The notes: generated from the letters alone by a model not told the origin. A DNA stretch of 64,000 bases from Acidimicrobiia bacterium (GCA_035544575.1 DATKEC010000044.1:2851-66850), one strand, 5' to 3'; counted from the first letter of the stretch, positions 1-64,000 are shown. Translations and numbers: made by a program.

Positions 1-2123
1 AGCTCTTCTCTCAAGGCGGGTTCGGACTCGAGCATCGGGTCGCCGGCCACGATGGCGAAGGCCTCCTGGCGTGCGTTCACGAGCAGGTCGAAGTCGCGGA
101 TGATGTTGGCGAGGCGCAGGTCGCCCAATCCCGATTGCCGCTCGCCGAAGACCGTCCCCTGTCCCCGGATGGCGAGGTCGATCTCGGCGAGGCGAAACCC
201 GTCATTGCTCTCGACCATCGCCGCGATGCGTTGTTCACCGTCATCGGTGGTCGGATCCGCCAGCAGCACACAGCGGCCCGGCTCGGATCCCCGCCCGACG
301 CGCCCGCGCAGCTGATGGAGTTGGGAGAGCCCGAAGCGGTCAGCGTCCTCGATGACCATCACCGTCGCATTCGGTACATCGATCCCGACCTCGATCACCG
401 TGGTCGCCACCAGCACGTCGATCGCGCCTGCCCGGAACGACGCCATCACCGCCTCCTTCTCCTTGGAGGGGAGCTGACCGTGGAGGAGTCCCACCGCCAG
501 CCCATCGAAGACGGCGCTGAGACGTTCGAACTCGCCGGTGGCGCTCGCCGCCTCGATCTTCTCCGAGTCCTCGACGAGCGGACACACCACGAAGGCCTGA
601 CGCCCCTTCCGCACCTCCGAGCGCACGACCTCCCACGCGCCGTTCTCACGCTCCCGCGCCAGGGCCACGGTTTGGATCGGACTGCGACCGGGAGGGAGCT
701 CCTCGATCGACGAGACCGCCAGATCGCCGTAGAGGGTCATCGACAGCGTCCTGGGAATCGGGGTGGCGGTCATGATCAGCAGATCAGGTTCGGGCCCGAT
801 GGCTTTGCCTTTCAGGTCCTGGCGTTGCATCGCCCCGAAACGATGCTGCTCGTCCACGACGGCGATCCCGAGACGTCGGAAGGCCACTCCCTCCTGGATC
901 AGCGCATGGGTCCCGACGACCACATCGACGTTGCCGGCCGCGATCTCGTCGAGCAGTTCGCGACGCTTGATGTCTGTTCGCCAATTGGCGAGCTGCTGAC
1001 TTCCCGTGAGCAGCGCCATCCGCACCGCCGGTCCCTCTGCGGTCTCGAACAGTGAGCCCATCCCCAAGTCCGCGCCCTCACCTTCGAGATTCGGCGCGAG
1101 ACCGGCCGCCGACACTAAGTCTCTGATCCCGAGGTAGTGCTGGGTGGCCAGCACCTCTGTGGGGGCCATGACCGCTCCCTGGAATCCCCCTTCGATCCCG
1201 GCCAACAACGTGATCACCGCCACCACGGTCTTTCCGGACCCGACCTCGCCCTGCAACAAGCGATTCATCGGGATCGGACCGGCCAGGTCACCGAAGATCT
1301 CGGCGATGGCCCGCTCCTGGTCCGCCGTGAGCGCGAACGGCAGCCCCTTGCGGAACGCGCCCGACAACTCGCCCGTGGGAGCGTGCGTGATCCCGTCTGC
1401 GTTTCGCTCTCGTTCCGCCTTGCGTGTCGCGAGCGCGAGCGACATCCGGAACAACTCGTCGAAGACCAGTCGCTGCCGCGCCGGCGCCGCTCGGTCGATC
1501 GACTCAGGAAAGTGAAGGTCTGCCAGCGCGGTGTCACGATCGACGAGTTCCAAACGTTTCAGCACCTCGGTGGGCACCGGATCCGGAATCGGTCGCGAGC
1601 GCGCGAGCGCACTGTGAATCGCGCGGCGGATCCAGCCGATCCCGACGTTCTTGACATTCGGATGAACGGGCACGACTCGGCCGGTCGTGAGGGATTCGGA
1701 TGCCCCTGAGAGAACATCGAGGTCGGGTGCCTTCATCTGTCGGCGACCCCGAAAGCTCTCAACCACGCCCGACAGCGCCACCTCCACGCCCTCGGACAAC
1801 TGCCGCGCCCGGAACGCCTGGTTGAACCAGACGACATCGAGAGTGTCGGTGCCGTCGGTGACCTTCGCCTCGACGATCACCATGTTCCGCCGAGGGCGGC
1901 GGGACGACACCGATCGGACAGTGCCGATCACGGTGATCTCTTCACCCAGGGATAGCGATGCGATGGGCTCCACTCGGCTTCTATCGATGTAGCGACGGGG
2001 TGCGTGCAGCAGCAGGTCGGCAACGGTGAGAAGCCCGGCTTCGGCCAGCTTCTTGGCCCGGGCTCCTTTCAGACCCTGGATCTCACCGATGTCGATGGCC
2101 GCCAGGCGGGCGAGTGTCGCCAT
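1..2123 (-). CDS. recG: ATP-dependent DNA helicase RecG (runs off left edge, 3' partial)
   Basis: Manual minus-strand translation from ATG 2123 (MATLARLAAID...). Motifs LQGEVGSGKT, VVDEQHRFG, MTATPIPR, ATTVIEVGIDVP, QLRGRVGRG. Not in the ORF track. Confidence 0.96.
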   Translation of the reverse strand, partial: MATLARLAAIDIGEIQGLKGARAKKLAEAGLLTVADLLLHAPRRYIDRSRVEPIASLSLGEEITVIGTVRSVSSRRPRRNMVIVEAKVTDGTDTLDVVWFNQAFRARQLSEGVEVALSGVVESFRGRRQMKAPDLDVLSGASESLTTGRVVPVHPNVKNVGIGWIRRAIHSALARSRPIPDPVPTEVLKRLELVDRDTALADLHFPESIDRAAPARQRLVFDELFRMSLALATRKAERERNADGITHAPTGELSGAFRKGLPFALTADQERAIAEIFGDLAGPIPMNRLLQGEVGSGKTVVAVITLLAGIEGGFQGAVMAPTEVLATQHYLGIRDLVSAAGLAPNLEGEGADLGMGSLFETAEGPAVRMALLTGSQQLANWRTDIKRRELLDEIAAGNVDVVVGTHALIQEGVAFRRLGIAVVDEQHRFGAMQRQDLKGKAIGPEPDLLIMTATPIPRTLSMTLYGDLAVSSIEELPPGRSPIQTVALARERENGAWEVVRSEVRKGRQAFVVCPLVEDSEKIEAASATGEFERLSAVFDGLAVGLLHGQLPSKEKEAVMASFRAGAIDVLVATTVIEVGIDVPNATVMVIEDADRFGLSQLHQLRGRVGRGSEPGRCVLLADPTTDDGEQRIAAMVESNDGFRLAEIDLAIRGQGTVFGERQSGLGDLRLANIIRDFDLLVNARQEAFAIVAGDPMLESEPALREE

Positions 2124-2132
2124 CTCAGCGGA

Positions 2133-3752
2133 TCACTCGAACGACATCAGATACGGATAGAGGGGTTGGCCGCCCTCGATCACGACGGTCTCTGCCTGGG
2201 GGTACTCGACATCGATCCAGGTCACCAGAGAGTCGGTCACACCGGGATCGGCTTCGGCGCCCGTGTAGATCGTGATCAACTCGATCGGGGCGGTCATGAT
2301 TCGCCGCACCAGCTTGGTGGTGGCGGACCACGCGTCTGGACCCGCCACGATCGGGGTCCCGTCGACGATCCCCATCCAGTCGCCGCGGGCGATCACTCCG
2401 AGACCGTCGACCTTGGCGTTACGAACCGCCCTGGTCACTTCGGCACTGATGATCGACGATGCGGCAGCCGACATGGTCTGGGCGGCGTCCTCCAGCGACT
2501 CCTCCCCGGTCGAGTACCCCATCATCGCCGCCACGCCTTGCGGAATCGAGCGGGTGGGGACGACCAACACATCCTTTGTCGTCAAAGCGTCGAGTTGTTC
2601 GGCCACGGGAACGATGTTCTTGTTGTTCGGGAGCACGATCACCTTGTCGGCGGGGACGGAATCGACGACGTCGAGGAGATCGTCGGCGCTCGGGTTCATG
2701 GATTGGCCGCCCTTCACGACGCCCTGCACCAGGAGACTGCCGAACAGGGCCGTGAGACCATCGCCGGCAGCCACCGTCACCACGCCAACCGGGGCGACCG
2801 ACGCCTCGAATCTCGCTTCGAACCCCAAGGCCAGCCCGAGCGCGTGACTGCTGGACTGGTCGAGGAGATCGGTCACCTTGATCCCTCGGGGTCGGCCCAC
2901 GGCGATCCCCGCCTCGATGACCGCCCCGATGTGGTCGGTGTGGATGTGACAGTTCCACTCTCCGGCACCTCCGACGACGACGATCGAGTCGCCCAGCTCC
3001 GCCCAGGCTGTCCGCAACCCCGGGATTCCGACGTCGTCTGCGTCGAGGAAGAACATGACCTCGTAGCGAAGATCTGCGACGGCCGGTGGGTCAGAGAGGG
3101 CCGCGAGATCCGCAGACATCGCGCGAACCCGGGGCGGAAGGGAGACGTCGGTGCCAGTTTGGTCCACTACGAAGGCAGCCAGCAGCAGAACCACACCCGC
3201 ACCTCCTGCGTCGACGACTCCCGCTTGGGCCAGCACGGGGAGCATCTCGGGTGTCCGCTCGAGAGCGGACACCGAGCGTCGATACACCGCGGTCAGGAAG
3301 TCCCCCCACGCCATGCCATTGCCGGCAGCCTCGGCGGCTTCCTCGGCGGCTTCCCGGGCGACAGTGAGAATCGTGCCTTCCATCGGCGAGCCCACCTGGG
3401 CATACGCCCGAGCGGCTCCCTCGGCGAGGCCTTCAGCCACCTCCCTCACACCGAGTGTCGTCGCCTGACTGAACGGCACCGTCAACCCCCGCAAGATGAG
3501 GCTCAGGATCAACCCGCTGTTGCCCGTGGCCCCCCGCAGCGAACCGTCCGAGATGGCCCGACAGACCTCCTCCATCGACGTGGCGCCCTCGAGCTGGGCG
3601 TTCACCAGGCGTACGGTTGCCAGCATGTTCGACCCGGTGTCGCCGTCAGGAACGGGATAGACGTTGAGGGCGTTGATCGTGTCCCGATGGACGGTCAACA
3701 GATCCTGGTACCGTGTGAACACCCGCTTGAGGTCGTCCGACGTCATCGTCAT
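2133..3752 (-). CDS. DAK2 domain fusion protein (YloV/FakA fatty-acid kinase family)
   Basis: INALNVYPVPDGDTGSNM, GNSGLILS, GTILTV, GGQSMNPS, GGQPLYPYLMSFE. Start moved to MTMTSDD. Classic rpmB-DAK2-recG context. Confidence 0.93.
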   Translation of the reverse strand: MTMTSDDLKRVFTRYQDLLTVHRDTINALNVYPVPDGDTGSNMLATVRLVNAQLEGATSMEEVCRAISDGSLRGATGNSGLILSLILRGLTVPFSQATTLGVREVAEGLAEGAARAYAQVGSPMEGTILTVAREAAEEAAEAAGNGMAWGDFLTAVYRRSVSALERTPEMLPVLAQAGVVDAGGAGVVLLLAAFVVDQTGTDVSLPPRVRAMSADLAALSDPPAVADLRYEVMFFLDADDVGIPGLRTAWAELGDSIVVVGGAGEWNCHIHTDHIGAVIEAGIAVGRPRGIKVTDLLDQSSSHALGLALGFEARFEASVAPVGVVTVAAGDGLTALFGSLLVQGVVKGGQSMNPSADDLLDVVDSVPADKVIVLPNNKNIVPVAEQLDALTTKDVLVVPTRSIPQGVAAMMGYSTGEESLEDAAQTMSAAASSIISAEVTRAVRNAKVDGLGVIARGDWMGIVDGTPIVAGPDAWSATTKLVRRIMTAPIELITIYTGAEADPGVTDSLVTWIDVEYPQAETVVIEGGQPLYPYLMSFE

Positions 3753-3986
3753 AGGACCGGCACCGACTCCGGCACCGCCAACGGCAACCCGGATTCTGCT
3801 GTGACCTCGTACGGCATGGGCGGCGAGTATACGAACGACCCCTCCGCTGGGGCCATGTGAGTCGCATGTGCCCCCGAGCCGCGACCATCCCGTCCGGGCT
3901 GGCTCCGACGGTGTCATGTCATCCCCCGGTTGGGAGGCTGGCTGGCCACGCTGGTAGCCTTCCCGGCCGTCCCAGGAGTTCCACAA

Positions 3987-4175
3987 ATGTCTTATCGCTG
4001 CGAAGTGTGCGGCAAGCAGCCGACGTTCGGAAAGAGCGTCAGCTTCTCGCACAAGCGCGCCAACCGCCGCTGGCTTCCGAACATCCAGAAAGTGCGCGTC
4101 AAGCACGGCAACAACACCAGACGCGCCCGCGTGTGCACATCCTGTATACGCGCCGGAAAGATCGAGAAGGCCTGA
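3987..4175 (+). CDS. rpmB: 50S ribosomal protein L28 (Cys-containing type)
   Basis: [34 protein letters not shown]...[17 protein letters not shown] at 3974-3978. Confidence 0.97.
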
Positions 4176-4177
4176 CG

Positions 4178-4393
4178 ATGCCCCAGGGCGTTGTCAAGAC
4201 CTACGACCCGATCACCGGTTACGGAGTGGTTGTACCCGACGAGGGCGGTGACGAGGTCTATCTGCGGCCCGGTTCCCTGACGGGTTCCATCTTCCGCTTC
4301 GTCCGCCAAGGCCAGCGGGTCATCTACGACATCACTGCCGACGGTGACCGCAGCTACGCCGGCAACATCAGGGTCGGCCAGGACGGGTACTGA
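4178..4393 (+). CDS. Divergent cold-shock (CSD/OB-fold) domain protein
   Basis: MPQGVVKTYDPITGYGVVVPDEGGDEVYL...GQRVIYDI. CSD-like pattern, starting 2 nt after the rpmB stop. Confidence 0.8.
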   Translation: MPQGVVKTYDPITGYGVVVPDEGGDEVYLRPGSLTGSIFRFVRQGQRVIYDITADGDRSYAGNIRVGQDGY

Positions 4394-4470
4394 CCCGGCT
4401 GCCGTCGCCCCGACACGAATAGTGCCCGCTCTGTAGAGTCGCCGCAACGTCCCCGAGAGGAGCACGCACA

Positions 4471-4707
4471 GTGGTTGTTCAGGCCTACGTCCTGATTCAG
4501 ACCGAGGTCGGCAAAGCCGCCCTGGTCGCAGAGGAAGTCCGCACCATCCCAGGAGTGCAAACCGCCGACGATGTCACCGGTCCGTACGACGTGATCGTCA
4601 GAGCCTCCGCCGAGGATGTCGATTCGCTCGGCAAGCTGGTGGTCGCGAAGGTCCAGGCGATCGAAGGCATCACACGCACACTGACCTGTCCGGTGGTCAA
4701 CCTCTGA
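4471..4707 (+). CDS. Lrp/AsnC ligand-binding domain protein (stand-alone)
   Basis: VQAYVLIQTEVGKA...DDVTGPYDVIV...GITRTLTCPVV, the typical actinobacterial small AsnC protein. GAGGAG RBS. Confidence 0.92.
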   Translation: MVVQAYVLIQTEVGKAALVAEEVRTIPGVQTADDVTGPYDVIVRASAEDVDSLGKLVVAKVQAIEGITRTLTCPVVNL

Positions 4708-4728
4708 CCTGAGCGTCGGAGCGCCCGG

Positions 4729-5787
4729 TCATCCGAGTTTGCTCGCGATCGACCGGGCGTTTCTCAATGCCGTCCCATCGGCGCCGTGAGTCGAGTACCG
4801 CCGCGGCGTCATCGCTTCCAACTCAGCCACGATGTCGGCGAGAAGTTCCTCGCGGGAAATCGGAGCCCACAGCGTCGCCGACAACGACCCTGGGATCGTG
4901 TTGACCTCATTGACATTGAGATCCGAGCCCGACAAGAGGAAGTCGACACGGGCGATTCCACGGATCCCGATCACGGCCGCCACGACGCGGGCCAGCCGGC
5001 GGATCTCCCCCTCCACCTCCATGTCGAGCTCTGCCGTCGGGTTGGAAACGCCGCTCGTCTCGTCCCACGCCAGATACTTCTGCTGATAGCTGTAGACGCC
5101 ACCGGCGGCCACGGCCGGTTCTTCGATCATCGAGGTCTGTTCAGCCGGGTGGAAACGAACCGCGACCTGGAGGTCGCGCACACCCGCCAGGAACGGTTCG
5201 ATCACCGTGCCGTCGGTGTGATGGGGCGACGAGGAGGCCAGCGCCAGCGCCGTGGCGTGGTCCTCGACGACCTCGATTCCGATCGAAGAGCCCCCAAAGC
5301 GCGGTTTGACGATGTATGGACCGCCGAACGGAGGCTGGTCGGCCGTCAGCAGAGTCCTCGGGACTGTCGGCAGCCCGAGACTGGACATCACCGCCCCGAA
5401 GGCGAGCTTGTCCATCCCCAACGCCGAGCCGTTCTGACCGGCACCCGAATATCGGTAGCCGGCGAGATCGAGCATCCCCTGCAACGTGCCGTCCTCGCCC
5501 GGGCCTCCGTGGGTCGCCAGCACGATCACCGAGATGTCGAGCGGCTTGCGTTTCAGCACGAACCCGGAACCGACCTCCGCGACGAATGCGAGCTCCCGCG
5601 CCTTGCGAGGTGTCCCGTCGGCGAAATCCGCCGGCTCCATGCCGGCATCGACGAGATGGAACCCGCCGGTCTTGTCCCAGTACACGCAGTGGCACACGCC
5701 GAGGGTGCGAGCGGCCATCAGCCCGGTGGTGATCGAGATGTCGTGTTCCGGCGACGGGCCACCGAAGAGCACAGCGGGAAGCGGCAT
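4729..5787 (-). CDS. ddl: D-alanine--D-alanine ligase
   Basis: FGGPSPEHDIS, HGGPGEDGTLQG, KPRFGGSSIG, YSYQQKY omega loop, RVDF, NEVNTIPGS. Start at MPLPAV. Confidence 0.9.
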   Translation of the reverse strand: MPLPAVLFGGPSPEHDISITTGLMAARTLGVCHCVYWDKTGGFHLVDAGMEPADFADGTPRKARELAFVAEVGSGFVLKRKPLDISVIVLATHGGPGEDGTLQGMLDLAGYRYSGAGQNGSALGMDKLAFGAVMSSLGLPTVPRTLLTADQPPFGGPYIVKPRFGGSSIGIEVVEDHATALALASSSPHHTDGTVIEPFLAGVRDLQVAVRFHPAEQTSMIEEPAVAAGGVYSYQQKYLAWDETSGVSNPTAELDMEVEGEIRRLARVVAAVIGIRGIARVDFLLSGSDLNVNEVNTIPGSLSATLWAPISREELLADIVAELEAMTPRRYSTHGADGTALRNARSIASKLG

Positions 5788-5791
5788 GAGA

Positions 5792-7300
5792 TCAGGGGTA
5801 GTGGTCGGGAAGGTCGTTCTCGTAGAGGACGGCGTCGCCTTCGATGAGCGTATCGCGCACCCAAACGACGGCGTCCTCACGCGTGTCGAAGACGATAACC
5901 GAGCCGACACCGCCTTCTTCGGCTCCCGCCGCCAGTGCCCGGCGGTTCGTCCGATTCACGATCACGAAATGGGTCACTCCGGCCGCACCGGCCTTCTGGC
6001 CGAACTCCCGGTTGGCGGCGTCCTGGCAATCCCCGAGTTCGACCATCCCCGGCGTCACGACCACCTTGCGGCCATCGACGGATCCCAGCCCGGCGAGCAT
6101 GCCGAGCGCGGCTTCGGCACCGGCGGGGTTGGAGTTGAACGTGTCATCGATGATGTCGACGCCGCGGCCCGACCGACCGACGGTCCGACGATGTGCAACC
6201 TCGGGCGCATCCGCCAGCCGGTCTGCGACGTGGCGGGGATCGATGCCCAGCGCGACGATCACGCCGATGGCACATGCCACGTTCACCGGGTGGGACCGGT
6301 CAGGCCGAAACGTACCGACGGCTTCGCTCCCGACGAGGACCACCCCGTCGGCCGTGGCAGTGATGTCGGCATCGCCTCGGTGGGCGGACACCGTCGTCAC
6401 CCGCCGACGGCCCGCTTCCGCTGTCGCCATCTCGGCCAGCAGAGGATGGTCGATCGAGATCACAGCCACCGGAGCGCGTTCGAGGATCTCGCGTTTGGCA
6501 GCGGCGATCACGGCGAGGGACCGCATGCGTTCGAGGTGAACCGGCCCCAGGGCCGTGATCACCGCCACGTCGGGAGGGATCCACTCGCACAGGTCCCGGA
6601 TCTCGCCGACGCCGTACGTCCCCATCTCTGCGATGAAAATGTCGATGCCAGGCGTCAGGTGCTCATTGATGGCCCGAGCCAGACCCATACGGTTGTTGAA
6701 GCTGGCGGGCGACGCCGACACTGCCCGCATCCCACCGACGAGGTGCGCCACCAGATTCTTGGTCGAGGTCTTGCCGTATGAACCGGTGATCGCCACGACT
6801 GTCGGATCGACCCTGGCGAGGGACGCGGCGGCCCGTTGTATCCATCGATCTCCCCGACGTCGCTCGAGCGGAGCGAGGAGCCACAGCGCCAGGTCGATCA
6901 CGACCGGAACGAGCAGCGGGACGATCACCACCAGTGCGGTCACACCGGTAACCGAGCCAACCGTCACAACAGCCGCAGCCAGGACCGCGGTAGCGAGCAC
7001 GAGGCGTGCCAGACGATCGGTCCACACCAGCTCCGAGGTCCGACCGCGCAGACCCAGACCGATTGGCGCGGCCACCGCAACAGCCCCCGTGACCAGTCCG
7101 ATCGGCGGGGACCACATCGAAGAAACCGCGGCAAGCACGCCTGCCGCCAACAGCAGGGCGTTGCGCAGGTCCAAACGCCACCACCTGACGGCGAACCGGG
7201 TCACACCCGGGAGGTAGTGCTCCCGCTGAGCGACTCGCAGCCAGCGCAGCGCAGCCACGGCTGTCGCAACCACCGAAGCGCCGACTGTTATCCAGATCAT
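5792..7300 (-). CDS. murF: MurF-type Mur ligase with N-terminal multi-TM region
   Basis: Hydrophobic N-terminal ~145 aa, then ITGSYGKTSTK, EMG, DDTFNSNP, PGMVELG and C-terminal LYENDLPDHYP. Confidence 0.85.
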   Translation of the reverse strand: MIWITVGASVVATAVAALRWLRVAQREHYLPGVTRFAVRWWRLDLRNALLLAAGVLAAVSSMWSPPIGLVTGAVAVAAPIGLGLRGRTSELVWTDRLARLVLATAVLAAAVVTVGSVTGVTALVVIVPLLVPVVIDLALWLLAPLERRRGDRWIQRAAASLARVDPTVVAITGSYGKTSTKNLVAHLVGGMRAVSASPASFNNRMGLARAINEHLTPGIDIFIAEMGTYGVGEIRDLCEWIPPDVAVITALGPVHLERMRSLAVIAAAKREILERAPVAVISIDHPLLAEMATAEAGRRRVTTVSAHRGDADITATADGVVLVGSEAVGTFRPDRSHPVNVACAIGVIVALGIDPRHVADRLADAPEVAHRRTVGRSGRGVDIIDDTFNSNPAGAEAALGMLAGLGSVDGRKVVVTPGMVELGDCQDAANREFGQKAGAAGVTHFVIVNRTNRRALAAGAEEGGVGSVIVFDTREDAVVWVRDTLIEGDAVLYENDLPDHYP

Positions 7301-8031
7301 CGCTCGAGCATCGCGTCGATCGCCCGCCGCAATCCGGCCGGGTCCTGTGTGGGCACGAAGTGGCCAACCGCGGGGAGCACGCTGAGTTCGACGGGGACGT
7401 GCCGGGATTCCAAGAGCGCCTTGGCGGTCTCGGCCACCGAGACGCGGACCTCGACATCCTCTGCCCCCCAGACCAAGGCGACCGGTGCGGTCACCGCTGA
7501 AAGCTCGGCCTCGTAGGACTCGTTGACCGCCATGACGAGGATCTCGCGCATCACGCCGCTCGTCGCCCGGTAGTCGGCCGAGCCTCGCCGGCGCCGTTCA
7601 CGCTCCATGCGGTCATCGGAGACGAGTCCAATTCGGTTCGCCAACCGCAACAGGCGGAAAATTGCGGCCGGTCGAGCAGGCGGGCGGCGCATCAGCGGAA
7701 CTCCGGTCAGCACCAATCCGCCGACGGGAGTCGTGGATGCCAGGCACACCGCCACCCTGCCTCCGAACGAATGGCCGACCAGAATTGGAGGCTCCTCGAG
7801 CGGTTCGATCACCGGTTCGAGCAGACGGGCGTAGCCGCAGGCGCCGATAGCCTCCTCGGGAACAGGCGACGCGCCAAACCCCGGAAGATCTACGGCGATG
7901 GCGTCCAGACCTGCCAGGACCGAGTCGAAATCCGCTCCGCGCCGACCCCATCCGTGCAGAGCGATCACTCGGGGAGGCCACGCGCCGTGTGTTTCGGCAA
8001 AGACTCCGTTCGCCACCGCCTTCAGCGCCAT
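7297..8031 (-). CDS. Alpha/beta hydrolase (esterase-like)
   Basis: LHGWG oxyanion motif, DLPGFG, GHSFGG nucleophile, WGAED, GHF. Stop overlaps the murF start. Confidence 0.9.
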   Translation of the reverse strand: MALKAVANGVFAETHGAWPPRVIALHGWGRRGADFDSVLAGLDAIAVDLPGFGASPVPEEAIGACGYARLLEPVIEPLEEPPILVGHSFGGRVAVCLASTTPVGGLVLTGVPLMRRPPARPAAIFRLLRLANRIGLVSDDRMERERRRRGSADYRATSGVMREILVMAVNESYEAELSAVTAPVALVWGAEDVEVRVSVAETAKALLESRHVPVELSVLPAVGHFVPTQDPAGLRRAIDAMLER

Positions 8032-8113
8032 ATCGAGTCTGCCACTCCGATCCTCAACCCCTTGCCGCCGGGAGCCGACAATACAGTGACCCGTACCGAG
8101 CCGAGCGACACCG

Positions 8114-9904
8114 ATGCCCTCAGGCCAACAGCCGACCATCAGCACTCTCGTCCGCTTCAGAGCGGCCGCTCTCCGCCGTAGCGTGATGCTCGGTTGGGTG
8201 CTCCTCGTCGTGCTGACGGCAGCCGCGGTACGTACCGACACCTTTCCGGACCGGCGATTCCTCGTCACCGTCGCGATCTTCTTGGTGATCCTGTCACTGG
8301 CGAGCGGCACGGACTGGTCGCGGGTCCTCCGGAAGCCGTACGGGCCGCTGCTGGCGTGGGCGTGGACCATTGCCTTGGTTCTCACTCTCACCGTGATCGC
8401 CACGGTCGAGGGCATGTTCCAGGCGACCCTCCCGATCTTCCCGGGCATCGTGGTGCTCACCGGTCTCATACTCGAACCCGTCCGCCACGTCTTCGTCTCG
8501 GTGCTCACCGCCTTCCTGGTGATCATCGCGGCCTTGGTGACAGCCGAAGCCGACACGTTCGCCGATCTCGTGATTCCCGTCCTGACGATCGGGGTGGTGG
8601 CCGCGGCAACCGCCCTCATCGGCACCGAGTTCGCTCGCGAGGCAAAGATGTCAGCGGCGCAACAAGAAGCCCTCTCCAGCCAGCGCGAGGACTTCCGGCG
8701 CCTGTACGCCGTCTCCACGACACTCGCCGGTGCGGAGTCTCTCGCCGAGGGTCTCCCCGAGATCGTCGGGCGAATCTGTCGCTATGTCGATGCCCAGGTC
8801 GGGGTGGTCTTCCTGTATCGGCCCGAAGACCACACCCTTCGTGTCGTGAGCCCGATGTGGGTGAACGGCCACACCCTCGAAGTCGATGAGATCACCGTGC
8901 GCGTCACGGACGGCAGCATCGTCACCAAGGTCTTCCGCAGCGGAAGGGCGATCCGTTTGGAGCGGATCTTGCAGCGACCCGATCAGTTCGGTGTGCTCGG
9001 AGAACTCGGCATCGACAATGCCATCGTCGCCCCACTCCGCGTCGAGGGCCACAACGTCGGTGTCCTCGCCATCGGCGACCCTGCTGGCGACCCGTTCACC
9101 GATGGCCAGGTGGAGGACGTCTCCTCTTTGGCCGCCCCGGCCGCTTTGGTGCTGTCTCAACTCGGCCGATACGAGGCAGCGGCCGAGATGACCCGGCGCA
9201 TGCGAGAAGTGGCGCAGATGAAGACGGACTTCGTGTCGGTCGTGAGCCACGAGCTGCGCACGCCGCTCACTTCCATCATCGGATCACTCGACACGATCAA
9301 GCGTCCGGGCATCGGCCCCGAAGCAACCGAGGACTTGCTGGAATCGGCTCGCCGTCAAGCCAACCGGTTGCAGAGGCTGATCGAGGATCTCCTGTTTGCG
9401 TCCCGCGTCGACCGTCAAACGATCCCGATCTCGATCCAGCCGGTGCTCGTGCGGGACATGCTCTCCGAGCTCGAGACCACCCATTCCACCAGCCCCCACC
9501 TGAGGATCTCCGTCGAGCCGGTGGACCTGATGGTGGCCGCGGATCCCGACCACCTCCGTCGAGTCTTCATCAATCTCGTGGACAACGCCTCCAAGTACGC
9601 GCCGGACAGCCCGGTCGAAGTCATCGCCCGTGCGGTTCGGTCTCGGATCGACATCGACGTGATCGATCACGGAGACGGGATACCGCCGGAGATGCGGGCG
9701 CGCATCTTCGACGCCTTCACACAACTCGAACGGTCTGAAACCCGCACCAAGGGCGGGACGGGCCTCGGTCTGTCGATCGTGCGCGGGCTGGTCGAGGCGA
9801 TGGGGGGCCAGGTGGTCGTGACTGAGACGCCCGGTGGAGGAGCGACATTCACCATCAGCCTCCCGATGGCTGCCGTCGCCCCCGACCTCATTCCGCTGGC
9901 GTGA
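8114..9904 (+). CDS. Membrane sensor histidine kinase with GAF domain
   Basis: ~5-6 TM segments, GAF-like middle region, SHELRTPL H-box, NLVDNASKY, DHGDGI, GTGLGL. Confidence 0.92.
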   Translation: MPSGQQPTISTLVRFRAAALRRSVMLGWVLLVVLTAAAVRTDTFPDRRFLVTVAIFLVILSLASGTDWSRVLRKPYGPLLAWAWTIALVLTLTVIATVEGMFQATLPIFPGIVVLTGLILEPVRHVFVSVLTAFLVIIAALVTAEADTFADLVIPVLTIGVVAAATALIGTEFAREAKMSAAQQEALSSQREDFRRLYAVSTTLAGAESLAEGLPEIVGRICRYVDAQVGVVFLYRPEDHTLRVVSPMWVNGHTLEVDEITVRVTDGSIVTKVFRSGRAIRLERILQRPDQFGVLGELGIDNAIVAPLRVEGHNVGVLAIGDPAGDPFTDGQVEDVSSLAAPAALVLSQLGRYEAAAEMTRRMREVAQMKTDFVSVVSHELRTPLTSIIGSLDTIKRPGIGPEATEDLLESARRQANRLQRLIEDLLFASRVDRQTIPISIQPVLVRDMLSELETTHSTSPHLRISVEPVDLMVAADPDHLRRVFINLVDNASKYAPDSPVEVIARAVRSRIDIDVIDHGDGIPPEMRARIFDAFTQLERSETRTKGGTGLGLSIVRGLVEAMGGQVVVTETPGGGATFTISLPMAAVAPDLIPLA

Positions 9905-10685
9905 CCTCGTCGCCACCGACTCCGGTGGCGACCGCATGGAACCCGCCATCGACATGGATGATCTCGCCCGTTGTCATGGGCATCCAATCGGACATGAGAA
10001 CGCACGCCATCCGGGCCACGGGCTCGGGGTTCGTCTCGTCCCATCGGAGCGGGGCCCGCTCGTTCCAGACCGCGCGGAATCGTTCGAACCCGGGAATCGA
10101 CTTCGCCGCCACCGTTCCCAGCGGCCCGGCAGACACGGCATTGACCCGTATTCGGTCATGACCGAGGTCCCGAGCGAGATAGCGAGTGACCGATTGCAGA
10201 GCGGACTTGGCCACGCCCATCCAGTCATAGGCCGGCCACGCCTGGCTGTTGTCGAAGTCGAGCGTGACGAGTGAACCGCCGTTTGTCATGAGCGGACGAA
10301 GGGCAACCGCCAGCGTCTTGTATGAGAACGCCGAGGTCATGAACGCGGTCGCGGCGCTCTCCGGGGGTGTGGCGAGGAAGTTGCCTCCCAGCGCATCGGC
10401 GGGCGCGAATGCGATCGCGTGGAGCGCACCGTCCACACGGTCCCACTTCGCCGAGACCGACTCGACGAACCGGGCGACATGATCAGCGTCGTTGATGTCG
10501 AGTTCGAAGACATCGGCCGGATGAGGCAGCCGTTGGACGGACCTCTCGGTGAGCCGAAGACCCCGGCCGAACCCGGTGCAGACCACTTCTGCGCCCTCCT
10601 CCTGGGCGATGCGAGCGGTGTGCCACGCGATCGAGTCGTCGGTCAGCACTCCAGTGACGACGAGACGCTTCCCTTGCAGCAGCAT
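9888..10685 (-). CDS. fabI: Enoyl-ACP reductase FabI (InhA-like)
   Basis: VTGVLTDDSIAW, HAIAFAP, YDWMGVAKSAL, VSAGP, IIHVDGG. GAGGAGG RBS. Confidence 0.95.
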   Translation of the reverse strand: MLLQGKRLVVTGVLTDDSIAWHTARIAQEEGAEVVCTGFGRGLRLTERSVQRLPHPADVFELDINDADHVARFVESVSAKWDRVDGALHAIAFAPADALGGNFLATPPESAATAFMTSAFSYKTLAVALRPLMTNGGSLVTLDFDNSQAWPAYDWMGVAKSALQSVTRYLARDLGHDRIRVNAVSAGPLGTVAAKSIPGFERFRAVWNERAPLRWDETNPEPVARMACVLMSDWMPMTTGEIIHVDGGFHAVATGVGGDEVTPAE

Positions 10686-10694
10686 GTGGCCTCC

Positions 10695-11132
10695 TCAGGC
10701 TCCGAAACTCTGGCCGAACGTCATGATCCCGCGGATCCCGAGCCCCATCGAGAAGAGGAACACGAGGCCGTATGACAACGCCGGGCGTTTGGCGAACTGG
10801 CTGCGATAGATGTACACGAAGGCGAAAGTGAACATCAGCACCACTCCGTAGAACAGGTGCTGATTGCCAGGGTCACGGTCCTCGGCGGCGAAGCCGACGA
10901 GCCCGAGACCGACTTGTGCCAAGGAGACCACGAAGCCGACGCCGGCGGCGAACCAGAACGCCCGGTTGGGCTCCCGTCGCAGAACCGCCATGGCGATTCC
11001 CCACAAACCGATCATGCCGAGGAGACCAACGACGTACCACCCGATGGTGCGGTGCAGTGAGACCAGCAACGGCAGGTCAGCCTGGGCGATGACGAGGGTT
11101 TGCATCCGATCGAGGATCGTAGACGCCGTCAA
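10695..11132 (-). CDS. Hypothetical 4-TM membrane protein (start TTG 11132 or ATG 11105)
   Basis: Alternating hydrophobic helices; fits between neighbouring genes on the same strand. Confidence 0.75.
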   Translation of the reverse strand: MTASTILDRMQTLVIAQADLPLLVSLHRTIGWYVVGLLGMIGLWGIAMAVLRREPNRAFWFAAGVGFVVSLAQVGLGLVGFAAEDRDPGNQHLFYGVVLMFTFAFVYIYRSQFAKRPALSYGLVFLFSMGLGIRGIMTFGQSFGA

Positions 11133-11139
11133 CGCGGAG

Positions 11140-11443
11140 CTAGTGACCGCCGATCACCCGCATCGATGCCACCGAATACTCGACGAGAACGCCGGAGGTG
11201 AGGTCGAGCGCAAACTCCTTCGACGACGTCGAGTCGGCGATCCACCGCGCCAGGGTGATACCCGGTTCGCGGACGATCCACCACGCGTAGTCGTGCCGCC
11301 CTGACTCGAGAAAAGCCTGTCGAGCGGCACGGCCCAACTCGATCGCCTCGGCTACGGTCTGCGGCGTGCCGAGGACCTCTCTCGTCCACCGGAGACCTCG
11401 GACGATCCCTGAGTTCGATGTCTTCGACGGTCTCGAAGGACAT
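11140..11443 (-). pseudogene. ~100-aa hypothetical protein interrupted by a +1 frameshift (or sequence error)
   Basis: MSFETVEDIELR continues as IVRGLRWTREVLGTPQTVAEAIELGRAARQAFLESGRHDYAWW... only if one G of GGG (11407-11409) is removed. The downstream frame has no ATG/GTG start of its own before TTG 11337. Confidence 0.55.
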
Positions 11444-11481
11444 GTTCGGATTCTACGTTTGGTGCGCTGGCACCCGTGACG

Positions 11482-12075
11482 TCATCCGTCGAGAAGTCTG
11501 CGCTTCTGGCTCTCGAACTCTTCCTGGCTGAGAATTCCCCGGTCACGGAGTTCGGCCAGTCCGGCGAGCTCGTCGGCAACCGACGATCCACCCCGGCGGA
11601 GTTCCACGGTGCGTTGCTCTCGTTGCTGGTAGATCAACGATTGGAGACCCTCAGGGTCGGGGATGTCCTGGTAGCGGCTCTGGCCCGTCTCACCGGCCGA
11701 CTCGATGACGAGATCGCCTGAGCGGATGAACCGTTCGAGCAGCGATTGACTGAACGCCACGTTCGTGATGCTCTCGAGCGGGATCTCGACACCCGAACGC
11801 GAGAACACACCCGCCCGATAGATCACTCGCTCGTCGGTGATCACGTATTGGGTGGTCGCCCAGTCGGCGACGCGTTTGACGCTGAGGATGATCCAGACGG
11901 CGACCCCGCCCAGAATCAGCAGCCACCGAGCGGCTCCATCGAGCTGGACGACCGCGGCGACGACCACCCCCAGGAGCACCAGGAACAACGCTCCGGGAAG
12001 AATGAGGAACTGCCAGTGGGGCCGAAACTCCTTGACGACCATCTCACCGGGACTCAACAACCGTTTCGGATACAT
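11482..12075 (-). CDS. PH-domain (bPH_2) membrane protein with C-terminal SHOCT
   Basis: MYPKRLLSPGE..RPHW, 2 TM, YVITDERVIYRAGVFSR, IPLESITNV, SHOCT-like DRGILSQEEFESQKRRLL. Leaderless TAGCGT-N7-ATG. Confidence 0.88.
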   Translation of the reverse strand: MYPKRLLSPGEMVVKEFRPHWQFLILPGALFLVLLGVVVAAVVQLDGAARWLLILGGVAVWIILSVKRVADWATTQYVITDERVIYRAGVFSRSGVEIPLESITNVAFSQSLLERFIRSGDLVIESAGETGQSRYQDIPDPEGLQSLIYQQREQRTVELRRGGSSVADELAGLAELRDRGILSQEEFESQKRRLLDG

Positions 12076-12151
12076 GCTCGGGACGCTAGCGGGAGGCACG
12101 TGTCCCGCGACGACGAAGCGCCATCCTCGTGCCGAACCGGCAGATCCAGAC

Positions 12152-12571
12152 GCGAAGAAGCCCCGAGGAAGCTTTGGCTTGCGCCGCCACCCTCTCGGGG
12201 CTCTCCGAGTCATCGGTGCCGCGACCCGTTTCCGGGCCGGCTGCAGCCGAGACAAGCGAGGAATCTTGCGACTCCCCACGTGACGGCCGGTTTCGTCGCC
12301 GAAGCGTCGACCCGTTCCGCCAGACCGCTGAACCGACAGCGAAGCTCGAAACCCGAAGATCCTCACTCACGCCCTCGGCTCAAAGGCCGTTGCGTCTCAA
12401 CCCCCGCCGAAGCGAAGGCCTCAGACGCCCCTCGTACGAGGATGGTGCATCGGTTCCCCGATCCACCCGGAAGCGTCGTTTCCGACCCATCCGTGGTGCG
12501 GACCGCCGACCACGTTCGTCGCCGTCCCGCTCGACCCCTTTCGAGGCCGTGCCACCGATCGCTCGGTGACA
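12152..12571 (-). ncRNA. Putative ~420-nt structured ncRNA (RNA-B), unassigned family
   Basis: About 11 hairpins capped by GNRA/UUCG loops, readable as such only on the minus strand; long-range closing helices; own promoter; 3' hairpin followed by CUUCUUC. Ends are estimates. Confidence 0.72.
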
Positions 12572-12577
12572 GGTGGA

Positions 12578-12654
12578 AAGCTAAACGGTGGGCCAACGAT
12601 CGGGAACCGAATCAGGTCGCCATTTTTTCGCGACGCTCGGTGAGTTTTCGCGAC
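12578..12654 (-). promoter_or_regulatory. Promoter P2 for RNA-B plus upstream direct repeats
   Basis: TTCCCG (12606-12601)-N17-TAGCTT (12583-12578). GTCGCGAAAA twice, at 12625-12634 and 12645-12654. Confidence 0.55.
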
Positions 12655-12711
12655 AAGTCGCTGGTGGCTGGGGAACGCGGCGAGACGCTCATGACCGGGA
12701 CCCCCGAACGC

Positions 12712-12860
12712 GGGAAACCCCGAGAAAGTATCGGCCGAAGCCTCAACCCTCTCGGGGTACCCTGCTGGTCGCACTCCGACCCGAAGGCCGGTCTACACCC
12801 AGCTTCCGAAGGACCCTCTCGGGTTCTTCATCCCTGCTGCGAGGTCGCCCTCGCTTCAGT
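12712..12860 (-). ncRNA. Putative ~150-nt structured ncRNA (RNA-A), short paralog of RNA-B
   Basis: Starts ~7 nt after a strong -10. Hairpins GCGAGG-GCGA-CCUCGC, CCC-GAGA-GGG, CCGGCC-UUCG-GGUCGG. 40-nt 3' domain is 30/40 identical to that of RNA-B. Confidence 0.7.
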
Positions 12861-12867
12861 GATCGGA

Positions 12868-12943
12868 AACCTACGGTCTGATCCGGGTGACGTCAAGGCG
12901 AACAGACGGTGTCTTTTCGCGGTCCGGAGGGAAGTTTCGCGAC
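12868..12943 (-). promoter_or_regulatory. Promoter P1 for RNA-A plus upstream direct repeats
   Basis: TTGACG (12896-12891)-N17-TAGGTT (12873-12868). Repeats ACCGCGAAAA and GTCGCGAAAC at 12914-12923 and 12934-12943. Confidence 0.72.
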
Positions 12944-12944
12944 T

Positions 12945-13784
12945 TCAGCTCGCCACGGCGATCCCCGCGTCTTCGAAGGCGGGACAGATCGCCTGAAACG
13001 AGCACCAATCGCACAGTCGGCCGGGACGCGGCGGAAACCGCTCCTCGCTCATCGCCCGCTCGATGGCGCTCCACAGAGCCCGCAGCTGGCGGTCCATGGC
13101 GTCGAGCTGCTGGTCATCGACCTCGAGGCGGTACATGGTGGGCCCGTTGAGGTACATGAGCCGTAGCTCCCGCGGCGTTTCGCCGGTGCGGCGCCGAACG
13201 AGCAACCCGTAGATCTTCAACGCAAAGAACGCCGGAACCGCGTAACGCTCGGGAGGCGCCTTGCCCGTCTTGTAGTCGGTGATCACCAGCCGACCGTCGG
13301 CACCTCGATCGATCCGATCCAGAATTCCCCGGATGACGATGCCGTCGAGATCCTCGGTCATGTCGAGTTCTCGATCCATCGGCTCGACCTCTGCGGGGTT
13401 CTCCACCGAGAAGTAATTGGCGAGCAGCGTCAGACTCTCCAGGCCCCACTCACGCTCATGGTCGACGGATGCGAACAAGCCGGAGTACTCCTCGTCGGCA
13501 CGCACTTCTGTCCACGCCTGCCGGAAGAGGTCATACAGCATCTCGGGCGTACGCTCGTTGGCATCGAGGTCGAAGAGCCGCTGCAGCGCCAGATGCGCCG
13601 TCGTCCCCCGGGCCTGATAGGCGGTCACCGGCTCTGGGAGCCGGTCGATGCTGCGGAACTTGAACAACTGCGGACAGATCTTGAAATCACTCGCCCGCGA
13701 CGGCGAAAGCCTCTCCAACGACAGGCCCTCCCCGGCCGGTGGCGCAGTCGCCCGGCTGGCGATCGACAGATTCCCAGACTCCAT
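12945..13784 (-). CDS. RecB-family PD-(D/E)XK exonuclease with 4-Cys Fe-S staple
   Basis: LSPSRASDFKICP, RGILDRID, ITDYKTGK, QL-like ALKIYG, LCDWCSFQAICP. Leaderless TAGGGT-N6-ATG. Confidence 0.92.
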   Translation of the reverse strand: MESGNLSIASRATAPPAGEGLSLERLSPSRASDFKICPQLFKFRSIDRLPEPVTAYQARGTTAHLALQRLFDLDANERTPEMLYDLFRQAWTEVRADEEYSGLFASVDHEREWGLESLTLLANYFSVENPAEVEPMDRELDMTEDLDGIVIRGILDRIDRGADGRLVITDYKTGKAPPERYAVPAFFALKIYGLLVRRRTGETPRELRLMYLNGPTMYRLEVDDQQLDAMDRQLRALWSAIERAMSEERFPPRPGRLCDWCSFQAICPAFEDAGIAVAS

Positions 13785-13919
13785 GCCCGCACCCTATCGA
13801 ACCCGAATGACAGAAGTGTGATTCCCCAGAGACCCCCTCCGTCCCCGCCGCTCCACATCGGGCCGCCTCCCCCACACCGCCGGACTCCGTCCGGATCGGG
13901 GAGGAGACCGGACGATCTC

Positions 13920-15194
13920 TCAGGGGAAGATGCCACGTACCAGCTTGGCGTCGGTGACGCGTTGGATGCCCTTGATGAGCGCGGCGGTGCGCATGTCCAC
14001 GTTCTCCTTGACAGAGATCTGAAGCACGTCGCTGAACGCCGTCGTCATGATCTCTCGGAGCCGCCCGACGATCTCGTTCTCGGACCAGAAGTACGCCTGC
14101 ACGTCCTGGACCCACTCGAAATATGAGACCGTCACACCTCCGGCATTGGCGAGGATGTCAGGAACGATGAACACACCGCGCGACCGCAGGATGTCGTCTG
14201 CGGCCAGCGTCATCGGGTTGTTCGCCCCCTCCACGACGAGACGGGCCTTGATGTCAGGTGCGTTGTCGGCGGTGACGACACCCTGGACTGCGGCGGGAAT
14301 CAGGATGTCGCAGTCGACGAGGACGACCTCCTCGTCGGCGATGTGATCAGCCTTCGGATATCCCTCCAGCGTCCCGTTCGAATCGACCCAGTGGGCGGCA
14401 TCGTTGACGTCGAGCCCGTTCTCGTCGTAGATCCCGCCGGTGATGTCCGAGACCGCCACCACCCTCAGGCCGAGTTCGTCGGCGGCGATCGCGGCGTAAC
14501 GGCCGACGTTTCCGAATCCGTGGATCGAGACCTTGGCGTCCTTGACCGGCATGTTGAGATGCGAACAGGCCGGCGTGATCAGCGACACCACGCCACGACC
14601 GGTCGCCTCTCGCCGGGCGACCGAGCCACCCAGCGATGGGGGCTTGCCGGTGACGACCGCTGGAACCGAGTGGCCCACATGCTGGGAATACGTGTCCATC
14701 AGCCACGCCATGACTTGTTCGTTCGTCCCGAGGTCCGGAGCGGGAATGTCGGACTGCGGGCCGATGACATTGATGATCTCCATCGTGAAGCGGCGGGTCA
14801 CCCGCTGGAGTTCGGAGCGGCTCAGTTCCCGGGGGTTCACCCGTACGCCACCTTTGGCGCCGCCGAACGGAACCCCGACGATCGAGCACTTCCAGGTCAT
14901 CCACATGGAGAGTGCCGCCACTTCACCCAGCGTCACGTCGTCGGCGTAACGGATACCGCCCTTCGTCGGCCCCATCGTCGTGAGGTGTTGGACTCGGTAG
15001 CCGAACAGCGTCTCGACGGTGCCGTAGTCGTCGTGACGGAATGGAAAGGTGACGATGGTGCAGCGCTGCGGAACCCGGAGCCGATCGGCCACGTTGTCGT
15101 CGAGGTTCATGAACTCGGCGACCCGATCGAACTGCGCCACTGCCTCGAGGTACATCGGACTGTCGAACTCGTGGGTCAACTCTTCCGAAGCCAT
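13920..15194 (-). CDS. gdhA: Glu/Leu/Phe/Val dehydrogenase (glutamate dehydrogenase)
   Basis: GPTKGGIRY, GGAKGGV, PAPDLGT, TGKP, GFGNVG, VEGANNP, ANAGGVTVSYFEW. Confidence 0.95.
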   Translation of the reverse strand: MASEELTHEFDSPMYLEAVAQFDRVAEFMNLDDNVADRLRVPQRCTIVTFPFRHDDYGTVETLFGYRVQHLTTMGPTKGGIRYADDVTLGEVAALSMWMTWKCSIVGVPFGGAKGGVRVNPRELSRSELQRVTRRFTMEIINVIGPQSDIPAPDLGTNEQVMAWLMDTYSQHVGHSVPAVVTGKPPSLGGSVARREATGRGVVSLITPACSHLNMPVKDAKVSIHGFGNVGRYAAIAADELGLRVVAVSDITGGIYDENGLDVNDAAHWVDSNGTLEGYPKADHIADEEVVLVDCDILIPAAVQGVVTADNAPDIKARLVVEGANNPMTLAADDILRSRGVFIVPDILANAGGVTVSYFEWVQDVQAYFWSENEIVGRLREIMTTAFSDVLQISVKENVDMRTAALIKGIQRVTDAKLVRGIFP

Positions 15195-15293
15195 GATCCT
15201 CCCGGTCGGCTTGGGTACGAATCTAGGGTCCTGGACGGCTCCGGCCGTGGCGCGTTCCGGTTTTCGTCATACCCGTCCCGTACGTTGTGCCGT

Positions 15294-15488
15294 ATGAAAA
15301 CCAACGCTTCGCACTCACCAGCCAATGCATCCTCGATCGCAGCCACGGCATCCTCGAACGCCATCGACCGAGCGAGCCGGCCCGTCGTGTCAACCGAAGC
15401 CACCTTCGAACGGGCGATGGCGGCATTGGTGGCGGCCGGGATCGGCTTCGAGGTCGTGGCCGAGGACGCCGTCGGGCGTGCAGCCTGA
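15294..15488 (+). CDS. Small hypothetical protein (64 aa)
   Basis: MKTNASHS...TFERAMAALVAAGIGFEVVAEDAVGRAA. Fills the gap before adnA; no other support. Confidence 0.35.
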   Translation: MKTNASHSPANASSIAATASSNAIDRASRPVVSTEATFERAMAALVAAGIGFEVVAEDAVGRAA

Positions 15489-15506
15489 GACGATCTCCAC
15501 ACGATA

Positions 15507-18497
15507 TTGTCGACCGTCGTGAGCACCGAGGTACGAATCGGCCCCGATGAGTGGCCGGCGGTGGTCGCCGACACCGACGGGCCTCAGTTGGTGGTGGCTG
15601 GGCCGGGGACGGGCAAAACCGAGTTCTTGGTCCGTCGCATCGTCCATCTGATCGAGTCCGGTGTCGAACCCAGGGCGATCCTCGTGCTCACGTTCTCTCG
15701 CCGGGGGGCGGCGGAGTTGCGAAGCCGGATCTCGAATCGGCTGGCGCGCTCGGCGGGACCCCTCTCGGTGTCGACTTTCCACTCCCTGGCCATCCGTCTG
15801 CTCGAGACCTACGAGGAGCGGCCGACGACGCGGCCTCCACCAACGTTGCTGACAGGACCAGAGCAGGTTTCGCTGGTCGCAGAGCTGCTGGCCGACACGG
15901 ATCCGGCACCGTGGCCCGTCTCGCACCGAGCGATGTTCCGAACGCGCACGTTCGCCGCCGATGTCGCCGACTTCCTCCTGCGCATGGCCGAGCGCAGGAT
16001 CGACTCGGACCGCCTCACAGAGATGGTCCACCGGCGCCCGGATTGGCGTGCCCTACCGGACTTCCGTGATCGCTATCTGCAGACGCTGTCGGAGCGAAAC
16101 CGCGTCGACTACGGAACACTGCTGTCGCGCGCCGTCGACCTGGCGGCGGACCCGGCGGTGTCAGGCCGGCTCCAGACCGACCACCGCTATGTCGTGGTGG
16201 ACGAGTATCAGGACACCTCCCCCGCCCAGGCCGAGCTGCTCGACGTTCTCACGCGAACCCATCGGAACCTGACCGTCGCCGGTGATCCACACCAGTCCAT
16301 CTACAGCTTCCGCGGCGCCGATGTCTCCAACATCGCCCGGTTCTCCGAACGCTTCGTCGGAGTCGACGGGAGTCCCGCCCGACGGATCGTCCTGGACGCC
16401 TCGTTCCGGGTGCCTGCCGCCATCCTCGCCGCGGCGACCCGCGTGACCGCGGGTGCGGGGCTCCCGGGTGAAGCCGGCCCGATCGCACCGGCGCCGCACT
16501 CGGGGTCCGTTCACGTGCATGTCTTCGACCAGGCCTCGGCGGAGGGCGAGTGGGTGGCAGCCGAAGTCGAGAGGCTTCACCTCGTCGAACAGATCCCCTA
16601 CCGGCGCATGGCGGTGCTCGTGCGGTCCACGCGCAACCTCCTCCCGGAGCTGTCAAGGGCCCTCGACCGTCGTCACATCCCCCACGACACACCCGACGTC
16701 CGTCTCGTGGACCATCCCGCCGTCCAACTGATCCTCGACCTGGCCCTCGCTGCCGCCACCGCCTCGTCGGAGGACCCGCTGACCCGCCAGGCCGCCGAGG
16801 CACCGATCCGGCGTGTCCTCCTCGGTCCTCTGTACGGTCTGGGTGTTGCGGCTGAACGAGCGCTGCAGCGGAACCGCTTGCGAACGGACGCGGGTTGGGT
16901 CGAGGCACTCTCGGGCGACCCCGCCACCGCCGACCTGGCCCGGTTGCTGACCGGCGGCGCCTGGGCCACCGAAGCCAGCGCCGTCGACGGGTTCTGGCGG
17001 GTCTGGAACGACCTCGATCGGTTGAGCGCGTTCGCCCTCGAACCGGGCCGGCACGGACATCGCGCGGCGTGGACGGCATTCGCGCAAGTCCTCGAACAGC
17101 AGCATGAGCGCAATCCGGAAGTGAGCCTTCTCCGCTACCGCCAGATGGCCGAGTCCGACGACTTCGAGGCGACTCCTCTGCTCTCGCATCGGACCACCAA
17201 CGACGAACGGATCACACTGACCACGCTGCACCAGGCCAAAGGCCTCGAATTCGACGTCGTGTTCATCGCCGACGCCACCGAAGACGTGTTTCCGGACCTC
17301 CGGCGCGGATTCAATCCGCTCGACCCTCAGGCGCTGGCCGGGCCGGCCGACCGCTCGTCGTGGCTCTTGGAACGCTTGCGCGAGGAGACACGTGTCGCGT
17401 ACACGGCGATGACCAGGGCACGGGCGCGACTTGTCATGACCGCCACCATCGCCGGGATCGACGAGAACGAGCGCCGGCCCAGTCGATTTCTCCTCGCGGC
17501 CGCCGGCGTGGATTCGGTCGACGAGCTCCCGCCCGCACCCTCCAACCGGGATGATCCGCTGACCACGCGGGGCCTCGAGACGGTGCTTCGGCGAGCCCTG
17601 CTCGACCCCCTCCGACCGATGGCGGAACGACTGGCGGCGGCCGCCACATTGGCCGAAGGGTCGCCCGCCTTGTGGGACGCCGAACGTTTCGCCGGCGTTC
17701 GCCAGCCCGGGCCGGATCGCGGCGTGTTCAGCCGACCTCCTCGTCTGTCGCCGAGCCAGGCAGAGTCGTATCAGGAGTGCCCCCGCCGATACGTGTTCGA
17801 GAGGCGCCTGGCGATGACGGACTCCTCGGGAGATCACGCCCGGTTTGGGACCCTGGTCCATGGCGTTCTCGAGCGCGCCGACAACGCGGCGAAGGCGGAG
17901 GCACGACCCCGGCCGACTCTCGGCGACGCCCACGCGGCTCTCGACGACGTGTGGCGAACGGAGGCCGATTTCGGCTCGCCGTGGCTCGACGCGCTCTGGC
18001 GTGGCAAAGCGATCGAACTCCTCGATCGGCTGTTCGCCCAATGGCCCGGAGACAGCCTCGAGACGATCGCCGCCGAACTGAACCTCCACTGGAACGGCGG
18101 TGGGGTCGAGTGGGTTGGCCGCGCCGACAGAATCGAGCGACTCACGGACGGATCGGTCCGAGTGGTCGATTACAAGACGTCGAAGACGATCATGCCCAAG
18201 CACAAGGCGGCGCGTTCGCTCCAACTCGCGTTCTACGCGCTGGCCGCCACCGCCGATCCGGCGATACCGGGACCCGTCGACAGCGCAGAGCTGTGGTATC
18301 CCGCCACCGGACAGGTCGGGTTCCGCCGCTCACTGGACATGTCTCTCCTCGATGAGCTCCGATCCGTTCTCGAGTCCATCGCCGGGTCGATCACGGACGA
18401 GCGGTGGGAGCCGACACCCGGGGAGGCGTGCGATCGATGCTCGGTGCGCATCGTGTGTCCCGAATGGCCCGAAGGCCGAGCCGGGTTCACGGGATGA
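15507..18497 (+). CDS. adnA: AdnA-like UvrD helicase-nuclease subunit (start may be GTG 15519)
   Basis: AGPGTGKT, VDEYQD, GDPHQSIYSFRGA, TLHQAKGLEF, YTAMTRAR. C-terminal GRADRIE..VVDYKT with CP...CDRC...CP. Confidence 0.88.
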   Translation: MSTVVSTEVRIGPDEWPAVVADTDGPQLVVAGPGTGKTEFLVRRIVHLIESGVEPRAILVLTFSRRGAAELRSRISNRLARSAGPLSVSTFHSLAIRLLETYEERPTTRPPPTLLTGPEQVSLVAELLADTDPAPWPVSHRAMFRTRTFAADVADFLLRMAERRIDSDRLTEMVHRRPDWRALPDFRDRYLQTLSERNRVDYGTLLSRAVDLAADPAVSGRLQTDHRYVVVDEYQDTSPAQAELLDVLTRTHRNLTVAGDPHQSIYSFRGADVSNIARFSERFVGVDGSPARRIVLDASFRVPAAILAAATRVTAGAGLPGEAGPIAPAPHSGSVHVHVFDQASAEGEWVAAEVERLHLVEQIPYRRMAVLVRSTRNLLPELSRALDRRHIPHDTPDVRLVDHPAVQLILDLALAAATASSEDPLTRQAAEAPIRRVLLGPLYGLGVAAERALQRNRLRTDAGWVEALSGDPATADLARLLTGGAWATEASAVDGFWRVWNDLDRLSAFALEPGRHGHRAAWTAFAQVLEQQHERNPEVSLLRYRQMAESDDFEATPLLSHRTTNDERITLTTLHQAKGLEFDVVFIADATEDVFPDLRRGFNPLDPQALAGPADRSSWLLERLREETRVAYTAMTRARARLVMTATIAGIDENERRPSRFLLAAAGVDSVDELPPAPSNRDDPLTTRGLETVLRRALLDPLRPMAERLAAAATLAEGSPALWDAERFAGVRQPGPDRGVFSRPPRLSPSQAESYQECPRRYVFERRLAMTDSSGDHARFGTLVHGVLERADNAAKAEARPRPTLGDAHAALDDVWRTEADFGSPWLDALWRGKAIELLDRLFAQWPGDSLETIAAELNLHWNGGGVEWVGRADRIERLTDGSVRVVDYKTSKTIMPKHKAARSLQLAFYALAATADPAIPGPVDSAELWYPATGQVGFRRSLDMSLLDELRSVLESIAGSITDERWEPTPGEACDRCSVRIVCPEWPEGRAGFTG

Positions 18498-21400
18498 CCA
18501 TCACACCCACACCACAACAGGCAGCGGTGGTGACAGCTCCGTTGCAGTCGTTTCGCGTCGCAGCCGGAGCGGGTACCGGCAAGACGACGACGATGGCGAT
18601 GCGCGTGATCGCACTCATCGAACGTCACGGAATCGAACCCGAACAGATCCTCGGCATCACGTTCACCAACAAGGCGGCGGGCGAACTGGCCGAACGTATC
18701 TCCACCTGGATGGGCGACCAGACCGAAGCCGGCCGGGAAGTCGAGGTCCACACGTACCACGGGTTCGCTTCCCAGATCTTGCGGGAGTTCGGCGCCCTGG
18801 TCGGCATCGAGCGTGACACCAAACTCGTCACGCCCACCTTCGCCCGCCAGATCCTCTTCGACGTGGTGCGGGCAGCCGAGATTCGCACCTGGGACCTCTC
18901 GAATCGGCACAACGTCGACAGGGCTGCCAGTTTCGCCGGCCAGTTGGGCGATCACCTCCTCGCACCCGCCGATGTCGTCGTCCCCGACATCGGAGCCGAC
19001 GACGTGTGGCTGAAGCGAGTCGACCTCCTGAACGTTCTTCGCCTCTATGAACGCGAGAAGCGCCGCATGGGGGTGGCCGACTACAGCGACCTCATCACGT
19101 CGGCGTGGCGGGTGGTCTCGGATCACCCCGAGGTGGCAGACGCGATCGTCGAGCGTTACCGGGCCGTCGTGCTGGACGAATACCAGGACACCAATCCCGC
19201 CCAGCGCGAACTGCTGCGCGCCATCTTTTCGAACCGGGTGCCCGTGACAGCCGTCGGCGACGCCGACCAGACGATCTACGAATGGCGAGGCGCGAGCCTG
19301 CAGAACTTCGCCGACTTCGGCCTCCACTTTCCCAACGCGGAAGGACCTGCCCCCTCCCTGCCACTGACGACCAACCGTCGGTCGGGCCAGGCCATCCTGG
19401 ATGTGGCCAACCAGATCAAGGCGAAACTGGCTCCCGACCCGGATCAACTCGAAGCCGTCGAGGGAGTGCCTCCCGGCCGGGTGGTGACGGCATGGTTCGG
19501 CACGGCCGCCGAGGAAGCGGCGTGGATCGCGAGCGAGATCGAACGGCTCGGCGAGGACGGTCTGGCTTGGAGTCAATGCGCGGTGCTGTTCCGCAAGAAC
19601 AAGGACATGGCGATGGTCCACGAAGCCCTCTCCCAACGAGACATCCCCTACGAGGTGGCGAACCTCGGGGGGCTGCTGTCGGTCCCGGAAGTCGCCGACG
19701 TCGTGGCGTGGCTGCGTCTCCTGGCGCGATCGGAGGACACCGTTGCCGTCGTTCGCGTCCTCCAGGGGAGTCGATTCCGTCTGGGTCTCGCCGATCTCGC
19801 CCGGCTGTCGGACTGGGTACGAGAACGCCGGGGCGACATCGCCGACGACATCGACGGGCTGCCCGACTTCACCCTCCTCGAAGCCATCGACCATCTCGAC
19901 CACGTCCAAGGCCTTCGAGCGGACGCCCGGCGGGCGCTGGTTCAGTTTCGCGGCGAGCACGCCGAGTTTCTCGGCATCAGCCAGGGATCCTCACTGGTGG
20001 AGATCTGTCGGAGCATCCTCGATCGAACCGGAGCATGGCAGGACATCGAGGCGATGCCGCGAGCGGCAGGGCTCTCCGCCCGTCTCAACCTCTTCCGCTT
20101 CCTCGATCTCGCCGAGAGTTGGAGCCCGCTCGAGGGGCGACCCTCGCTGGCCGCTTTCACGTCGTATCTCGACCTGATGCACGACAACCCGCGCGAAGAA
20201 CTCGACACCGCCCGCGTCTCCCAAGCCGATGCCGTCACGTTGATCACCGTCCACCGAGCGAAGGGCCTCGAGTGGGAGGCCGTGTTCCTCCCCGCCGCCT
20301 ATCGGACCAACTTCCCGGCGGGCTACCGCGGGGACGATCCGTACACCAGCCCGGACATCCTCCCGTTCGAGTTTCGGCTCGATCGCGATTCGCTGCCCGC
20401 CATCGACGCCACCACCGACAAGTCCGAGCGAAACGAAGCGCTGCGCCAGCGTCACGAGGACTCGGAGTGGCGGCTCGCCTACGTCGCCACGACTCGAGCC
20501 CGCCAACATCTCACGGTCACGGGAGCGTGGTGGTACGGCCATCCGATACCGCTCACGAAACCCACGCAACCCTCTGAGTTCTTCGACGTGTGCAGAACGC
20601 GCGGTGAACACGTACGGGACACACCCGAGCCGCCCGACCGACCAGTCCGAGCGTCGTATCGCAGTGAGTCCGCCGCGCCGGATCCCGGCTTCGAACACGG
20701 GTGGGCCGACGCCCTTCGGAACACGCTGTCCGATCCGGACTGGCCGCGCGTCGAGGCCGCGAGGCGCGGGTTGGCCGACTCCTACGATGCGGCGGTGGCA
20801 GGGTTCCAAGACCGCCTGTTCGCCCTCCCCGATCCGCCGGTGGACTCGACGCACACCGACGTCGTGACGTCGGCGACCGGATTGGTCACCTACGCAACCT
20901 GCCCCCAGCGCTACCACTGGACCTTCGTCGACACCCTCCCTCGCCGCTCGTCACAGGCGGCACGGCGCGGGACCGACGTCCATCGCCGCATCGAACTCCA
21001 CAACCTCGGCGTGATGCCGCTGGAGGAGCTCTCCGAAACCAGCTATGACCTGGTGGCAGACGGCGACGAGCCTGCCGGCACCAACCCCTTCGGCGTGTTC
21101 GAAGCCACCCGGTACGCGCACACTCCGCCCATACTCACCGAGGTCCCCTTCGAACTGGGTCGCGGCGCCGGACGAGTCAGGGGACGCATCGACGCCGTCT
21201 ACGCCGCACCCGACGACGGATGGGAGATCGTCGACTTCAAGTCCGGCAGGGAACGCCCCGACGGTGCCAACCTCGTCCAGCTCGAGGCATATGCCCTGGC
21301 TGCGGCAGACCGGAGCCTGGGCCGTGCTGCTCCGGCACACATCTCGGTGTCGTTCGTCTATCTCGGCGGCACCGAACCCGCGGTCCGGAACCACGTAGTC

Positions 21401-21556
21401 GACGAGCGATGGCTCGAGGACGCAGGGACACGGATCGACGGCATCCTCGAGGGAATCCGAGACGGGCGGTTTCAGACGACGCCGTCAGAGGCCTGCCGGC
21501 GGTGTGACTTTCTCCGCTTCTGTCGGGACGGCTCTGACTTCGTCCGCCGTCAATGA
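18494..21556 (+). CDS. adnB: AdnB-like UvrD helicase-nuclease subunit
   Basis: ATGA overlap with adnA. AGAGTGKT, TFTNKAA, LDEYQDT, GDADQTIYEWRGA, TVHRAKGLEW, YVATTRAR. GRIDAVY..IVDFKSG with CP...CRRC...C. Confidence 0.9.
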   Translation: MTITPTPQQAAVVTAPLQSFRVAAGAGTGKTTTMAMRVIALIERHGIEPEQILGITFTNKAAGELAERISTWMGDQTEAGREVEVHTYHGFASQILREFGALVGIERDTKLVTPTFARQILFDVVRAAEIRTWDLSNRHNVDRAASFAGQLGDHLLAPADVVVPDIGADDVWLKRVDLLNVLRLYEREKRRMGVADYSDLITSAWRVVSDHPEVADAIVERYRAVVLDEYQDTNPAQRELLRAIFSNRVPVTAVGDADQTIYEWRGASLQNFADFGLHFPNAEGPAPSLPLTTNRRSGQAILDVANQIKAKLAPDPDQLEAVEGVPPGRVVTAWFGTAAEEAAWIASEIERLGEDGLAWSQCAVLFRKNKDMAMVHEALSQRDIPYEVANLGGLLSVPEVADVVAWLRLLARSEDTVAVVRVLQGSRFRLGLADLARLSDWVRERRGDIADDIDGLPDFTLLEAIDHLDHVQGLRADARRALVQFRGEHAEFLGISQGSSLVEICRSILDRTGAWQDIEAMPRAAGLSARLNLFRFLDLAESWSPLEGRPSLAAFTSYLDLMHDNPREELDTARVSQADAVTLITVHRAKGLEWEAVFLPAAYRTNFPAGYRGDDPYTSPDILPFEFRLDRDSLPAIDATTDKSERNEALRQRHEDSEWRLAYVATTRARQHLTVTGAWWYGHPIPLTKPTQPSEFFDVCRTRGEHVRDTPEPPDRPVRASYRSESAAPDPGFEHGWADALRNTLSDPDWPRVEAARRGLADSYDAAVAGFQDRLFALPDPPVDSTHTDVVTSATGLVTYATCPQRYHWTFVDTLPRRSSQAARRGTDVHRRIELHNLGVMPLEELSETSYDLVADGDEPAGTNPFGVFEATRYAHTPPILTEVPFELGRGAGRVRGRIDAVYAAPDDGWEIVDFKSGRERPDGANLVQLEAYALAAADRSLGRAAPAHISVSFVYLGGTEPAVRNHVVDERWLEDAGTRIDGILEGIRDGRFQTTPSEACRRCDFLRFCRDGSDFVRRQ

Positions 21557-22149
21557 CGCGGGTCGCTTGTTTCGTCCTCGGTTACCTGATCGGCGGCATC
21601 CCCACCGCCGACACATGGGCTCGTCGATCCGGCATCGACTTGCGGGCGGCGGGATCTGCCAATCCGGGGGCGAACAACGCGCTCCGCCTCGGAGGTCGCC
21701 GACTGGCCGCTGCCGTTCTCGCCACCGAAGTCGCCAAAGGAGCCCTCTGCGTCCTGCTGGGTTCGGTTCTCGCGGGCGACATCGGCATGGTGCTGGCCGG
21801 AGCCGGAGCAACAGTCGGCAACGTCCTCAATCCATACAGGCGATTCCGGGGAGGCCAAGGTCTCGGGATCTCGGCGGGAGTTCTGTTGGCAGCTGTCCCG
21901 ATCGCGGGAGCGTTCGGCCTGGCCGTCATCGCCTTCGTGGTCAAGATCAGTCGTATGACAGCCCCGGCGGCGCTGGCGGCCCTGGTCGCCGTTCTTGGCT
22001 CATCGGTCTGGCTCCCGGTCACTCCGTGGGGAATCACCGACTCAGGTACTGCCAGCCTCCTGGCGGCTGCGATTGCGGTGGCGGTGACTCCCAAACAGGT
22101 GATCAAGCTCAGACGAGCCGACCGTCCTCGGCGGCGAGCACCAGCGTGA
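21553..22149 (+). CDS. plsY: PlsY-family glycerol-3-phosphate acyltransferase (divergent)
   Basis: GYLIGGIPT, IDLRAAGSANPGANNALRLGG, KG, P..RFRGGQG; multi-TM. Confidence 0.8.
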   Translation: MTRVACFVLGYLIGGIPTADTWARRSGIDLRAAGSANPGANNALRLGGRRLAAAVLATEVAKGALCVLLGSVLAGDIGMVLAGAGATVGNVLNPYRRFRGGQGLGISAGVLLAAVPIAGAFGLAVIAFVVKISRMTAPAALAALVAVLGSSVWLPVTPWGITDSGTASLLAAAIAVAVTPKQVIKLRRADRPRRRAPA

Positions 22150-22564
22150 CCGGCCCGTCGTTGACCAGTTCGACGTCCATGTGCGCCCCGAATCGCCCCG
22201 TCGAGACCTCGATGCCATGGGCGGCGATGTGCTCGGCGACGGCGGCGATCAACGGTTCGGCGACGCGAGGTTCGGCGGCATCCACAAAGGAGGGGCGACG
22301 CCCCTTGCGGACGTCGCCGTAGAGGGTGAACTGGGAAACGACGAGGACCGCACCTCCGACGTCGAGGACCGAGCGGTTCATGCGGCCGTCCGCATCGGCA
22401 AACACACGCAATCCGGCCAGCTTCTCGGCGAGGACCGCGGCGTCCGCAGGACCATCCGCCGGACCCACACCCACGAAAACGACCAGACCCGTCCCAATGC
22501 GACCGACCACGCCGGCGTCCACCGTCACTGTCGCCCGCGACACTCGCTGGATCACTGCGCGCAC
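22109..22564 (-). CDS. dtd: D-aminoacyl-tRNA deacylase
   Basis: MRAVIQRV, VSQFTLYGDVRKGRRPSF, FGAHMDVELVNDGPVT. Confidence 0.97.
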   Translation of the reverse strand: MRAVIQRVSRATVTVDAGVVGRIGTGLVVFVGVGPADGPADAAVLAEKLAGLRVFADADGRMNRSVLDVGGAVLVVSQFTLYGDVRKGRRPSFVDAAEPRVAEPLIAAVAEHIAAHGIEVSTGRFGAHMDVELVNDGPVTLVLAAEDGRLV

Positions 22565-22566
22565 CA

Positions 22567-24903
22567 GTGGAGTCTGCCACGCCTCCGGATCCTGGCCGCC
22601 GGTACGATCGAGTCGTGTTCCGCCCTCCCGATGTCACGCGGCCGGCGGCGTTCGAGCCGGACCTCGACGTCCCCGAGAATCGCCCGGTCGTGGTGCTCCT
22701 CGATGCATCCAGCACCCTCGAACGACGCATGCTGACGGCGTGGGCGGATCGAACATTCGGCGAGCGTGGCACCCAGATCAACATCACACCATCGCGTCGC
22801 CGACGTCGGCGGCGAACAGATCCCGCCCTGGCCGCCCGTCTCCAACGCGGCGACAACCCGCTCGTCGTCCCCGTCCGCGTCACGTGGCTCCCGGATCGCC
22901 GCAGCGGTCGGCGGTCGGCCAACTGGGTAGACGTGCTCAAACTCGGCGATCCGCGGGATCCGGATCCGGCCCGCCAGTGGGCGATCCTGGCGTTCTTCCC
23001 GCATCGGGTCGGAATCGTGGCGGGCATGCCCGCCTCCGCCGAAGATCTCCTGGCCTCCCACGCCGCGGACGTCGAGTACTCGACTCTCGTCGACCACGTG
23101 ACGCGCAAAGCGCACATCACACTCGAACGCGCAGAACGCCACATCCGTGGCAACCGCTACAAGGTGCCGCGATTTCTGAACGAGGAGATTCTCTCGCGCC
23201 CCGACTTCCGGGACACGGTCATGCGCCTCGGGTCCGAGCGGGGCCTACCCGCCGAGCTGGCCCTGGCCCGGGCCCGCTACTACCTGCGTGAGATCGCCGC
23301 TTCGCACAGCACGTTTCTGATCGACCTCATCGCCAATGCGATCCACTGGATCTACTCCCAGGGCTACGGCGCGATCATCTACGACCAGCACCGACTGGCC
23401 GTGATCGGGACTCTGGCCGAGGATCATCCGATCGCCTTCGTGCCGTCGCACCGCTCGAACCTCGACCGGCTGTCGCTGCAGTACCTGCTCTGGGAGAACG
23501 ACATGCCCCCCAACCACACTGCGGCGGGCATCAACATGAACTTCTTCCCGATTGGACCGCTCATCCGTCGCACCGGGGCGTTCTTCATCCGTCGGTCGTT
23601 CAAGGACAACGAGTTGTACAAGTTCGTCCTTCGCTCCTATCTCGGCTATCTCGTCGAGAAGCGCTTCCCGCTCGAGTGGTACATGGAAGGGGGACGCTCG
23701 CGCAGCGGCAAGCTGCTCCCTCCCCGCCTGGGCATGCTGGGTTGGGTCACCGACGCCGTGCGGCAAGGACGGGCCGACGACCTCTATCTCATCCCGACAT
23801 CCATCGCCTATGACCAGATCCAGGATGTGAAGGACTACGCCAACGAAGCCGCCGGTGGCGAGAAGCGCAAAGAGTCGTTCGGCTGGGCGTTGGACGCCAT
23901 CCGCTCACTGCGTCGCCGGTACGGCAACATCCATGTCCGTTTTGCCGATCCCATCTCGATCGCCAAGGAGGTGGACCTTTCGAAGGAAGCCGAGATGGAT
24001 CTGCAGAAGCTGGCATTCGAGGTGATGTACCGCATATCTCGTGTCACCCCGATCACACCGACCGCGGTGGCGTCGATCGCATTGCTGTCGGCGCGCGGCA
24101 AGGCGATGCGCGCCTCCGAGATCGCGGTACTCGGCGGGAAGTTGGCCGAAGTCATCGAAGAGGGGGGCTGGCCGACCACCGAACGCATCCGCCTTCACGA
24201 CATCGCCGCTGCCGAGGCTGTCCTCCACCAGCTCGTCGCCCACGGATCCCTGACCGTGGAAGCAGGCGTCTACGTCCTCACGCCGAACCAGGCGATCCAG
24301 GCCGCCTACTACCGCAACACCGTCGTGCACTACTTCGTGCCGGGTGCGATCGCCGAACTCGCACTGTCCGCCACCGACACCGCCGACCCTCTCGACGACT
24401 TCTGGCAAGAGGTGGCACGGCTACGGGATCTGCTGAAGTTCGAATTCTTCTTCGCCGAACGCGACGAGTTCCGTCGTGAGCTCGCCGCGGAACTCGATCG
24501 CGGCGTTCCGGGATGGCAGGACCACATCCGCCGGGGCGAACGGCACGACGTGCTGCGGATGATGGATCCGTTGCGGGCGCACTGGGCGGTCCTTCCCTTC
24601 CTCGAGGCGTATCGAGTCGTCGCCGAAGAACTGGTGGCAACCAATGGACCGGTGGAAAACGAGAAGGCTTTCCTGGAGGCTGCGCTGGAGCGGGGAGCAC
24701 GAGATCGCCTCACCGGACGCGTCGAGGCCGACGAGAGCGTCTCGAAGGCCCTCATGCAATCGGCCCTCGAACTCGCCCGGAACCGGGGACTGCTCGACGG
24801 TCCGCAGTCCCGCCGCCAGCTGTTCGCGGCGGAGGTGTCTGCGGTGTGTGAGCGGGCGGCCGAGATCGGACGACTCGCCGACACCCCCCGCCTGGCCACC
24901 TAG
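22567..24903 (+). CDS. plsB: Glycerol-3-phosphate 1-O-acyltransferase PlsB (mycobacterial PlsB2-like; start uncertain)
   Basis: PSHRSNLD (HX4D), GAFFIRR, YMEGGRSRSGK, IPTSIAYD. Confidence 0.9.
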   Translation: MESATPPDPGRRYDRVVFRPPDVTRPAAFEPDLDVPENRPVVVLLDASSTLERRMLTAWADRTFGERGTQINITPSRRRRRRRTDPALAARLQRGDNPLVVPVRVTWLPDRRSGRRSANWVDVLKLGDPRDPDPARQWAILAFFPHRVGIVAGMPASAEDLLASHAADVEYSTLVDHVTRKAHITLERAERHIRGNRYKVPRFLNEEILSRPDFRDTVMRLGSERGLPAELALARARYYLREIAASHSTFLIDLIANAIHWIYSQGYGAIIYDQHRLAVIGTLAEDHPIAFVPSHRSNLDRLSLQYLLWENDMPPNHTAAGINMNFFPIGPLIRRTGAFFIRRSFKDNELYKFVLRSYLGYLVEKRFPLEWYMEGGRSRSGKLLPPRLGMLGWVTDAVRQGRADDLYLIPTSIAYDQIQDVKDYANEAAGGEKRKESFGWALDAIRSLRRRYGNIHVRFADPISIAKEVDLSKEAEMDLQKLAFEVMYRISRVTPITPTAVASIALLSARGKAMRASEIAVLGGKLAEVIEEGGWPTTERIRLHDIAAAEAVLHQLVAHGSLTVEAGVYVLTPNQAIQAAYYRNTVVHYFVPGAIAELALSATDTADPLDDFWQEVARLRDLLKFEFFFAERDEFRRELAAELDRGVPGWQDHIRRGERHDVLRMMDPLRAHWAVLPFLEAYRVVAEELVATNGPVENEKAFLEAALERGARDRLTGRVEADESVSKALMQSALELARNRGLLDGPQSRRQLFAAEVSAVCERAAEIGRLADTPRLAT

Positions 24904-24940
24904 TGGCAGAGACACTGCCGCGTGGCGTCCTCGGCGGCCG

Positions 24941-25117
24941 TCACACCTCGGTGATGCCTGCCCTGACCTGGGCCACCACGGTGTCCGGGAGTGTCGTCAC
25001 TCCGTGTACCGACGCGGCATGGCCGGCGGCGGCGGCCAGCAACTCATCATCGGTGGCCGCCTCGACCACTCCTTCACACCCCGCAAAGACGTGGTTGCAT
25101 TCGAATCGTTTGGTCAC
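24941..25117 (-). CDS. DUF1059-family small protein (58 aa)
   Basis: MTKRFECNHVFAGCEGVVEAATDDELLAAAAGHAASVHG. GAGGAGG RBS before GTG. Confidence 0.85.
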   Translation of the reverse strand: MTKRFECNHVFAGCEGVVEAATDDELLAAAAGHAASVHGVTTLPDTVVAQVRAGITEV

Positions 25118-25159
25118 GTGTTCCTCCTCATCGTCGGCAAGGCGCCGCCCCACCGGCTG

Positions 25160-25318
25160 TCACGCCGGTCGGGCCATCGATCGGGCCTGCTCGTCGGTCA
25201 GCACCATGTCGTGGACGTCTCGAGCGTGCCGCTGGGCCACTGCCATCACGGCATCGGCAGACTCGTCTTCGAGCACTGCGCCACACGGGCACTCGATCAA
25301 CATGCGGCTTTCGGCCAT
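25160..25318 (-). CDS. Second DUF1059-like small protein (52 aa)
   Basis: Manual translation MAESRMLIECPCGAVLEDESADAVMAVAQRHARDVHDMVLTDEQARSMARPA. AGGAGG RBS. Below the ORF-track cutoff. Confidence 0.8.
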   Translation of the reverse strand: MAESRMLIECPCGAVLEDESADAVMAVAQRHARDVHDMVLTDEQARSMARPA

Positions 25319-25336
25319 CTGCGCCTCCTGGGGACG

Positions 25337-25379
25337 AAGCTACGGGACGATGCTTGCGGAATCCTTGGGAGATCCCTGG
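25337..25379 (-). promoter_or_regulatory. SARP-type operator/promoter for the DUF1059 pair
   Basis: Minus strand CCAGGGAT, CCAAGGAT, GCAAGCAT at an exact 11-bp period, then 7 nt, then -10 TAGCTT (25342-25337). Confidence 0.55.
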
Positions 25380-26137
25380 TGAAGTTCTACTTGACAGGAC
25401 GGGTCCAGATCGAAGGCCCCGCAGGTGTCGTGACAGAGCATGACATGCCAGGACGCCAGGGTCCCCTCATGTTGGTGCGTTTGGCGTTGGCCCGCGGTCC
25501 GGTCTCCCACGACCAACTGGCCGATCTGCTCTGGGAACGAGAGCGGCCCCCAGCCTGGCAGACCACCCTGAGCCCGCTGGCCAGCCGACTGCGGGGGTCC
25601 CTCGACGGCATCGGGCTCCCGGGCCGCTCGATGCTGCTGTCCCGTCAGGGCGCCTACGAGCTCGTGATCCCCGATCGATGGGTCGATGTCGAGGTGGCGA
25701 TTCGGTCACTCGACCGCGCCGAGGGTCAGCTGGCCCAGGGCGACGGCCGCCGGGCGTGGCCGGAAGCCGCGGTCGCTTCGGCGATTCTCCGGCGCCCATT
25801 CCTCGAAGGCGAGAACCACCGGTGGGTGTCGGATTGGAGGGCGACGCTGGGCGACGGAATGGTTCGGGCACTCGCCGTCCTGGCCGAGTCGTCGCTCCAA
25901 CTGGAACGCTGGCCGCTGGCGGAAGCGGCCGCAGACGAAGCGATTCGCCTCGACCCGTTGCGTGAAGTGGCTCATCGTCAACGGATTCGGGCCTTGTTGG
26001 GCGCGGGTAACGGTGCACGCGCTCTCCGCGCATATCACGAGCTGGAAGCACTCTTGACCGAAGAGCTGGGGACAGCTCCTTCGGCAGCCACCCAGGCCCT
26101 CTACGAAGGATTGTTGGGCATCACCCGCCCCGCGTGA
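25379..26137 (+). CDS. SARP-family regulator (wHTH + BTAD only)
   Basis: MKFYLTGRVQIEG, LADLLW..PP, SRLR, YEL, VDVE, RRPFLEG, DPLREVAHRQRIRAL, L..ELG..PS. Confidence 0.9.
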   Translation: MKFYLTGRVQIEGPAGVVTEHDMPGRQGPLMLVRLALARGPVSHDQLADLLWERERPPAWQTTLSPLASRLRGSLDGIGLPGRSMLLSRQGAYELVIPDRWVDVEVAIRSLDRAEGQLAQGDGRRAWPEAAVASAILRRPFLEGENHRWVSDWRATLGDGMVRALAVLAESSLQLERWPLAEAAADEAIRLDPLREVAHRQRIRALLGAGNGARALRAYHELEALLTEELGTAPSAATQALYEGLLGITRPA

Positions 26138-27272
26138 GCACCCTGCGAAACCGCCATGCCGCGAGCGCCAGCACGCCGAACGCGAACGCGGCCAAGACAC
26201 CGAGGTGGGACAGGATGTCGACGATCGTTCCGTCCTCTCTGACCAGCACCGCGAACGCGTCGATCGCCCAGGCGTGCGGCGTCATTCTGGCGACCTGTTG
26301 CATACCGGCCGGCATGACCTCGATTGGCACCATCGCCCCACCCAAAGCGGCCAATCCGAGGCCCGCCATGACCCCTATCCCTCCGGCTTGCTGGTCGTTC
26401 TGGAAGACGCTTCCCATGAGCATCGCCACCCCGGCGGCAACCAGCCCGAACAAGGTCATGATGGCAGCCGCTCCCAGTGGATCGCCCCAGTTCACGCCAA
26501 AGACGATCAGCGTCACGAACACGATGTAGAGACCCTGCACCGCCACGACGGCGAAGCGACCCAGCGTCTCGCCCATGATGATCGTGGTCGCCGACGTCGG
26601 TGTGCTGAGCATTCGTGTCGAGACGCCGAGTTGACGGCTCTGGATGAGCGCCGCCGAACCGGTGAGTCCGGTCAGGAACATGAACAGCACGAGCTGGGAC
26701 GAGGCGCCCAGGTCGAACTGACCGAGCGACGAGTCGAACATCGCCTCGCCGCTGGTTGTGAGACGCACGTCGATGGCTGCCAATTCGTCGGCCCGGGCGG
26801 CGGCAGCGCCCAGTCCGGTGACGAGATCGTCACCTTCGACCTTCGCGGCCAGCACCTGATAAGAGAACTCTGTGATCACCGCAGTGACGAGCGCCTGCAG
26901 CTGGGGCCCGGCGCTGTCCGGCCGGGAGACGTATCCAACTCCACCGGTCCGGTCGGCGGCGAGGTCGGCGGCGAAGTCGGGTCCGATCGAGACCCCGGCC
27001 TGCACCGTCGAGCGCTCCACCGCCAGCAAGAGGTCATCGGTGTCCTCGTACCGCACGACCGCAACGTCCTCCAGGTTTTCGAGCCGCTCGGCGAGTACCG
27101 CTCCAGTCCCGGAGTCAGGGGCGACGAGTCCGATGGTGGGCCGGAATCCCGAGCCGAACAGCGACCCGATGATCACGATGATGCCGAGGGGAAGGATGAA
27201 CACGAAGAAGTAGTTGCTCCGATCCCGGAACATCCGCCTCAGACCTGATGCAGCGATGGCGAGGACTTTCAC
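26121..27272 (-). CDS. ABC-2 exporter permease (LnrN-like)
   Basis: FFVFILPL TM, extracellular domain, LGGAMVPIEVMP, TPHAWAIDAF. Confidence 0.88.
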   Translation of the reverse strand: MKVLAIAASGLRRMFRDRSNYFFVFILPLGIIVIIGSLFGSGFRPTIGLVAPDSGTGAVLAERLENLEDVAVVRYEDTDDLLLAVERSTVQAGVSIGPDFAADLAADRTGGVGYVSRPDSAGPQLQALVTAVITEFSYQVLAAKVEGDDLVTGLGAAAARADELAAIDVRLTTSGEAMFDSSLGQFDLGASSQLVLFMFLTGLTGSAALIQSRQLGVSTRMLSTPTSATTIIMGETLGRFAVVAVQGLYIVFVTLIVFGVNWGDPLGAAAIMTLFGLVAAGVAMLMGSVFQNDQQAGGIGVMAGLGLAALGGAMVPIEVMPAGMQQVARMTPHAWAIDAFAVLVREDGTIVDILSHLGVLAAFAFGVLALAAWRFRRVLTRGG

Positions 27273-28432
27273 GTCAGCACTGCCTTCCGAAGCTTGAATC
27301 CGGCGATCACGCCCGTGACCACGCCGAAGGCCACGAGCGCGCCAACGGCTGGCAACACGACTCCGATGCCACCGCCGCCGGCGAGGTCGCCCAGTCCGGT
27401 CATGAACCACCGGTGGGGCGTCGCCAGCGCGAGGTTGCCGAGGATCCCACCTCCCAGCGGGGTCGGGAAGAACACACCGCCCAACATCCCGAGTCCGACG
27501 GCGATGACGGCTTGGAGGTTTCCGGCTCCCTCGGGCGTGCGAGCGAACGCAGCCACGACGGCCATGATGCCCACGGCCGAGACCACGCCCGCCACGACGA
27601 GAAGCGCAACACCGAGCGGGTCGCCCCAGTTGGCGTCGAGGAGCACGGTCGAGGCCACGATCAGAACCGTCGTGCTGACGATGCCGAGGATGAGGCTCAC
27701 GAGACCCTTGGCGGCAACGATCGAACCCCTCCCGATCGGGGCAGCCAGCAAGCGTGACATCGTCCCTTCCCGCTTCTCGTCCAGGAGCGACGTGACGCCG
27801 AACTGGACCGTGAAGAACAGGAAGAAGACCGCCATGCCGGCAACGAAGAACGTCGTCATATCGAGCTGACGGTCGGAGGCTTCGACCCCCTCCACCACGA
27901 CCGCGGGTGGGGCCGTCTGAACGGCTGTCACAGCCTCGGCCACATCGGCGCCGACAGCCGAGGCCGTGGCCGCGACCAGCCGAACACCCTCGATGCTCGC
28001 CGCAAAGCTGCGCGAGATCGAGTGGGCGATGGCAGACGACGTCGGCCGGTCCACATCGCCCAACACGTCGATCTGCGCCGATTGTCCCGACTCGACGGCC
28101 GCCTCGAAGCCTCGCGGAATGACGATCACTGCTCCGACGTCTCCCGCGTCGAGGCTGGCCTGAGACGCGGGAGCATCTGCCAACAGGACGAGTTCGAGCA
28201 AGCCTTCAGACTGGAGGCCGGCCAGAGCGTCGGAGAACCTGGTCGACAACGCGGATTGGTCCGAGTCGACGAAGCCAAGTCTCAGGTCGATCGGCCCGTC
28301 CTCGACGCTGCCCAGGATGAGACTGAAGATGGCCGCGAGGACGAACGGAACGACGACCCCCACGATGATCGCCGAACGATCCCGGAGGCGCAGCCGGAGG
28401 TCCTTGCCGGCGATGAGCAGCGTCGACCGCAC
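27269..28432 (-). CDS. ABC-2 exporter permease (LnrM-like)
   Basis: KDLRLRLRD, EKREGTMSRLLAAP, LGGVFFP, TPHRWF. Confidence 0.88.
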   Translation of the reverse strand: MRSTLLIAGKDLRLRLRDRSAIIVGVVVPFVLAAIFSLILGSVEDGPIDLRLGFVDSDQSALSTRFSDALAGLQSEGLLELVLLADAPASQASLDAGDVGAVIVIPRGFEAAVESGQSAQIDVLGDVDRPTSSAIAHSISRSFAASIEGVRLVAATASAVGADVAEAVTAVQTAPPAVVVEGVEASDRQLDMTTFFVAGMAVFFLFFTVQFGVTSLLDEKREGTMSRLLAAPIGRGSIVAAKGLVSLILGIVSTTVLIVASTVLLDANWGDPLGVALLVVAGVVSAVGIMAVVAAFARTPEGAGNLQAVIAVGLGMLGGVFFPTPLGGGILGNLALATPHRWFMTGLGDLAGGGGIGVVLPAVGALVAFGVVTGVIAGFKLRKAVLT

Positions 28433-28433
28433 G

Positions 28434-29375
28434 TCAGTCCCGCAGAGCTTTGCCGGTGAGATGCAAGAAGACAGCTTCGAGGTCGGGTTCGATGACCTGC
28501 AGCGACGTCACCGTCAAGTGATGGCTGGACATGGCGGCGAGCACTGCCGGGAGCACCGACGCCGCGTCGTCTGCCAGCAAGTCGTACCTGCCGTCGGCCG
28601 CCGTCGCTCCGCCGATGCCGGCGATGGACTCGATCGAGCTCAGCACACCATCCATCGGACCGCCCGCCTCGACCACGATCCGGTCCTTCTCGCCGATGAG
28701 TGCGACGAGTTCCCTCCGGTTTCCCTCCGCTTTGATCTCGCCGTCGTCGATGATGCCGACCCGATCGCACAACCTCTCGGCTTCCTCCATGTAGTGGGTG
28801 GTGTAGAGCACGGCCATTCCGACCGACGAGAGCTGTTCGACCGCCTCGAGGATGGCGTTGCGGGACTGCGGGTCCACGCCGACCGTGGGTTCGTCGAGGA
28901 TGAGGAGAGCCGGCTCGTGGAGCAGCCCGATCGCGATGTTCAGGCGGCGTTTCATCCCGCCGGAGTATTCCTTCGCCTGGTCGTCGGCTCGATCTGCGAG
29001 GCCGACCACTTCGAGTACATGATCGATGCGGCGGGTGAGCTGATCTCCCGCCAACTCGTAGAGGCGACCGAAGAATCCCAGATTCTCCCTCGCCGACAGA
29101 TCGGGATAGATCGCAAGTTCCTGGGGCACGAGACCCACGGCCTTCTTGGGGCGGGTGGTACGCGTCGTCAGCGGCTGGCCCAACACCATCACCGACCCGG
29201 CGTCGGGCTCGAGCAAGCCGGCGATGATGTTGATCGACGTGGTCTTGCCCGCTCCATTCGGCCCGAGCAATCCGTAGGTCTCACCGGGCTCGATGTGAAA
29301 CGCCACGCCTCGAACGGCGCGGATGTCCCCGAAGCTCTTGGTGATCCCGTCCACCGTCAGAACTGGTCCGGTCAT
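28434..29375 (-). CDS. ABC exporter ATP-binding protein
   Basis: GPNGAGKT, YSGGMKRR, ILDEPTVGVD, TTHYMEE, C-terminal DLEAVFLHLTG. Confidence 0.95.
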   Translation of the reverse strand: MTGPVLTVDGITKSFGDIRAVRGVAFHIEPGETYGLLGPNGAGKTTSINIIAGLLEPDAGSVMVLGQPLTTRTTRPKKAVGLVPQELAIYPDLSARENLGFFGRLYELAGDQLTRRIDHVLEVVGLADRADDQAKEYSGGMKRRLNIAIGLLHEPALLILDEPTVGVDPQSRNAILEAVEQLSSVGMAVLYTTHYMEEAERLCDRVGIIDDGEIKAEGNRRELVALIGEKDRIVVEAGGPMDGVLSSIESIAGIGGATAADGRYDLLADDAASVLPAVLAAMSSHHLTVTSLQVIEPDLEAVFLHLTGKALRD

Positions 29376-29677
29376 ATCGGCTCCCGCGTGGAATCGATGA
29401 TCGCCTGCAGCACTTCGAGATGCTCCGTGAGGGCCCGGCGCCCCGCTCTCGTGGCGAGGACCCATGTCCGGCTGCGGCCATGGGAGCGCTTCTCGATCTC
29501 GACGAAACCCGCTTCGGAGAGAACCTGGAGATGCCGGTTCAGGTTGCCGTCCGTGACGTCGAGCCTGTCCCGCAGGTAGGTGAATTCGACGAGATCGGCC
29601 TCCGAGAGGACGGCGAGAATCCCGAGCCGCACCCGCTGATGGACGACCTCGTCGAGATCAGAGGTGGGATGGCTCAC
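29372..29677 (-). CDS. Winged-helix transcriptional regulator (MarR-like HTH_34 type)
   Basis: LDEVVHQRVRLGILAVL..VEFTYLRDRLDVTDGNLNRHLQVLSEAGFV. Overlaps both neighbouring genes by 4 nt. Confidence 0.9.
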   Translation of the reverse strand: MSHPTSDLDEVVHQRVRLGILAVLSEADLVEFTYLRDRLDVTDGNLNRHLQVLSEAGFVEIEKRSHGRSRTWVLATRAGRRALTEHLEVLQAIIDSTREPI

Positions 29678-30228
29678 GTCAGCCACCGACTGTGGCTGGC
29701 CTTGGCGGCGAAGACCAGAGCCAGCGACAACAGGCCGCCAAAGGTCATCGAAGTCGACCACGGGTCCACCGCGATCGCCGCGAGGACCGCGAAGGTCGCG
29801 GTCAGGAGCCAGAGAGCCTGTGACAGCCGACGCTCGCCCTCCAGGCCGAGCAGGACCGCGAACCCGCCTGCGAACACGACCCACAGCCACACCAGCGGCC
29901 AGCGACCCGGAAGGATGAAGCCTCCTCCCGTGGTGAGCACGATCATGCCAGCCGTGGTCAGCCAGTACGGACGGTCGCGCCGTCGTACCCGAGAATCCGA
30001 ATCGGTGTTCCAGCGGTCGGCGACCATCGTCGCTCCGAGCCCGAGCGGCACTGCCAGTGTCCAATACCACCGGGCAGGCCCGTGGAATCCGGGTACCGCC
30101 AGCATGACGACGAACCCGAGAGAAATGACCGCCCACACCAGGAGCCACCGCCACGCTCCCGCAGAGAGATCGGCATGGGTCCGCCGCTTGATCGACACCA
30201 GTTCATCGAGGAGTTCCGAGTGGTTCAT
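29674..30228 (-). CDS. Multi-TM membrane protein (usual partner of HTH_34 regulators)
   Basis: ~6 hydrophobic helices; start MNHSELLDEL. Confidence 0.8.
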   Translation of the reverse strand: MNHSELLDELVSIKRRTHADLSAGAWRWLLVWAVISLGFVVMLAVPGFHGPARWYWTLAVPLGLGATMVADRWNTDSDSRVRRRDRPYWLTTAGMIVLTTGGGFILPGRWPLVWLWVVFAGGFAVLLGLEGERRLSQALWLLTATFAVLAAIAVDPWSTSMTFGGLLSLALVFAAKASHSRWLT

Positions 30229-30238
30229 GGCGCCGGGA

Positions 30239-30267
30239 ACTTTGCAGTACAAAGTCCGGTTTGTCAA
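30239..30267 (-). promoter_or_regulatory. Promoter and palindromic operator of the membrane-wHTH-ABC operon
   Basis: TTGACA (30267-30262)-N17-CAAAGT. Inverted repeat ACTTTG-N5-CAAAGT at 30239-30255 covers the -10. Confidence 0.65.
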
Positions 30268-30292
30268 GCCAACGCAGACCCGCCTGCGGTTA

Positions 30293-31681
30293 TCAGATGG
30301 TCGAGGCGCTGCCGAAGGACACGACGAATCCGCTTTGGGCTTTCGTCGGCTCGGCACAGCAGAACCACGATTCGGTGAGTCCGGGACGGCCGCGTGTCAC
30401 CGACGCCGGGCGCTCGACCTGACGCCGGTCGCCACCAGTCATCTCGACGGCGTCCGCCCACATCTCGACCAGCGTGTCCACCGGATCCTCACCCGCCTCG
30501 GCGGCGAATTCGGCACGCTCGGCCAGCCGGCGCTGAAGGACATCGGACTCCGGATGAAGCGACTTCCAGGGATACGAGAGAAGAATCTCGTCGTAGGGAC
30601 CCACCACACCGGACACCTCGTCGAGCGCGAGCATGAGCGAGTGGCGCGGGATCAGCAGGCGAATGGAGAGCTGGACAGGGTCAGTCGAACCGAGGAGGTC
30701 GTGGCCGGCCAGGAACTCGAAGATGCCAACCAGATCCGCGGGACGAGTCCAAGGCACGAAGGGCATCCAGGACGGGTGGACATCGATGCCGTGTTCCCGG
30801 GCTCGGCTTACGACGACCGCCATGTCCGCAGCAGTGTGGCCCTTGTCGAGCAACGCGAGAGTCCGATCGTCGGTCGTCTCGAACGCAGAGACCACGAAGA
30901 GCGTCCCGGCGGCAGCGAGGCGGCCCAGCAAGTCGTCATGGCCCCGCAGGTGCTCGACCTTGATCGTGAGGTCGTGGGTGAGTTCCGGATGGCGGCGGTG
31001 GACCTCTTCCAGCACGTCGAGTGCGTGGCGGGGTCCGTTGAGGAAGTCGGGGTCGCCCCAGGTGATGTGACGCGCCCCCATCTCCACCTGGGCATCGACG
31101 TCAGACACGACGACATCACGCGCGACCACCCGGTACCGGCCGTCGTAGACCGCCGGGATGGGACAGTGACGACAGCGATGCCGGCAGCCGTGTGACGCCT
31201 CGACATATCCGGCAAGACGCTCTTCCTCCCCGATCCGCAAACGTCCGTACCGCGCGAGTGCAGGGAGAGCCCGCCGGGCTGGAACATTGAACGAACCGTT
31301 GGCGAGCGATATCCGGGTCCCCACCGGGGGCATCCCGGCATCGACCCACGACACCAGATCAGGCTCGTACTCACCGACGAACCGAGCGGCGACTCCGTCC
31401 TGTGTTCCCTCGCCCGCATAGAGCCCGTAGAGGGCGACGGGAACGACGGGATCGACTTCGCGTACGGCTGTGACCACGTCCTGGGCGAGGCGGCTGGCGG
31501 TGTGCATCGGCACCGAGATCGCGATGGCGTCATGGCCGACGAGCGCGTCTTCGGGCATCGAGTCGACAGCAGTGTCGAGGACCGACACGTCGTGACCGCC
31601 GGCTTCGAGTGCGGCCGCCGGCGAGGCGACACCGATGGGTTGGTGCCCGAGTTCATAGGTTGAGATCAGCAGCACGCGCAC
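30293..31681 (-). CDS. CUAEP/CCAEP-tail radical SAM protein (Cys form)
   Basis: MRVLLISTYELGHQP, B12-binding-like N-terminus, GCRHRCRHCP (CX3CX2C), C-terminal SWFCCAEP. Leaderless TAGAGT-N6-GTG. Confidence 0.9.
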   Translation of the reverse strand: MRVLLISTYELGHQPIGVASPAAALEAGGHDVSVLDTAVDSMPEDALVGHDAIAISVPMHTASRLAQDVVTAVREVDPVVPVALYGLYAGEGTQDGVAARFVGEYEPDLVSWVDAGMPPVGTRISLANGSFNVPARRALPALARYGRLRIGEEERLAGYVEASHGCRHRCRHCPIPAVYDGRYRVVARDVVVSDVDAQVEMGARHITWGDPDFLNGPRHALDVLEEVHRRHPELTHDLTIKVEHLRGHDDLLGRLAAAGTLFVVSAFETTDDRTLALLDKGHTAADMAVVVSRAREHGIDVHPSWMPFVPWTRPADLVGIFEFLAGHDLLGSTDPVQLSIRLLIPRHSLMLALDEVSGVVGPYDEILLSYPWKSLHPESDVLQRRLAERAEFAAEAGEDPVDTLVEMWADAVEMTGGDRRQVERPASVTRGRPGLTESWFCCAEPTKAQSGFVVSFGSASTI

Positions 31682-31701
31682 CCGGTGACTCTACGGCTGC
31701 C

Positions 31702-32607
31702 ATGGCGTTTACCGTGCTGGCGATGCATCGGCGCTATGAGATTCTGCAGGGGACTCCGATCACGATCGAAGACCACGGCGGCGAGGGTCAGCCCATCGTG
31801 GCCATTCACGGGCTGGGCGGATCGGCAGGCAACTGGTCGCTCGTGGGTCCACGGCTGGCCGAGGTGGGCCGCATGCTGGCACTCGACCTTCCCGGTCACG
31901 GCCGGTCCGGTCCGGCGCCGAGCCACGACCTCGAGGCCCACACTCGTACGGTGGTCGACGCCATCGAACTCCACGGGTTCCGCCGGGTGATCCTCGTCGC
32001 CAACTCCATGGGCGGTCTCGTGGCGAAGTTGGTGGTGGCAACCCGGCCTGACCTGGTGGGCGCACTCGTGCTCCTCGCTCCAGCCACGCCACTTCCCACC
32101 ATCGTTGTCCCATCGAATCCCGCGGTCGCAGCCCGGCTCGCCGTTCAGTCGTTGCCCGGGATAGGGCCCCTCGCGACGGCCGCCATCAGGGCCCGTTTCA
32201 CGCCGCGGGGCCAGGTCGAAGAGACACTTCGAATTGTCATGCACGACCCGACGCGCTTGCCCGCAGATGCTTTCGAACGAGCGGTCGAACTGGTTCGGCT
32301 CCGACGGACGATGCCATGGGCGAGTCGCGCCTTCGCCGAATCGGTGGCATCCGTCAGGCGGACCCTCATCCGCCGCTCGACGTATTACGGCATCCTGGAC
32401 GCAGTCTCCGTACCCACGACGATGATTTTCGGCTCCGAGGACCAGGTGGTCTCGCCGGTGGCGCTGAGATGGCTCGCTGGCCGGCAGAAGACTTGGCGGT
32501 CGATCGAGCTGGCAGAGACAGGTCACACGCCGATGTACGAGCGCCCCGACATCGTCGTCCGCGAGGTGGCTCGGGCCGTGGAGGCATTCGCGGCGCGTCC
32601 CGGCTGA
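31702..32607 (+). CDS. Alpha/beta hydrolase (start 31702 or 31723)
   Basis: IHGLGG, DLPGHG, ANSMGG, FGSEDQVV, TGHTP. Confidence 0.9.
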   Translation: MAFTVLAMHRRYEILQGTPITIEDHGGEGQPIVAIHGLGGSAGNWSLVGPRLAEVGRMLALDLPGHGRSGPAPSHDLEAHTRTVVDAIELHGFRRVILVANSMGGLVAKLVVATRPDLVGALVLLAPATPLPTIVVPSNPAVAARLAVQSLPGIGPLATAAIRARFTPRGQVEETLRIVMHDPTRLPADAFERAVELVRLRRTMPWASRAFAESVASVRRTLIRRSTYYGILDAVSVPTTMIFGSEDQVVSPVALRWLAGRQKTWRSIELAETGHTPMYERPDIVVREVARAVEAFAARPG

Positions 32608-32732
32608 ACGTCCCGAACACCCCAGAGGAAGGGGGGACTCCGGGGTGCTCGGTCATGAGACCCGTCGGCGGCGCCACATCCGGCATAAGGGGCCCGGGCT
32701 CGGTATCTGCCAGCGTGGGTAGGCTCAATCCC

Positions 32733-35447
32733 ATGGACCGCCAGCCCAATCTCACCTACATCGACGGCTTCGTCCACCAACTCCACGACTCCGACCCGGC
32801 AGAGACCCAGGAGTGGATCGACTCCCTCGACGCCGTCGTCGCACACGAAGGGGACGTGCGCGGCCGCTTTCTGATGGCAAAACTGTTGGAACGCGCCCAT
32901 CAGCGCGCCCTCGGGGTTCCTGGCTCGATCTCGACGCCGTACATCAACACCATCCCCGTCGAGGAAGAACCCGAATACCCGGGCGACGAGTGGCTCGAGA
33001 AGCGGATCCGGCGGTTCATCCGATGGAACGCGGCCGTCATGGTGATCAAGGCCAACCACAAGGCCAAGGGCATCGGCGGCCATCTCTCGACGTTTGCCTC
33101 GTCGGCTCTGTTGTACGAGGTCGGCTTCAACCACTTCTTCCGGGGGAAGGCAGACGGAACTCCGGGCGACGCGGTCTACATCCAGGGCCATGCCGCACCT
33201 GGCATCTATGCCAGGGCGTTCCTCGAAGGCCGGCTGGACGAGAACCAGCTCGACAACTTCCGCACCGAGGTCGGAACCCCCGGGCTCTCTTCGTATCCAC
33301 ACCCCCGGCTGATGCCCGAGTTCTGGGAGTACCCCACCGTCTCGATGGGGCTCGGACCCATCAACTCGCTGTACCAGGCCCGGTTCAACAAGTACCTGCA
33401 CAACCGGGGCATCGACGACACATCGGACTCCCGGGTGTGGTGTTTCATCGGCGACGGCGAAGTCGACGAGCCCGAGAGCCTGGGCAGCATCTCGCTCGCT
33501 CCCCGCGAAGGTCTCGACAACCTGACCTGGGTGATCAACTGCAACCTGCAGCGTCTGGACGGCCCGGTGCGTGGAAACGGCAAGATCATCCAGGAGCTCG
33601 AGGCCATCTTCCGCGGCGCCGGATGGAACGTGATCAAGGTCATCTGGGGAGCCAACTGGGATCCGATCCTCGACGCCGACCACGACGGAGCGCTCATCGA
33701 AGTGATGAACAGCACCGTCGACGGTGAGTATCAGCGGTACAAGGCCGAGAACGGCGCCTATGTTCGCCAGCACTTCTTCGGCAAGGATCCCCGCGCTCTG
33801 GCCCTCGTCGAACATCTCACCGACGACGAGATCTGGGACCTGCGTCGCGGCGGCCACGACGCCGGCAAGGTGTTCGCGGCCTACCAGGCCGCCACCTCCC
33901 TCAGCGGCGCCCCCACCGTCATCCTGGCCAAGACCATCAAGGGCTGGACCCTGGGCCCGGACGTCGAGGGCCGCAACGCCACGCATCAGATCAAGGAACT
34001 GACGAACAAGCAGTTGATGGAGATGCGGGCCCGGCTCCATCTCGAGGACGAGATCCCCGAGGAATCACTCCAGGGAGACCACGACCCGCCCTACTTCCGA
34101 CCCGAGCCCGGCACCCCCGAACACGACTACCTCATGGAACGGCGTTCGGTCCTCAACGGCCCCCTCCCCTCGAGGACATTGCCGATTCGGGTGCCACTCG
34201 ACCTCCCCAAGCCGGAGGTCTTCACCGAGATCTATCAGGGATCAGGCAAGGCAGAGGCGTCCACCACCACGGCTTTCACGCGCCTTCTCCGCAACATGGC
34301 TCGTGCGGAGAACTTCGGACCGAAGGTGGTTCCGATCGTTCCCGACGAGGCGCGCACCTTCGGCATGGACTCCCTCTTTCGCGAGCTGAAGATCTATGCC
34401 TCCCAGGGGCAGCTGTACGAATCCGTCGACGCCGCGATGCTGCTCGCCTACGTGGAAGCCAAGGACGGCCAGATCCTCGAAGAAGGCATCACCGAAGCCG
34501 GTTCAACCGCCTCCTGGCTGGCGGCCGCCACGTCGTACGCGACGCGCGGAGTGCCCCTCGTGCCCTTCTACATCTACTACTCGATGTTCGGATGGCAGCG
34601 TGTCGGAGATCTGCTGTGGGCGGCTGCAGACGCCCGAGCCCGCGGCTTTCTCATCGGGGCCACCGCCGGACGCACGACCTTGCAGGGCGAGGGGCTCCAA
34701 CACCAGGACGGCCACTCGCTCATCTTGTCGTCGGTCGTCCCGGTCTGCCGAGCCTATGACCCGGCCTTCGCCTACGAGATGGGTGTCGTCATCGAAGACG
34801 GTATCCAGCGCATGTACGGGGACTCCGAGGACGTCTACTACTACATCACGGCGTACAACGAGAACTACGTGCAGCCGCCCAAACCGGTGGACGTCGACCA
34901 GGGAATCCTCGACGGCCTCTACCGGTTCGCACCGGCCCCGGAGTCTCGCACTTCGGATGCAGCCGTCCTGTTCTCAGGTACGGCCCATCTGGCCGCCCGC
35001 GAGGCCCAGGGGATCCTCTCGGACGACTACGGCATCGGTGTCGAACTCTGGTCGGCGACGTCGTACAAGGCACTCAGGGAGGAGGCGATGGCGACCGAGC
35101 GATGGAACCTTCTCAACCCCACCGAGGAGCCGCGAGTCCCGATGGTCACGTCGCTCTTGTCGAAGATCGAAGGTCCGAAGATCGCCGTGACCGACTTCAT
35201 GCGAATCGTTCCGGACCAGGTGGGTCGATGGGTGCCCGGGGACTATGTGATCCTCGGGACCGACGGATTTGGCCGGTCGGACACCCGGGTCGAGCTGCGC
35301 AGGTTCTTCGAGACCGACGCCGCCCACGTCACCTACGCCGTGCTGTCCGGGCTGGCGCGGAGCGGACGGGTCGATGCGGCCACGGTCACATCCGCTGCCG
35401 AACGCTTCGACATAGCCACGGACTCGTCGCCACCGTGGACCCGCTGA
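32733..35447 (+). CDS. aceE: Pyruvate dehydrogenase E1, homodimeric
   Basis: DSDPAETQEWIDSL, GGHLSTFASS, YIQGHAAPG, TVSMGLGP, GDGEVDEPES, EGLQHQDGHS. Leaderless TAGGCT-N7-ATG. Confidence 0.96.
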   Translation: MDRQPNLTYIDGFVHQLHDSDPAETQEWIDSLDAVVAHEGDVRGRFLMAKLLERAHQRALGVPGSISTPYINTIPVEEEPEYPGDEWLEKRIRRFIRWNAAVMVIKANHKAKGIGGHLSTFASSALLYEVGFNHFFRGKADGTPGDAVYIQGHAAPGIYARAFLEGRLDENQLDNFRTEVGTPGLSSYPHPRLMPEFWEYPTVSMGLGPINSLYQARFNKYLHNRGIDDTSDSRVWCFIGDGEVDEPESLGSISLAPREGLDNLTWVINCNLQRLDGPVRGNGKIIQELEAIFRGAGWNVIKVIWGANWDPILDADHDGALIEVMNSTVDGEYQRYKAENGAYVRQHFFGKDPRALALVEHLTDDEIWDLRRGGHDAGKVFAAYQAATSLSGAPTVILAKTIKGWTLGPDVEGRNATHQIKELTNKQLMEMRARLHLEDEIPEESLQGDHDPPYFRPEPGTPEHDYLMERRSVLNGPLPSRTLPIRVPLDLPKPEVFTEIYQGSGKAEASTTTAFTRLLRNMARAENFGPKVVPIVPDEARTFGMDSLFRELKIYASQGQLYESVDAAMLLAYVEAKDGQILEEGITEAGSTASWLAAATSYATRGVPLVPFYIYYSMFGWQRVGDLLWAAADARARGFLIGATAGRTTLQGEGLQHQDGHSLILSSVVPVCRAYDPAFAYEMGVVIEDGIQRMYGDSEDVYYYITAYNENYVQPPKPVDVDQGILDGLYRFAPAPESRTSDAAVLFSGTAHLAAREAQGILSDDYGIGVELWSATSYKALREEAMATERWNLLNPTEEPRVPMVTSLLSKIEGPKIAVTDFMRIVPDQVGRWVPGDYVILGTDGFGRSDTRVELRRFFETDAAHVTYAVLSGLARSGRVDAATVTSAAERFDIATDSSPPWTR

Positions 35448-35559
35448 TTCCGGGCAACTCGCTGAGGCTCGAGACCCAGTTGAGCGCCTGACCGTCGAAA
35501 TCCCTTGGTCGAACCCTTCGACGCGCCGATAGAGCGCTGTACACGAAGGAGCGACCTGG

Positions 35560-37683
35560 ATGGAGTCCCGCCCTCCACACAGCGAGGACCGGTGGCGATC
35601 GCGGCGGCTCGCGGCTGGGCTGCTGCGCGCGCTCATACTCCTCGTCCCGATCGGCGCCGGCTTCGGCGTGGGCTGGATGGTTGCCTCCGCGCTCCCCTCA
35701 CCGACGACTTCCACTGACGTCGCGTTCTGGTGGATTGCCATCGTCGCCGTCTCCACTGTCAGCGCGACGGCGGTCGACCGCCTGGCGCGACAACTCCTCC
35801 CCCTCGCTGCACTCCTCCAGATGACGATGCTCTTCCCCGACGCTGCCCCGTCCCGGCTGCGGACTGCCCGGAGGGCCGGCAACGTCTCGGAACTGCGCAA
35901 GCGAATCGTCGAGGCGGGCAGGGAGGGGGCGAACAGCGACATCGGGGAGATGGCCGAGATGGTGCTCTCGCTTTCGACTGCGCTCACGAACCACGATCGC
36001 AGGACACGGGGCCATTCGGAGCGGACCCGTGTCTATACCGACCTGATCGCCGAGGAGATGGGGCTCGCCGAACCCGACCGGGATCGTCTGCGCTGGGCCG
36101 CTCTCCTCCACGACGTCGGCAAGCTCGAGGTCCCGGCGGAGATCCTCAACAAGGACTCGGCGCTCGACGACGCCGAATGGGCAGTCGTCAAAGAGCACCC
36201 TGTGCACGGGATGAGACTCGTCGCCCCGCTGGTGCCGTGGCTCGGTGGGTGGGCCAGGACGATCGAACACCATCACGAGCGCTACGACGGCACCGGCTAT
36301 CCCCATGGCCTGGCGGGCGACGCGATCTGTCTCGGGGCGCGAATCGTGACCGTTGCCGACGCCTACGACGTCATGACGAGCGGACGGTCGTACAAGACGG
36401 CAATGACCCCGGCTGCGGCCAGGGCCGAGATCGCCAGCATGGCCGGAGTGCAATTCGATCCGGTCGTGGCTCGCGCTCTCATGAACGTCTCGCTGGGCAA
36501 GCTTCGGTGGTCGGCAGGACCTCTTGCCGCGATGGCCCAGATTCCCTTCATCCGGGGGCTCCCGCAGATCGGGCGCGATCTGGCGATGGTTCTCACCACG
36601 TCGGCGGTGCTGACGACCGGCTTCGTGTCAGGCGTGATCGCCACACCCGACGGGATGCGGACGACGCCCACCGAGCTCATCGAGGTGCTGGTGGCCGGCG
36701 ACGCAATCCAACAATCCGTCATCCCGGCGCCGCGCAACGACTCCTTCCCGGTGGCAGCCGAAGCTCCGTGGCCCGGTGACGCGCTGGCGCTGACCGACGA
36801 CGCAGGCATTCCGCCGGCCGACCCCGAGATGATCGAATCCACCACGGCATCGACCGCCCCCTCTCCACCCACCGCCCGCAACGACGTCGCAACAACCGAC
36901 GAGGACACCCCGGTGACGATTGCGGTCCTGGCCAACGACGACGACCCGGACGACGATCTGGATCCGACGAGCCTCGCCATCGTGACGGGCCCGGCCAACG
37001 GCAGCGCGGTGGTCTCGGGCTCGTCGATCCGATACACACCCGACCGCGACTTCAACGGCTCGGACTCGCTCAACTATCGAATCTGTGACACCGGCGGACG
37101 TTGTGCCAGCGCCACCGTCTCCATCACGGTCGTGGCCATCAACGACCCGCCCCTCGCCCCCGCCGGTTCCGCCGCCACCGATGCGGGAGTGGCGATCTCG
37201 GTACCTCTCGGGTACTCGGATCCCGACGGCGACACGCTCACTTGCACGTTGGCTGCCTCACCCAGTGTCGGCGCCGCCACCGTGCCGGCGAACTGCGACC
37301 CCCTGCTGTATTCACCGCCCACCACGTTCGGCGGCGGCGTCACCGTGACGATTCAGGTCTCGGACGGAACAGTCGCCGTCACCGGCACCGTCACCATCAC
37401 GGTGACCGCCGTAGCATCGGTGACGGCCACGGACGACAGCGCTTCGGTGCGACCCAATGACAGCGTCAACCTGTCGCTGACCGCCAACGACACCGGACCC
37501 ATCGATCCGACCACGCTGCAGGTCGGCGGTGCCTCGGGGGGCACCGTCACCGTTCTCGGCAGTTCGGGGCGTGTCCGCTTCGACGCCGCACCCGGGTTCA
37601 CCGGCACCGCCACCTTCTCCTACACGATCTGCGGCACAGACGGCACATGCGCCAACGCCCTCGTCACCATCGAAGTGGGCTGA
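35560..37683 (+). CDS. Membrane HD-GYP phosphodiesterase fused to C-terminal Ig-like (Big_9/cadherin-like) repeats
   Basis: 2 TM; GHSERT, LLHDVGK, EHP, HHERYDGTGYPHGL, VADAYD; then a TM and Pro/Thr linker; ARNDVATTDEDTPVTIAVLANDDDPD, YTPDRDFNGSDSLNY, INDPP, LTANDT repeats. Confidence 0.85.
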   Translation: MESRPPHSEDRWRSRRLAAGLLRALILLVPIGAGFGVGWMVASALPSPTTSTDVAFWWIAIVAVSTVSATAVDRLARQLLPLAALLQMTMLFPDAAPSRLRTARRAGNVSELRKRIVEAGREGANSDIGEMAEMVLSLSTALTNHDRRTRGHSERTRVYTDLIAEEMGLAEPDRDRLRWAALLHDVGKLEVPAEILNKDSALDDAEWAVVKEHPVHGMRLVAPLVPWLGGWARTIEHHHERYDGTGYPHGLAGDAICLGARIVTVADAYDVMTSGRSYKTAMTPAAARAEIASMAGVQFDPVVARALMNVSLGKLRWSAGPLAAMAQIPFIRGLPQIGRDLAMVLTTSAVLTTGFVSGVIATPDGMRTTPTELIEVLVAGDAIQQSVIPAPRNDSFPVAAEAPWPGDALALTDDAGIPPADPEMIESTTASTAPSPPTARNDVATTDEDTPVTIAVLANDDDPDDDLDPTSLAIVTGPANGSAVVSGSSIRYTPDRDFNGSDSLNYRICDTGGRCASATVSITVVAINDPPLAPAGSAATDAGVAISVPLGYSDPDGDTLTCTLAASPSVGAATVPANCDPLLYSPPTTFGGGVTVTIQVSDGTVAVTGTVTITVTAVASVTATDDSASVRPNDSVNLSLTANDTGPIDPTTLQVGGASGGTVTVLGSSGRVRFDAAPGFTGTATFSYTICGTDGTCANALVTIEVG

Positions 37684-37702
37684 CGCCCGGAGTACCGGCG
37701 TG

Positions 37703-37720
37703 CCGTCGTTCGAACGACGG
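37703..37720. terminator. Perfect palindrome between convergent genes (possible bidirectional terminator)
   Basis: CCGTCGTTCGAACGACGG; no U-tract. Confidence 0.35.
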
Positions 37721-37725
37721 ACCTC

Positions 37726-38277
37726 TCATGTACGCCGCAACAGCCTCTTCACCCAAGCGATCAGGGATTCCAGGAACAGTGTGAAGCCTTTGACGTCGGC
37801 CGCCCTGACCTCTGCCGCTTCCTCAGGGGTCGCGGCGGCCAACTTGGCCTCGACACAGCTGACGAAGTCGCCGATGAGCCGGTTGGACATCTCGCTGATG
37901 AGACCCGTGCGGCCAAACTGGGCCGCGGCGCCGGACAACGTGACATCGGCGTCGATCTGGACCTTGGTCCCTCCGTCCGCCTCCTCGAGTCGGTACTGAA
38001 CCTTCACCTGGCCCCGGCTCCCGCCTCGGCGGTCTGCACCCTTGCCGTCGATCGTGCCCGAACGGCTCGACTCGTCGGGACTCACCGTGGCGTCGCCTTC
38101 GAAGTTGGCGGCCATCGGGCCCAGCTTCACCGAAACCTTGCCTGCGTAGCTCCCGTCGCCTCGATCCTCGGTGAGCTCGGCACCGGGGAGGCACTCCGCC
38201 ACAGACGGAACATCCTGGAAGAACGCCCAGACGGTGCTCACGGGACTGGCGACGGTGAATTCGTTCTCTATCTTCAT
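37726..38277 (-). CDS. coxG: CoxG/SRPBCC family protein
   Basis: MKIENEFTV..VWAFFQDVPSVAECLPGA, YAGKVSVKLGPM, GAAAQFGRTGLI. Confidence 0.88.
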   Translation of the reverse strand: MKIENEFTVASPVSTVWAFFQDVPSVAECLPGAELTEDRGDGSYAGKVSVKLGPMAANFEGDATVSPDESSRSGTIDGKGADRRGGSRGQVKVQYRLEEADGGTKVQIDADVTLSGAAAQFGRTGLISEMSNRLIGDFVSCVEAKLAAATPEEAAEVRAADVKGFTLFLESLIAWVKRLLRRT

Positions 38278-38323
38278 GGATGATCCTTCGCTGGCCTTCG
38301 TGCGGCCGAGAGTAGACGCCCCC

Positions 38324-39376
38324 TCACGAGCGGCGCAGGGGCTCGGGCCCCTTCCGGGTTCGCAGCGAACCGCCTTCTCGGCCCCGGATCACGGCGAGAA
38401 TCTCGGCCATGACGGACCAGGCGATCTCGATCGGTCCCTCCGCCCCGATGTCGAGACCAGCCGGCCCGTGAATCTTCGCGAGATCGGCCTCGTGCACTGG
38501 GACTCCACGGCGATCGAGATCGGAGAACATCCGCTCCAGCCGCTCGCCAGGACCGAGCGCCCCGATGTAGGCGACATCGGTCTGCAGAAGAACGGCGAGC
38601 GCATCGAGATCCCGGAGATAGTTGTGCGACATGAGTACGACTGCGGTCTTGGAGTCCGGTCTGACCGCCCGTGCGAGATCGGCCGGCTCGGCGTGGATCA
38701 GGTCGTGGGCATCGGGAAAGCGCTCCGCCGTGAGAAACTGACGCCGGTCGTCGACCACCGCCGTGCGAAACCCCAGCATCGCTCCTTGTGCCACCACGGG
38801 AGCGGCGTCGTGGCCGGCTCCGAAGACCACGAGCCGGGGAGGAGCCCCGACGACCTCGAAGAGGTGACGAACGCCCTCGATCGTCTCGGCACGGTGCCGG
38901 CCCGTTTCGATCGCGGTCAGCGCGGCTGCCGTCACCGCAGACGAGTCGGAGTCGTTGGCGGTGACGATCCGCCGTCCGCCCGTGTCCGGAACGGGGTGCA
39001 CGACGCAGTAGGCCTCAGCCGAGGCATGCGCCATGGAATCGACCAGCCGCGCGGCGGAGCCGGCAGGCTCGACCAGAAGCTCGGTCGCTCCGTTGCACCC
39101 GACTCCCCAACCCCAAATCGCTTCGTCGTCGGCGGTCAGGTCGAACTCCACCTGCTCGGCCACCCCGGTGGCGATCACCCGCGCGGCAACGTCCCGAAGC
39201 TCGGTGTCGAGACAACCGCCTGACACGGTTCCGACAGACGTTCCGTCCACCCCCACCAGTTGACGCGCCGCCAGGCCCCGATAGGTCGAACCGCGTACGC
39301 CGACGACCGTGGCGAGAGCGAAGGGAGTCGCGGCCGTGGACCAGGCGCGAACAGCATCGAGAACCGGGTCGTTCAT
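38324..39376 (-). CDS. xdhC: XdhC/CoxI family molybdoenzyme maturation factor
   Basis: LATVVGVRGSTYR, GTVSGGCLD, LGCNG-like GVGCNG, FGAGHDA, YIGALG, GPAGLDIGAEGPIEIA. Confidence 0.92.
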   Translation of the reverse strand: MNDPVLDAVRAWSTAATPFALATVVGVRGSTYRGLAARQLVGVDGTSVGTVSGGCLDTELRDVAARVIATGVAEQVEFDLTADDEAIWGWGVGCNGATELLVEPAGSAARLVDSMAHASAEAYCVVHPVPDTGGRRIVTANDSDSSAVTAAALTAIETGRHRAETIEGVRHLFEVVGAPPRLVVFGAGHDAAPVVAQGAMLGFRTAVVDDRRQFLTAERFPDAHDLIHAEPADLARAVRPDSKTAVVLMSHNYLRDLDALAVLLQTDVAYIGALGPGERLERMFSDLDRRGVPVHEADLAKIHGPAGLDIGAEGPIEIAWSVMAEILAVIRGREGGSLRTRKGPEPLRRS

Positions 39377-39401
39377 CGCCCGCACCCTACCGGTGGGCGA
39401 G

Positions 39402-39875
39402 TCAATGCTCCGTGTGACCGGCGAGGAGGTCGAGGGCGTGCGGGATCACGTCCAGGATGGCGGCGAGGTTCTCGGTGGCGCCCTTCGGCGAACCCGGGAG
39501 GTTGACGAACAGTGTGCTGCCCGCCGATCCGACGACACCCCGGGACAGCGCCGCCATCGGCGTCTTGGCGAAGCCCTCGGTGAGCATCAACATCGCCAGC
39601 CCGGGCGCCTGCCGCTCGACCACCTGCATCGTCGCCTCGGGGGTGACATCACGGGGCCCGAAGCCGGTGCCCCCGGTTGTGAGAACGAGCCCCACCTCGT
39701 CGATGAGGCCGCGAAGTGTGAGGGCGATCACGCCAATCTCGTCTGGGACGGACCTGCGATGGCTGACCTCGAATCCTGCGCGCTCGAGGGCCTCGGCCAA
39801 CACCGCGCCCGAGGAGTCTTGCCTCGTCCCCGCATCGACACCGTCGCTGATCGTGACGACAGCCGCAGTCCGCAT
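39402..39875 (-). CDS. MogA/MoaB molybdopterin adenylyltransferase family
   Basis: VTISD, DSSG, TTGGTGFGPRDVTPEAT, LSRG, NLPGSPKG. Confidence 0.92.
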   Translation of the reverse strand: MRTAAVVTISDGVDAGTRQDSSGAVLAEALERAGFEVSHRRSVPDEIGVIALTLRGLIDEVGLVLTTGGTGFGPRDVTPEATMQVVERQAPGLAMLMLTEGFAKTPMAALSRGVVGSAGSTLFVNLPGSPKGATENLAAILDVIPHALDLLAGHTEH

Positions 39876-40741
39876 CAGGGCCGGAAGGACCACTGGAAGA
39901 GGTCGTCCCACGGAGGGATGGCGAGCCCAGGCTCCAAACCGAACCTGGCCACGAGAAAGACGATGAAGAACCCGACGACGAGGCCCCAGGACAGCGTTCG
40001 CTCTTCGGCGAGCTGAGGCGCGAGAAAGTGCTTCGTCTGTGGCGCAGCCAACAACGTGACGACGATGAACAGACCGAGGAACGGCAGGGAGGCGAGAAAT
40101 CCGGTTCCTTGATCGGGGACGAAGAACGGGACAGCGAGCAACGGTCCGACGATGGCCGGGATCATGGCGATCGAAGCGACATAGCGGAAGCGCTCCGCCG
40201 GGGTGTTCACTTCGCTCAGGTGCCGGCTGAACCCCAGGAACGCGGGAGCGGCGGCGAGGGCGATCAGCACCAGACCGAGGCCGCCGGCGGTGGCGATGAT
40301 CACGTCGAGGCCGTCGGGGAGGTCGATCGTCGACAGCGCGCGGGCCATGTTCGAGGTTTCCGAGAACGGGGCGGTGAGCACATCCATGAAACCGGCCCGG
40401 AAGCAGAACAGGATCGTCCACAGCACGGTCAGCTTGCCGACCGAGCGGTCCTTGGCGCCGGGGTAGATCAAGAGGAAGAACACTCCTGCGGCGATCGACG
40501 CGATCGGACCCCCCAGGTAGACGATGTCGCTCGTGCCAGGCCCGTCGGCTCGGAAGTAGGCGACCACATTCGTCAGCACGGGCTCGCGATCGGCAAAGGC
40601 CCCCCAGATGGCGATTCCGAACTGCTCGATGACCCTGGCGAACACGACGCCGAGGGCGGCGGCGATGATCGAGTTGGCGAAGAAGCCCCACGCCGTCCGG
40701 ATGACGGTGCTGCGACGGTCCTCGGTGATGTTCTCTGTCAC
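39875..40741 (-). CDS. Hypothetical multi-TM membrane protein
   Basis: ~7 TM; GTG start with AGGGGG RBS; stop overlaps the mogA-like start. Confidence 0.8.
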   Translation of the reverse strand: MTENITEDRRSTVIRTAWGFFANSIIAAALGVVFARVIEQFGIAIWGAFADREPVLTNVVAYFRADGPGTSDIVYLGGPIASIAAGVFFLLIYPGAKDRSVGKLTVLWTILFCFRAGFMDVLTAPFSETSNMARALSTIDLPDGLDVIIATAGGLGLVLIALAAAPAFLGFSRHLSEVNTPAERFRYVASIAMIPAIVGPLLAVPFFVPDQGTGFLASLPFLGLFIVVTLLAAPQTKHFLAPQLAEERTLSWGLVVGFFIVFLVARFGLEPGLAIPPWDDLFQWSFRP

Positions 40742-40813
40742 GAATCCCCCTTGCCGTGCGCCGGCGAGATCAGCATATCGGCCTGATGCCGTCCGTCTCG
40801 TACCATGTTGTTC

Positions 40814-41014
40814 ATGTCGGGACTCGACCGATTCGAGACGATCGTCGATCGCATCATCCGGGAAGCGACCGAACGCGGGGAGTTCGACGACCTCCCCGGA
40901 CGCGGGGAGCCGATACCCGGCGGCGGGACCGTCGACGGCGAGGGATGGTGGATCCGCCGCTGGCTCGAACGCAACCGGGCAAAGCCGGACCGAGGCGACG
41001 ATCCGGGGCGCTGA
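40814..41014 (+). CDS. DUF1992-family small protein
   Basis: DRIIREATERGEFDDLPGRGEP...WWIRRWLER. Leaderless TACCAT-N7-ATG. Confidence 0.82.
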   Translation: MSGLDRFETIVDRIIREATERGEFDDLPGRGEPIPGGGTVDGEGWWIRRWLERNRAKPDRGDDPGR

Positions 41015-41022
41015 CCGTCCCG

Positions 41023-42093
41023 TCACATGCCGGCGGGTACGTGGATCTTGGCGTGGTCCAAGCGTGGGAGCACCATCTCGGCGAAACGCTCGGCTTCCTC
41101 GATGTGGGTGTAACCACTGAGAATGAATGCCGTCACCCCGGCGGCGGTGTAGGCCTCGATCTTCTCGACGACCTGATCGGGATTTCCGACGATGGCTGCA
41201 CCCGCGCCGGAACGAGCCTTTCCGATACCCGTCCACAGATTCGGCTCGGCGTAGCCGGACTCATCGGCGCTCTCCCGCAAGGCAGCCTGACGCTGGACGC
41301 CGACGGAGGCGGCGTCGAGGCTCTTGCCGCGGATCGCCGCGCCCGTCTCGGCGTCGAGTCTCGAAATCAGTCGATCCGCGGCTGCCTTGGCCTCGGCCTC
41401 GGACTCGCGGACGATCACATGGCTGCGCAGACCGATCAGCAAGTCGCGCCCGTGTTCGGCCGCCCGATCCTGCATCTCCCGGACGGTTGCCCCGACCGCG
41501 GCGACCGTGTCCGGCCACGTGAGGAACACATCCGCCTCCCGAGCGGCCACGTCTTTGGCGTCCGGGCTGAACCCGCCGAAGTAGAACGGCGGGCACTTCC
41601 CCGAGACCGTGCCAATGCGGGCCGGAGCCAGGCTCAGATCGACGAACTCGCCGTGAAAGTCGACGGACTCACCGTCGAGCAATGCTCTCAACACCTGCAT
41701 CCATTCGATCGTCCGCTGGTAGCGCGGGGCGGACTCGAGCTGTTGGCCGGGAATGTCCGAAGAGATGATGTTGATGGTGAGCCGGCCGTCGGCCATCTGG
41801 TCGATCGAGGCCATCTGCTTGGCGAGCTGGGGCAGCCAGGTCTCGCCCATCCGAACCGCCACGAGAAGGTTGATCCGGTCGGTGTGTGTGGCGATGGCGG
41901 AGGCAAAGGTGGTGGTGTCGACTCCAAGCTCGTAACCACTCGGCAGCAAGACGTTGTCGAAGCCGAGGCGGTCTGCCGTCTGGACGATGTCGCGGCAATG
42001 GCTCCAGGAGCTGGCCAGCTCCGGATCGGGCACACCGAGGAACTCGTAGTCGTCGTCGCACAGCGCGCCGAACCAGGAGATCTCCATCGTCAT
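41023..42093 (-). CDS. smoC: LLM-class flavin monooxygenase, sulfoquinovose monooxygenase SmoC-like
   Basis: EISWFGALCDDDYEFLGVPD, SSWSHC, INIISSD, RYQR, YFGG, EPNLWTGIGKARSGAGAAIVG, FILSGY. Matches my recollection of Agrobacterium SmoC (Atu3279); not aligned computationally. Confidence 0.75.
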   Translation of the reverse strand: MTMEISWFGALCDDDYEFLGVPDPELASSWSHCRDIVQTADRLGFDNVLLPSGYELGVDTTTFASAIATHTDRINLLVAVRMGETWLPQLAKQMASIDQMADGRLTINIISSDIPGQQLESAPRYQRTIEWMQVLRALLDGESVDFHGEFVDLSLAPARIGTVSGKCPPFYFGGFSPDAKDVAAREADVFLTWPDTVAAVGATVREMQDRAAEHGRDLLIGLRSHVIVRESEAEAKAAADRLISRLDAETGAAIRGKSLDAASVGVQRQAALRESADESGYAEPNLWTGIGKARSGAGAAIVGNPDQVVEKIEAYTAAGVTAFILSGYTHIEEAERFAEMVLPRLDHAKIHVPAGM

Positions 42094-42158
42094 CTGCGCA
42101 TCCTTTCTCTCTGGTGTCGATCTTCGTGTGGGGCCGATTCTGGTGGCGGCGGTCGAGC

Positions 42159-43058
42159 CTACGGAAGCGCCTGGCCCTCGGAGGCCTGGATCAGGTCGTA
42201 GACATCTCCACGTTCGAGGCTCACTGCCAGAGCTTTCACCGAGGCCGCCAACCGTTCGGGGCTCTGCGTGCCGATGATCGCCACCGGCTTCGACGGATGC
42301 GAGAGCACGAAGGCCAGGGCGATCGAGGCTCGGTCCACGCCTTCGCGGCCGGCGAGTCGATCGAGGGCTATCGACAGCTCGGTGCGAATGCCCCCGCCGG
42401 TGACGATCCCGCCGCCGCCCAGCGGCGACCACGCCAGCGGGACCAGCCCGAGGCGCATCGCCTGATCGAGGGTCCCATCGCGTTGCGGTGCCAGGTGCGA
42501 GACCGAATACTCGGGCTGGATCGAGACGAGCCGGTGGCGGAGGTGGGCGGCCAGCGCCTCGACCTGGGCCGGCGTGTGATTCGAGACGCCGACGGCCCGC
42601 GCCTTCCCGGCATCGATGAACTCGTCAAGCGTCGCCGCCACATCGGCCGGGTGGCTGTACATGTCAGGTCGATGGATCTGATAGAGATCGATCCGATCCG
42701 TGCGGAGCCGCCGCAACGAGTCGTCCAGGGCCTTGCGCAGGTACGGCCCCGACGAGTCGTACGGGACGGGTGGAGCGATCCCGCCCTTGGTGGCCAAAAG
42801 CATCCGGTCCCGCAGATCGGGTCGGGACGCGATCACCTCGCCGAGCAGCTCTTCGGCCTGACCGAAGGCCGTCCCACCCCAGTCGAGCCCGTAGACGTCA
42901 GCGGTGTCGATGAGGTTCATCCCCAGATCGAGTGCGGTCTCCACCAGTTCGGTGGCGAAAGCCAGGTCGTGACCCACGAACCGCCATTGCCCGAAGCCGA
43001 GCGGTCCGACCTCTCCGAGGTCGCCGAGAACGCGCGGGGTGTCGATTTCGAGGGTCAC
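42159..43058 (-). CDS. smoB: Aldo/keto reductase, SmoB-like 6-oxo-glucose reductase
   Basis: DTADVYG, LATKGG, YQIHRPD, GVSN, WSPLGGG. AKR family is certain; the SmoB role is inferred from adjacency to smoC. Confidence 0.65.
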   Translation of the reverse strand: MTLEIDTPRVLGDLGEVGPLGFGQWRFVGHDLAFATELVETALDLGMNLIDTADVYGLDWGGTAFGQAEELLGEVIASRPDLRDRMLLATKGGIAPPVPYDSSGPYLRKALDDSLRRLRTDRIDLYQIHRPDMYSHPADVAATLDEFIDAGKARAVGVSNHTPAQVEALAAHLRHRLVSIQPEYSVSHLAPQRDGTLDQAMRLGLVPLAWSPLGGGGIVTGGGIRTELSIALDRLAGREGVDRASIALAFVLSHPSKPVAIIGTQSPERLAASVKALAVSLERGDVYDLIQASEGQALP

Positions 43059-43119
43059 GATGGCCTGCCGGCGGTCACCGGCGTGACCCTAGTGTGAGGG
43101 CCGAACGGAGGTCCCAGCC

Positions 43120-44205
43120 ATGGCCGAGCCTGCGACGGTGTTCCGGTACGGAGTGATTGGTACCGGGATGATGGGTGTCGAGCACATCGAGAACATCAAC
43201 CACATCGACGGCGCCGTCGTGACCGCGTACGCCGATCCGCACGAGCAGAGCCGGGCCGCGGCCCACACGCTCACCGACGGAGCTGTCGGGTTCGAGGACT
43301 ACCACGATCTTCTCGAGTCGGACCTCGTCGACGCCGTGGTGATCGCCACACCCAACTTCACCCATGCCGAAGTTCTCGAAGCCGCCCTGGCGACTCCACT
43401 CCACATCCTCGTCGAGAAGCCGCTGTGCACGACGGTGGCCGACTGCCGCCGCGTCATCGAACTGGCCCGCGATCGGCCGGCAGTGACCTGGGTGGGCCTC
43501 GAGTACCGGTACATGCCGCCGGTGAACCGCCTCATCGCCGAAGTCGAAGCCGGCACCGTCGGCGACCTGCGCATGGTGGCGATTCGCGAGCATCGATTCC
43601 CGTTCTTGCGCAAAGTGGGCGACTGGAACCGCTTCAACCAGAACACCGGTGGGACGATGGTCGAAAAGTGCTGTCACTTCTTCGACCTGATGAACGAGAT
43701 CATCGATGGGACCCCGACCCGGGTGGTGGCGTCCGGGGGCCAGGATGTCAATCATCTCGACGAGGTCTACGACGGTGCGGTTCCCGACATCCTCGACAAC
43801 GCCTATGTGATCGTCGAGTACGACACCGGCGTGCGGGCGATCCTCGATCTGTGCATGTTCGCCGAGGCGACCAAGAACCAGGAGGAGGTCGTCGCAGTCG
43901 GCACGCACGGCAAGGTCGAGGCATTCCTGCCGGAGAAGATCGTCCGCATCGGCCGCCGCGGCCGCCACTTCGTGGGCGAGGTGGAAGAACACTTCGTCGA
44001 CGACGACCGCATCACCTACGAAGGCCACCATCATGGTTCCAGCCAACTCGAACATCTCGACTTCATCCAGACGTGCCGGCGGGGCGGGACACCGGAGATC
44101 ACGCTCGCCGACGGGATGCTGGCCGTCGCCATGGGGATCGCCGCCCAAACCAGCATCGACCGCGGCACCTGGGTCGACGTCGCCGACCCCCTGCGCGTTT
44201 CTTAG
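43120..44205 (+). CDS. Gfo/Idh/MocA protein, candidate NAD+-dependent sulfoquinovosidase (SqgA/GH188-like)
   Basis: GVIGTGMMG, ATPNFTH, VEKP, GLEYRYMP, IREHRFPFLRKVGDWNRF, GGTMVEKCCHFFDL, HHGS. Divergent from smoB. The fold is certain; the SQase role is inference. Confidence 0.7.
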   Translation: MAEPATVFRYGVIGTGMMGVEHIENINHIDGAVVTAYADPHEQSRAAAHTLTDGAVGFEDYHDLLESDLVDAVVIATPNFTHAEVLEAALATPLHILVEKPLCTTVADCRRVIELARDRPAVTWVGLEYRYMPPVNRLIAEVEAGTVGDLRMVAIREHRFPFLRKVGDWNRFNQNTGGTMVEKCCHFFDLMNEIIDGTPTRVVASGGQDVNHLDEVYDGAVPDILDNAYVIVEYDTGVRAILDLCMFAEATKNQEEVVAVGTHGKVEAFLPEKIVRIGRRGRHFVGEVEEHFVDDDRITYEGHHHGSSQLEHLDFIQTCRRGGTPEITLADGMLAVAMGIAAQTSIDRGTWVDVADPLRVS

Positions 44206-44212
44206 CGAATCA

Positions 44213-44235
44213 GCGACACAAAATCGTGTCGTTTC
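44213..44235 (+). terminator. Possible intrinsic terminator after the Gfo/Idh/MocA gene
   Basis: GCGACAC-aaaatc-GTGTCGT followed by TTC. Confidence 0.35.
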
Positions 44236-44265
44236 GCGTGGCAAAACGGGTGGAGGCGAGCGGAG

Positions 44266-45243
44266 CTAACCCTTGACCGACCCGGCCAGGACCCCTCGCA
44301 CGAAGTAGCGCTGGAGGGCGAAGAAGACCACCAGCGGCAACGCGGTCGAGATGAATGCCGCCGCGCTGAGCAAGTGTTCTCGTTGCCCGAACTCCCCGGC
44401 GATCGACGCCAGGGCCACGGTGATCGGCAAGGCATCCGTGCCGGAACCGATCATCGTCAGGGCGATCAGGTAGTCATTCCACGTCCACAGGAACTGGAAG
44501 ATCGTGAACGCCGCCAGCACGGGCGTCGACAAGGGCAGGACCAGCTTGTAGAAGATCTTGAAGTGGTCCGCACCGTCGATGAACGCCGACTCGAACACGT
44601 CCTTGGGCAACCCGCTGATGTAGTTGTGGAGCAAGAAGATGGCGAACGGCAGCGCAAAACCGGTGTGGGTGAGCCACACCGCCGTCACCGTCCCCGCCAG
44701 ATCCATGTCGGGAAACAGCCGCATCGTCTTGTCGAAGAACGGCAGCGTCCACTGCCCGCCGGTTGCATACAGCCGCAGCAGCGGAATCAGTGACGTCTGC
44801 AGCGGAATCGCCAGCAACGACACGGTGATGATGAACAGCCACTCGCGTCCCCTGAACTCGATCCATGCGAATGCGTACGCGGCGAAGGCGGCGATGGCAA
44901 TCGGGATGATCGTGGCTGGGATCACGATGGCCAGGGAGTTCATCAAATTGTCGAACAGCGCGTTCCCGCCGAACAGCACTTCGTCGTAGTTGTCGAGCGA
45001 GGGTGCTCCCAGATCGTTGGCGGAGTCCCCGAAGATCGCCCAGAACGGCGTTGCCTGCTGGGCGTCGCGAGTCCGGAAGGAGTTCACGAACAGGCCGACG
45101 CTGGGAACCGACCAGATGATGACGAGCAGCCACAGGATCCAGGTCGGGGTGGCCGACAGCAGACGGTAGATGCCGCTGCCGAGCGCCCCGCCGGCTTTGG
45201 CCCGGACCGGCTGGCTCGTGGAGACCTCGGTGCGCGATGCCAT
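44266..45243 (-). CDS. Carbohydrate ABC permease (AglG/GgtD-like)
   Basis: AAYAFAW..F.GR, LPKDVFESAFIDGA (EAA loop), FQFLWTWNDYL, RYFVRGVLAGSVKG. Confidence 0.93.
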   Translation of the reverse strand: MASRTEVSTSQPVRAKAGGALGSGIYRLLSATPTWILWLLVIIWSVPSVGLFVNSFRTRDAQQATPFWAIFGDSANDLGAPSLDNYDEVLFGGNALFDNLMNSLAIVIPATIIPIAIAAFAAYAFAWIEFRGREWLFIITVSLLAIPLQTSLIPLLRLYATGGQWTLPFFDKTMRLFPDMDLAGTVTAVWLTHTGFALPFAIFLLHNYISGLPKDVFESAFIDGADHFKIFYKLVLPLSTPVLAAFTIFQFLWTWNDYLIALTMIGSGTDALPITVALASIAGEFGQREHLLSAAAFISTALPLVVFFALQRYFVRGVLAGSVKG

Positions 45244-47180
45244 CAGACCGCCTCCCTCTGACGTCGGATGTTGTAGTACATGACGGGAACCACCGAGAAG
45301 AAGAGGATCATGGCGAGGGCGGCTCCCATGCCGATGTTCAGCTCGGTGAACGCCTTCTGCCACATCTCATTGGCCAGCACGTTCGTTCCGAACTGACCGT
45401 TGGTCATGACCTTCGGGATGTCGAAGACCTTCATGACCAGGACGATCAGCGTCGTGGTCACGACCCCGATCGTCGGGGCGATCTGCGGGATCGTCACTCT
45501 CCAGAACGTCTCGCTCTCCGTGGCGCCGTCGACCTTCGATGCTTCGACGAGGTCAGTCGGCACGCCCTTGATGGCCGCAGAGAAGACGACCATGGCGAAT
45601 CCGGTCTGGATCCAGATCAGCACGATGATCAGCCAGAAGGTGTTCCACGGCTGCTCCTGGAGGAAGATCACGGGTTCACCCACGACGCCGCTGGCGAGCG
45701 GAGCGACCTCGCCGGTGACGGGGTCACGAAGCACCCCGCCGATCCCGGACCCGACGAACCGCCACATCAACCAGAGGAACGGCAGGGTCGTCACCAGCGA
45801 GCCGATGGCGACGGAGTTGGCCCCCGCCCGCCGCGCCCGGTACGCGAGAAATCCGAGGCCGACCACCACGAGCGCGAACACGACGATCAGGAACGTCCGC
45901 AGTGGGGAGCCCCCGGTCGAGATCTCCCCCAGACCGACCCAGAGATAGTTGAGAACACCCGTCTGGTCCCGGCCCACCGGCCGGGCCAGGTACATGAACC
46001 TCCAGATGATGCCGGCACCCACGAACGAGATGGCCATCGGCATGAAGATCAGCGACTTGGCGACGGACTCCCCACGCGCCCGGTCGGCCAGCACAGCGAT
46101 GGCCAGGCCCAGTCCGGCGGCGATGACGGTGACCGAGAACACCCACCAGAGGTTGTTCCAGATCACGCCGCGCAGGGTCGTGAACACCGCAAAGGCGATG
46201 AAGATGCTCCCCAGCGCCAGGGGACCCGCCGACAGGCCGGACCAGTCGGTCGGTGCCCCGATCGCCCTTCCTTTCTGGCGGGCGAAGAGGTAGCCGCCGA
46301 TCGCCAGTGCTGCGCCCCACACGAACAAGCCCGTCGTGAAGATGTTCGTCCAAGAGGAGACGTTGAAGATGTCGGGAGTGCCGAACACGGTCTGGTAGTT
46401 GTCGAGGCCCACGAAGTCCTGGCCCCGGGTGCCGTACACGCTGAGGATCAGCGTCTGGATGGTGGGGATGACGAGCGTCGCCCCGATGAAGAGAAGTGCA
46501 GGAGCCACGAAGATGACGGCGCGGGAACGGTGTTGGAGACGCTCGCGTCCTGCGAGGGTGCTCGGTTCGTTGAGTCCGAGCCGGACCCCGACTGCGACAC
46601 CGAGTATCGCCAGGCCCATGAGCACCTCGGCCTGGGTCCCGGTGCCGAGCGTCGGTGCGAGGAAGGCGCCGAAGAACCAGCCGATCGCTGCCCCGGTCAC
46701 CGCCCCTTTGACGAGATCCCGCCCCCGGAGCGCGGCAAGACCGGCACCCACCGCCGCCACTCCCACCGGCCATCCGATCAACGGAACGATGCGCATGGCC
46801 GGCCAGGCGAGCGGCCGGATGAATGCGGCGATCACGAGACCGATCACCAGCCCGCCGACGGCTCCGACGATCAGCCGACGGCGACGGCCCTCCGTGGTGG
46901 CCAACACCGAGCCCCACGCCCCGAAGAGGACGGCCAGGATGGCCACGAGGAGCAGCGAGAGATCGGTGGCGTCTTCGGCCGGGCTCATGCGCCACTGCAT
47001 GATCCGGTTGCCGATGAGGATCGCGCTGAGGACGACACCGATGACTGCACCGGTGATCGCCGCGAACCGCGACCACTTCACGCGAGCCTGATCGAACCAC
47101 TTGTTGGCGCCGATGAAGAGCGCGGCGCTCCCACCAATCGCGACCACCACGCCGACGAGCGTGCTGACGATCTTCTCCAT
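45243..47180 (-). CDS. Carbohydrate ABC permease (AglF/GgtC-like) with large extra membrane domains
   Basis: FVGLDNY, NNLWW, KSLIFMPMAISFVGAGIIW, IKGVPTDLVEASKVDGA, TNVLANEM. 645 aa. Confidence 0.9.
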   Translation of the reverse strand: MEKIVSTLVGVVVAIGGSAALFIGANKWFDQARVKWSRFAAITGAVIGVVLSAILIGNRIMQWRMSPAEDATDLSLLLVAILAVLFGAWGSVLATTEGRRRRLIVGAVGGLVIGLVIAAFIRPLAWPAMRIVPLIGWPVGVAAVGAGLAALRGRDLVKGAVTGAAIGWFFGAFLAPTLGTGTQAEVLMGLAILGVAVGVRLGLNEPSTLAGRERLQHRSRAVIFVAPALLFIGATLVIPTIQTLILSVYGTRGQDFVGLDNYQTVFGTPDIFNVSSWTNIFTTGLFVWGAALAIGGYLFARQKGRAIGAPTDWSGLSAGPLALGSIFIAFAVFTTLRGVIWNNLWWVFSVTVIAAGLGLAIAVLADRARGESVAKSLIFMPMAISFVGAGIIWRFMYLARPVGRDQTGVLNYLWVGLGEISTGGSPLRTFLIVVFALVVVGLGFLAYRARRAGANSVAIGSLVTTLPFLWLMWRFVGSGIGGVLRDPVTGEVAPLASGVVGEPVIFLQEQPWNTFWLIIVLIWIQTGFAMVVFSAAIKGVPTDLVEASKVDGATESETFWRVTIPQIAPTIGVVTTTLIVLVMKVFDIPKVMTNGQFGTNVLANEMWQKAFTELNIGMGAALAMILFFSVVPVMYYNIRRQREAV

Positions 47181-47222
47181 GAGCCGGAGCTCACCTCCTC
47201 TTCGAACTCGCCTGCGTACGAA

Positions 47223-47254
47223 AGTGGGGCACCGGGATGGCCCGGTGCCCCACT
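47223..47254 (-). terminator. Strong stem-loop between binding-protein gene and permease
   Basis: 14-bp perfect stem AGTGGGGCACCGGG/CCCGGTGCCCCACT, 4-nt loop, followed by TT on the minus strand. Confidence 0.7.
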
Positions 47255-47299
47255 GTATGCCTGGGGGTTTTCACCCCGTCGTCAGAATCGGGGTCCGGA

Positions 47300-48676
47300 T
47301 CAGCCTGCCGGCCACTCCGCTTCGACCTGGTCGAGGGCTTCCTGAACCGTCTTGGCGCCGGTCACCACGTCGGTTGCCGCCGTCCAGAACGTTCCCGAAC
47401 CGACCGCAGCCGGCATCAGGTCGGATGCATCGAAGCGTGCCGTCGTCGCACCCGACAGGATCTCGATCAGTCCCCGCTCGAACGGCGAGTACATGTCGAG
47501 GTTCTGTCCCTGGACACCGGAGAGGAAACCGCCACCCTGGGCGGGGACTCGGGCGTTCGGGTAGTCGGGCGAGCCGAGGAACTCCATCACTGCCCACACT
47601 TCCGGCGCGTCACGGAATGCGACGGCGTTGGTCCCGGCGAAGAGCACCGGGCGCTCGTCGGCGGACTGAGCCGGGAAGTAGAAGGCATTGATGTCGCCGT
47701 CGGGACCGACCTCGGTGCCTTCCGGCAGGAAGGCGGCGAAGAAGTTCGCCTGACGGTGCATCTCACAGTCGCCGTTGGCGAGGGGAGCGCCGTTGTCACC
47801 GAAGAACGTCGAGGCGATGGAGCCGCCGGAGGCATAGACCGCACCCGGCGTGTTCCAGAGGTCGAGGATCTGCTGCCAGATCCCGACGTGCGTCTCGTTG
47901 TTGAACGGGACCTCGTGGGCGACCCACTGGTCGTAGAAGTCGCCGTCCGCGAAGCGCAGCGTCATGTCCTCGACCCAGTCAGTGAACGGCCAGCCGGTCG
48001 CAGGACCGGACTCGATGCCCACGCACAGCGGCGTCAGCCCGTCGGCGATCATCGTGTCGACGAGAGCCAGGAACTCGTCGAAGGTCACCGGGATCTCGTA
48101 ACCGTTCTCGGCGAACCGCGACGGCGAGTACCAGATGAGCGACTTCAGGTCGTTCTTGGTCGGAACCGCGTACTGCACGCCATCGACGCTGCCGTACTGC
48201 AGGTAGCCGGCCTCCCAGACCGCTTCGACGGACGCCGTGACGTCATCGGGCAGCGGCAGGATGAAGCCGAGATCTGCGAAGTCGGCGATCTTGCCGGGCT
48301 GGGGGATGATCGCGATGTCCGGCGGATTGCCACCGGACGCCTGAGCGTTGATCTGGTCCGAGAAGTCGCGCGCACCGGTGTACACGATCTCGATACCGGT
48401 CTCGGCCGCAAACGAGTCGAGTGCGGTCTGGATGGCATCGCCCTCGGCGTCGGTCTCGGGGCCGAAGAGCGTCACCCTCGTACCGGAGAGATCAGCGTCG
48501 TCCATCGGTTCTTCGTCATCATCGGGGGCCGCGGTGGTGTCCGAACCAGCCGCAGTCGTGGTCGTTTCATCAGGGGCGCTGGTGGTATCGGTCGTCCCGG
48601 TGTCACCGGAGCAGGCCGCGAGCACCAGCATCAATGCCGTCAGCAGGGCCAACAGCCCTCGCTTCCGTTGCATCAT
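47300..48676 (-). CDS. ABC substrate-binding lipoprotein, AglE/GgtB alpha-glucoside family
   Basis: LAAC lipobox; GNPPDIAIIPQPG, KSLIWYSP, CVGIESGPATGWPFTDWVED, FDASDLMPAAVGSGTFW. GGGAGG RBS. Confidence 0.92.
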   Translation of the reverse strand: MMQRKRGLLALLTALMLVLAACSGDTGTTDTTSAPDETTTTAAGSDTTAAPDDDEEPMDDADLSGTRVTLFGPETDAEGDAIQTALDSFAAETGIEIVYTGARDFSDQINAQASGGNPPDIAIIPQPGKIADFADLGFILPLPDDVTASVEAVWEAGYLQYGSVDGVQYAVPTKNDLKSLIWYSPSRFAENGYEIPVTFDEFLALVDTMIADGLTPLCVGIESGPATGWPFTDWVEDMTLRFADGDFYDQWVAHEVPFNNETHVGIWQQILDLWNTPGAVYASGGSIASTFFGDNGAPLANGDCEMHRQANFFAAFLPEGTEVGPDGDINAFYFPAQSADERPVLFAGTNAVAFRDAPEVWAVMEFLGSPDYPNARVPAQGGGFLSGVQGQNLDMYSPFERGLIEILSGATTARFDASDLMPAAVGSGTFWTAATDVVTGAKTVQEALDQVEAEWPAG

Positions 48677-48754
48677 CTGTTTCCTCCCGTCATCGTTGTT
48701 CGCGTCGGAAACCGTTGCGGTTCCGACGGACGCCCACCGGGCCTCTCTCAACCC

Positions 48755-48768
48755 TGTAAGCGGTTTCA
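48755..48768. promoter_or_regulatory. LacI-family operator upstream of the ABC operon
   Basis: TGTAAGCGGTTTCA fits the LacI/cre-type TGWAANCGNTNWCA palindrome. Confidence 0.7.
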
Positions 48769-48807
48769 TCCTAGGAACGGGGGGAGTGTGACGGCAACTG
48801 ACTCTGG

Positions 48808-49821
48808 TCACTGCGACGGTGCGCTCGTCGAGGAGCGCTCGACGAGCTCCGTCGGCACCGAGACCAGCCGCCGGTCACACGCTTCACCCTCCAACCGTTC
48901 GATCATCAAACGTGCTGCGATCGCACCCAGTTCCGCCGCGTCCTGGCGGACCGTCGTCAGCCCCACCGTGAAGGCCCAGTCGACGTCGTCGAAACCGACC
49001 ACCGACATCTCTCCGGGAACCGTGAGGCCGGCCTCTTCGCAGGCGCGCATCGCACCCATCGCCATTTCGTCGGACATCGCAAACACCGCAGTGGGACGCT
49101 GGCGCAAGTCGAGCAGCGCCTGCATCGCCTCATAGCCGCCCAGCGCCGAGAAGTCACCGACCCGCTCGTGATTGGGATCGAAGCGCACTCCGGCCTCGTC
49201 GAGTGCCCGAAGAAAGCCCGTCCGGCGTTCCGGCGGACTCGAGGAGGGGAAAGCGGCGGGGCCCCCTGAGATGAGACCGAGCCTGGTGTGGCCCAACGAC
49301 AACAGATGCCGGGTGGCGGACATGGCTCCTGCAACGTTGTCGATGACGACGGAGTCGATGGTCGGACAGTCCGCCCCCACCATGACCCACGGCAGACGGT
49401 GCTCGGCCAGCAGTAGGCGCTCGGTGACGGTGGGGACCAGGTCGACGATGATCGCACCATCGGCTCTCTTCGAGACTCCGCCCCCGACGTCGCCGAGCGC
49501 ACGCGTGCGGACGAGTTCGTCGGCGATCAGCAGAAGCGTGAGGTCGTATCCGCGGTTCGTCAGCACCGCCTCGATGCCGGACACGACCTGGCCGGTGTAC
49601 CAGATCGGAATGGCGACGACGCCGACCGCCACCGTTCGTGTGCGCCCGGCTGCGAGCCGGGCGGCATTCGGGTCGGGTCGGTAATTCAGCATCGCCGCCA
49701 CCGACACCACCCGGTCCCGTGTCTTCGGCGAGACGTTGGGCAACCCCCGGAGCGCCCGGGAGACCGTGGCCACGGACACACCGGCGCGTTCGGCAACCTT
49801 TTCGATCGTCACCCGGGCCAT
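48808..49821 (-). CDS. LacI-family transcriptional regulator
   Basis: VTIEKVAERAGVSVATVSRAL, YRPDPNAARL, DNVAG, PTAVFAMSDEMAMG, SVVGFDD, LTTVRQ. Confidence 0.96.
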   Translation of the reverse strand: MARVTIEKVAERAGVSVATVSRALRGLPNVSPKTRDRVVSVAAMLNYRPDPNAARLAAGRTRTVAVGVVAIPIWYTGQVVSGIEAVLTNRGYDLTLLLIADELVRTRALGDVGGGVSKRADGAIIVDLVPTVTERLLLAEHRLPWVMVGADCPTIDSVVIDNVAGAMSATRHLLSLGHTRLGLISGGPAAFPSSSPPERRTGFLRALDEAGVRFDPNHERVGDFSALGGYEAMQALLDLRQRPTAVFAMSDEMAMGAMRACEEAGLTVPGEMSVVGFDDVDWAFTVGLTTVRQDAAELGAIAARLMIERLEGEACDRRLVSVPTELVERSSTSAPSQ

Positions 49822-49828
49822 CCGGCAA

Positions 49829-49844
49829 GTGAAAACGCTTTCAC
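49829..49844. promoter_or_regulatory. LacI autoregulatory operator overlapping its promoter
   Basis: GTGAAAACGCTTTCAC (14/16 palindromic), lying within TTGACG-N17-TTCACT-N6-ATG. Confidence 0.72.
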
Positions 49845-49882
49845 CGTCGCCGTCAAACACAGGCGGCCAGCGAACGTGGTTG

Positions 49883-50134
49883 TCAGCGCGTGAGCAGGGT
49901 TCCGACGGTCCACACGACGAACACCAGTAGCGAGAGGAACAGCAGGCGCCCGGTTCGCCGCCAGTGGCGGAAGCCCAGCACGGCCGACACGACCCATCCG
50001 ACCGCGAAGACCACAGACCAGGCGGGCGGCGACAATCCGACGACGGCAGCCACGACGGCGAGCGTCGCCACGACCACGAGCCAGGCAGCCGACACGAGCG
50101 CATAGAGCACTTGACGCTCGGTGGGCTCGGTCAC
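49883..50134 (-). CDS. Small hypothetical membrane protein (83 aa)
   Basis: 3 TM; GTGA overlap with the mug stop. Confidence 0.72.
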   Translation of the reverse strand: MTEPTERQVLYALVSAAWLVVVATLAVVAAVVGLSPPAWSVVFAVGWVVSAVLGFRHWRRTGRLLFLSLLVFVVWTVGTLLTR

Positions 50135-50703
50135 AGTGTCACCACGACGCCGGCGGCCACCGCGGCATCCCGATACGCTCCCGCGAGCGACTCGACGGTT
50201 TCGTGGGCGTTCAGACCGCTCGGATTCGGGACCACCCACACGTCGGTCTCGCCCCAACGCTCTGGTTGGCGACCCATTCCGGCCCGGGGCTGGCGGTACG
50301 CCTGCCGGAAGGCGGTGATACCGGCAAACGCCACGACTTGCGGGTTCCACCGTGCGATCTTGTCCCGCACCAGAGCACCTCCCATCCGCAGCTCATCCGG
50401 TGTCAGTTCGGATGCACGAACCGTCGCCCGCATCACGAGGTTCGTGATTGCGATCCCCCGGGCGAGGAGGTGGCGTCGGTCCTCGGCTGTGAAACCCGCA
50501 GATCGATCGACTTCGCGATCGATGATCCCCGCCTGCAGCAACGCGGGATAGAACCGATTCCCGGGGTGGGCGAAATGTGTCTGCGTCGCCGCGGTCCACA
50601 ACCCGGGATTGATGCCGACGAACACCAGCCGGGGATCGTCACCGATGAGATCCTCGACGGTGACGTCGCGGAAGGACTCGAGCTCGGCGCGGGTGAACCC
50701 CAC
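50131..50703 (-). CDS. mug: Mismatch-specific (G:T/U) DNA glycosylase
   Basis: VFVGINPG, HFAHPGNRFY, GIAITNLV, VVPNPSGLNAH. Confidence 0.93.
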   Translation of the reverse strand: MGFTRAELESFRDVTVEDLIGDDPRLVFVGINPGLWTAATQTHFAHPGNRFYPALLQAGIIDREVDRSAGFTAEDRRHLLARGIAITNLVMRATVRASELTPDELRMGGALVRDKIARWNPQVVAFAGITAFRQAYRQPRAGMGRQPERWGETDVWVVPNPSGLNAHETVESLAGAYRDAAVAAGVVVTL

Positions 50704-50708
50704 GCCGT

Positions 50709-51326
50709 CTACTTCTTGGCGGCCTGGTAGTACGGGTTGTCGCCGCTGGCGTGATCAGTGACGTCGACGACCTCGGTGATCTCCGGGATCGCCTCCATGA
50801 GAATCCGTTCGATGCCCTGCTTCAGGGTGACCGCCGCCATGCCACAGCCTTGACACCCACCGCCAAGACGCATGTAAGCCACCGTTCCATCCACCGAGAC
50901 GAGCTCTGCTTCACCGCCGTGTCCTGCGATGGCGGGGTTGACCTGCTCGGTGAGAACCTGCTGGATCTGGTCGGCGAGGGGACCGGACAGCTCGCCCGGC
51001 GGGGGCGCTCCCAACACCGGAGAGGCGGGGCTGTTCGGGTTGTTCATCGCCAGCCCCTCGTCGGTGATCGACAGCGACGCACCTTCGAGCTTGTCGACGT
51101 CTGCTTCTCGCACGATGATCGGAAGGTCCCCGTGCCGCTCCACTCTTCGCTCATCCCCAGCATCTGCGACAGGGCTGAAACTGAGTTCGTACTGGAACTG
51201 ACCGCCGCGGATCCCGGTCACCTCGATCAGCAGGCCGTACTCCTCGTCGCCTGGCTCCTGTTCGCGCAGCGAGAGGATCATCTCGAGTGCGTCGTCGGCG
51301 ACTCGGACGATGTTGGGCTCGGACAT
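50709..51326 (-). CDS. nfuA: NfuA-like Fe-S biogenesis protein
   Basis: A-type-like N-domain, VNPAIAGHGG, LGGGCQGCGM, VVDVTDHASGDNPYY. Leaderless TACCAT-N7-ATG. Confidence 0.92.
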   Translation of the reverse strand: MSEPNIVRVADDALEMILSLREQEPGDEEYGLLIEVTGIRGGQFQYELSFSPVADAGDERRVERHGDLPIIVREADVDKLEGASLSITDEGLAMNNPNSPASPVLGAPPPGELSGPLADQIQQVLTEQVNPAIAGHGGEAELVSVDGTVAYMRLGGGCQGCGMAAVTLKQGIERILMEAIPEITEVVDVTDHASGDNPYYQAAKK

Positions 51327-51401
51327 GACCCGAATGGTACTCATGTCATCCCGTATGGCACCGCGCGGCTTGGATGCCGCCCGATCTAGCGTCAAGGGCC
51401 C

Positions 51402-52616
51402 ATGCCGCGCGTTCTCGTCATCGTCCCCAACGACTCCTACCGAGCGGCCGACTTCGTGGCGGCCGCCGACGGTCTCGGCATCGATCTCGCGATCGCCTCC
51501 GAGGAGCGGCCGCCACTTCGACCCGACGATCGATTCGTCCAGATCGACTGCGCCCGCCCGCAGGACTCGGCCGACGCGGTGGTCGAGTTGGCGACGCGGA
51601 CCCCGGTCGACGCGATCATCGCCGCCGACGATTCCGGCGTTGAGATCGCCGCGCTGGCGTCGTCCGCACTGGGGCTCCCGTCGAGTCCTCCTCACGCCGT
51701 CGCCGCCACCGTCAACAAAGCCGAGACCCGCCTCCGTCTGGCCGCAGCAGAGATCCCTCAGCCCGGCTTCGCCGTGTTGGGAGCCGGCGAGGACGCCGTG
51801 CGGCTGACGGCCTCCTTCGGAGGACCGGTGGTCATGAAGCCGACGATGCTCAGTGCCAGCCGGGGAGTGATACGTGTGGATGACCCCGTCGATGCAGCGT
51901 CCGTGGCGGATCGGATACGTGCGATCGTGGCCGCCTCGGGCCGCGACGCCACCGCTCCCCTGCTGGTCGAACGCTACGTCGAGGGCCCCGAGATCTCCGT
52001 CGAAGCGATCCTGTGGGATGGCGTGGTGGAAGTCCTCGCGGTGTTCGACAAGCCCGTCCCGATGACCGGGCCATACTTCGAAGAAACGCTGTTCGTGACG
52101 CCCTCCCGTCACCCCCCGGAGGTCCTGGCCGACGTCGAACGGGTGACGACGAGGGCGGTTCATGCCCTGGGTTTGAGCGAGGGACCCATCCATGCCGAGA
52201 TCCGACTCGAGAAGGGAGTACCCACCGTCATCGAGATCGCGGGGCGCACCATCGGCGGACTCTGCGGGAGGGCACTGCGGTTCGGGCTCCTCGGCGCCCC
52301 GCTCGAGACTGTCGTGCTGCGGCATGCTCTCGGCATGCGCAAGGAATCCCTGCATCGGGAGCACCGCGCATCCGGCGTGCTGATGATTCCGATTCCGCGG
52401 TCAGGCACGCTTCGCGCCGTACACGGGTTTGCCGAGGTGCGCTCCATCCCGCAGGTGACCTCTGTCGAGCTCACGGCCCCGATCGGAACGCGCCTGGCTC
52501 CTCCCCCGGACGGGGATCGTTACCTCGGTTTCGTCTTCGCCCGCGCCGATGACCCGGCAACCGTCGAGGAGGCTCTTCGCGCCGCGATGGCGGCCATCGA
52601 GGCCGATGTGGACTGA
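51402..52616 (+). CDS. ATP-grasp domain protein (carboxylate-amine ligase-like)
   Basis: NKAETR, VVMKPTMLSASRGVIR, LVERYVEGPEISVE, PIHAEIR, IEIAGRTIGG, DRYLGFVFA. Confidence 0.88.
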   Translation: MPRVLVIVPNDSYRAADFVAAADGLGIDLAIASEERPPLRPDDRFVQIDCARPQDSADAVVELATRTPVDAIIAADDSGVEIAALASSALGLPSSPPHAVAATVNKAETRLRLAAAEIPQPGFAVLGAGEDAVRLTASFGGPVVMKPTMLSASRGVIRVDDPVDAASVADRIRAIVAASGRDATAPLLVERYVEGPEISVEAILWDGVVEVLAVFDKPVPMTGPYFEETLFVTPSRHPPEVLADVERVTTRAVHALGLSEGPIHAEIRLEKGVPTVIEIAGRTIGGLCGRALRFGLLGAPLETVVLRHALGMRKESLHREHRASGVLMIPIPRSGTLRAVHGFAEVRSIPQVTSVELTAPIGTRLAPPPDGDRYLGFVFARADDPATVEEALRAAMAAIEADVD

Positions 52617-52644
52617 CCAGGGTCGAGGGCCGGCGCAGATGCGC

Positions 52645-53724
52645 TCAGAGAGCGAGGACGCCCTGGATCTTCGCCATCCGCACGACACGGTCCTGTGAGA
52701 CGTTGCTCGACCCGTCGAGGAGAGCTTTCGTCTCGGCGAGAACCTCTTCGATCGGGAAGATCCGAACGAAACTGTCCGAGGTGGGCTCGCCCATGTCCGT
52801 GAGATTCCAGCCGACCATCACGTCGGTACGTCCAGTGAGCACCTGGTCGACCGCGATCAGACCGAACCGACCGGCGATCAACCGGTCCCGAAAGGAACTG
52901 TTTCCTCCACGCACGAGGTGACCGAGCACGGTTCCACGCACATCGACATCGATGTCCTCCACTTCAGCCGACACCGCATCGACCAGCAGGTGGGTGGGAA
53001 TGTCCACTCCCTCGGCCTTGATGATCAGCACCCGGTTCTTCCCGCGCACGGCCGAGAAGCTGTGGCGGATACACGTCACCACGCTGTCGACGATCTCGTC
53101 ATAGGACCGGGACTGCTCCGGCAGGAGCACCGCGTCCGCCGCGGTCGCCACCGCCGAGGCCATCGCCAGATATCCCGAGTCCCGACCCATCACTTCGACC
53201 ACGAAGGCGCGGTGGTGCGACCGGGCAGTGTCCGAGATCCGGTCACAGGCTTCCACGATGGTGTTGAGCGCGGTGTCGACACCGATCGACTCACGAGTCA
53301 ACCCGATGTCGTTGTCGATGGAAGCGGGGATCGCCACCACGGGGATCTCACATTCGGTGGCCAGGGCGTGGGCGCCGGCGATCGAACCGTTGCCACCGAT
53401 GACGATCAGTCCCGCGCACGCCCACGACCGCAGGTTGTCGGCGGCTGCGGCGCGATGCTCGGCGTGGAGAAAACGTGGCGACCGGCTCGAGCCAAGGACC
53501 GTTCCCCCGAGCCCGCCGATCCCATCGACCGCCGGTTCGGGTATCACCGACTCGCCGAGATGACGGGTGAGGAGACGCGTGTGTCCGTCGATCAGCCCGT
53601 CGTAGCCGCGCTCGACACCGAGGACGTCGAATCCCCGAGCCGCACCGATCTTGACCACCGCCTGGATGGCGGCGTTCATGCCGGGGGCATCGCCGCCGGA
53701 TGTCAGGACAACGAGGGACTGCAC
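52645..53724 (-). CDS. pfkA: 6-phosphofructokinase
   Basis: LTSGGDAPGMNAAI, GGTVLGSSR, IGGNGS, PASIDNDI, VEVMGRDSG, LGHLVRGG. Confidence 0.93.
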   Translation of the reverse strand: MQSLVVLTSGGDAPGMNAAIQAVVKIGAARGFDVLGVERGYDGLIDGHTRLLTRHLGESVIPEPAVDGIGGLGGTVLGSSRSPRFLHAEHRAAAADNLRSWACAGLIVIGGNGSIAGAHALATECEIPVVAIPASIDNDIGLTRESIGVDTALNTIVEACDRISDTARSHHRAFVVEVMGRDSGYLAMASAVATAADAVLLPEQSRSYDEIVDSVVTCIRHSFSAVRGKNRVLIIKAEGVDIPTHLLVDAVSAEVEDIDVDVRGTVLGHLVRGGNSSFRDRLIAGRFGLIAVDQVLTGRTDVMVGWNLTDMGEPTSDSFVRIFPIEEVLAETKALLDGSSNVSQDRVVRMAKIQGVLAL

Positions 53725-53776
53725 CGCGCGGAAGATAGCCGCGGGCGGTCACGGCCCATGCAAGTACATTCGCCCG

Positions 53777-55717
53777 ATGAGTTCTCACTTGACGGCGCGC
53801 GCACTCTGGGCGATCCCCCGGGTGGGCCCACCCGTGGCGACAGGCGACACCGTCGTCACCACCGTCACGACATACCCGTCCGAGCCCGGCTCGGGGATCA
53901 CGCGTATCTGGCGAATCCCGCTCGATGGAACCCCTCCCGTGCCGCTGACCGCGTCGGACCGTTCGGCCACCAAGCCGGCGCTGAGTCCCGACGGGCGGCG
54001 TGTGGCTTTCCTCCGATCCGTCGATGGCCTCAACCAGGTACATGTGATGCCGCTGGCGGGCGGGGAGGCCGAAGCAATCTCCGGGTTCGCATTCGGAGTC
54101 GTCGGCATGCGCTGGTTCCCTGATTCACGGCGGCTGGTCGCCATCGCCGACATCCTCGTCGACGCTCCGACGGTCGCGGGGACTGCCGCCCTGGCCGACG
54201 AGAGAGCCAAGGAGACCCACTCGGCACGAACCACCGATGTCGCGGTGTTCCGTTACTGGGATCGCTGGCTGACCGAAGGGCGGGTCCCTCACCTCTTCGT
54301 CATCGAGCCAGGCCACGATCCCCGCGACATCACGCCCGCATCGACCCGCTGGATGCGGTGGGACAACACCGACGACCCGACCGACGATATCGACATCTCA
54401 CCGGACGGGACGGAGGTGGCGGCGTGCTTCGACACCTCGACTGCCCCGCACCGGGACCTCCGCTGGTCGCTCTTCGAGATCGACGTCGCGGCAGGCGAGG
54501 ACCGAGACCTCACCCCGGACGCCACCGGCCACGCCTCGGCCCCTCGCTACACGCCGGACGGCGAATCGCTGATCTTCGGCCAGACCACGGATCCGCACTT
54601 CTACGCCGATCGCGTCAGGTTGGTCCGGCTCGACCGCGTGTCCGGCGCCGCCGTCGACCTCACACCCGATTGGGACCGAAGCCCATCTGCCTGGATGGTC
54701 GATGCAGAAGGCATCGTCCTGGTCGCCGAGGACGGCGCCAGCCAGCCGGTGTGGACGCTCCCGCTGGACGGCGGCGTACCGGAAAGACATGGCACGAGAG
54801 GAACCTTCTCGGGAGCGGTTCGAGTCGGAGGCGGCCGTATCGTCGCCAACCGAAACGCCCTCAGTGCTCCGCCGGAACTGGTCGTGATCGATGGCGAGCA
54901 CACAGGGCGCCTGACCGACTTCACCGAAGAGTCACTTTCCGGAATCACACTGCCCGTCGCCGAGGAGTTCTCCTTCGAGGGTGCCCGCGGCGACACGGTG
55001 CAGGGATGGCTCGTGCGTCCACCCGGTCTGGGTGCACCCGCCCCACTCGCGCACATGATCCACGGCGGACCCCACGGCACCTTCGGCGACACGTGGCACT
55101 GGCGTTGGAACGCGGCCGTCTTCTGCGGGCCCTCACGGGTGGCGGCGCTGGTCAACTTCCACGGATCCACCGGTTTCGGCCAGGAGTTCGCCGAATGCAT
55201 ACGCGGCGAATGGGGGGATCTGCCGACGACGGACATCGAGCGAGCCACCGATCACCTGGTAGCGGCCGGGATCGCCGACCCCGACAGGGTCGGGATAACC
55301 GGCGGGTCCTACGGTGGGTACATGGTGGCGTGGCTGGTGTCACAGACAGACCGTTACCGATGTGCCGTCGCCCACGCCGCGGTGACGGACCTGCCCGGGA
55401 TGTACGCCAGCGACATCACATCTGGCCGGAGGTACGCCTACGGCGCCGAAGTCTGGGAGGACCTGGGCCGCATCAACCAGTGGTCGCCCGCCGCACACGC
55501 CGCCGGTTACTCGACGCCCACCCTCGTGATCCATGGGGAGCGGGACTACCGCGTACCGGTCACCCAGGGTCTCGAGTTCTACGGCGTGCTCCAAGCCATG
55601 GACGTCGAGTCCAGGCTCGTGTACTACCCCGACGAGAACCACTGGATCCTCTCGCAGGCCAACTCGCTTCACTGGTACGGAGAGATCGTGGCGTGGCTCG
55701 AGAGCCACATCGGATGA
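53777..55717 (+). CDS. S9 family peptidase (prolyl oligopeptidase/acylaminoacyl peptidase)
   Basis: Beta-propeller repeats (SPDG), IHGGPH, NFHGSTGFG, GGSYGG, HGERDYRV, ENHW. Leaderless TACATT-N6-ATG. Confidence 0.94.
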   Translation: MSSHLTARALWAIPRVGPPVATGDTVVTTVTTYPSEPGSGITRIWRIPLDGTPPVPLTASDRSATKPALSPDGRRVAFLRSVDGLNQVHVMPLAGGEAEAISGFAFGVVGMRWFPDSRRLVAIADILVDAPTVAGTAALADERAKETHSARTTDVAVFRYWDRWLTEGRVPHLFVIEPGHDPRDITPASTRWMRWDNTDDPTDDIDISPDGTEVAACFDTSTAPHRDLRWSLFEIDVAAGEDRDLTPDATGHASAPRYTPDGESLIFGQTTDPHFYADRVRLVRLDRVSGAAVDLTPDWDRSPSAWMVDAEGIVLVAEDGASQPVWTLPLDGGVPERHGTRGTFSGAVRVGGGRIVANRNALSAPPELVVIDGEHTGRLTDFTEESLSGITLPVAEEFSFEGARGDTVQGWLVRPPGLGAPAPLAHMIHGGPHGTFGDTWHWRWNAAVFCGPSRVAALVNFHGSTGFGQEFAECIRGEWGDLPTTDIERATDHLVAAGIADPDRVGITGGSYGGYMVAWLVSQTDRYRCAVAHAAVTDLPGMYASDITSGRRYAYGAEVWEDLGRINQWSPAAHAAGYSTPTLVIHGERDYRVPVTQGLEFYGVLQAMDVESRLVYYPDENHWILSQANSLHWYGEIVAWLESHIG

Positions 55718-56340
55718 CCACTGTCCTGGTCGTGACCGGGGGCGACCGCGTGCCCGCCGAAGCGACGAGCGGGCTTCTCCCTGCGGACTTCGTCGTGGCG
55801 GCGGACTCCGGACTGGATCATGCCGAGTTGCTCGGCATCCGGCCCGACGTGGTCGTCGGCGATTTCGACAGTGTCAGCGTCGAAGCCCTCGAGCGCTTCG
55901 ACGGACCGGTGGAGCGCCACCCCGTCGCCAAGGATGCGACCGATCTCGAACTCGCCCTCCGACTCGCCATCGCCCGCCAACCCGACCGCATCGTCGTCAT
56001 CGGCGGGCATGGCGGACGGCTCGACCACTTCCTGGCGAACGCGCTCGTGCTCACCACGGTGCCCGCCGCGATCGACGTCGAGTGGCGGGCGGGAGGTGCC
56101 ACGATCCATGTGGTGCGCTCGAGAACGGAGGTCGAGGGTTCCGCCGGTGCGACGATCTCGTTGGTCCCGGTGGGGGGCGACGTCCACGGAGTGACCACTC
56201 GCGGCCTGCGCTGGCCACTGACCGATGCCACCCTGACGTCGGGGAGCACGTTGGGCGTGAGCAACGAATTCGCAGAGCGAACCGCTCAGATCGAGGTTGA
56301 CACCGGCACCCTTTTGGTGGTGGTGCCCGGTCAGTCGTAG
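55714..56340 (+). CDS. thiN: Thiamine pyrophosphokinase
   Basis: VAADSG, VGDFDS, KDATDLELAL, GGRLDHFLAN, GLRWPL, LGVSNE. ATGA overlap with the peptidase. Confidence 0.93.
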   Translation: MTTVLVVTGGDRVPAEATSGLLPADFVVAADSGLDHAELLGIRPDVVVGDFDSVSVEALERFDGPVERHPVAKDATDLELALRLAIARQPDRIVVIGGHGGRLDHFLANALVLTTVPAAIDVEWRAGGATIHVVRSRTEVEGSAGATISLVPVGGDVHGVTTRGLRWPLTDATLTSGSTLGVSNEFAERTAQIEVDTGTLLVVVPGQS

Positions 56341-57293
56341 ACGCTGGGGTTGGCGCAGTACGGGAGTCGCCGACCCTCGAGCCCGGCGACCAGGTTGGTG
56401 ACGGCGATCTCGGCCATGGCGCGGCGCGTCTTGTGGCTCGCCGAGCCGATGTGGGGGACGATCAGGCAGTTCGCCAGGCCGACCAGCGGATGGTCGGCGC
56501 CGATCGGCTCGGGGTCGACGACGTCGAGGCCGGCTGCGGCCAGCGGGCCGTGTTTCAGGGCGGCCACGAGGGCATCGGTGTCGATCAGCGAACCCCGCGA
56601 CACGTTCACCAGCACCGACCCCGGCTTCATGCGCCCCAGGGCGGCTGCGTCGAACAGATGCAGCGTGTCCTCGTTGAGCGGTGCGGTGATCACCACGTGG
56701 TCGGACTCCGTGAGCAACTCGTCGAAACTCCGATAGGCCACGCCCAGCCGGGACTCGAGCAGCGGCTTGCGTGACGGGCCCGTGTAGAGGAGGCGCATCC
56801 CGAAACCCGACGCCCGCCTCGCCACAGCAGCGCCGATGCGGCCCAGTCCCACCACGCCGAGCGTGGCGTCGTGGAGATCGCCGCCAATCAGAAGAGTGGG
56901 ATCCCACGGACCCCACAGACCCGCCCGCACGTGCGCTGCGCCCTCCGGCAAGCGCCGCACCGCAGCGGCGAGGAGCGCCCACGCCGTGTCGGCCGTCGTC
57001 TCGGTGAGGACGCCGGGTGTGTGCCCGACTGCGATCCCCCGGGCCGTCGCGGCCGCGAGGTCGATGTTGTCGGTCCCGACGGCCATCTGCGAGATGACTT
57101 TCAGACTCGCACCCATCACGTCGGAATCGATCTGGTCGGGGATCATCGTCAGGACGCCGTCAGCGTCCACCAGCCGATCCGTGAGTTCGTTGTGCGGCAT
57201 GGGCCCGTCGCCGTCCCAGACCCAGGGGGAGAGGCCGTCGAGCAAATCGGCGAAATCCTCAGGCAGGCGGCGGGTCACGACGATACGAGACAA
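56331..57293 (-). CDS. D-2-hydroxyacid dehydrogenase (glyoxylate reductase/D-glycerate dehydrogenase type)
   Basis: IVVTRRLP, MAVGTDNID, TPGVLTETTAD, GLGRIG, NVSRG, LDV.DPEP, PHIGSA. Confidence 0.92.
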   Translation of the reverse strand: MSRIVVTRRLPEDFADLLDGLSPWVWDGDGPMPHNELTDRLVDADGVLTMIPDQIDSDVMGASLKVISQMAVGTDNIDLAAATARGIAVGHTPGVLTETTADTAWALLAAAVRRLPEGAAHVRAGLWGPWDPTLLIGGDLHDATLGVVGLGRIGAAVARRASGFGMRLLYTGPSRKPLLESRLGVAYRSFDELLTESDHVVITAPLNEDTLHLFDAAALGRMKPGSVLVNVSRGSLIDTDALVAALKHGPLAAAGLDVVDPEPIGADHPLVGLANCLIVPHIGSASHKTRRAMAEIAVTNLVAGLEGRRLPYCANPSVYD

Positions 57294-57341
57294 GTGACCA
57301 GCGTATCCGACAACCCCGGAGCCACCAGTACTCTCAGGCCG

Positions 57342-58157
57342 GTGCACCTGCCCCGGCCTTTGTTGTTCCTGCTCTCGGCACTTCTCCTGCTCGGAGCTTG
57401 CGCTGGTCTCGACGACGCCGCAGCCGACACGTTCCCGCGGCAGGCCTCCCAGCCGGCGGTGGTGGGCGCGGCTCCCACGTCTCCGGTCACGACACTCGCC
57501 ATCGGTCCTTCCACGACGTCGACCACGACACAGCCAGTCGAGCCACGCGCCCCCGAGCCTCACACCTGGACGGCAGCCAAAGCGGATGATCGTTTGGATG
57601 TCTTCGAGGCCCCGGGGGACGCCGAGCCTTCCCGGGTCTTGCCCGCCCAGACGATCCTCGGCACACCGACGGTGGTGCTCGTCCTGGGGGGCAGCGACGC
57701 GTGGCTGGAGGTCCTCCTCCCGGGCCGTCCCAACGGTGACACGGGGTGGATCAGGGCGATCGACGTCGAGCGCTATGAACTGCGGCGTCAGGCAGTCATC
57801 GATCTGACGATGCGCACGCTGCAGGTGCTCGAAGGCGAGCGCGTGATCTTCGAGACGCAGGTGGGGATCGGCGGGCCTTCGTCACCGACGCCAACGGGAA
57901 ATTTCTTCATCACCGACGCGGTGCGTATCACCGTGCCCACCGGGCCTTGGGGGGCGTACGCATTCGGATTGTCGGCTCGGTCCGACACCGTGACCGAGTT
58001 CAACGGCGGTGACGGGATCATCGGTATCCACGGCACCAACCGTCCGACGTCGATCGGCGAGGCTCAGTCGCTGGGCTGCGTACGCCTGGACAACGAGGTG
58101 ATGCTCGAGCTCGCCGAACTGCTGTCTGTCGGCAGTCCCGTGACGATCAAGGCCTGA
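57342..58157 (+). CDS. L,D-transpeptidase (YkuD) lipoprotein
   Basis: LGAC lipobox, Thr-rich linker, TPTGNF, IGIHG, SLGCVR. Leaderless TACTCT-N7-GTG. Confidence 0.92.
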   Translation: MHLPRPLLFLLSALLLLGACAGLDDAAADTFPRQASQPAVVGAAPTSPVTTLAIGPSTTSTTTQPVEPRAPEPHTWTAAKADDRLDVFEAPGDAEPSRVLPAQTILGTPTVVLVLGGSDAWLEVLLPGRPNGDTGWIRAIDVERYELRRQAVIDLTMRTLQVLEGERVIFETQVGIGGPSSPTPTGNFFITDAVRITVPTGPWGAYAFGLSARSDTVTEFNGGDGIIGIHGTNRPTSIGEAQSLGCVRLDNEVMLELAELLSVGSPVTIKA

Positions 58158-58714
58158 GGGGTTCAGAAATCTCTCGTCGGACGGGTAGCAGGAATCGGCG
58201 CGGCGAGCCCGCGAGCGACACGAGCCGAGATCCGGTTCTCATCGGCAACGACATCATGCGGGGAGCGCCGACGGCGTAACCCTGAAAGAGATCGAAGCCG
58301 AGTTCGAGACACCGACGGAACTCGACGTCGGTTTCCACCTTTTCGGCCAAGCGGAGCACTCCGGCGGCGCGCAAGTCCCTGACGAGGTCCCCGACCACAT
58401 CGAGTCCCAGCGCCTGGATGTCGAGCTTGACGATGTCACAGGGTGTGACGAGCCCCCGACGGACCTTGGGTCGAGAGCCGCCAGGCTGCCATCGACGATC
58501 AACTCTCGGGGCAGATTGACGGAGGCAGGCACGCCTTCGCAAACGTCGGCACCATGGCGATCGAGTGTCCCAGGATCGTGCGGGTCGCCCGAACTGCATC
58601 GGAGAACACCGCCGATTGCGCCAAGCGGTCGGCACGAAACAGGACCTCGTACGCCAGCGTGACACCGGAACGGTCGACGATCGGTTGGCGCGCGAGGTGA
58701 TGGGTCGAGGTCAC
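58147..58714 (-). pseudogene. Degraded EAL-domain (YuxH-like) gene
   Basis: Three frames give HLARQPIVD..AYEVLFR / VNLPRELI / DIVKLDI..LAEKVETDVEF..LGFDLFQGY. Frameshift near 58570, internal deletion near 58450, no HDOD domain. Confidence 0.75.
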
Positions 58715-58755
58715 GATGTTGTCTCGGTGACCTTGTCGGCCGAAGCCGCCGTCGA

Positions 58756-59616
58756 TCAAGGAGCCGATTTGGCTCCGATCCAGGCATTGGAGATCACCGG
58801 TGAGTCGCGTTCGGCCGTCCGCGCGTCGATGACCCAGCCGCCGTCGCCCTTCCACATCCGTGTGACGACCGTCTCACCGGGGAACACCACACCGCTGAAT
58901 CTGGCCCGATAGTCGGCCACGCCGCCCGCGTCACCGCCGAGAACCGAGTCGACGACGGCCTTGCACACGATTCCGTACGAGCACAGCCCGTGGAGGATCG
59001 GACGATCGAACCCGCCGAACGCGGCAACGGCCGGATCGGCGTGAAGTGGATTCTTGTCCCCTGACAGGCGGTACAGCAGTGCCTGCTGGGGCAATGTCGC
59101 CGACTCCACCACGTGGTCAGGGTCACGATCGGGGGGAGTGCTCCGCGGCTCGGGACCGGACTCGCCACCGAAACCACCCTCGCCGCGGATGAAGATCGAC
59201 ACGGTGTTCGTGAACAGCGGCTTGTCGGCGACGTCGTGGGAGACGATTTCCATCACGACGAGGGCGCCCTTGCCCTTGTCGTAGACCTCGGCGACGCGCG
59301 CTCGGTTCGTCACCGAGGCCTCACTGGGAATGGGTCCGTTGAGTTCGATCGACTGTTCGCCGTGGAGGATCATCACCGGATTGATGTCGAGACCGTCGAT
59401 GTCGAGCACGTTCATCATCGTCGGGAACATCGGGATCGTGGCGAAACTCGGGAGAACTTCGAGGTTCGCCTCGTAGACGTAGGACAGCTCCCGCTGGTCG
59501 GTCGGCGGAACCCCCGCCCCGATTCCCAGGTGATAGAGGATGACGTCATCGGCATCCCAGGTGTGGGTGGTGTCCGGTATGGCGGCAGCCAGTACGCGTT
59601 CGGGGTCGATCGGCAT
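58756..59616 (-). CDS. MaoC-type (R)-enoyl-CoA hydratase (hydratase-2)
   Basis: DVILYHLGIGAG, ILHGEQ, YRLSGDKNPLHADP, ILHGLCSYG, VFPGET. Confidence 0.93.
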   Translation of the reverse strand: MPIDPERVLAAAIPDTTHTWDADDVILYHLGIGAGVPPTDQRELSYVYEANLEVLPSFATIPMFPTMMNVLDIDGLDINPVMILHGEQSIELNGPIPSEASVTNRARVAEVYDKGKGALVVMEIVSHDVADKPLFTNTVSIFIRGEGGFGGESGPEPRSTPPDRDPDHVVESATLPQQALLYRLSGDKNPLHADPAVAAFGGFDRPILHGLCSYGIVCKAVVDSVLGGDAGGVADYRARFSGVVFPGETVVTRMWKGDGGWVIDARTAERDSPVISNAWIGAKSAP

Positions 59617-60527
59617 CAGGTGGACGAGAGGATCTGGCCGAGCAGGCCGAGTTCGTCGGTGGCGGAGCCGAGAACCTGGTACTCGCTGATGTCGCGGATC
59701 GTGTCGATGTTCGCCGCAACCTCTTCCACGGATGGCACGGTGGCCTTTCCGGCAAACCATCCCTGGTTCACGCCGATGAAGAACCTGGAGTAGCGGCCTC
59801 CCCCGGCGGAGAAGATCTCGTGGGTGTACTCGTTGGCTTCGGAGCACAGGAAGACCACCATCGGCATCACCTGGCTCGGATCGAGGAGGTCGGCGAACGG
59901 TCCGAGCAGATCCTCGGTCATCCGAGTGCGCGCCACCGGTGCGATGACGTTCGACTTGATGCCGTACTTCATCCCTTCGATGGCCAGCACGTTCGACAGG
60001 CCGACGAGACCCATCTTCGCCGCCCCGTAGTTGGCCTGTCCGAAGTTCCCGAGGATTCCGGCGTTCGAGGCGGTGAACACGAACCGGCCGTATCCGGCAT
60101 CCTTCATGTGTCGAAAGGCGGGTTGGGAGACGAAGAAGGCGCCACGCAGGTGCACGTCCAAGACGGTCTGGATCTCGGAGAGCTCCATGTTCGCAAAGCT
60201 GCGGTCCCGCAGGATTCCGGCGTTGTTGACGACGATGTCCACCGAGCCGAATGCAGTCAACGCGGCATCCACGATGGCCCCACCCGATTCAGGGTCTGAC
60301 ACCGAGTCGTAGCTCGCCACTGCTTCGCCGCCCGCGGACACGATCTCTTCGACGACGACATCGGCCGCGCGGGTCCCGGCTCCCGTGCCGTCGACAGAGC
60401 CGCCGAGATCGTTGACGACGACCCGCGCACCGCGCCGCGCCAGCTCGACGGCGTAGGAACGTCCCAGCCCCCCGCCTGCCCCGGTCACGATCGCGGTCCT
60501 TCCGTCGAAACTGATGGGTTCTGTCAT
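59616..60527 (-). CDS. SDR, MFE-2-type 3-hydroxyacyl-CoA dehydrogenase
   Basis: VTGAGGGLGRSYA, VNDLGGS, NNAGILRD, GNFGQANYGAAK, APVARTRMT. Confidence 0.93.
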   Translation of the reverse strand: MTEPISFDGRTAIVTGAGGGLGRSYAVELARRGARVVVNDLGGSVDGTGAGTRAADVVVEEIVSAGGEAVASYDSVSDPESGGAIVDAALTAFGSVDIVVNNAGILRDRSFANMELSEIQTVLDVHLRGAFFVSQPAFRHMKDAGYGRFVFTASNAGILGNFGQANYGAAKMGLVGLSNVLAIEGMKYGIKSNVIAPVARTRMTEDLLGPFADLLDPSQVMPMVVFLCSEANEYTHEIFSAGGGRYSRFFIGVNQGWFAGKATVPSVEEVAANIDTIRDISEYQVLGSATDELGLLGQILSST

Positions 60528-60547
60528 CGTCTTCCTTCCTCGACTGG

Positions 60548-61696
60548 TCAGAGCCCGAGGCCCTTGCCGATGATTTCTTTCATGATCTCGGTTGTCCCCC
60601 CGTAGATCGTCTGCACCCTGGCGTCCCTGTACGCCCGGGCGATCGGATACTCCTCCATGTATCCCCAGCCACCGAAGAACTGGAGACACGAGTCGATCAC
60701 CCGCTTCTCGAGTTCCGTCGCCCACCATTTCGCCTTCGCGGCGTCTTCGGCGGAGAGGGCGCCTTCGTTGAGGAGGAGTACCTGACGATCGAGATACGTC
60801 TGGGTCACGTCCAACTCCGTGCGCATCTCTGCCATGCGGTGCTTCACCGCCTGGTTCGATCCGATCGTCGAGCCGAAGGCCTTCCTCTCGCCGATGTAGG
60901 CGAGCGTCCACTCGAATGCCTGTTGAGCGTGCGCGAGCGAGCCCACCGCCAGCGAAAGCCGCTCTTGCGGCAGGTTCGCCACGAGGTGGTAGAAGCCCCG
61001 GCCCTCGTCGCCGAGGCGGTTGGCGACGGGGACCGCCACGTCCTGGAAGAACAACTCGGCTGTGTCCTGGGCATGCAGGCCGATCTTGTCGAGATTGCGG
61101 CCGCGGGTGAAGCCCTCCATGCCTGCTTCGACGACAACCAGACTCATGCCCGCGTGCCGCTGCGTCGGGTCGGTCTTGACGGCGGTGACGACCACATCTG
61201 AGTTGATTCCGTTGGTGATGAACGTCTTGGAGCCGTTCACGATGTAGTGGTCGCCGTCACGGATCGCCGTCGTGGCGATGCCGGCGAGGTCCGATCCCGC
61301 TCCCGGCTCGGTCATGGCGATCGCAGACATCAGCTCCCCGGACGCCAGACCCGGCAGCCAGCGCTCCTTCTGCCCGTCATCGGCGAGGTGGAGGAAGTAG
61401 GGCAACGCCACGTCGTTGTGGAGGGTGATGCACATGCCGGCGCCCATCACATCCGCCCGCATCACCTCTTCGAGGATCACGGCGTTGAAACGGAAGTCGG
61501 GGATCCCCCCGCCTCCGTACCGTTCCGGGATCGCCATCCCGAGCAGTCCCAACTGACCGGCCTTGCGGAACATCGCCTTGTCCACCTTGCCTTCGTCTTC
61601 CCATCGGTCGCGATGGGGGACGACTTCGGTGTTCATGAATCCCGCGACGGTCTGGCGGAAGAGCTCGTGCTCGGGCTCGTACAGGTCGCGGCGCAT
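60548..61696 (-). CDS. Acyl-CoA dehydrogenase (long-chain-specific family)
   Basis: EHELFR, AIAMTEPGAGSDL, NGSKTFITNG, QDTAELFF, LPQERL, FFGGWGYMEEY, IYGGTTEIMK. Confidence 0.95.
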   Translation of the reverse strand: MRRDLYEPEHELFRQTVAGFMNTEVVPHRDRWEDEGKVDKAMFRKAGQLGLLGMAIPERYGGGGIPDFRFNAVILEEVMRADVMGAGMCITLHNDVALPYFLHLADDGQKERWLPGLASGELMSAIAMTEPGAGSDLAGIATTAIRDGDHYIVNGSKTFITNGINSDVVVTAVKTDPTQRHAGMSLVVVEAGMEGFTRGRNLDKIGLHAQDTAELFFQDVAVPVANRLGDEGRGFYHLVANLPQERLSLAVGSLAHAQQAFEWTLAYIGERKAFGSTIGSNQAVKHRMAEMRTELDVTQTYLDRQVLLLNEGALSAEDAAKAKWWATELEKRVIDSCLQFFGGWGYMEEYPIARAYRDARVQTIYGGTTEIMKEIIGKGLGL

Positions 61697-62307
61697 CAGG
61701 CTGCCTCCTCGATCAAGGTGGTGAACACGGACTTCCAGCGTTCGATGGTGGTCCGCTGTCGCCGGTGGTCGGTGCGCAGGATCGACGTCAGGGCCGCACC
61801 CCGCATGAACTGGAGGGTGAGTTCGATGGCCTCGGAGAACGCCGGACGGGCCGCCGCCACATCTCCGAACAGCAACTCCATCGCGGTGTCGAGCTGCCGG
61901 CGCAACGACCGCTCGAACTCGAGGACCGCCGAACGCAACTCGGCGTCGGTGCGCGACGCCGACCACAGCTCGAGTGTGGCGGTGAACAGCGGGCCGGTGA
62001 ACGTCTCCCACAGCAGGTCGATGGCCTGGGATGTCCGGTCGGGACTGTCGTCGAATGCGGCTGCCTGTGCCACGAGGTTGGCACCGCGTTGTTCGGCGAG
62101 ATGACGAACTGCGGCAACGAGAAGATCCGCCTTCGATCCGAAGTGATGCATGAGTGCGCCGCGGCTGACTCCGGCCCGCTTCTGGACGGCGGCGGTGGTC
62201 GTGCCCGAATAGCCCAACTCGACGAGACAGTCGACGGTGGCGTCGAGCACCCGGGTACGGGTCTCGGCAGAACGCTCCTCTTGCGTGCGTCGGAGTGGAA
62301 TCGACAC
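61696..62307 (-). CDS. TetR-family transcriptional regulator
   Basis: QEERSAETRTRVLDATVDCLVELGYSGTT..AGVSRGALMHHF. Leaderless TACGGT-N7-GTG. Confidence 0.95.
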   Translation of the reverse strand: MSIPLRRTQEERSAETRTRVLDATVDCLVELGYSGTTTAAVQKRAGVSRGALMHHFGSKADLLVAAVRHLAEQRGANLVAQAAAFDDSPDRTSQAIDLLWETFTGPLFTATLELWSASRTDAELRSAVLEFERSLRRQLDTAMELLFGDVAAARPAFSEAIELTLQFMRGAALTSILRTDHRRQRTTIERWKSVFTTLIEEAA

Positions 62308-62314
62308 TGCGCGA

Positions 62315-62361
62315 ACCGTACCGAGGCGTTCAGACGGTCACAAACCGAATGGTCGGTTTGT
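62315..62361 (-). promoter_or_regulatory. TetR operon promoter with palindromic operator
   Basis: TTGTGA-N17-TACGGT. Perfect 9-bp inverted repeat ACAAACCGA-N4-TCGGTTTGT (62340-62361) overlaps the -35. Confidence 0.7.
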
Positions 62362-62372
62362 AATTCCGGGCC

Positions 62373-64000
62373 TCACCCTGACAGTCCCAGCGACCGGGCG
62401 AGGAACGAGGCCATGGAATCGCGCGCCACCGCCGCATCCGGGCAATAGCTGAGCGGGGCCGTGGAGCAACCGGCGGTCACTCCGGCGGCCAGGATTCCCT
62501 CGGCCGCGCCGGCATACCAGGCATCGGAAGGAACGTCGGAGAACGCTCCGGTCGGCTGCACCGCGTCGAGCCAGTCGAATGCCCTCGTCAGGAACACCGC
62601 CATCTCGGCGCGGCTGACCAGCGCGTTCGGACGGAAGGTTCCGTCGCCATACCCCACGGAGATCCCCAACTCCGCCAGGCGGTTCACAGAAGGAGCGAAC
62701 CACTCGCCCGCGGGAACGTCACTGAATGTGCTGTTGGACGAAGCCACAGTGGTGTCGCTGATCGCCCGCAGCAGGAATGCCGCCATCTCGGCGCGGCTCA
62801 CGTTTCGACTGGGACAGTACCGGTCCGTCGTGGCATTGCAGCCAGTGCTCACGCCCACAGCCGCAATCGCCTCGATCGCATCTTCATGGATGTTCCCGTT
62901 GTCGTCGACGAACCGCTCGGAGACTGCAGCGCCGCTCACCGCGAGTGAAAAAGCCTGGCCGTCGTAGGCCACCACTTCGATCGTGACGCCACGCACCTGG
63001 AAGGACTCCCCCACGCCATAGACGTGTCCGTCCGTCCAAGGTTCGGCGGGAACCGGAACCTGGGAGGTGCGCCGCTCCACGCCCCAACACGTCCCGGAGG
63101 TGGGCTGGTGACAGTCCAGTTCGGTCTGATCGATCCGGTAGACCTCGATGCCTTCGAACGGCACACCGCCGTCGAAGGCGCTTCTCACGCGCGCACCGAG
63201 CACTTCATAGGACCCCACCGGTCCGTCCGCCGGCAAAACGAGCAACTCGCTGACACCCCCGGTGCCCTGGGGGGACAAGCGGTAGGTGAGAGAGCCGGCA
63301 CGATGGAAACGGACCTTCGACGAAGACAGCCATCCGGCCGCGTAGCGGTTCAACCCGATCGTGCCGATGTCGAGGGCGTTGTCGTCCCCGCCGCTCATGA
63401 CATCCATGGCGTTGTCGTACTCGTAGACCAAGCCGCCGAGGAACGTCACCTCGCCTCCATAAGAATGGGGCAGGGAGATGGCATGTCCGAGTTCGTGGGC
63501 GATCGTCCGCAGCGCGGGCGGCTCTCCCCCCACCGACATCACCGTCGCGCCACCGACGACGGCGAAACGCCCGTTTCCGGGATACGTCGTCGGACACGTC
63601 GAAACCACTTCGCACCAGACACCCGCCGTGGCAAAGCCACCGGCGTAGGGAGCATCGACCACGATGAGGGCCCCCCGGGTCGCGCCGCTCGCCCGCTCCG
63701 CCACGCGGGACCGGCACTCCGGCTGCATGTCGAACGGATCATCGGGCCAGGTCGTCGCTCCGGCGGTGACGGTCCCGCCGACCTGGAAGACCGGCCGGTA
63801 CATGGCGTCCGACAGCCAGATGAAGTACGGGTCCATCTGGGCATTCAGGAGGTTCGTGACCGTCTGGGGATTGATCGAGAGGCCGCCATTGGCCGTGTCG
63901 CACACCCACACCTCCCAACTGTCCACCCCCCGCGAATACGCCCGGACCTGGTCGGCGTACGCCACGAGATCGAGTTCGTCGGCTCCATACGGATCCACGG
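62373..64000 (-). CDS. Secreted metzincin-type metalloprotease (M6/M11-like) with C-terminal SLH domains; 5' end outside window
   Basis: AHELGHAISLPH zinc motif, YDNAMDVMS Met-turn; SLH-like FVDDNG, FSDVP repeats with SRAEMAAFL/SRAEMAVFL/ARDSMASFL. Confidence 0.85.
   Translation of the reverse strand, partial: VDPYGADELDLVAYADQVRAYSRGVDSWEVWVCDTANGGLSINPQTVTNLLNAQMDPYFIWLSDAMYRPVFQVGGTVTAGATTWPDDPFDMQPECRSRVAERASGATRGALIVVDAPYAGGFATAGVWCEVVSTCPTTYPGNGRFAVVGGATVMSVGGEPPALRTIAHELGHAISLPHSYGGEVTFLGGLVYEYDNAMDVMSGGDDNALDIGTIGLNRYAAGWLSSSKVRFHRAGSLTYRLSPQGTGGVSELLVLPADGPVGSYEVLGARVRSAFDGGVPFEGIEVYRIDQTELDCHQPTSGTCWGVERRTSQVPVPAEPWTDGHVYGVGESFQVRGVTIEVVAYDGQAFSLAVSGAAVSERFVDDNGNIHEDAIEAIAAVGVSTGCNATTDRYCPSRNVSRAEMAAFLLRAISDTTVASSNSTFSDVPAGEWFAPSVNRLAELGISVGYGDGTFRPNALVSRAEMAVFLTRAFDWLDAVQPTGAFSDVPSDAWYAGAAEGILAAGVTAGCSTAPLSYCPDAAVARDSMASFLARSLGLSG

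What the first reader, a model, noticed from the sequence alone, without database searches (positions are those of the whole stretch)
41023..44205. Probable sulfoquinovose monooxygenase (sulfo-SMO) pathway in an Acidimicrobiia-like actinobacterium
Seen: an LLM monooxygenase co-oriented with an AKR, plus a divergent Gfo/Idh/MocA gene with REHRFPFLxKV and EKCCHFFDL motifs. Established: Agrobacterium SmoC desulfonates SQ to 6-oxo-glucose plus sulfite, SmoB (AKR) reduces it to glucose, and NAD+-dependent SQases (SqgA, GH188) have the Gfo/Idh/MocA fold and replace GH31 SQase in some clusters. The pathway is known mainly from Alphaproteobacteria. Inference: this lineage fully catabolises SQ/SQ-glycosides, making it an overlooked player in the organosulfur cycle. 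The family assignments rest on my recollection of the sequences.
Basis: partly seen in the sequence, partly recalled or inferred. Interest (0 to 1): 0.8.

Follow-up and report, generated by a model that had tools for sequence, protein, structure and literature searches.

The report
Sulfoquinovose desulfonation gene cluster in Acidimicrobiia
This actinobacterial (Acidimicrobiia) stretch encodes what is very probably the known sulfoquinovose-monooxygenase route for eating the plant and algal sulfosugar sulfoquinovose; it is a sound annotation of a known pathway in a lineage where it is little discussed, not a new kind of system.

Summary
Three intact genes lie at 41023-44205.

- **Monooxygenase (LLM).** Its best solved relatives are the sulfoquinovose (SQ) monooxygenases SmoC (E 4e-108, 50% identity). 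MsuD and SsuD score far lower (E 1e-71 and 1e-68, 38-39%).
- **Gfo/Idh/MocA protein.** Its best relatives are the three solved GH188 NAD+-dependent sulfoquinovosidases (E 1e-95 to 3e-99, 47-49%). All catalytic and sulfonate-binding residues are kept.
- **Aldo-keto reductase (AKR).** It is closest to SmoB, but only narrowly.

The unit extends to 49843. It adds a LacI-type regulator, a lipoprotein solute-binding protein and two ABC permeases. Consensus LacI operators sit before the regulator and the binding-protein gene.

In 68 species-representative actinobacterial loci, the AKR lies next to the LLM in all 66 loci with enough flank. GH188 is adjacent in 40.

A Sphingomonadales sister cluster couples the same LLM-AKR pair to a GH31 sulfoquinovosidase. 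That is independent support for SQ as the substrate.

No flavin reductase or ABC ATPase is in the window.

Novelty is modest. GH188 lists already include Acidimicrobiia, a 2026 survey notes sulfo-SMO clusters in Actinomycetota, and IMG names a homologue "sulfoquinovose monooxygenase". No enzyme or organism of this class has been tested.

The parts
41023..42093 (-). SmoC/SquD-type FMNH2-dependent sulfoquinovose monooxygenase candidate (luciferase-like monooxygenase, 356 aa).
   Evidence: PF00296. Best solved relatives are 7olf (RoSmoC, E 4.2e-108) and 7oh2 (AtSmoC, E 8.8e-105), against MsuD at 1.4e-71 and SsuD at 8e-68. Identity is 50% and 49% to SmoC and 39% and 38% to MsuD and SsuD. RoSmoC residues Y136, S189, W206, R236, H238, Y341 and H343 correspond to window Y125, S176, W193, R223, H225, Y328 and H330, all conserved. 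It scores below the NCBIfam SsuD equivalog cut-off (281 against 518 bits).
42159..43058 (-). SmoB/SquF-type aldo-keto reductase, the candidate 6-oxo-glucose (6-dehydroglucose) reductase (299 aa).
   Evidence: PF00248. Best solved relatives are AtSmoB 7bby and 7bbz at E 2e-39, but YdhF-type AKRs reach 1e-35 to 1e-36. D71, Y76, K104, H151, R152, W232, T284 and R289 are conserved. K120 lies in a 9-aa insert that this protein lacks. It is adjacent to the LLM in 66 of 66 actinobacterial loci.
43120..44205 (+). GH188 (SqgA-type) NAD+-dependent sulfoquinovosidase candidate (361 aa). No signal peptide, so it is cytoplasmic.
   Evidence: PF01408, PF02894 and PF22725. Best solved relatives are 8zn9 (RdSqgA, E 3e-99), 8qc2 (FlSqgA, E 1.5e-95) and 8qc3 (ArSqgA, E 2.2e-95). 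The next hit is at 7.6e-26. ArSqgA K107, Y136, R166, L170, K172, E189, H193 and H321 correspond to window K100, Y129, R159, L163, K165, E182, H186 and H304, all conserved. The same residues are kept in all 46 homologues examined, except that L170 is Q in 8 of them.
44266..45243 (-). ABC permease, MalG/UgpE-like, CUT1 type (325 aa). Its ATG overlaps the stop codon of the upstream permease gene (TGATG).
   Evidence: PF00528. Start position. Homologues are present in 46 of 68 actinobacterial loci.
45243..47180 (-). ABC permease, MalF/UgpA-like C-terminal half with a long N-terminal membrane extension (645 aa, about 14 hydrophobic segments).
   Evidence: PF00528 matches residues 462-639 only. Hydropathy. 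The same length is seen in the syntenic locus L001. The Ilumatobacter coccineus protein is 775 aa.
47223..47254 (.). Perfect 14-nt stem with a 4-nt loop, lying between the binding-protein gene and the first permease gene.
   Evidence: Its function has not been tested. It may set the ratio of binding protein to permease transcripts or stabilise the mRNA.
47300..48676 (-). Solute-binding lipoprotein (458 aa, lipobox LAAC). Proposed SQ/SQGro receptor of the importer.
   Evidence: PF01547. The signal and lipobox are read directly from the sequence. It has no detectable relation to the SmoF structures. Its best solved relative is AcbH at E 2.8e-13. Homologues are present in 40 of 68 actinobacterial loci.
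48755..48768 (.). LacI-family operator TGTAAGCGGTTTCA, an exact match to TGnAAnCGnTTnCA, 79-92 nt upstream of the binding-protein start codon.
   Evidence: Exact sites lie at the same relative position in 23 related loci.
48808..49821 (-). LacI-family transcriptional regulator (337 aa).
   Evidence: PF00356, PF13377 and PF00532. Homologues lie in the same position in the syntenic loci L001 and L006 and in many others.
49830..49843 (.). LacI-family operator TGAAAACGCTTTCA (exact consensus), 9-22 nt upstream of the regulator's start codon. Probable autoregulation.
   Evidence: Exact sites lie upstream of the LacI gene in 11 related loci.

Best explanation
The stretch 41023-49843 is a sulfo-SMO (also called sulfo-ASMO) type sulfoquinovose utilisation locus of an Acidimicrobiia bacterium.

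**Proposed mechanism**
1. A lipoprotein solute-binding protein and two CUT1-type permeases import sulfoquinovosyl glycerol and/or free SQ. The ATPase is encoded elsewhere. This step is inferred.
2. The cytoplasmic GH188 enzyme removes the aglycone by the NAD+-dependent route: transient oxidation at C3, elimination, then hydration. This is inferred from family membership and complete conservation of the active site.
3. The SmoC-type monooxygenase uses FMNH2 and O2 to cleave the C6-S bond, giving sulfite and 6-oxo-glucose. The FMNH2 comes from a flavin reductase encoded outside the cluster. This is inferred from homology and genomic context.
4. The AKR reduces 6-oxo-glucose to glucose with NAD(P)H, and the glucose enters glycolysis. 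This is inferred mainly from the invariant AKR-LLM pairing.
5. The LacI-type repressor binds TGnAAnCGnTTnCA operators in front of its own gene and the transporter genes. This is inferred from conserved site positions.

Gene content, homology, residue conservation and synteny are shown here. All activities are inferred.
For: **Homology**
- The LLM scores 365 and 354 bits against SmoC, and 245 and 232 bits against MsuD and SsuD.
- It shares with SmoC a 6-residue deletion and a 1-residue insertion relative to MsuD and SsuD.
- In NJ bootstraps, SmoC plus this clade separates from MsuD and SsuD in 100 of 100 replicates. The clade that joins the Acidimicrobiia with the Sphingomonadales and Caulobacteraceae sequences has 94% support.
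- The GH188 protein has E 1e-95 to 3e-99 against the three solved SqgA enzymes, with all eight catalytic or sulfonate-contact residues kept.
- Algal SqgA homologues that are only 31-47% identical to RdSqgA and keep these residues are active sulfoquinovosidases (PMC12780224).

**Genomic context**
- The AKR and LLM are adjacent in 66 of 66 actinobacterial loci. GH188 is adjacent in 40 of 68. The transporter is present in 36 of 43 loci that have at least 7 kb of upstream sequence.
- In Sphingorhabdus (L083) an LLM 63% identical to the window's sits in a TonB receptor-GH31-LacI-AKR-LLM cluster. That GH31 matches the Agrobacterium sulfoquinovosidase SmoI at E 6e-254.
- So the same AKR-LLM module is joined to either of two unrelated sulfoquinovosidase families.

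**Regulation**
- Exact operators lie upstream of the LacI and binding-protein genes in the window.
- There are 57 exact sites in 1.43 Mb of related loci. By my own base-composition estimate, about 0.4 would be expected by chance.
- Their positions are: 23 upstream of the binding-protein gene, 11 upstream of LacI, and 7 in the AKR/GH188 spacer. Several of the remaining 14 lie at positions consistent with being upstream of the MalK-type ATPase gene.

**Missing flavin reductase has a precedent**
- The biochemically characterised Novosphingobium aromaticivorans cluster also lacks one (PMC9594981).

**Existing annotation**
- IMG names a homologue from the Ilumatobacter coccineus protein cluster 'sulfoquinovose monooxygenase'.
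Against: - No flavin reductase domain was found in any window ORF scanned. No MalK-type ATPase is in the window, although 37 related loci carry one downstream of the LLM.
- The AKR is only 34-36% identical to AtSmoB and barely outscores YdhF-type AKRs. The glucose-contact residue Lys120 of SmoB falls in an insert that this protein lacks.
- The binding protein has no detectable similarity to the SQGro-binding protein SmoF.
- In 16 related loci the same transporter and regulator sit next to a GH13 alpha-glucosidase-like gene. The transporter's substrate could therefore be an ordinary alpha-glucoside.
- No operator-like site, even with 3 mismatches, lies in the window's AKR/GH188 spacer.
- The residues that make SmoC specific for SQ are unknown, because no SQ complex has been solved (PMC8795539). 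Specificity therefore cannot be read from the sequence.
- No Acidimicrobiia enzyme or strain has been tested on SQ.
Confidence: 0.8

Rival explanations
1. The enzymes act on a related but different substrate, such as another 6-sulfonated or otherwise C6-modified hexose or glycoside. Alternatively, the ABC transporter and LacI regulator belong to an ordinary alpha-glucoside uptake system that merely neighbours the AKR-LLM pair. In either case SQ or SQGro would not be the main physiological substrate, or not the transported one.
For: The binding protein is unrelated to SmoF. GH13 alpha-glucosidase-like genes flank the same transporter and regulator in 16 loci. The GH13 enzyme in a Marinovum sulfo-SMO cluster is a plain alpha-glucosidase with no SQase activity (bioRxiv 10.1101/2023.03.31.535182). 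The determinants of SQ specificity in SmoC are unknown. The AKR lacks the insert that carries SmoB Lys120.
Against: The complete sulfonate-binding triad (R166, L170 backbone, K172) and the sugar-hydroxyl contacts of SqgA are conserved. The same AKR-LLM clade is linked to a SmoI-orthologous GH31 SQase in Sphingomonadales. In some loci, operators of a single type precede the transporter, ATPase and AKR/GH188 genes, which points to one regulon.
Confidence: 0.12
2. The LLM is a general sulfur-scavenging alkanesulfonate monooxygenase of the SsuD or MsuD type. On this view the AKR and the Gfo/Idh/MocA gene are unrelated sugar or inositol oxidoreductases that happen to lie nearby.
For: NCBIfam's best models for the LLM are the SsuD models, at E 1e-83. 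Public annotations call homologues 'alkanesulfonate monooxygenase'. The best NCBIfam model for the Gfo/Idh/MocA protein is inositol 2-dehydrogenase, at E 1e-35.
Against: Both NCBIfam scores are far below the curated cut-offs: 281 against 518 bits for SsuD, and 123 against 355 bits for IolG. SmoC and SqgA are much better matches. No ssuABC or ssuE genes are nearby. AKR-LLM adjacency is invariant across 66 loci. The locus has sugar-type CUT1 transporter genes and a LacI regulator.
Confidence: 0.05
3. The locus is a non-functional remnant, because it lacks a flavin reductase and an ABC ATPase.
For: Neither gene is found anywhere in the 64-kb window.
Against: All seven genes are intact and full length. 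They are conserved at 75-93% identity in the syntenic loci L001 and L006, and third-codon-position GC shows coding bias. The characterised N. aromaticivorans cluster also lacks a reductase. From established knowledge, actinobacterial CUT1 importers commonly share an unlinked MsiK-type ATPase.
Confidence: 0.03

Closest known systems
Sulfo-SMO pathway of Agrobacterium tumefaciens C58 (smoABCDEFGHI, Atu3277-3285; Sharma et al. 2022, PMC8795539)
   Same: The enzymatic logic matches: SQ glycoside import by an ABC system, cytoplasmic glycoside cleavage, FMNH2- and O2-dependent desulfonation by an SsuD-like LLM, and AKR reduction of 6-oxo-glucose to glucose. The LLM is 49-50% identical to SmoC and keeps all named FMN and sulfonate site residues. 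The AKR keeps the catalytic tetrad and Arg152 of SmoB.
   Different: There is no SmoA flavin reductase. The SQase is GH188, not GH31 (SmoI). The binding protein is not detectably related to SmoF. No ATPase gene is in the locus. The AKR is only 34-36% identical to SmoB and lacks the insert carrying Lys120. The host is a Gram-positive actinobacterium, and the binding protein is a lipoprotein.
Sulfo-ASMO cluster of Novosphingobium aromaticivorans (SquD/SquF; Liu et al. 2021, as reviewed in PMC9594981 and PMC12890257) and the related Sphingomonadales loci found here (L080, L083, L084)
   Same: This is the closest architecture found: LacI-AKR-LLM with no flavin reductase in the cluster. The LLM is 63-65% identical and the AKR 47-51% identical to the Sphingomonadales proteins. 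These AKRs share the absence of the SmoB insert. One 94%-supported clade contains both groups.
   Different: L080, L083 and L084 use a GH31 SQase, and L083 also carries a TonB-dependent receptor gene. The window has GH188 and a CUT1 ABC importer instead. I could not obtain the N. aromaticivorans sequences themselves. Their membership of this clade is assumed from taxonomy and was not tested.
GH188 NAD+-dependent sulfoquinovosidases (ArSqgA, FlSqgA: Kaur et al. 2023, PMC10755693; RdSqgA: PMC12780224)
   Same: The two-domain Gfo/Idh/MocA architecture is the same, with 47-49% identity. All catalytic residues (K, Y, H, H, E) and sulfonate-binding residues (R, L, K) have identical spacing. The gene sits in an SQ-catabolic cluster that lacks GH31.
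   Different: No functional difference is visible in the sequence. At 49% identity to RdSqgA it falls below the 54% cut-off that PMC12780224 used to count sqgA in the Tara Oceans data.
SsuD/MsuD alkanesulfonate monooxygenases
   Same: The fold is the same, and the FMN phosphate and sulfonate residues are shared. Both depend on a separate flavin reductase.
   Different: Identity is only 38-39%. The LLM scores below the curated equivalog cut-off. It has two SmoC-type indels. The genomic context is sugar catabolism, not the ssu or msu sulfur-starvation operons.

Membership tests
SmoC/SquD sulfoquinovose monooxygenase | Luciferase-like TIM-barrel monooxygenase of the SsuD lineage | tested here: met
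   PF00296 at E 2.8e-55. SsuD-type NCBIfam models are the best of the LLM models.
SmoC/SquD sulfoquinovose monooxygenase | Closer to characterised SmoC than to SsuD, MsuD or SfnG | tested here: met
   365 and 354 bits to RoSmoC and AtSmoC, against 245 (MsuD), 232 (SsuD) and 114 (SfnG). Shared indels. 100 of 100 bootstrap replicates.
SmoC/SquD sulfoquinovose monooxygenase | FMN phosphate gate (Y136, S189) and sulfonate site (W206, R236, H238, Y341, H343) of RoSmoC | tested here: met
   All seven are conserved. These residues are shared with MsuD, so they do not establish SQ specificity.
SmoC/SquD sulfoquinovose monooxygenase | Clustered with a sulfoquinovosidase and a 6-oxo-glucose reductase | tested here: met
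   GH188 and the AKR are adjacent in the window. The arrangement is conserved across loci.
SmoC/SquD sulfoquinovose monooxygenase | Partner flavin reductase (SmoA/SsuE) in the cluster | tested here: not met
   None is found in the window or in L083. This feature is not strictly defining, because N. aromaticivorans also lacks one.
SmoC/SquD sulfoquinovose monooxygenase | SQ-specific, FMNH2- and O2-dependent sulfite release | not testable with these tools
   Requires an enzyme assay.
GH188 (SqgA) NAD+-dependent sulfoquinovosidase | Gfo/Idh/MocA Rossmann domain plus alpha/beta dimerisation domain, with sequence similarity to SqgA | tested here: met
   PF01408 and PF02894. E 3e-99 to 2e-95 against 8zn9, 8qc2 and 8qc3. 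The next hit is at 8e-26.
GH188 (SqgA) NAD+-dependent sulfoquinovosidase | Catalytic residues K107, Y136, H193, H321 and E189, and the sulfonate triad R166, L170 and K172 (ArSqgA numbering) | tested here: met
   These correspond to window K100, Y129, H186, H304, E182, R159, L163 and K165. They are conserved in all 46 homologues, except that L170 is Q in 8.
GH188 (SqgA) NAD+-dependent sulfoquinovosidase | NAD+-dependent cleavage of alpha- and beta-SQ glycosides, with deuterium incorporation at C2 | not testable with these tools
   Requires an enzyme assay.
SmoB/SquF 6-oxo-glucose reductase (AKR) | AKR fold with the D-Y-K-H catalytic tetrad | tested here: met
   PF00248. The residues matching SmoB D71, Y76, K104 and H151 are window D51, Y56, K91 and H129.
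SmoB/SquF 6-oxo-glucose reductase (AKR) | Glucose-contact residues Arg152 and Lys120 of SmoB | tested here: inconclusive
   Arg152 is conserved. Lys120 lies in a 9-residue insert that is absent here and in all Acidimicrobiia and Sphingomonadales cluster AKRs.
SmoB/SquF 6-oxo-glucose reductase (AKR) | Specifically closer to SmoB than to other AKRs | tested here: inconclusive
   SmoB is the best hit at 139 bits, but YdhF-type AKRs reach 125-129 bits. Identity to SmoB is 34-36%.
SmoB/SquF 6-oxo-glucose reductase (AKR) | Conserved pairing with the SQ monooxygenase gene | tested here: met
   66 of 66 actinobacterial loci and 9 of 10 proteobacterial loci.
SmoF-type SQGro-binding protein and SmoEGH importer | Sequence relationship of the binding protein to SmoF | tested here: not met
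   No SmoF chain appears among PDB hits at E <= 0.01. The best hit is AcbH at 2.8e-13. The importer is at most analogous to the Smo system, not orthologous.
SsuD alkanesulfonate monooxygenase (TIGR03565 equivalog) | Score above the curated equivalog cut-off | tested here: not met
   281 bits against a cut-off of 518 bits.

The most novel reading that the evidence does not exclude
Acidimicrobiia may form a large and so far uncounted guild of complete SQ mineralisers in water and soil. The lineages involved include marine MedAcidi-G1 and G2B, the freshwater and marine Ilumatobacteraceae, the sponge symbionts Ca. Poriferisodalis, and Ca. Microthrix. They would use a lineage-specific version of the sulfo-SMO pathway with three distinctive parts:
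- a binding-protein family unrelated to SmoF;
- an extended 14-segment permease;
- a LacI regulon with a TGnAAnCGnTTnCA operator.

Published ocean meta-omic budgets used identity cut-offs of 60% to Roseobacter SmoC and 54% to RdSqgA. Those cut-offs would have missed these organisms.
Probability: 0.3. Interest if true: 0.6.

Novelty: new member of a known kind. Interest (0 to 1): 0.38.

Why it matters
SQ is produced at roughly 10 Pg per year. Which organisms mineralise it completely to sulfite and sulfate matters for carbon and sulfur budgets.

Reviews up to January 2026 still assign the monooxygenase route to Alpha- and Betaproteobacteria. The AKR-LLM core occurs in at least 68 of the 80 best-matching species-representative genomes, nearly all labelled Acidimicrobiia or Actinomycetota. 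About 570 matches were found in total.

The window's GH188 is 49% identical to RdSqgA, below the 54% cut-off used in the Tara Oceans survey. Its LLM is about 50% identical to the Rhizobiales SmoC enzymes. It probably also falls below that survey's 60% cut-off to Roseobacter SmoC, though I could not compare it with that sequence directly.

If the proteins are active, abundant planktonic and symbiotic actinobacteria should be added to the list of SQ consumers. A cultured strain with the locus exists (Ilumatobacter coccineus YM16-304), so the idea can be tested directly.

The result is nonetheless an extension of a known pathway, not a new mechanism.

Tried and rejected
1. **SmoF-like binding protein.** The PDB sequence search found no SmoF relation. 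Orthology of the importer with SmoEFGH is rejected.
2. **Flavin reductase and ABC ATPase in the window.** Pfam scans covered essentially all ORFs with coding-like third-position GC. Neither was found. The only ABC ATPase (28434-29465) belongs to an ABC-2 exporter.
3. **Flavin reductase recurring near the cluster in related loci.** ORFs from 80 loci were clustered and representatives scanned against Pfam. This turned up a MalK-type ATPase (37 loci), GH13 (16 loci), MFS, Ada/AlkA/Ogt and GlpD, but no flavin-reductase family.
4. **Operator in the window's AKR/GH188 spacer.** None was found, even allowing 3 mismatches. Seven other loci do have one there.
5. **Inverted-repeat search of the intergenic regions.** It found only the hairpin at 47223-47254.
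6. **Direction of transfer between Acidimicrobiia and Sphingomonadales.** This is unresolved. Bootstraps gave 40% for Sphingomonadales nested within the actinobacterial sequences and 55% for actinobacterial monophyly.
7. **Context look-up for Ilumatobacter protein P0096.** It failed. The look-up succeeded with cluster member P0122.
8. **Liu et al. 2023 (PMC9938184).** The paper is not held.
9. **N. aromaticivorans SquD and SquF.** I did not fetch these sequences, so their placement in the clade is untested.

Full report
**1. What is there**

The flagged interval holds three intact genes.
- A luciferase-like monooxygenase (LLM) lies at 41023-42093 on the minus strand. It is 356 aa, starting at an ATG behind a GAAAGGA ribosome-binding site.
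- An aldo-keto reductase (AKR) lies at 42159-43058 on the minus strand. It is 299 aa and sits 65 nt upstream of the LLM.
- A Gfo/Idh/MocA oxidoreductase lies at 43120-44205 on the plus strand. It is 361 aa and is divergent from the AKR across 61 bp.

Pfam confirms the three folds. GC is even at about 0.66 across the window, and third-position GC marks these frames as coding.

On the far side of the Gfo/Idh/MocA gene, on the minus strand, lie four more genes.
- A LacI-family regulator lies at 48808-49821.
- A solute-binding lipoprotein with lipobox LAAC lies at 47300-48676.
- Two CUT1-type ABC permeases lie at 45243-47180 and 44266-45243. They are translationally coupled through TGATG.

**2. 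Family assignments**

*LLM.* The best solved relatives are the two SQ monooxygenases of the sulfo-SMO pathway. RoSmoC (7olf) scores E 4.2e-108 and 365 bits. AtSmoC (7oh2) scores E 8.8e-105.
- MsuD (1.4e-71), SsuD (about 1e-67) and SfnG (8e-32) are far behind.
- Identity is 50% and 49% to SmoC, against 39% and 38% to MsuD and SsuD.
- The protein shares two indels with SmoC that MsuD and SsuD lack: a six-residue deletion after the SSDIPG segment and a one-residue insertion in PSGYELG.
- All residues that Sharma et al. named for FMN phosphate and sulfonate binding are conserved. Those residues are common to MsuD, so they do not establish SQ specificity.
- The NCBIfam SsuD equivalog scores 281 bits against a cut-off of 518. 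The protein is therefore not an SsuD.

*Gfo/Idh/MocA protein.* The three best solved relatives are exactly the three GH188 NAD+-dependent sulfoquinovosidases.
- RdSqgA (8zn9) scores 3e-99, FlSqgA (8qc2) 1.5e-95 and ArSqgA (8qc3) 2.2e-95. The next hit scores 7.6e-26. One search confirms that 8zn9 is RdSqgA.
- I mapped the residues described by Kaur et al. through the printed alignment. K107, Y136, R166, L170, K172, E189, H193 and H321 of ArSqgA correspond to K100, Y129, R159, L163, K165, E182, H186 and H304 here. All are identical.
- PMC12780224 reports that algal homologues only 31-47% identical to RdSqgA, which keep these residues, are active sulfoquinovosidases. The window protein is 49% identical to RdSqgA.

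*AKR.* The best solved relative is SmoB (2e-39), but YdhF-type AKRs follow closely at 1e-35 to 1e-36.
- The catalytic tetrad, Arg152, Trp232 and the 2'-phosphate contacts Thr284 and Arg289 are kept.
- The glucose contact Lys120 lies in a nine-residue insert that this protein lacks.
- On sequence alone the assignment is weak. It rests on genomic context.

**3. Context in other genomes**

The nearest LLM homologues, at 72-97% identity, come from Acidimicrobiia MAGs and Ilumatobacter coccineus. A scan of one genome per GTDB species found about 570 relatives, of which the best 80 were kept.
- 68 of these carry Acidimicrobiia, Actinomycetota or unclassified labels. They include Ilumatobacteraceae, MedAcidi-G1 and G2B, Ca. 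Poriferisodalis and Ca. Microthrix.
- The rest are mostly Sphingomonadales and Caulobacteraceae, at 63-65% identity.

I ran tblastn with the window's proteins against these loci.
- The AKR lies directly next to the LLM in 66 of 66 actinobacterial loci with enough flank.
- GH188 is adjacent in 40 of 68. It is either divergent from the AKR, as in the window, or inserted between the AKR and the LLM.
- The transporter is present in 36 of 43 loci with at least 7 kb of upstream sequence.
- L001 and L006 are fully syntenic with the window.
- All 46 GH188 homologues keep the active-site residues. The one exception is L170, a backbone contact, which is Q in eight of them.

The most telling comparison is Sphingorhabdus profundilacus (L083). 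Its cluster reads TonB receptor-GH31-LacI-AKR-LLM. The GH31 matches the Agrobacterium sulfoquinovosidase (5ohy, 5ohs, 7ofx) at E 6e-254. L080 and L084 carry the same GH31. So one AKR-LLM clade is joined either to a GH31 or to a GH188 sulfoquinovosidase. These two enzyme families are unrelated and have only the substrate in common.

In NJ trees with 100 bootstraps:
- SmoC plus this clade separates from MsuD and SsuD in every replicate.
- The joint Acidimicrobiia and Sphingomonadales/Caulobacteraceae clade has 94% support, and it is sister to the Rhizobiales SmoC sequences.
- It is not resolved whether the proteobacterial sequences are nested among the actinobacterial ones (40% against 55%).

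**4. Regulation**

The generic LacI-family operator TGnAAnCGnTTnCA occurs exactly twice in the 64-kb window. One copy lies 79-92 nt upstream of the binding-protein gene (48755-48768). The other lies 9-22 nt upstream of the LacI gene (49830-49843).

From base composition I estimate about 0.02 exact matches by chance in the window. This is my own arithmetic, not a tool result.

The related loci hold 57 exact sites in 1.43 Mb, where I estimate about 0.4 by chance.
- 23 lie upstream of the binding-protein gene.
- 11 lie upstream of LacI.
- 7 lie in the AKR/GH188 spacer.
- Several of the remaining 14 lie at positions consistent with being upstream of a MalK-type ATPase gene.

This argues that the transporter, the ATPase and, at least in some species, the enzymes form one regulon. 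The window's own AKR/GH188 spacer has no such site, even with three mismatches.

**5. What is missing**

No flavin reductase domain was found in any scanned ORF of the window. None was found in L083 or among gene families recurring near the cluster. This has a precedent. The biochemically characterised N. aromaticivorans cluster also lacks one, and its SquF is likewise an AKR.

No MalK-type ATPase is in the window. In 37 related loci, and in Ilumatobacter coccineus, one lies just downstream of the LLM. Unlinked shared ATPases of the MsiK type are usual for actinobacterial CUT1 importers (established knowledge).

The binding protein is not detectably related to SmoF. In 16 loci a GH13 alpha-glucosidase-like gene neighbours the regulator. 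That recalls the Marinovum GH13, which has no SQase activity. The transporter's substrate is therefore the least secure part of the model.

**6. Mechanism proposed**

1. SQGro and/or SQ is imported by the binding protein and the two permeases.
2. The cytoplasmic GH188 enzyme cleaves the glycoside in an NAD+-dependent reaction.
3. The LLM carries out FMNH2- and O2-dependent C-S cleavage, giving sulfite and 6-oxo-glucose.
4. The AKR reduces 6-oxo-glucose to glucose.
5. The LacI-type regulator represses the genes until they are induced.

Homology, residue conservation, synteny and operator positions are shown here. Every activity, the source of FMNH2 and the fate of the sulfite are inferred.

**7. 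Comparison with the literature and novelty**

- Sharma et al. 2022 placed the pathway in Alpha- and Betaproteobacteria. A January 2026 review still says so.
- The GH188 family list in the supplement of Kaur et al. 2023 contains many Acidimicrobiia and Ilumatobacter entries. The string 'acidimicrobi' occurs 334 times.
- An ISME J 2026 survey states that sulfo-SMO clusters are frequent in Actinomycetota, at phylum level only.
- IMG names a member of the Ilumatobacter coccineus protein cluster 'sulfoquinovose monooxygenase'.
- No held paper mentions sulfoquinovose together with Ilumatobacter, Acidimicrobiales, Microtrichales, Actinomarinales, Poriferisodalis or MedAcidi. The single paper that pairs it with Acidimicrobiia is an unrelated soil-amendment study.
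- The Tara Oceans survey in PMC12780224 required 54% identity to RdSqgA and 60% to Roseobacter SmoC. The window's GH188 (49%) fails the first cut-off. Its LLM is about 50% identical to the Rhizobiales SmoC enzymes, so it probably fails the second. I could not compare it with the Roseobacter sequence directly.

**8. Verdict**

This is a new member of a known kind: a Novosphingobium-like sulfo-SMO core with a GH188 gateway enzyme and a lineage-specific importer and regulator, in Acidimicrobiia.

Interest is moderate. The mechanism is not new and the phylum-level occurrence has been noted. However, the breadth across Acidimicrobiia, the lack of any experimental test and the availability of a cultured carrier make it a worthwhile and easily tested lead.

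Noticed in passing
window 39875-40741 (-): A 288-aa protein with about 7 hydrophobic segments and no Pfam or NCBIfam match lies about 280 nt downstream of the LLM. It is conserved there at 86% identity in the syntenic loci L001, L002 and L006, and at 54-56% in L007, L008 and L011. Sulfite has to leave the cell or be oxidised, so a sulfite exporter is one possible role, but that is speculation.
   Followed up: partly
window 45243-47180 (-): The first ABC permease is 645 aa with about 14 hydrophobic segments. Pfam BPD_transp_1 matches only residues 462-639. The long N-terminal membrane extension is conserved (645 aa in L001, 775 aa in Ilumatobacter coccineus L086), which is unusual for a CUT1 permease.
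   Followed up: partly
window 43624-43637 (+): An operator-like site with one mismatch (TGGAACCGCTTCAA) lies inside the GH188 coding region. It could be a chance match or an internal LacI site.
   Followed up: no
window 37726-39890 (-): CoxG-like, XdhC-family and MogA-like (MoCF_biosynth) genes, all linked to molybdenum-cofactor enzyme maturation, lie just beyond the membrane protein. They are syntenic in L001 and L002. No molybdoenzyme, such as a sulfite dehydrogenase, was seen in the window.
   Followed up: no
L086 13326-13739 (-), Ilumatobacter coccineus AP012057.1: A 137-aa PNPOx_N (FMN-binding split-barrel) protein lies next to the MalK-type ATPase gene of the cultured strain's cluster. 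Its Pfam description places it among FMN-binding split-barrel proteins, a fold I recall it sharing with flavin reductases. It is a candidate worth testing as the missing FMNH2 supplier. No equivalent was found in the window.
   Followed up: no
L013 1605-3425, L029 502-2466 and 14 other loci: A GH13 alpha-amylase-family gene sits next to the LacI and transporter genes in 16 Acidimicrobiia loci, often ones that lack GH188. This parallels the Marinovum sulfo-SMO cluster, whose GH13 is an alpha-glucosidase without SQase activity.
   Followed up: partly
L029 13181-15022 (+) and 8 similar loci (Ca. Poriferisodalis and relatives): A GlpD-type glycerol-3-phosphate dehydrogenase gene (DAO plus DAO_C) lies about 2 kb downstream of the cluster in sponge-symbiont genomes. 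This would fit use of the glycerol released from sulfoquinovosyl glycerol.
   Followed up: no
L014 12790-13383 (+), L086 13764-14360 (+) and 17 other loci: A conserved protein of about 197 aa with no Pfam match recurs just beyond the MalK-type ATPase gene in 19 loci.
   Followed up: no
window 35560-37683 (+): A 707-aa protein combines an HD-GYP-type HD domain (HD_5) with C-terminal Big_9 and cadherin-like repeats. Joining a cyclic-nucleotide phosphodiesterase-type domain to extracellular-type repeats is unusual. It is conserved in L001 and L002.
   Followed up: no
window 12945-13784 (-) and 15507-21556 (+): Two large UvrD-helicase plus PD-(D/E)XK nuclease proteins (996 and 1050 aa, an AdnAB/AddAB-like pair) lie here, with a separate 279-aa PD-(D/E)XK nuclease gene nearby.
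   Followed up: no
window 62373-63998 (-): An ORF running off the end of the window carries an S-layer homology (SLH) domain.
   Followed up: no
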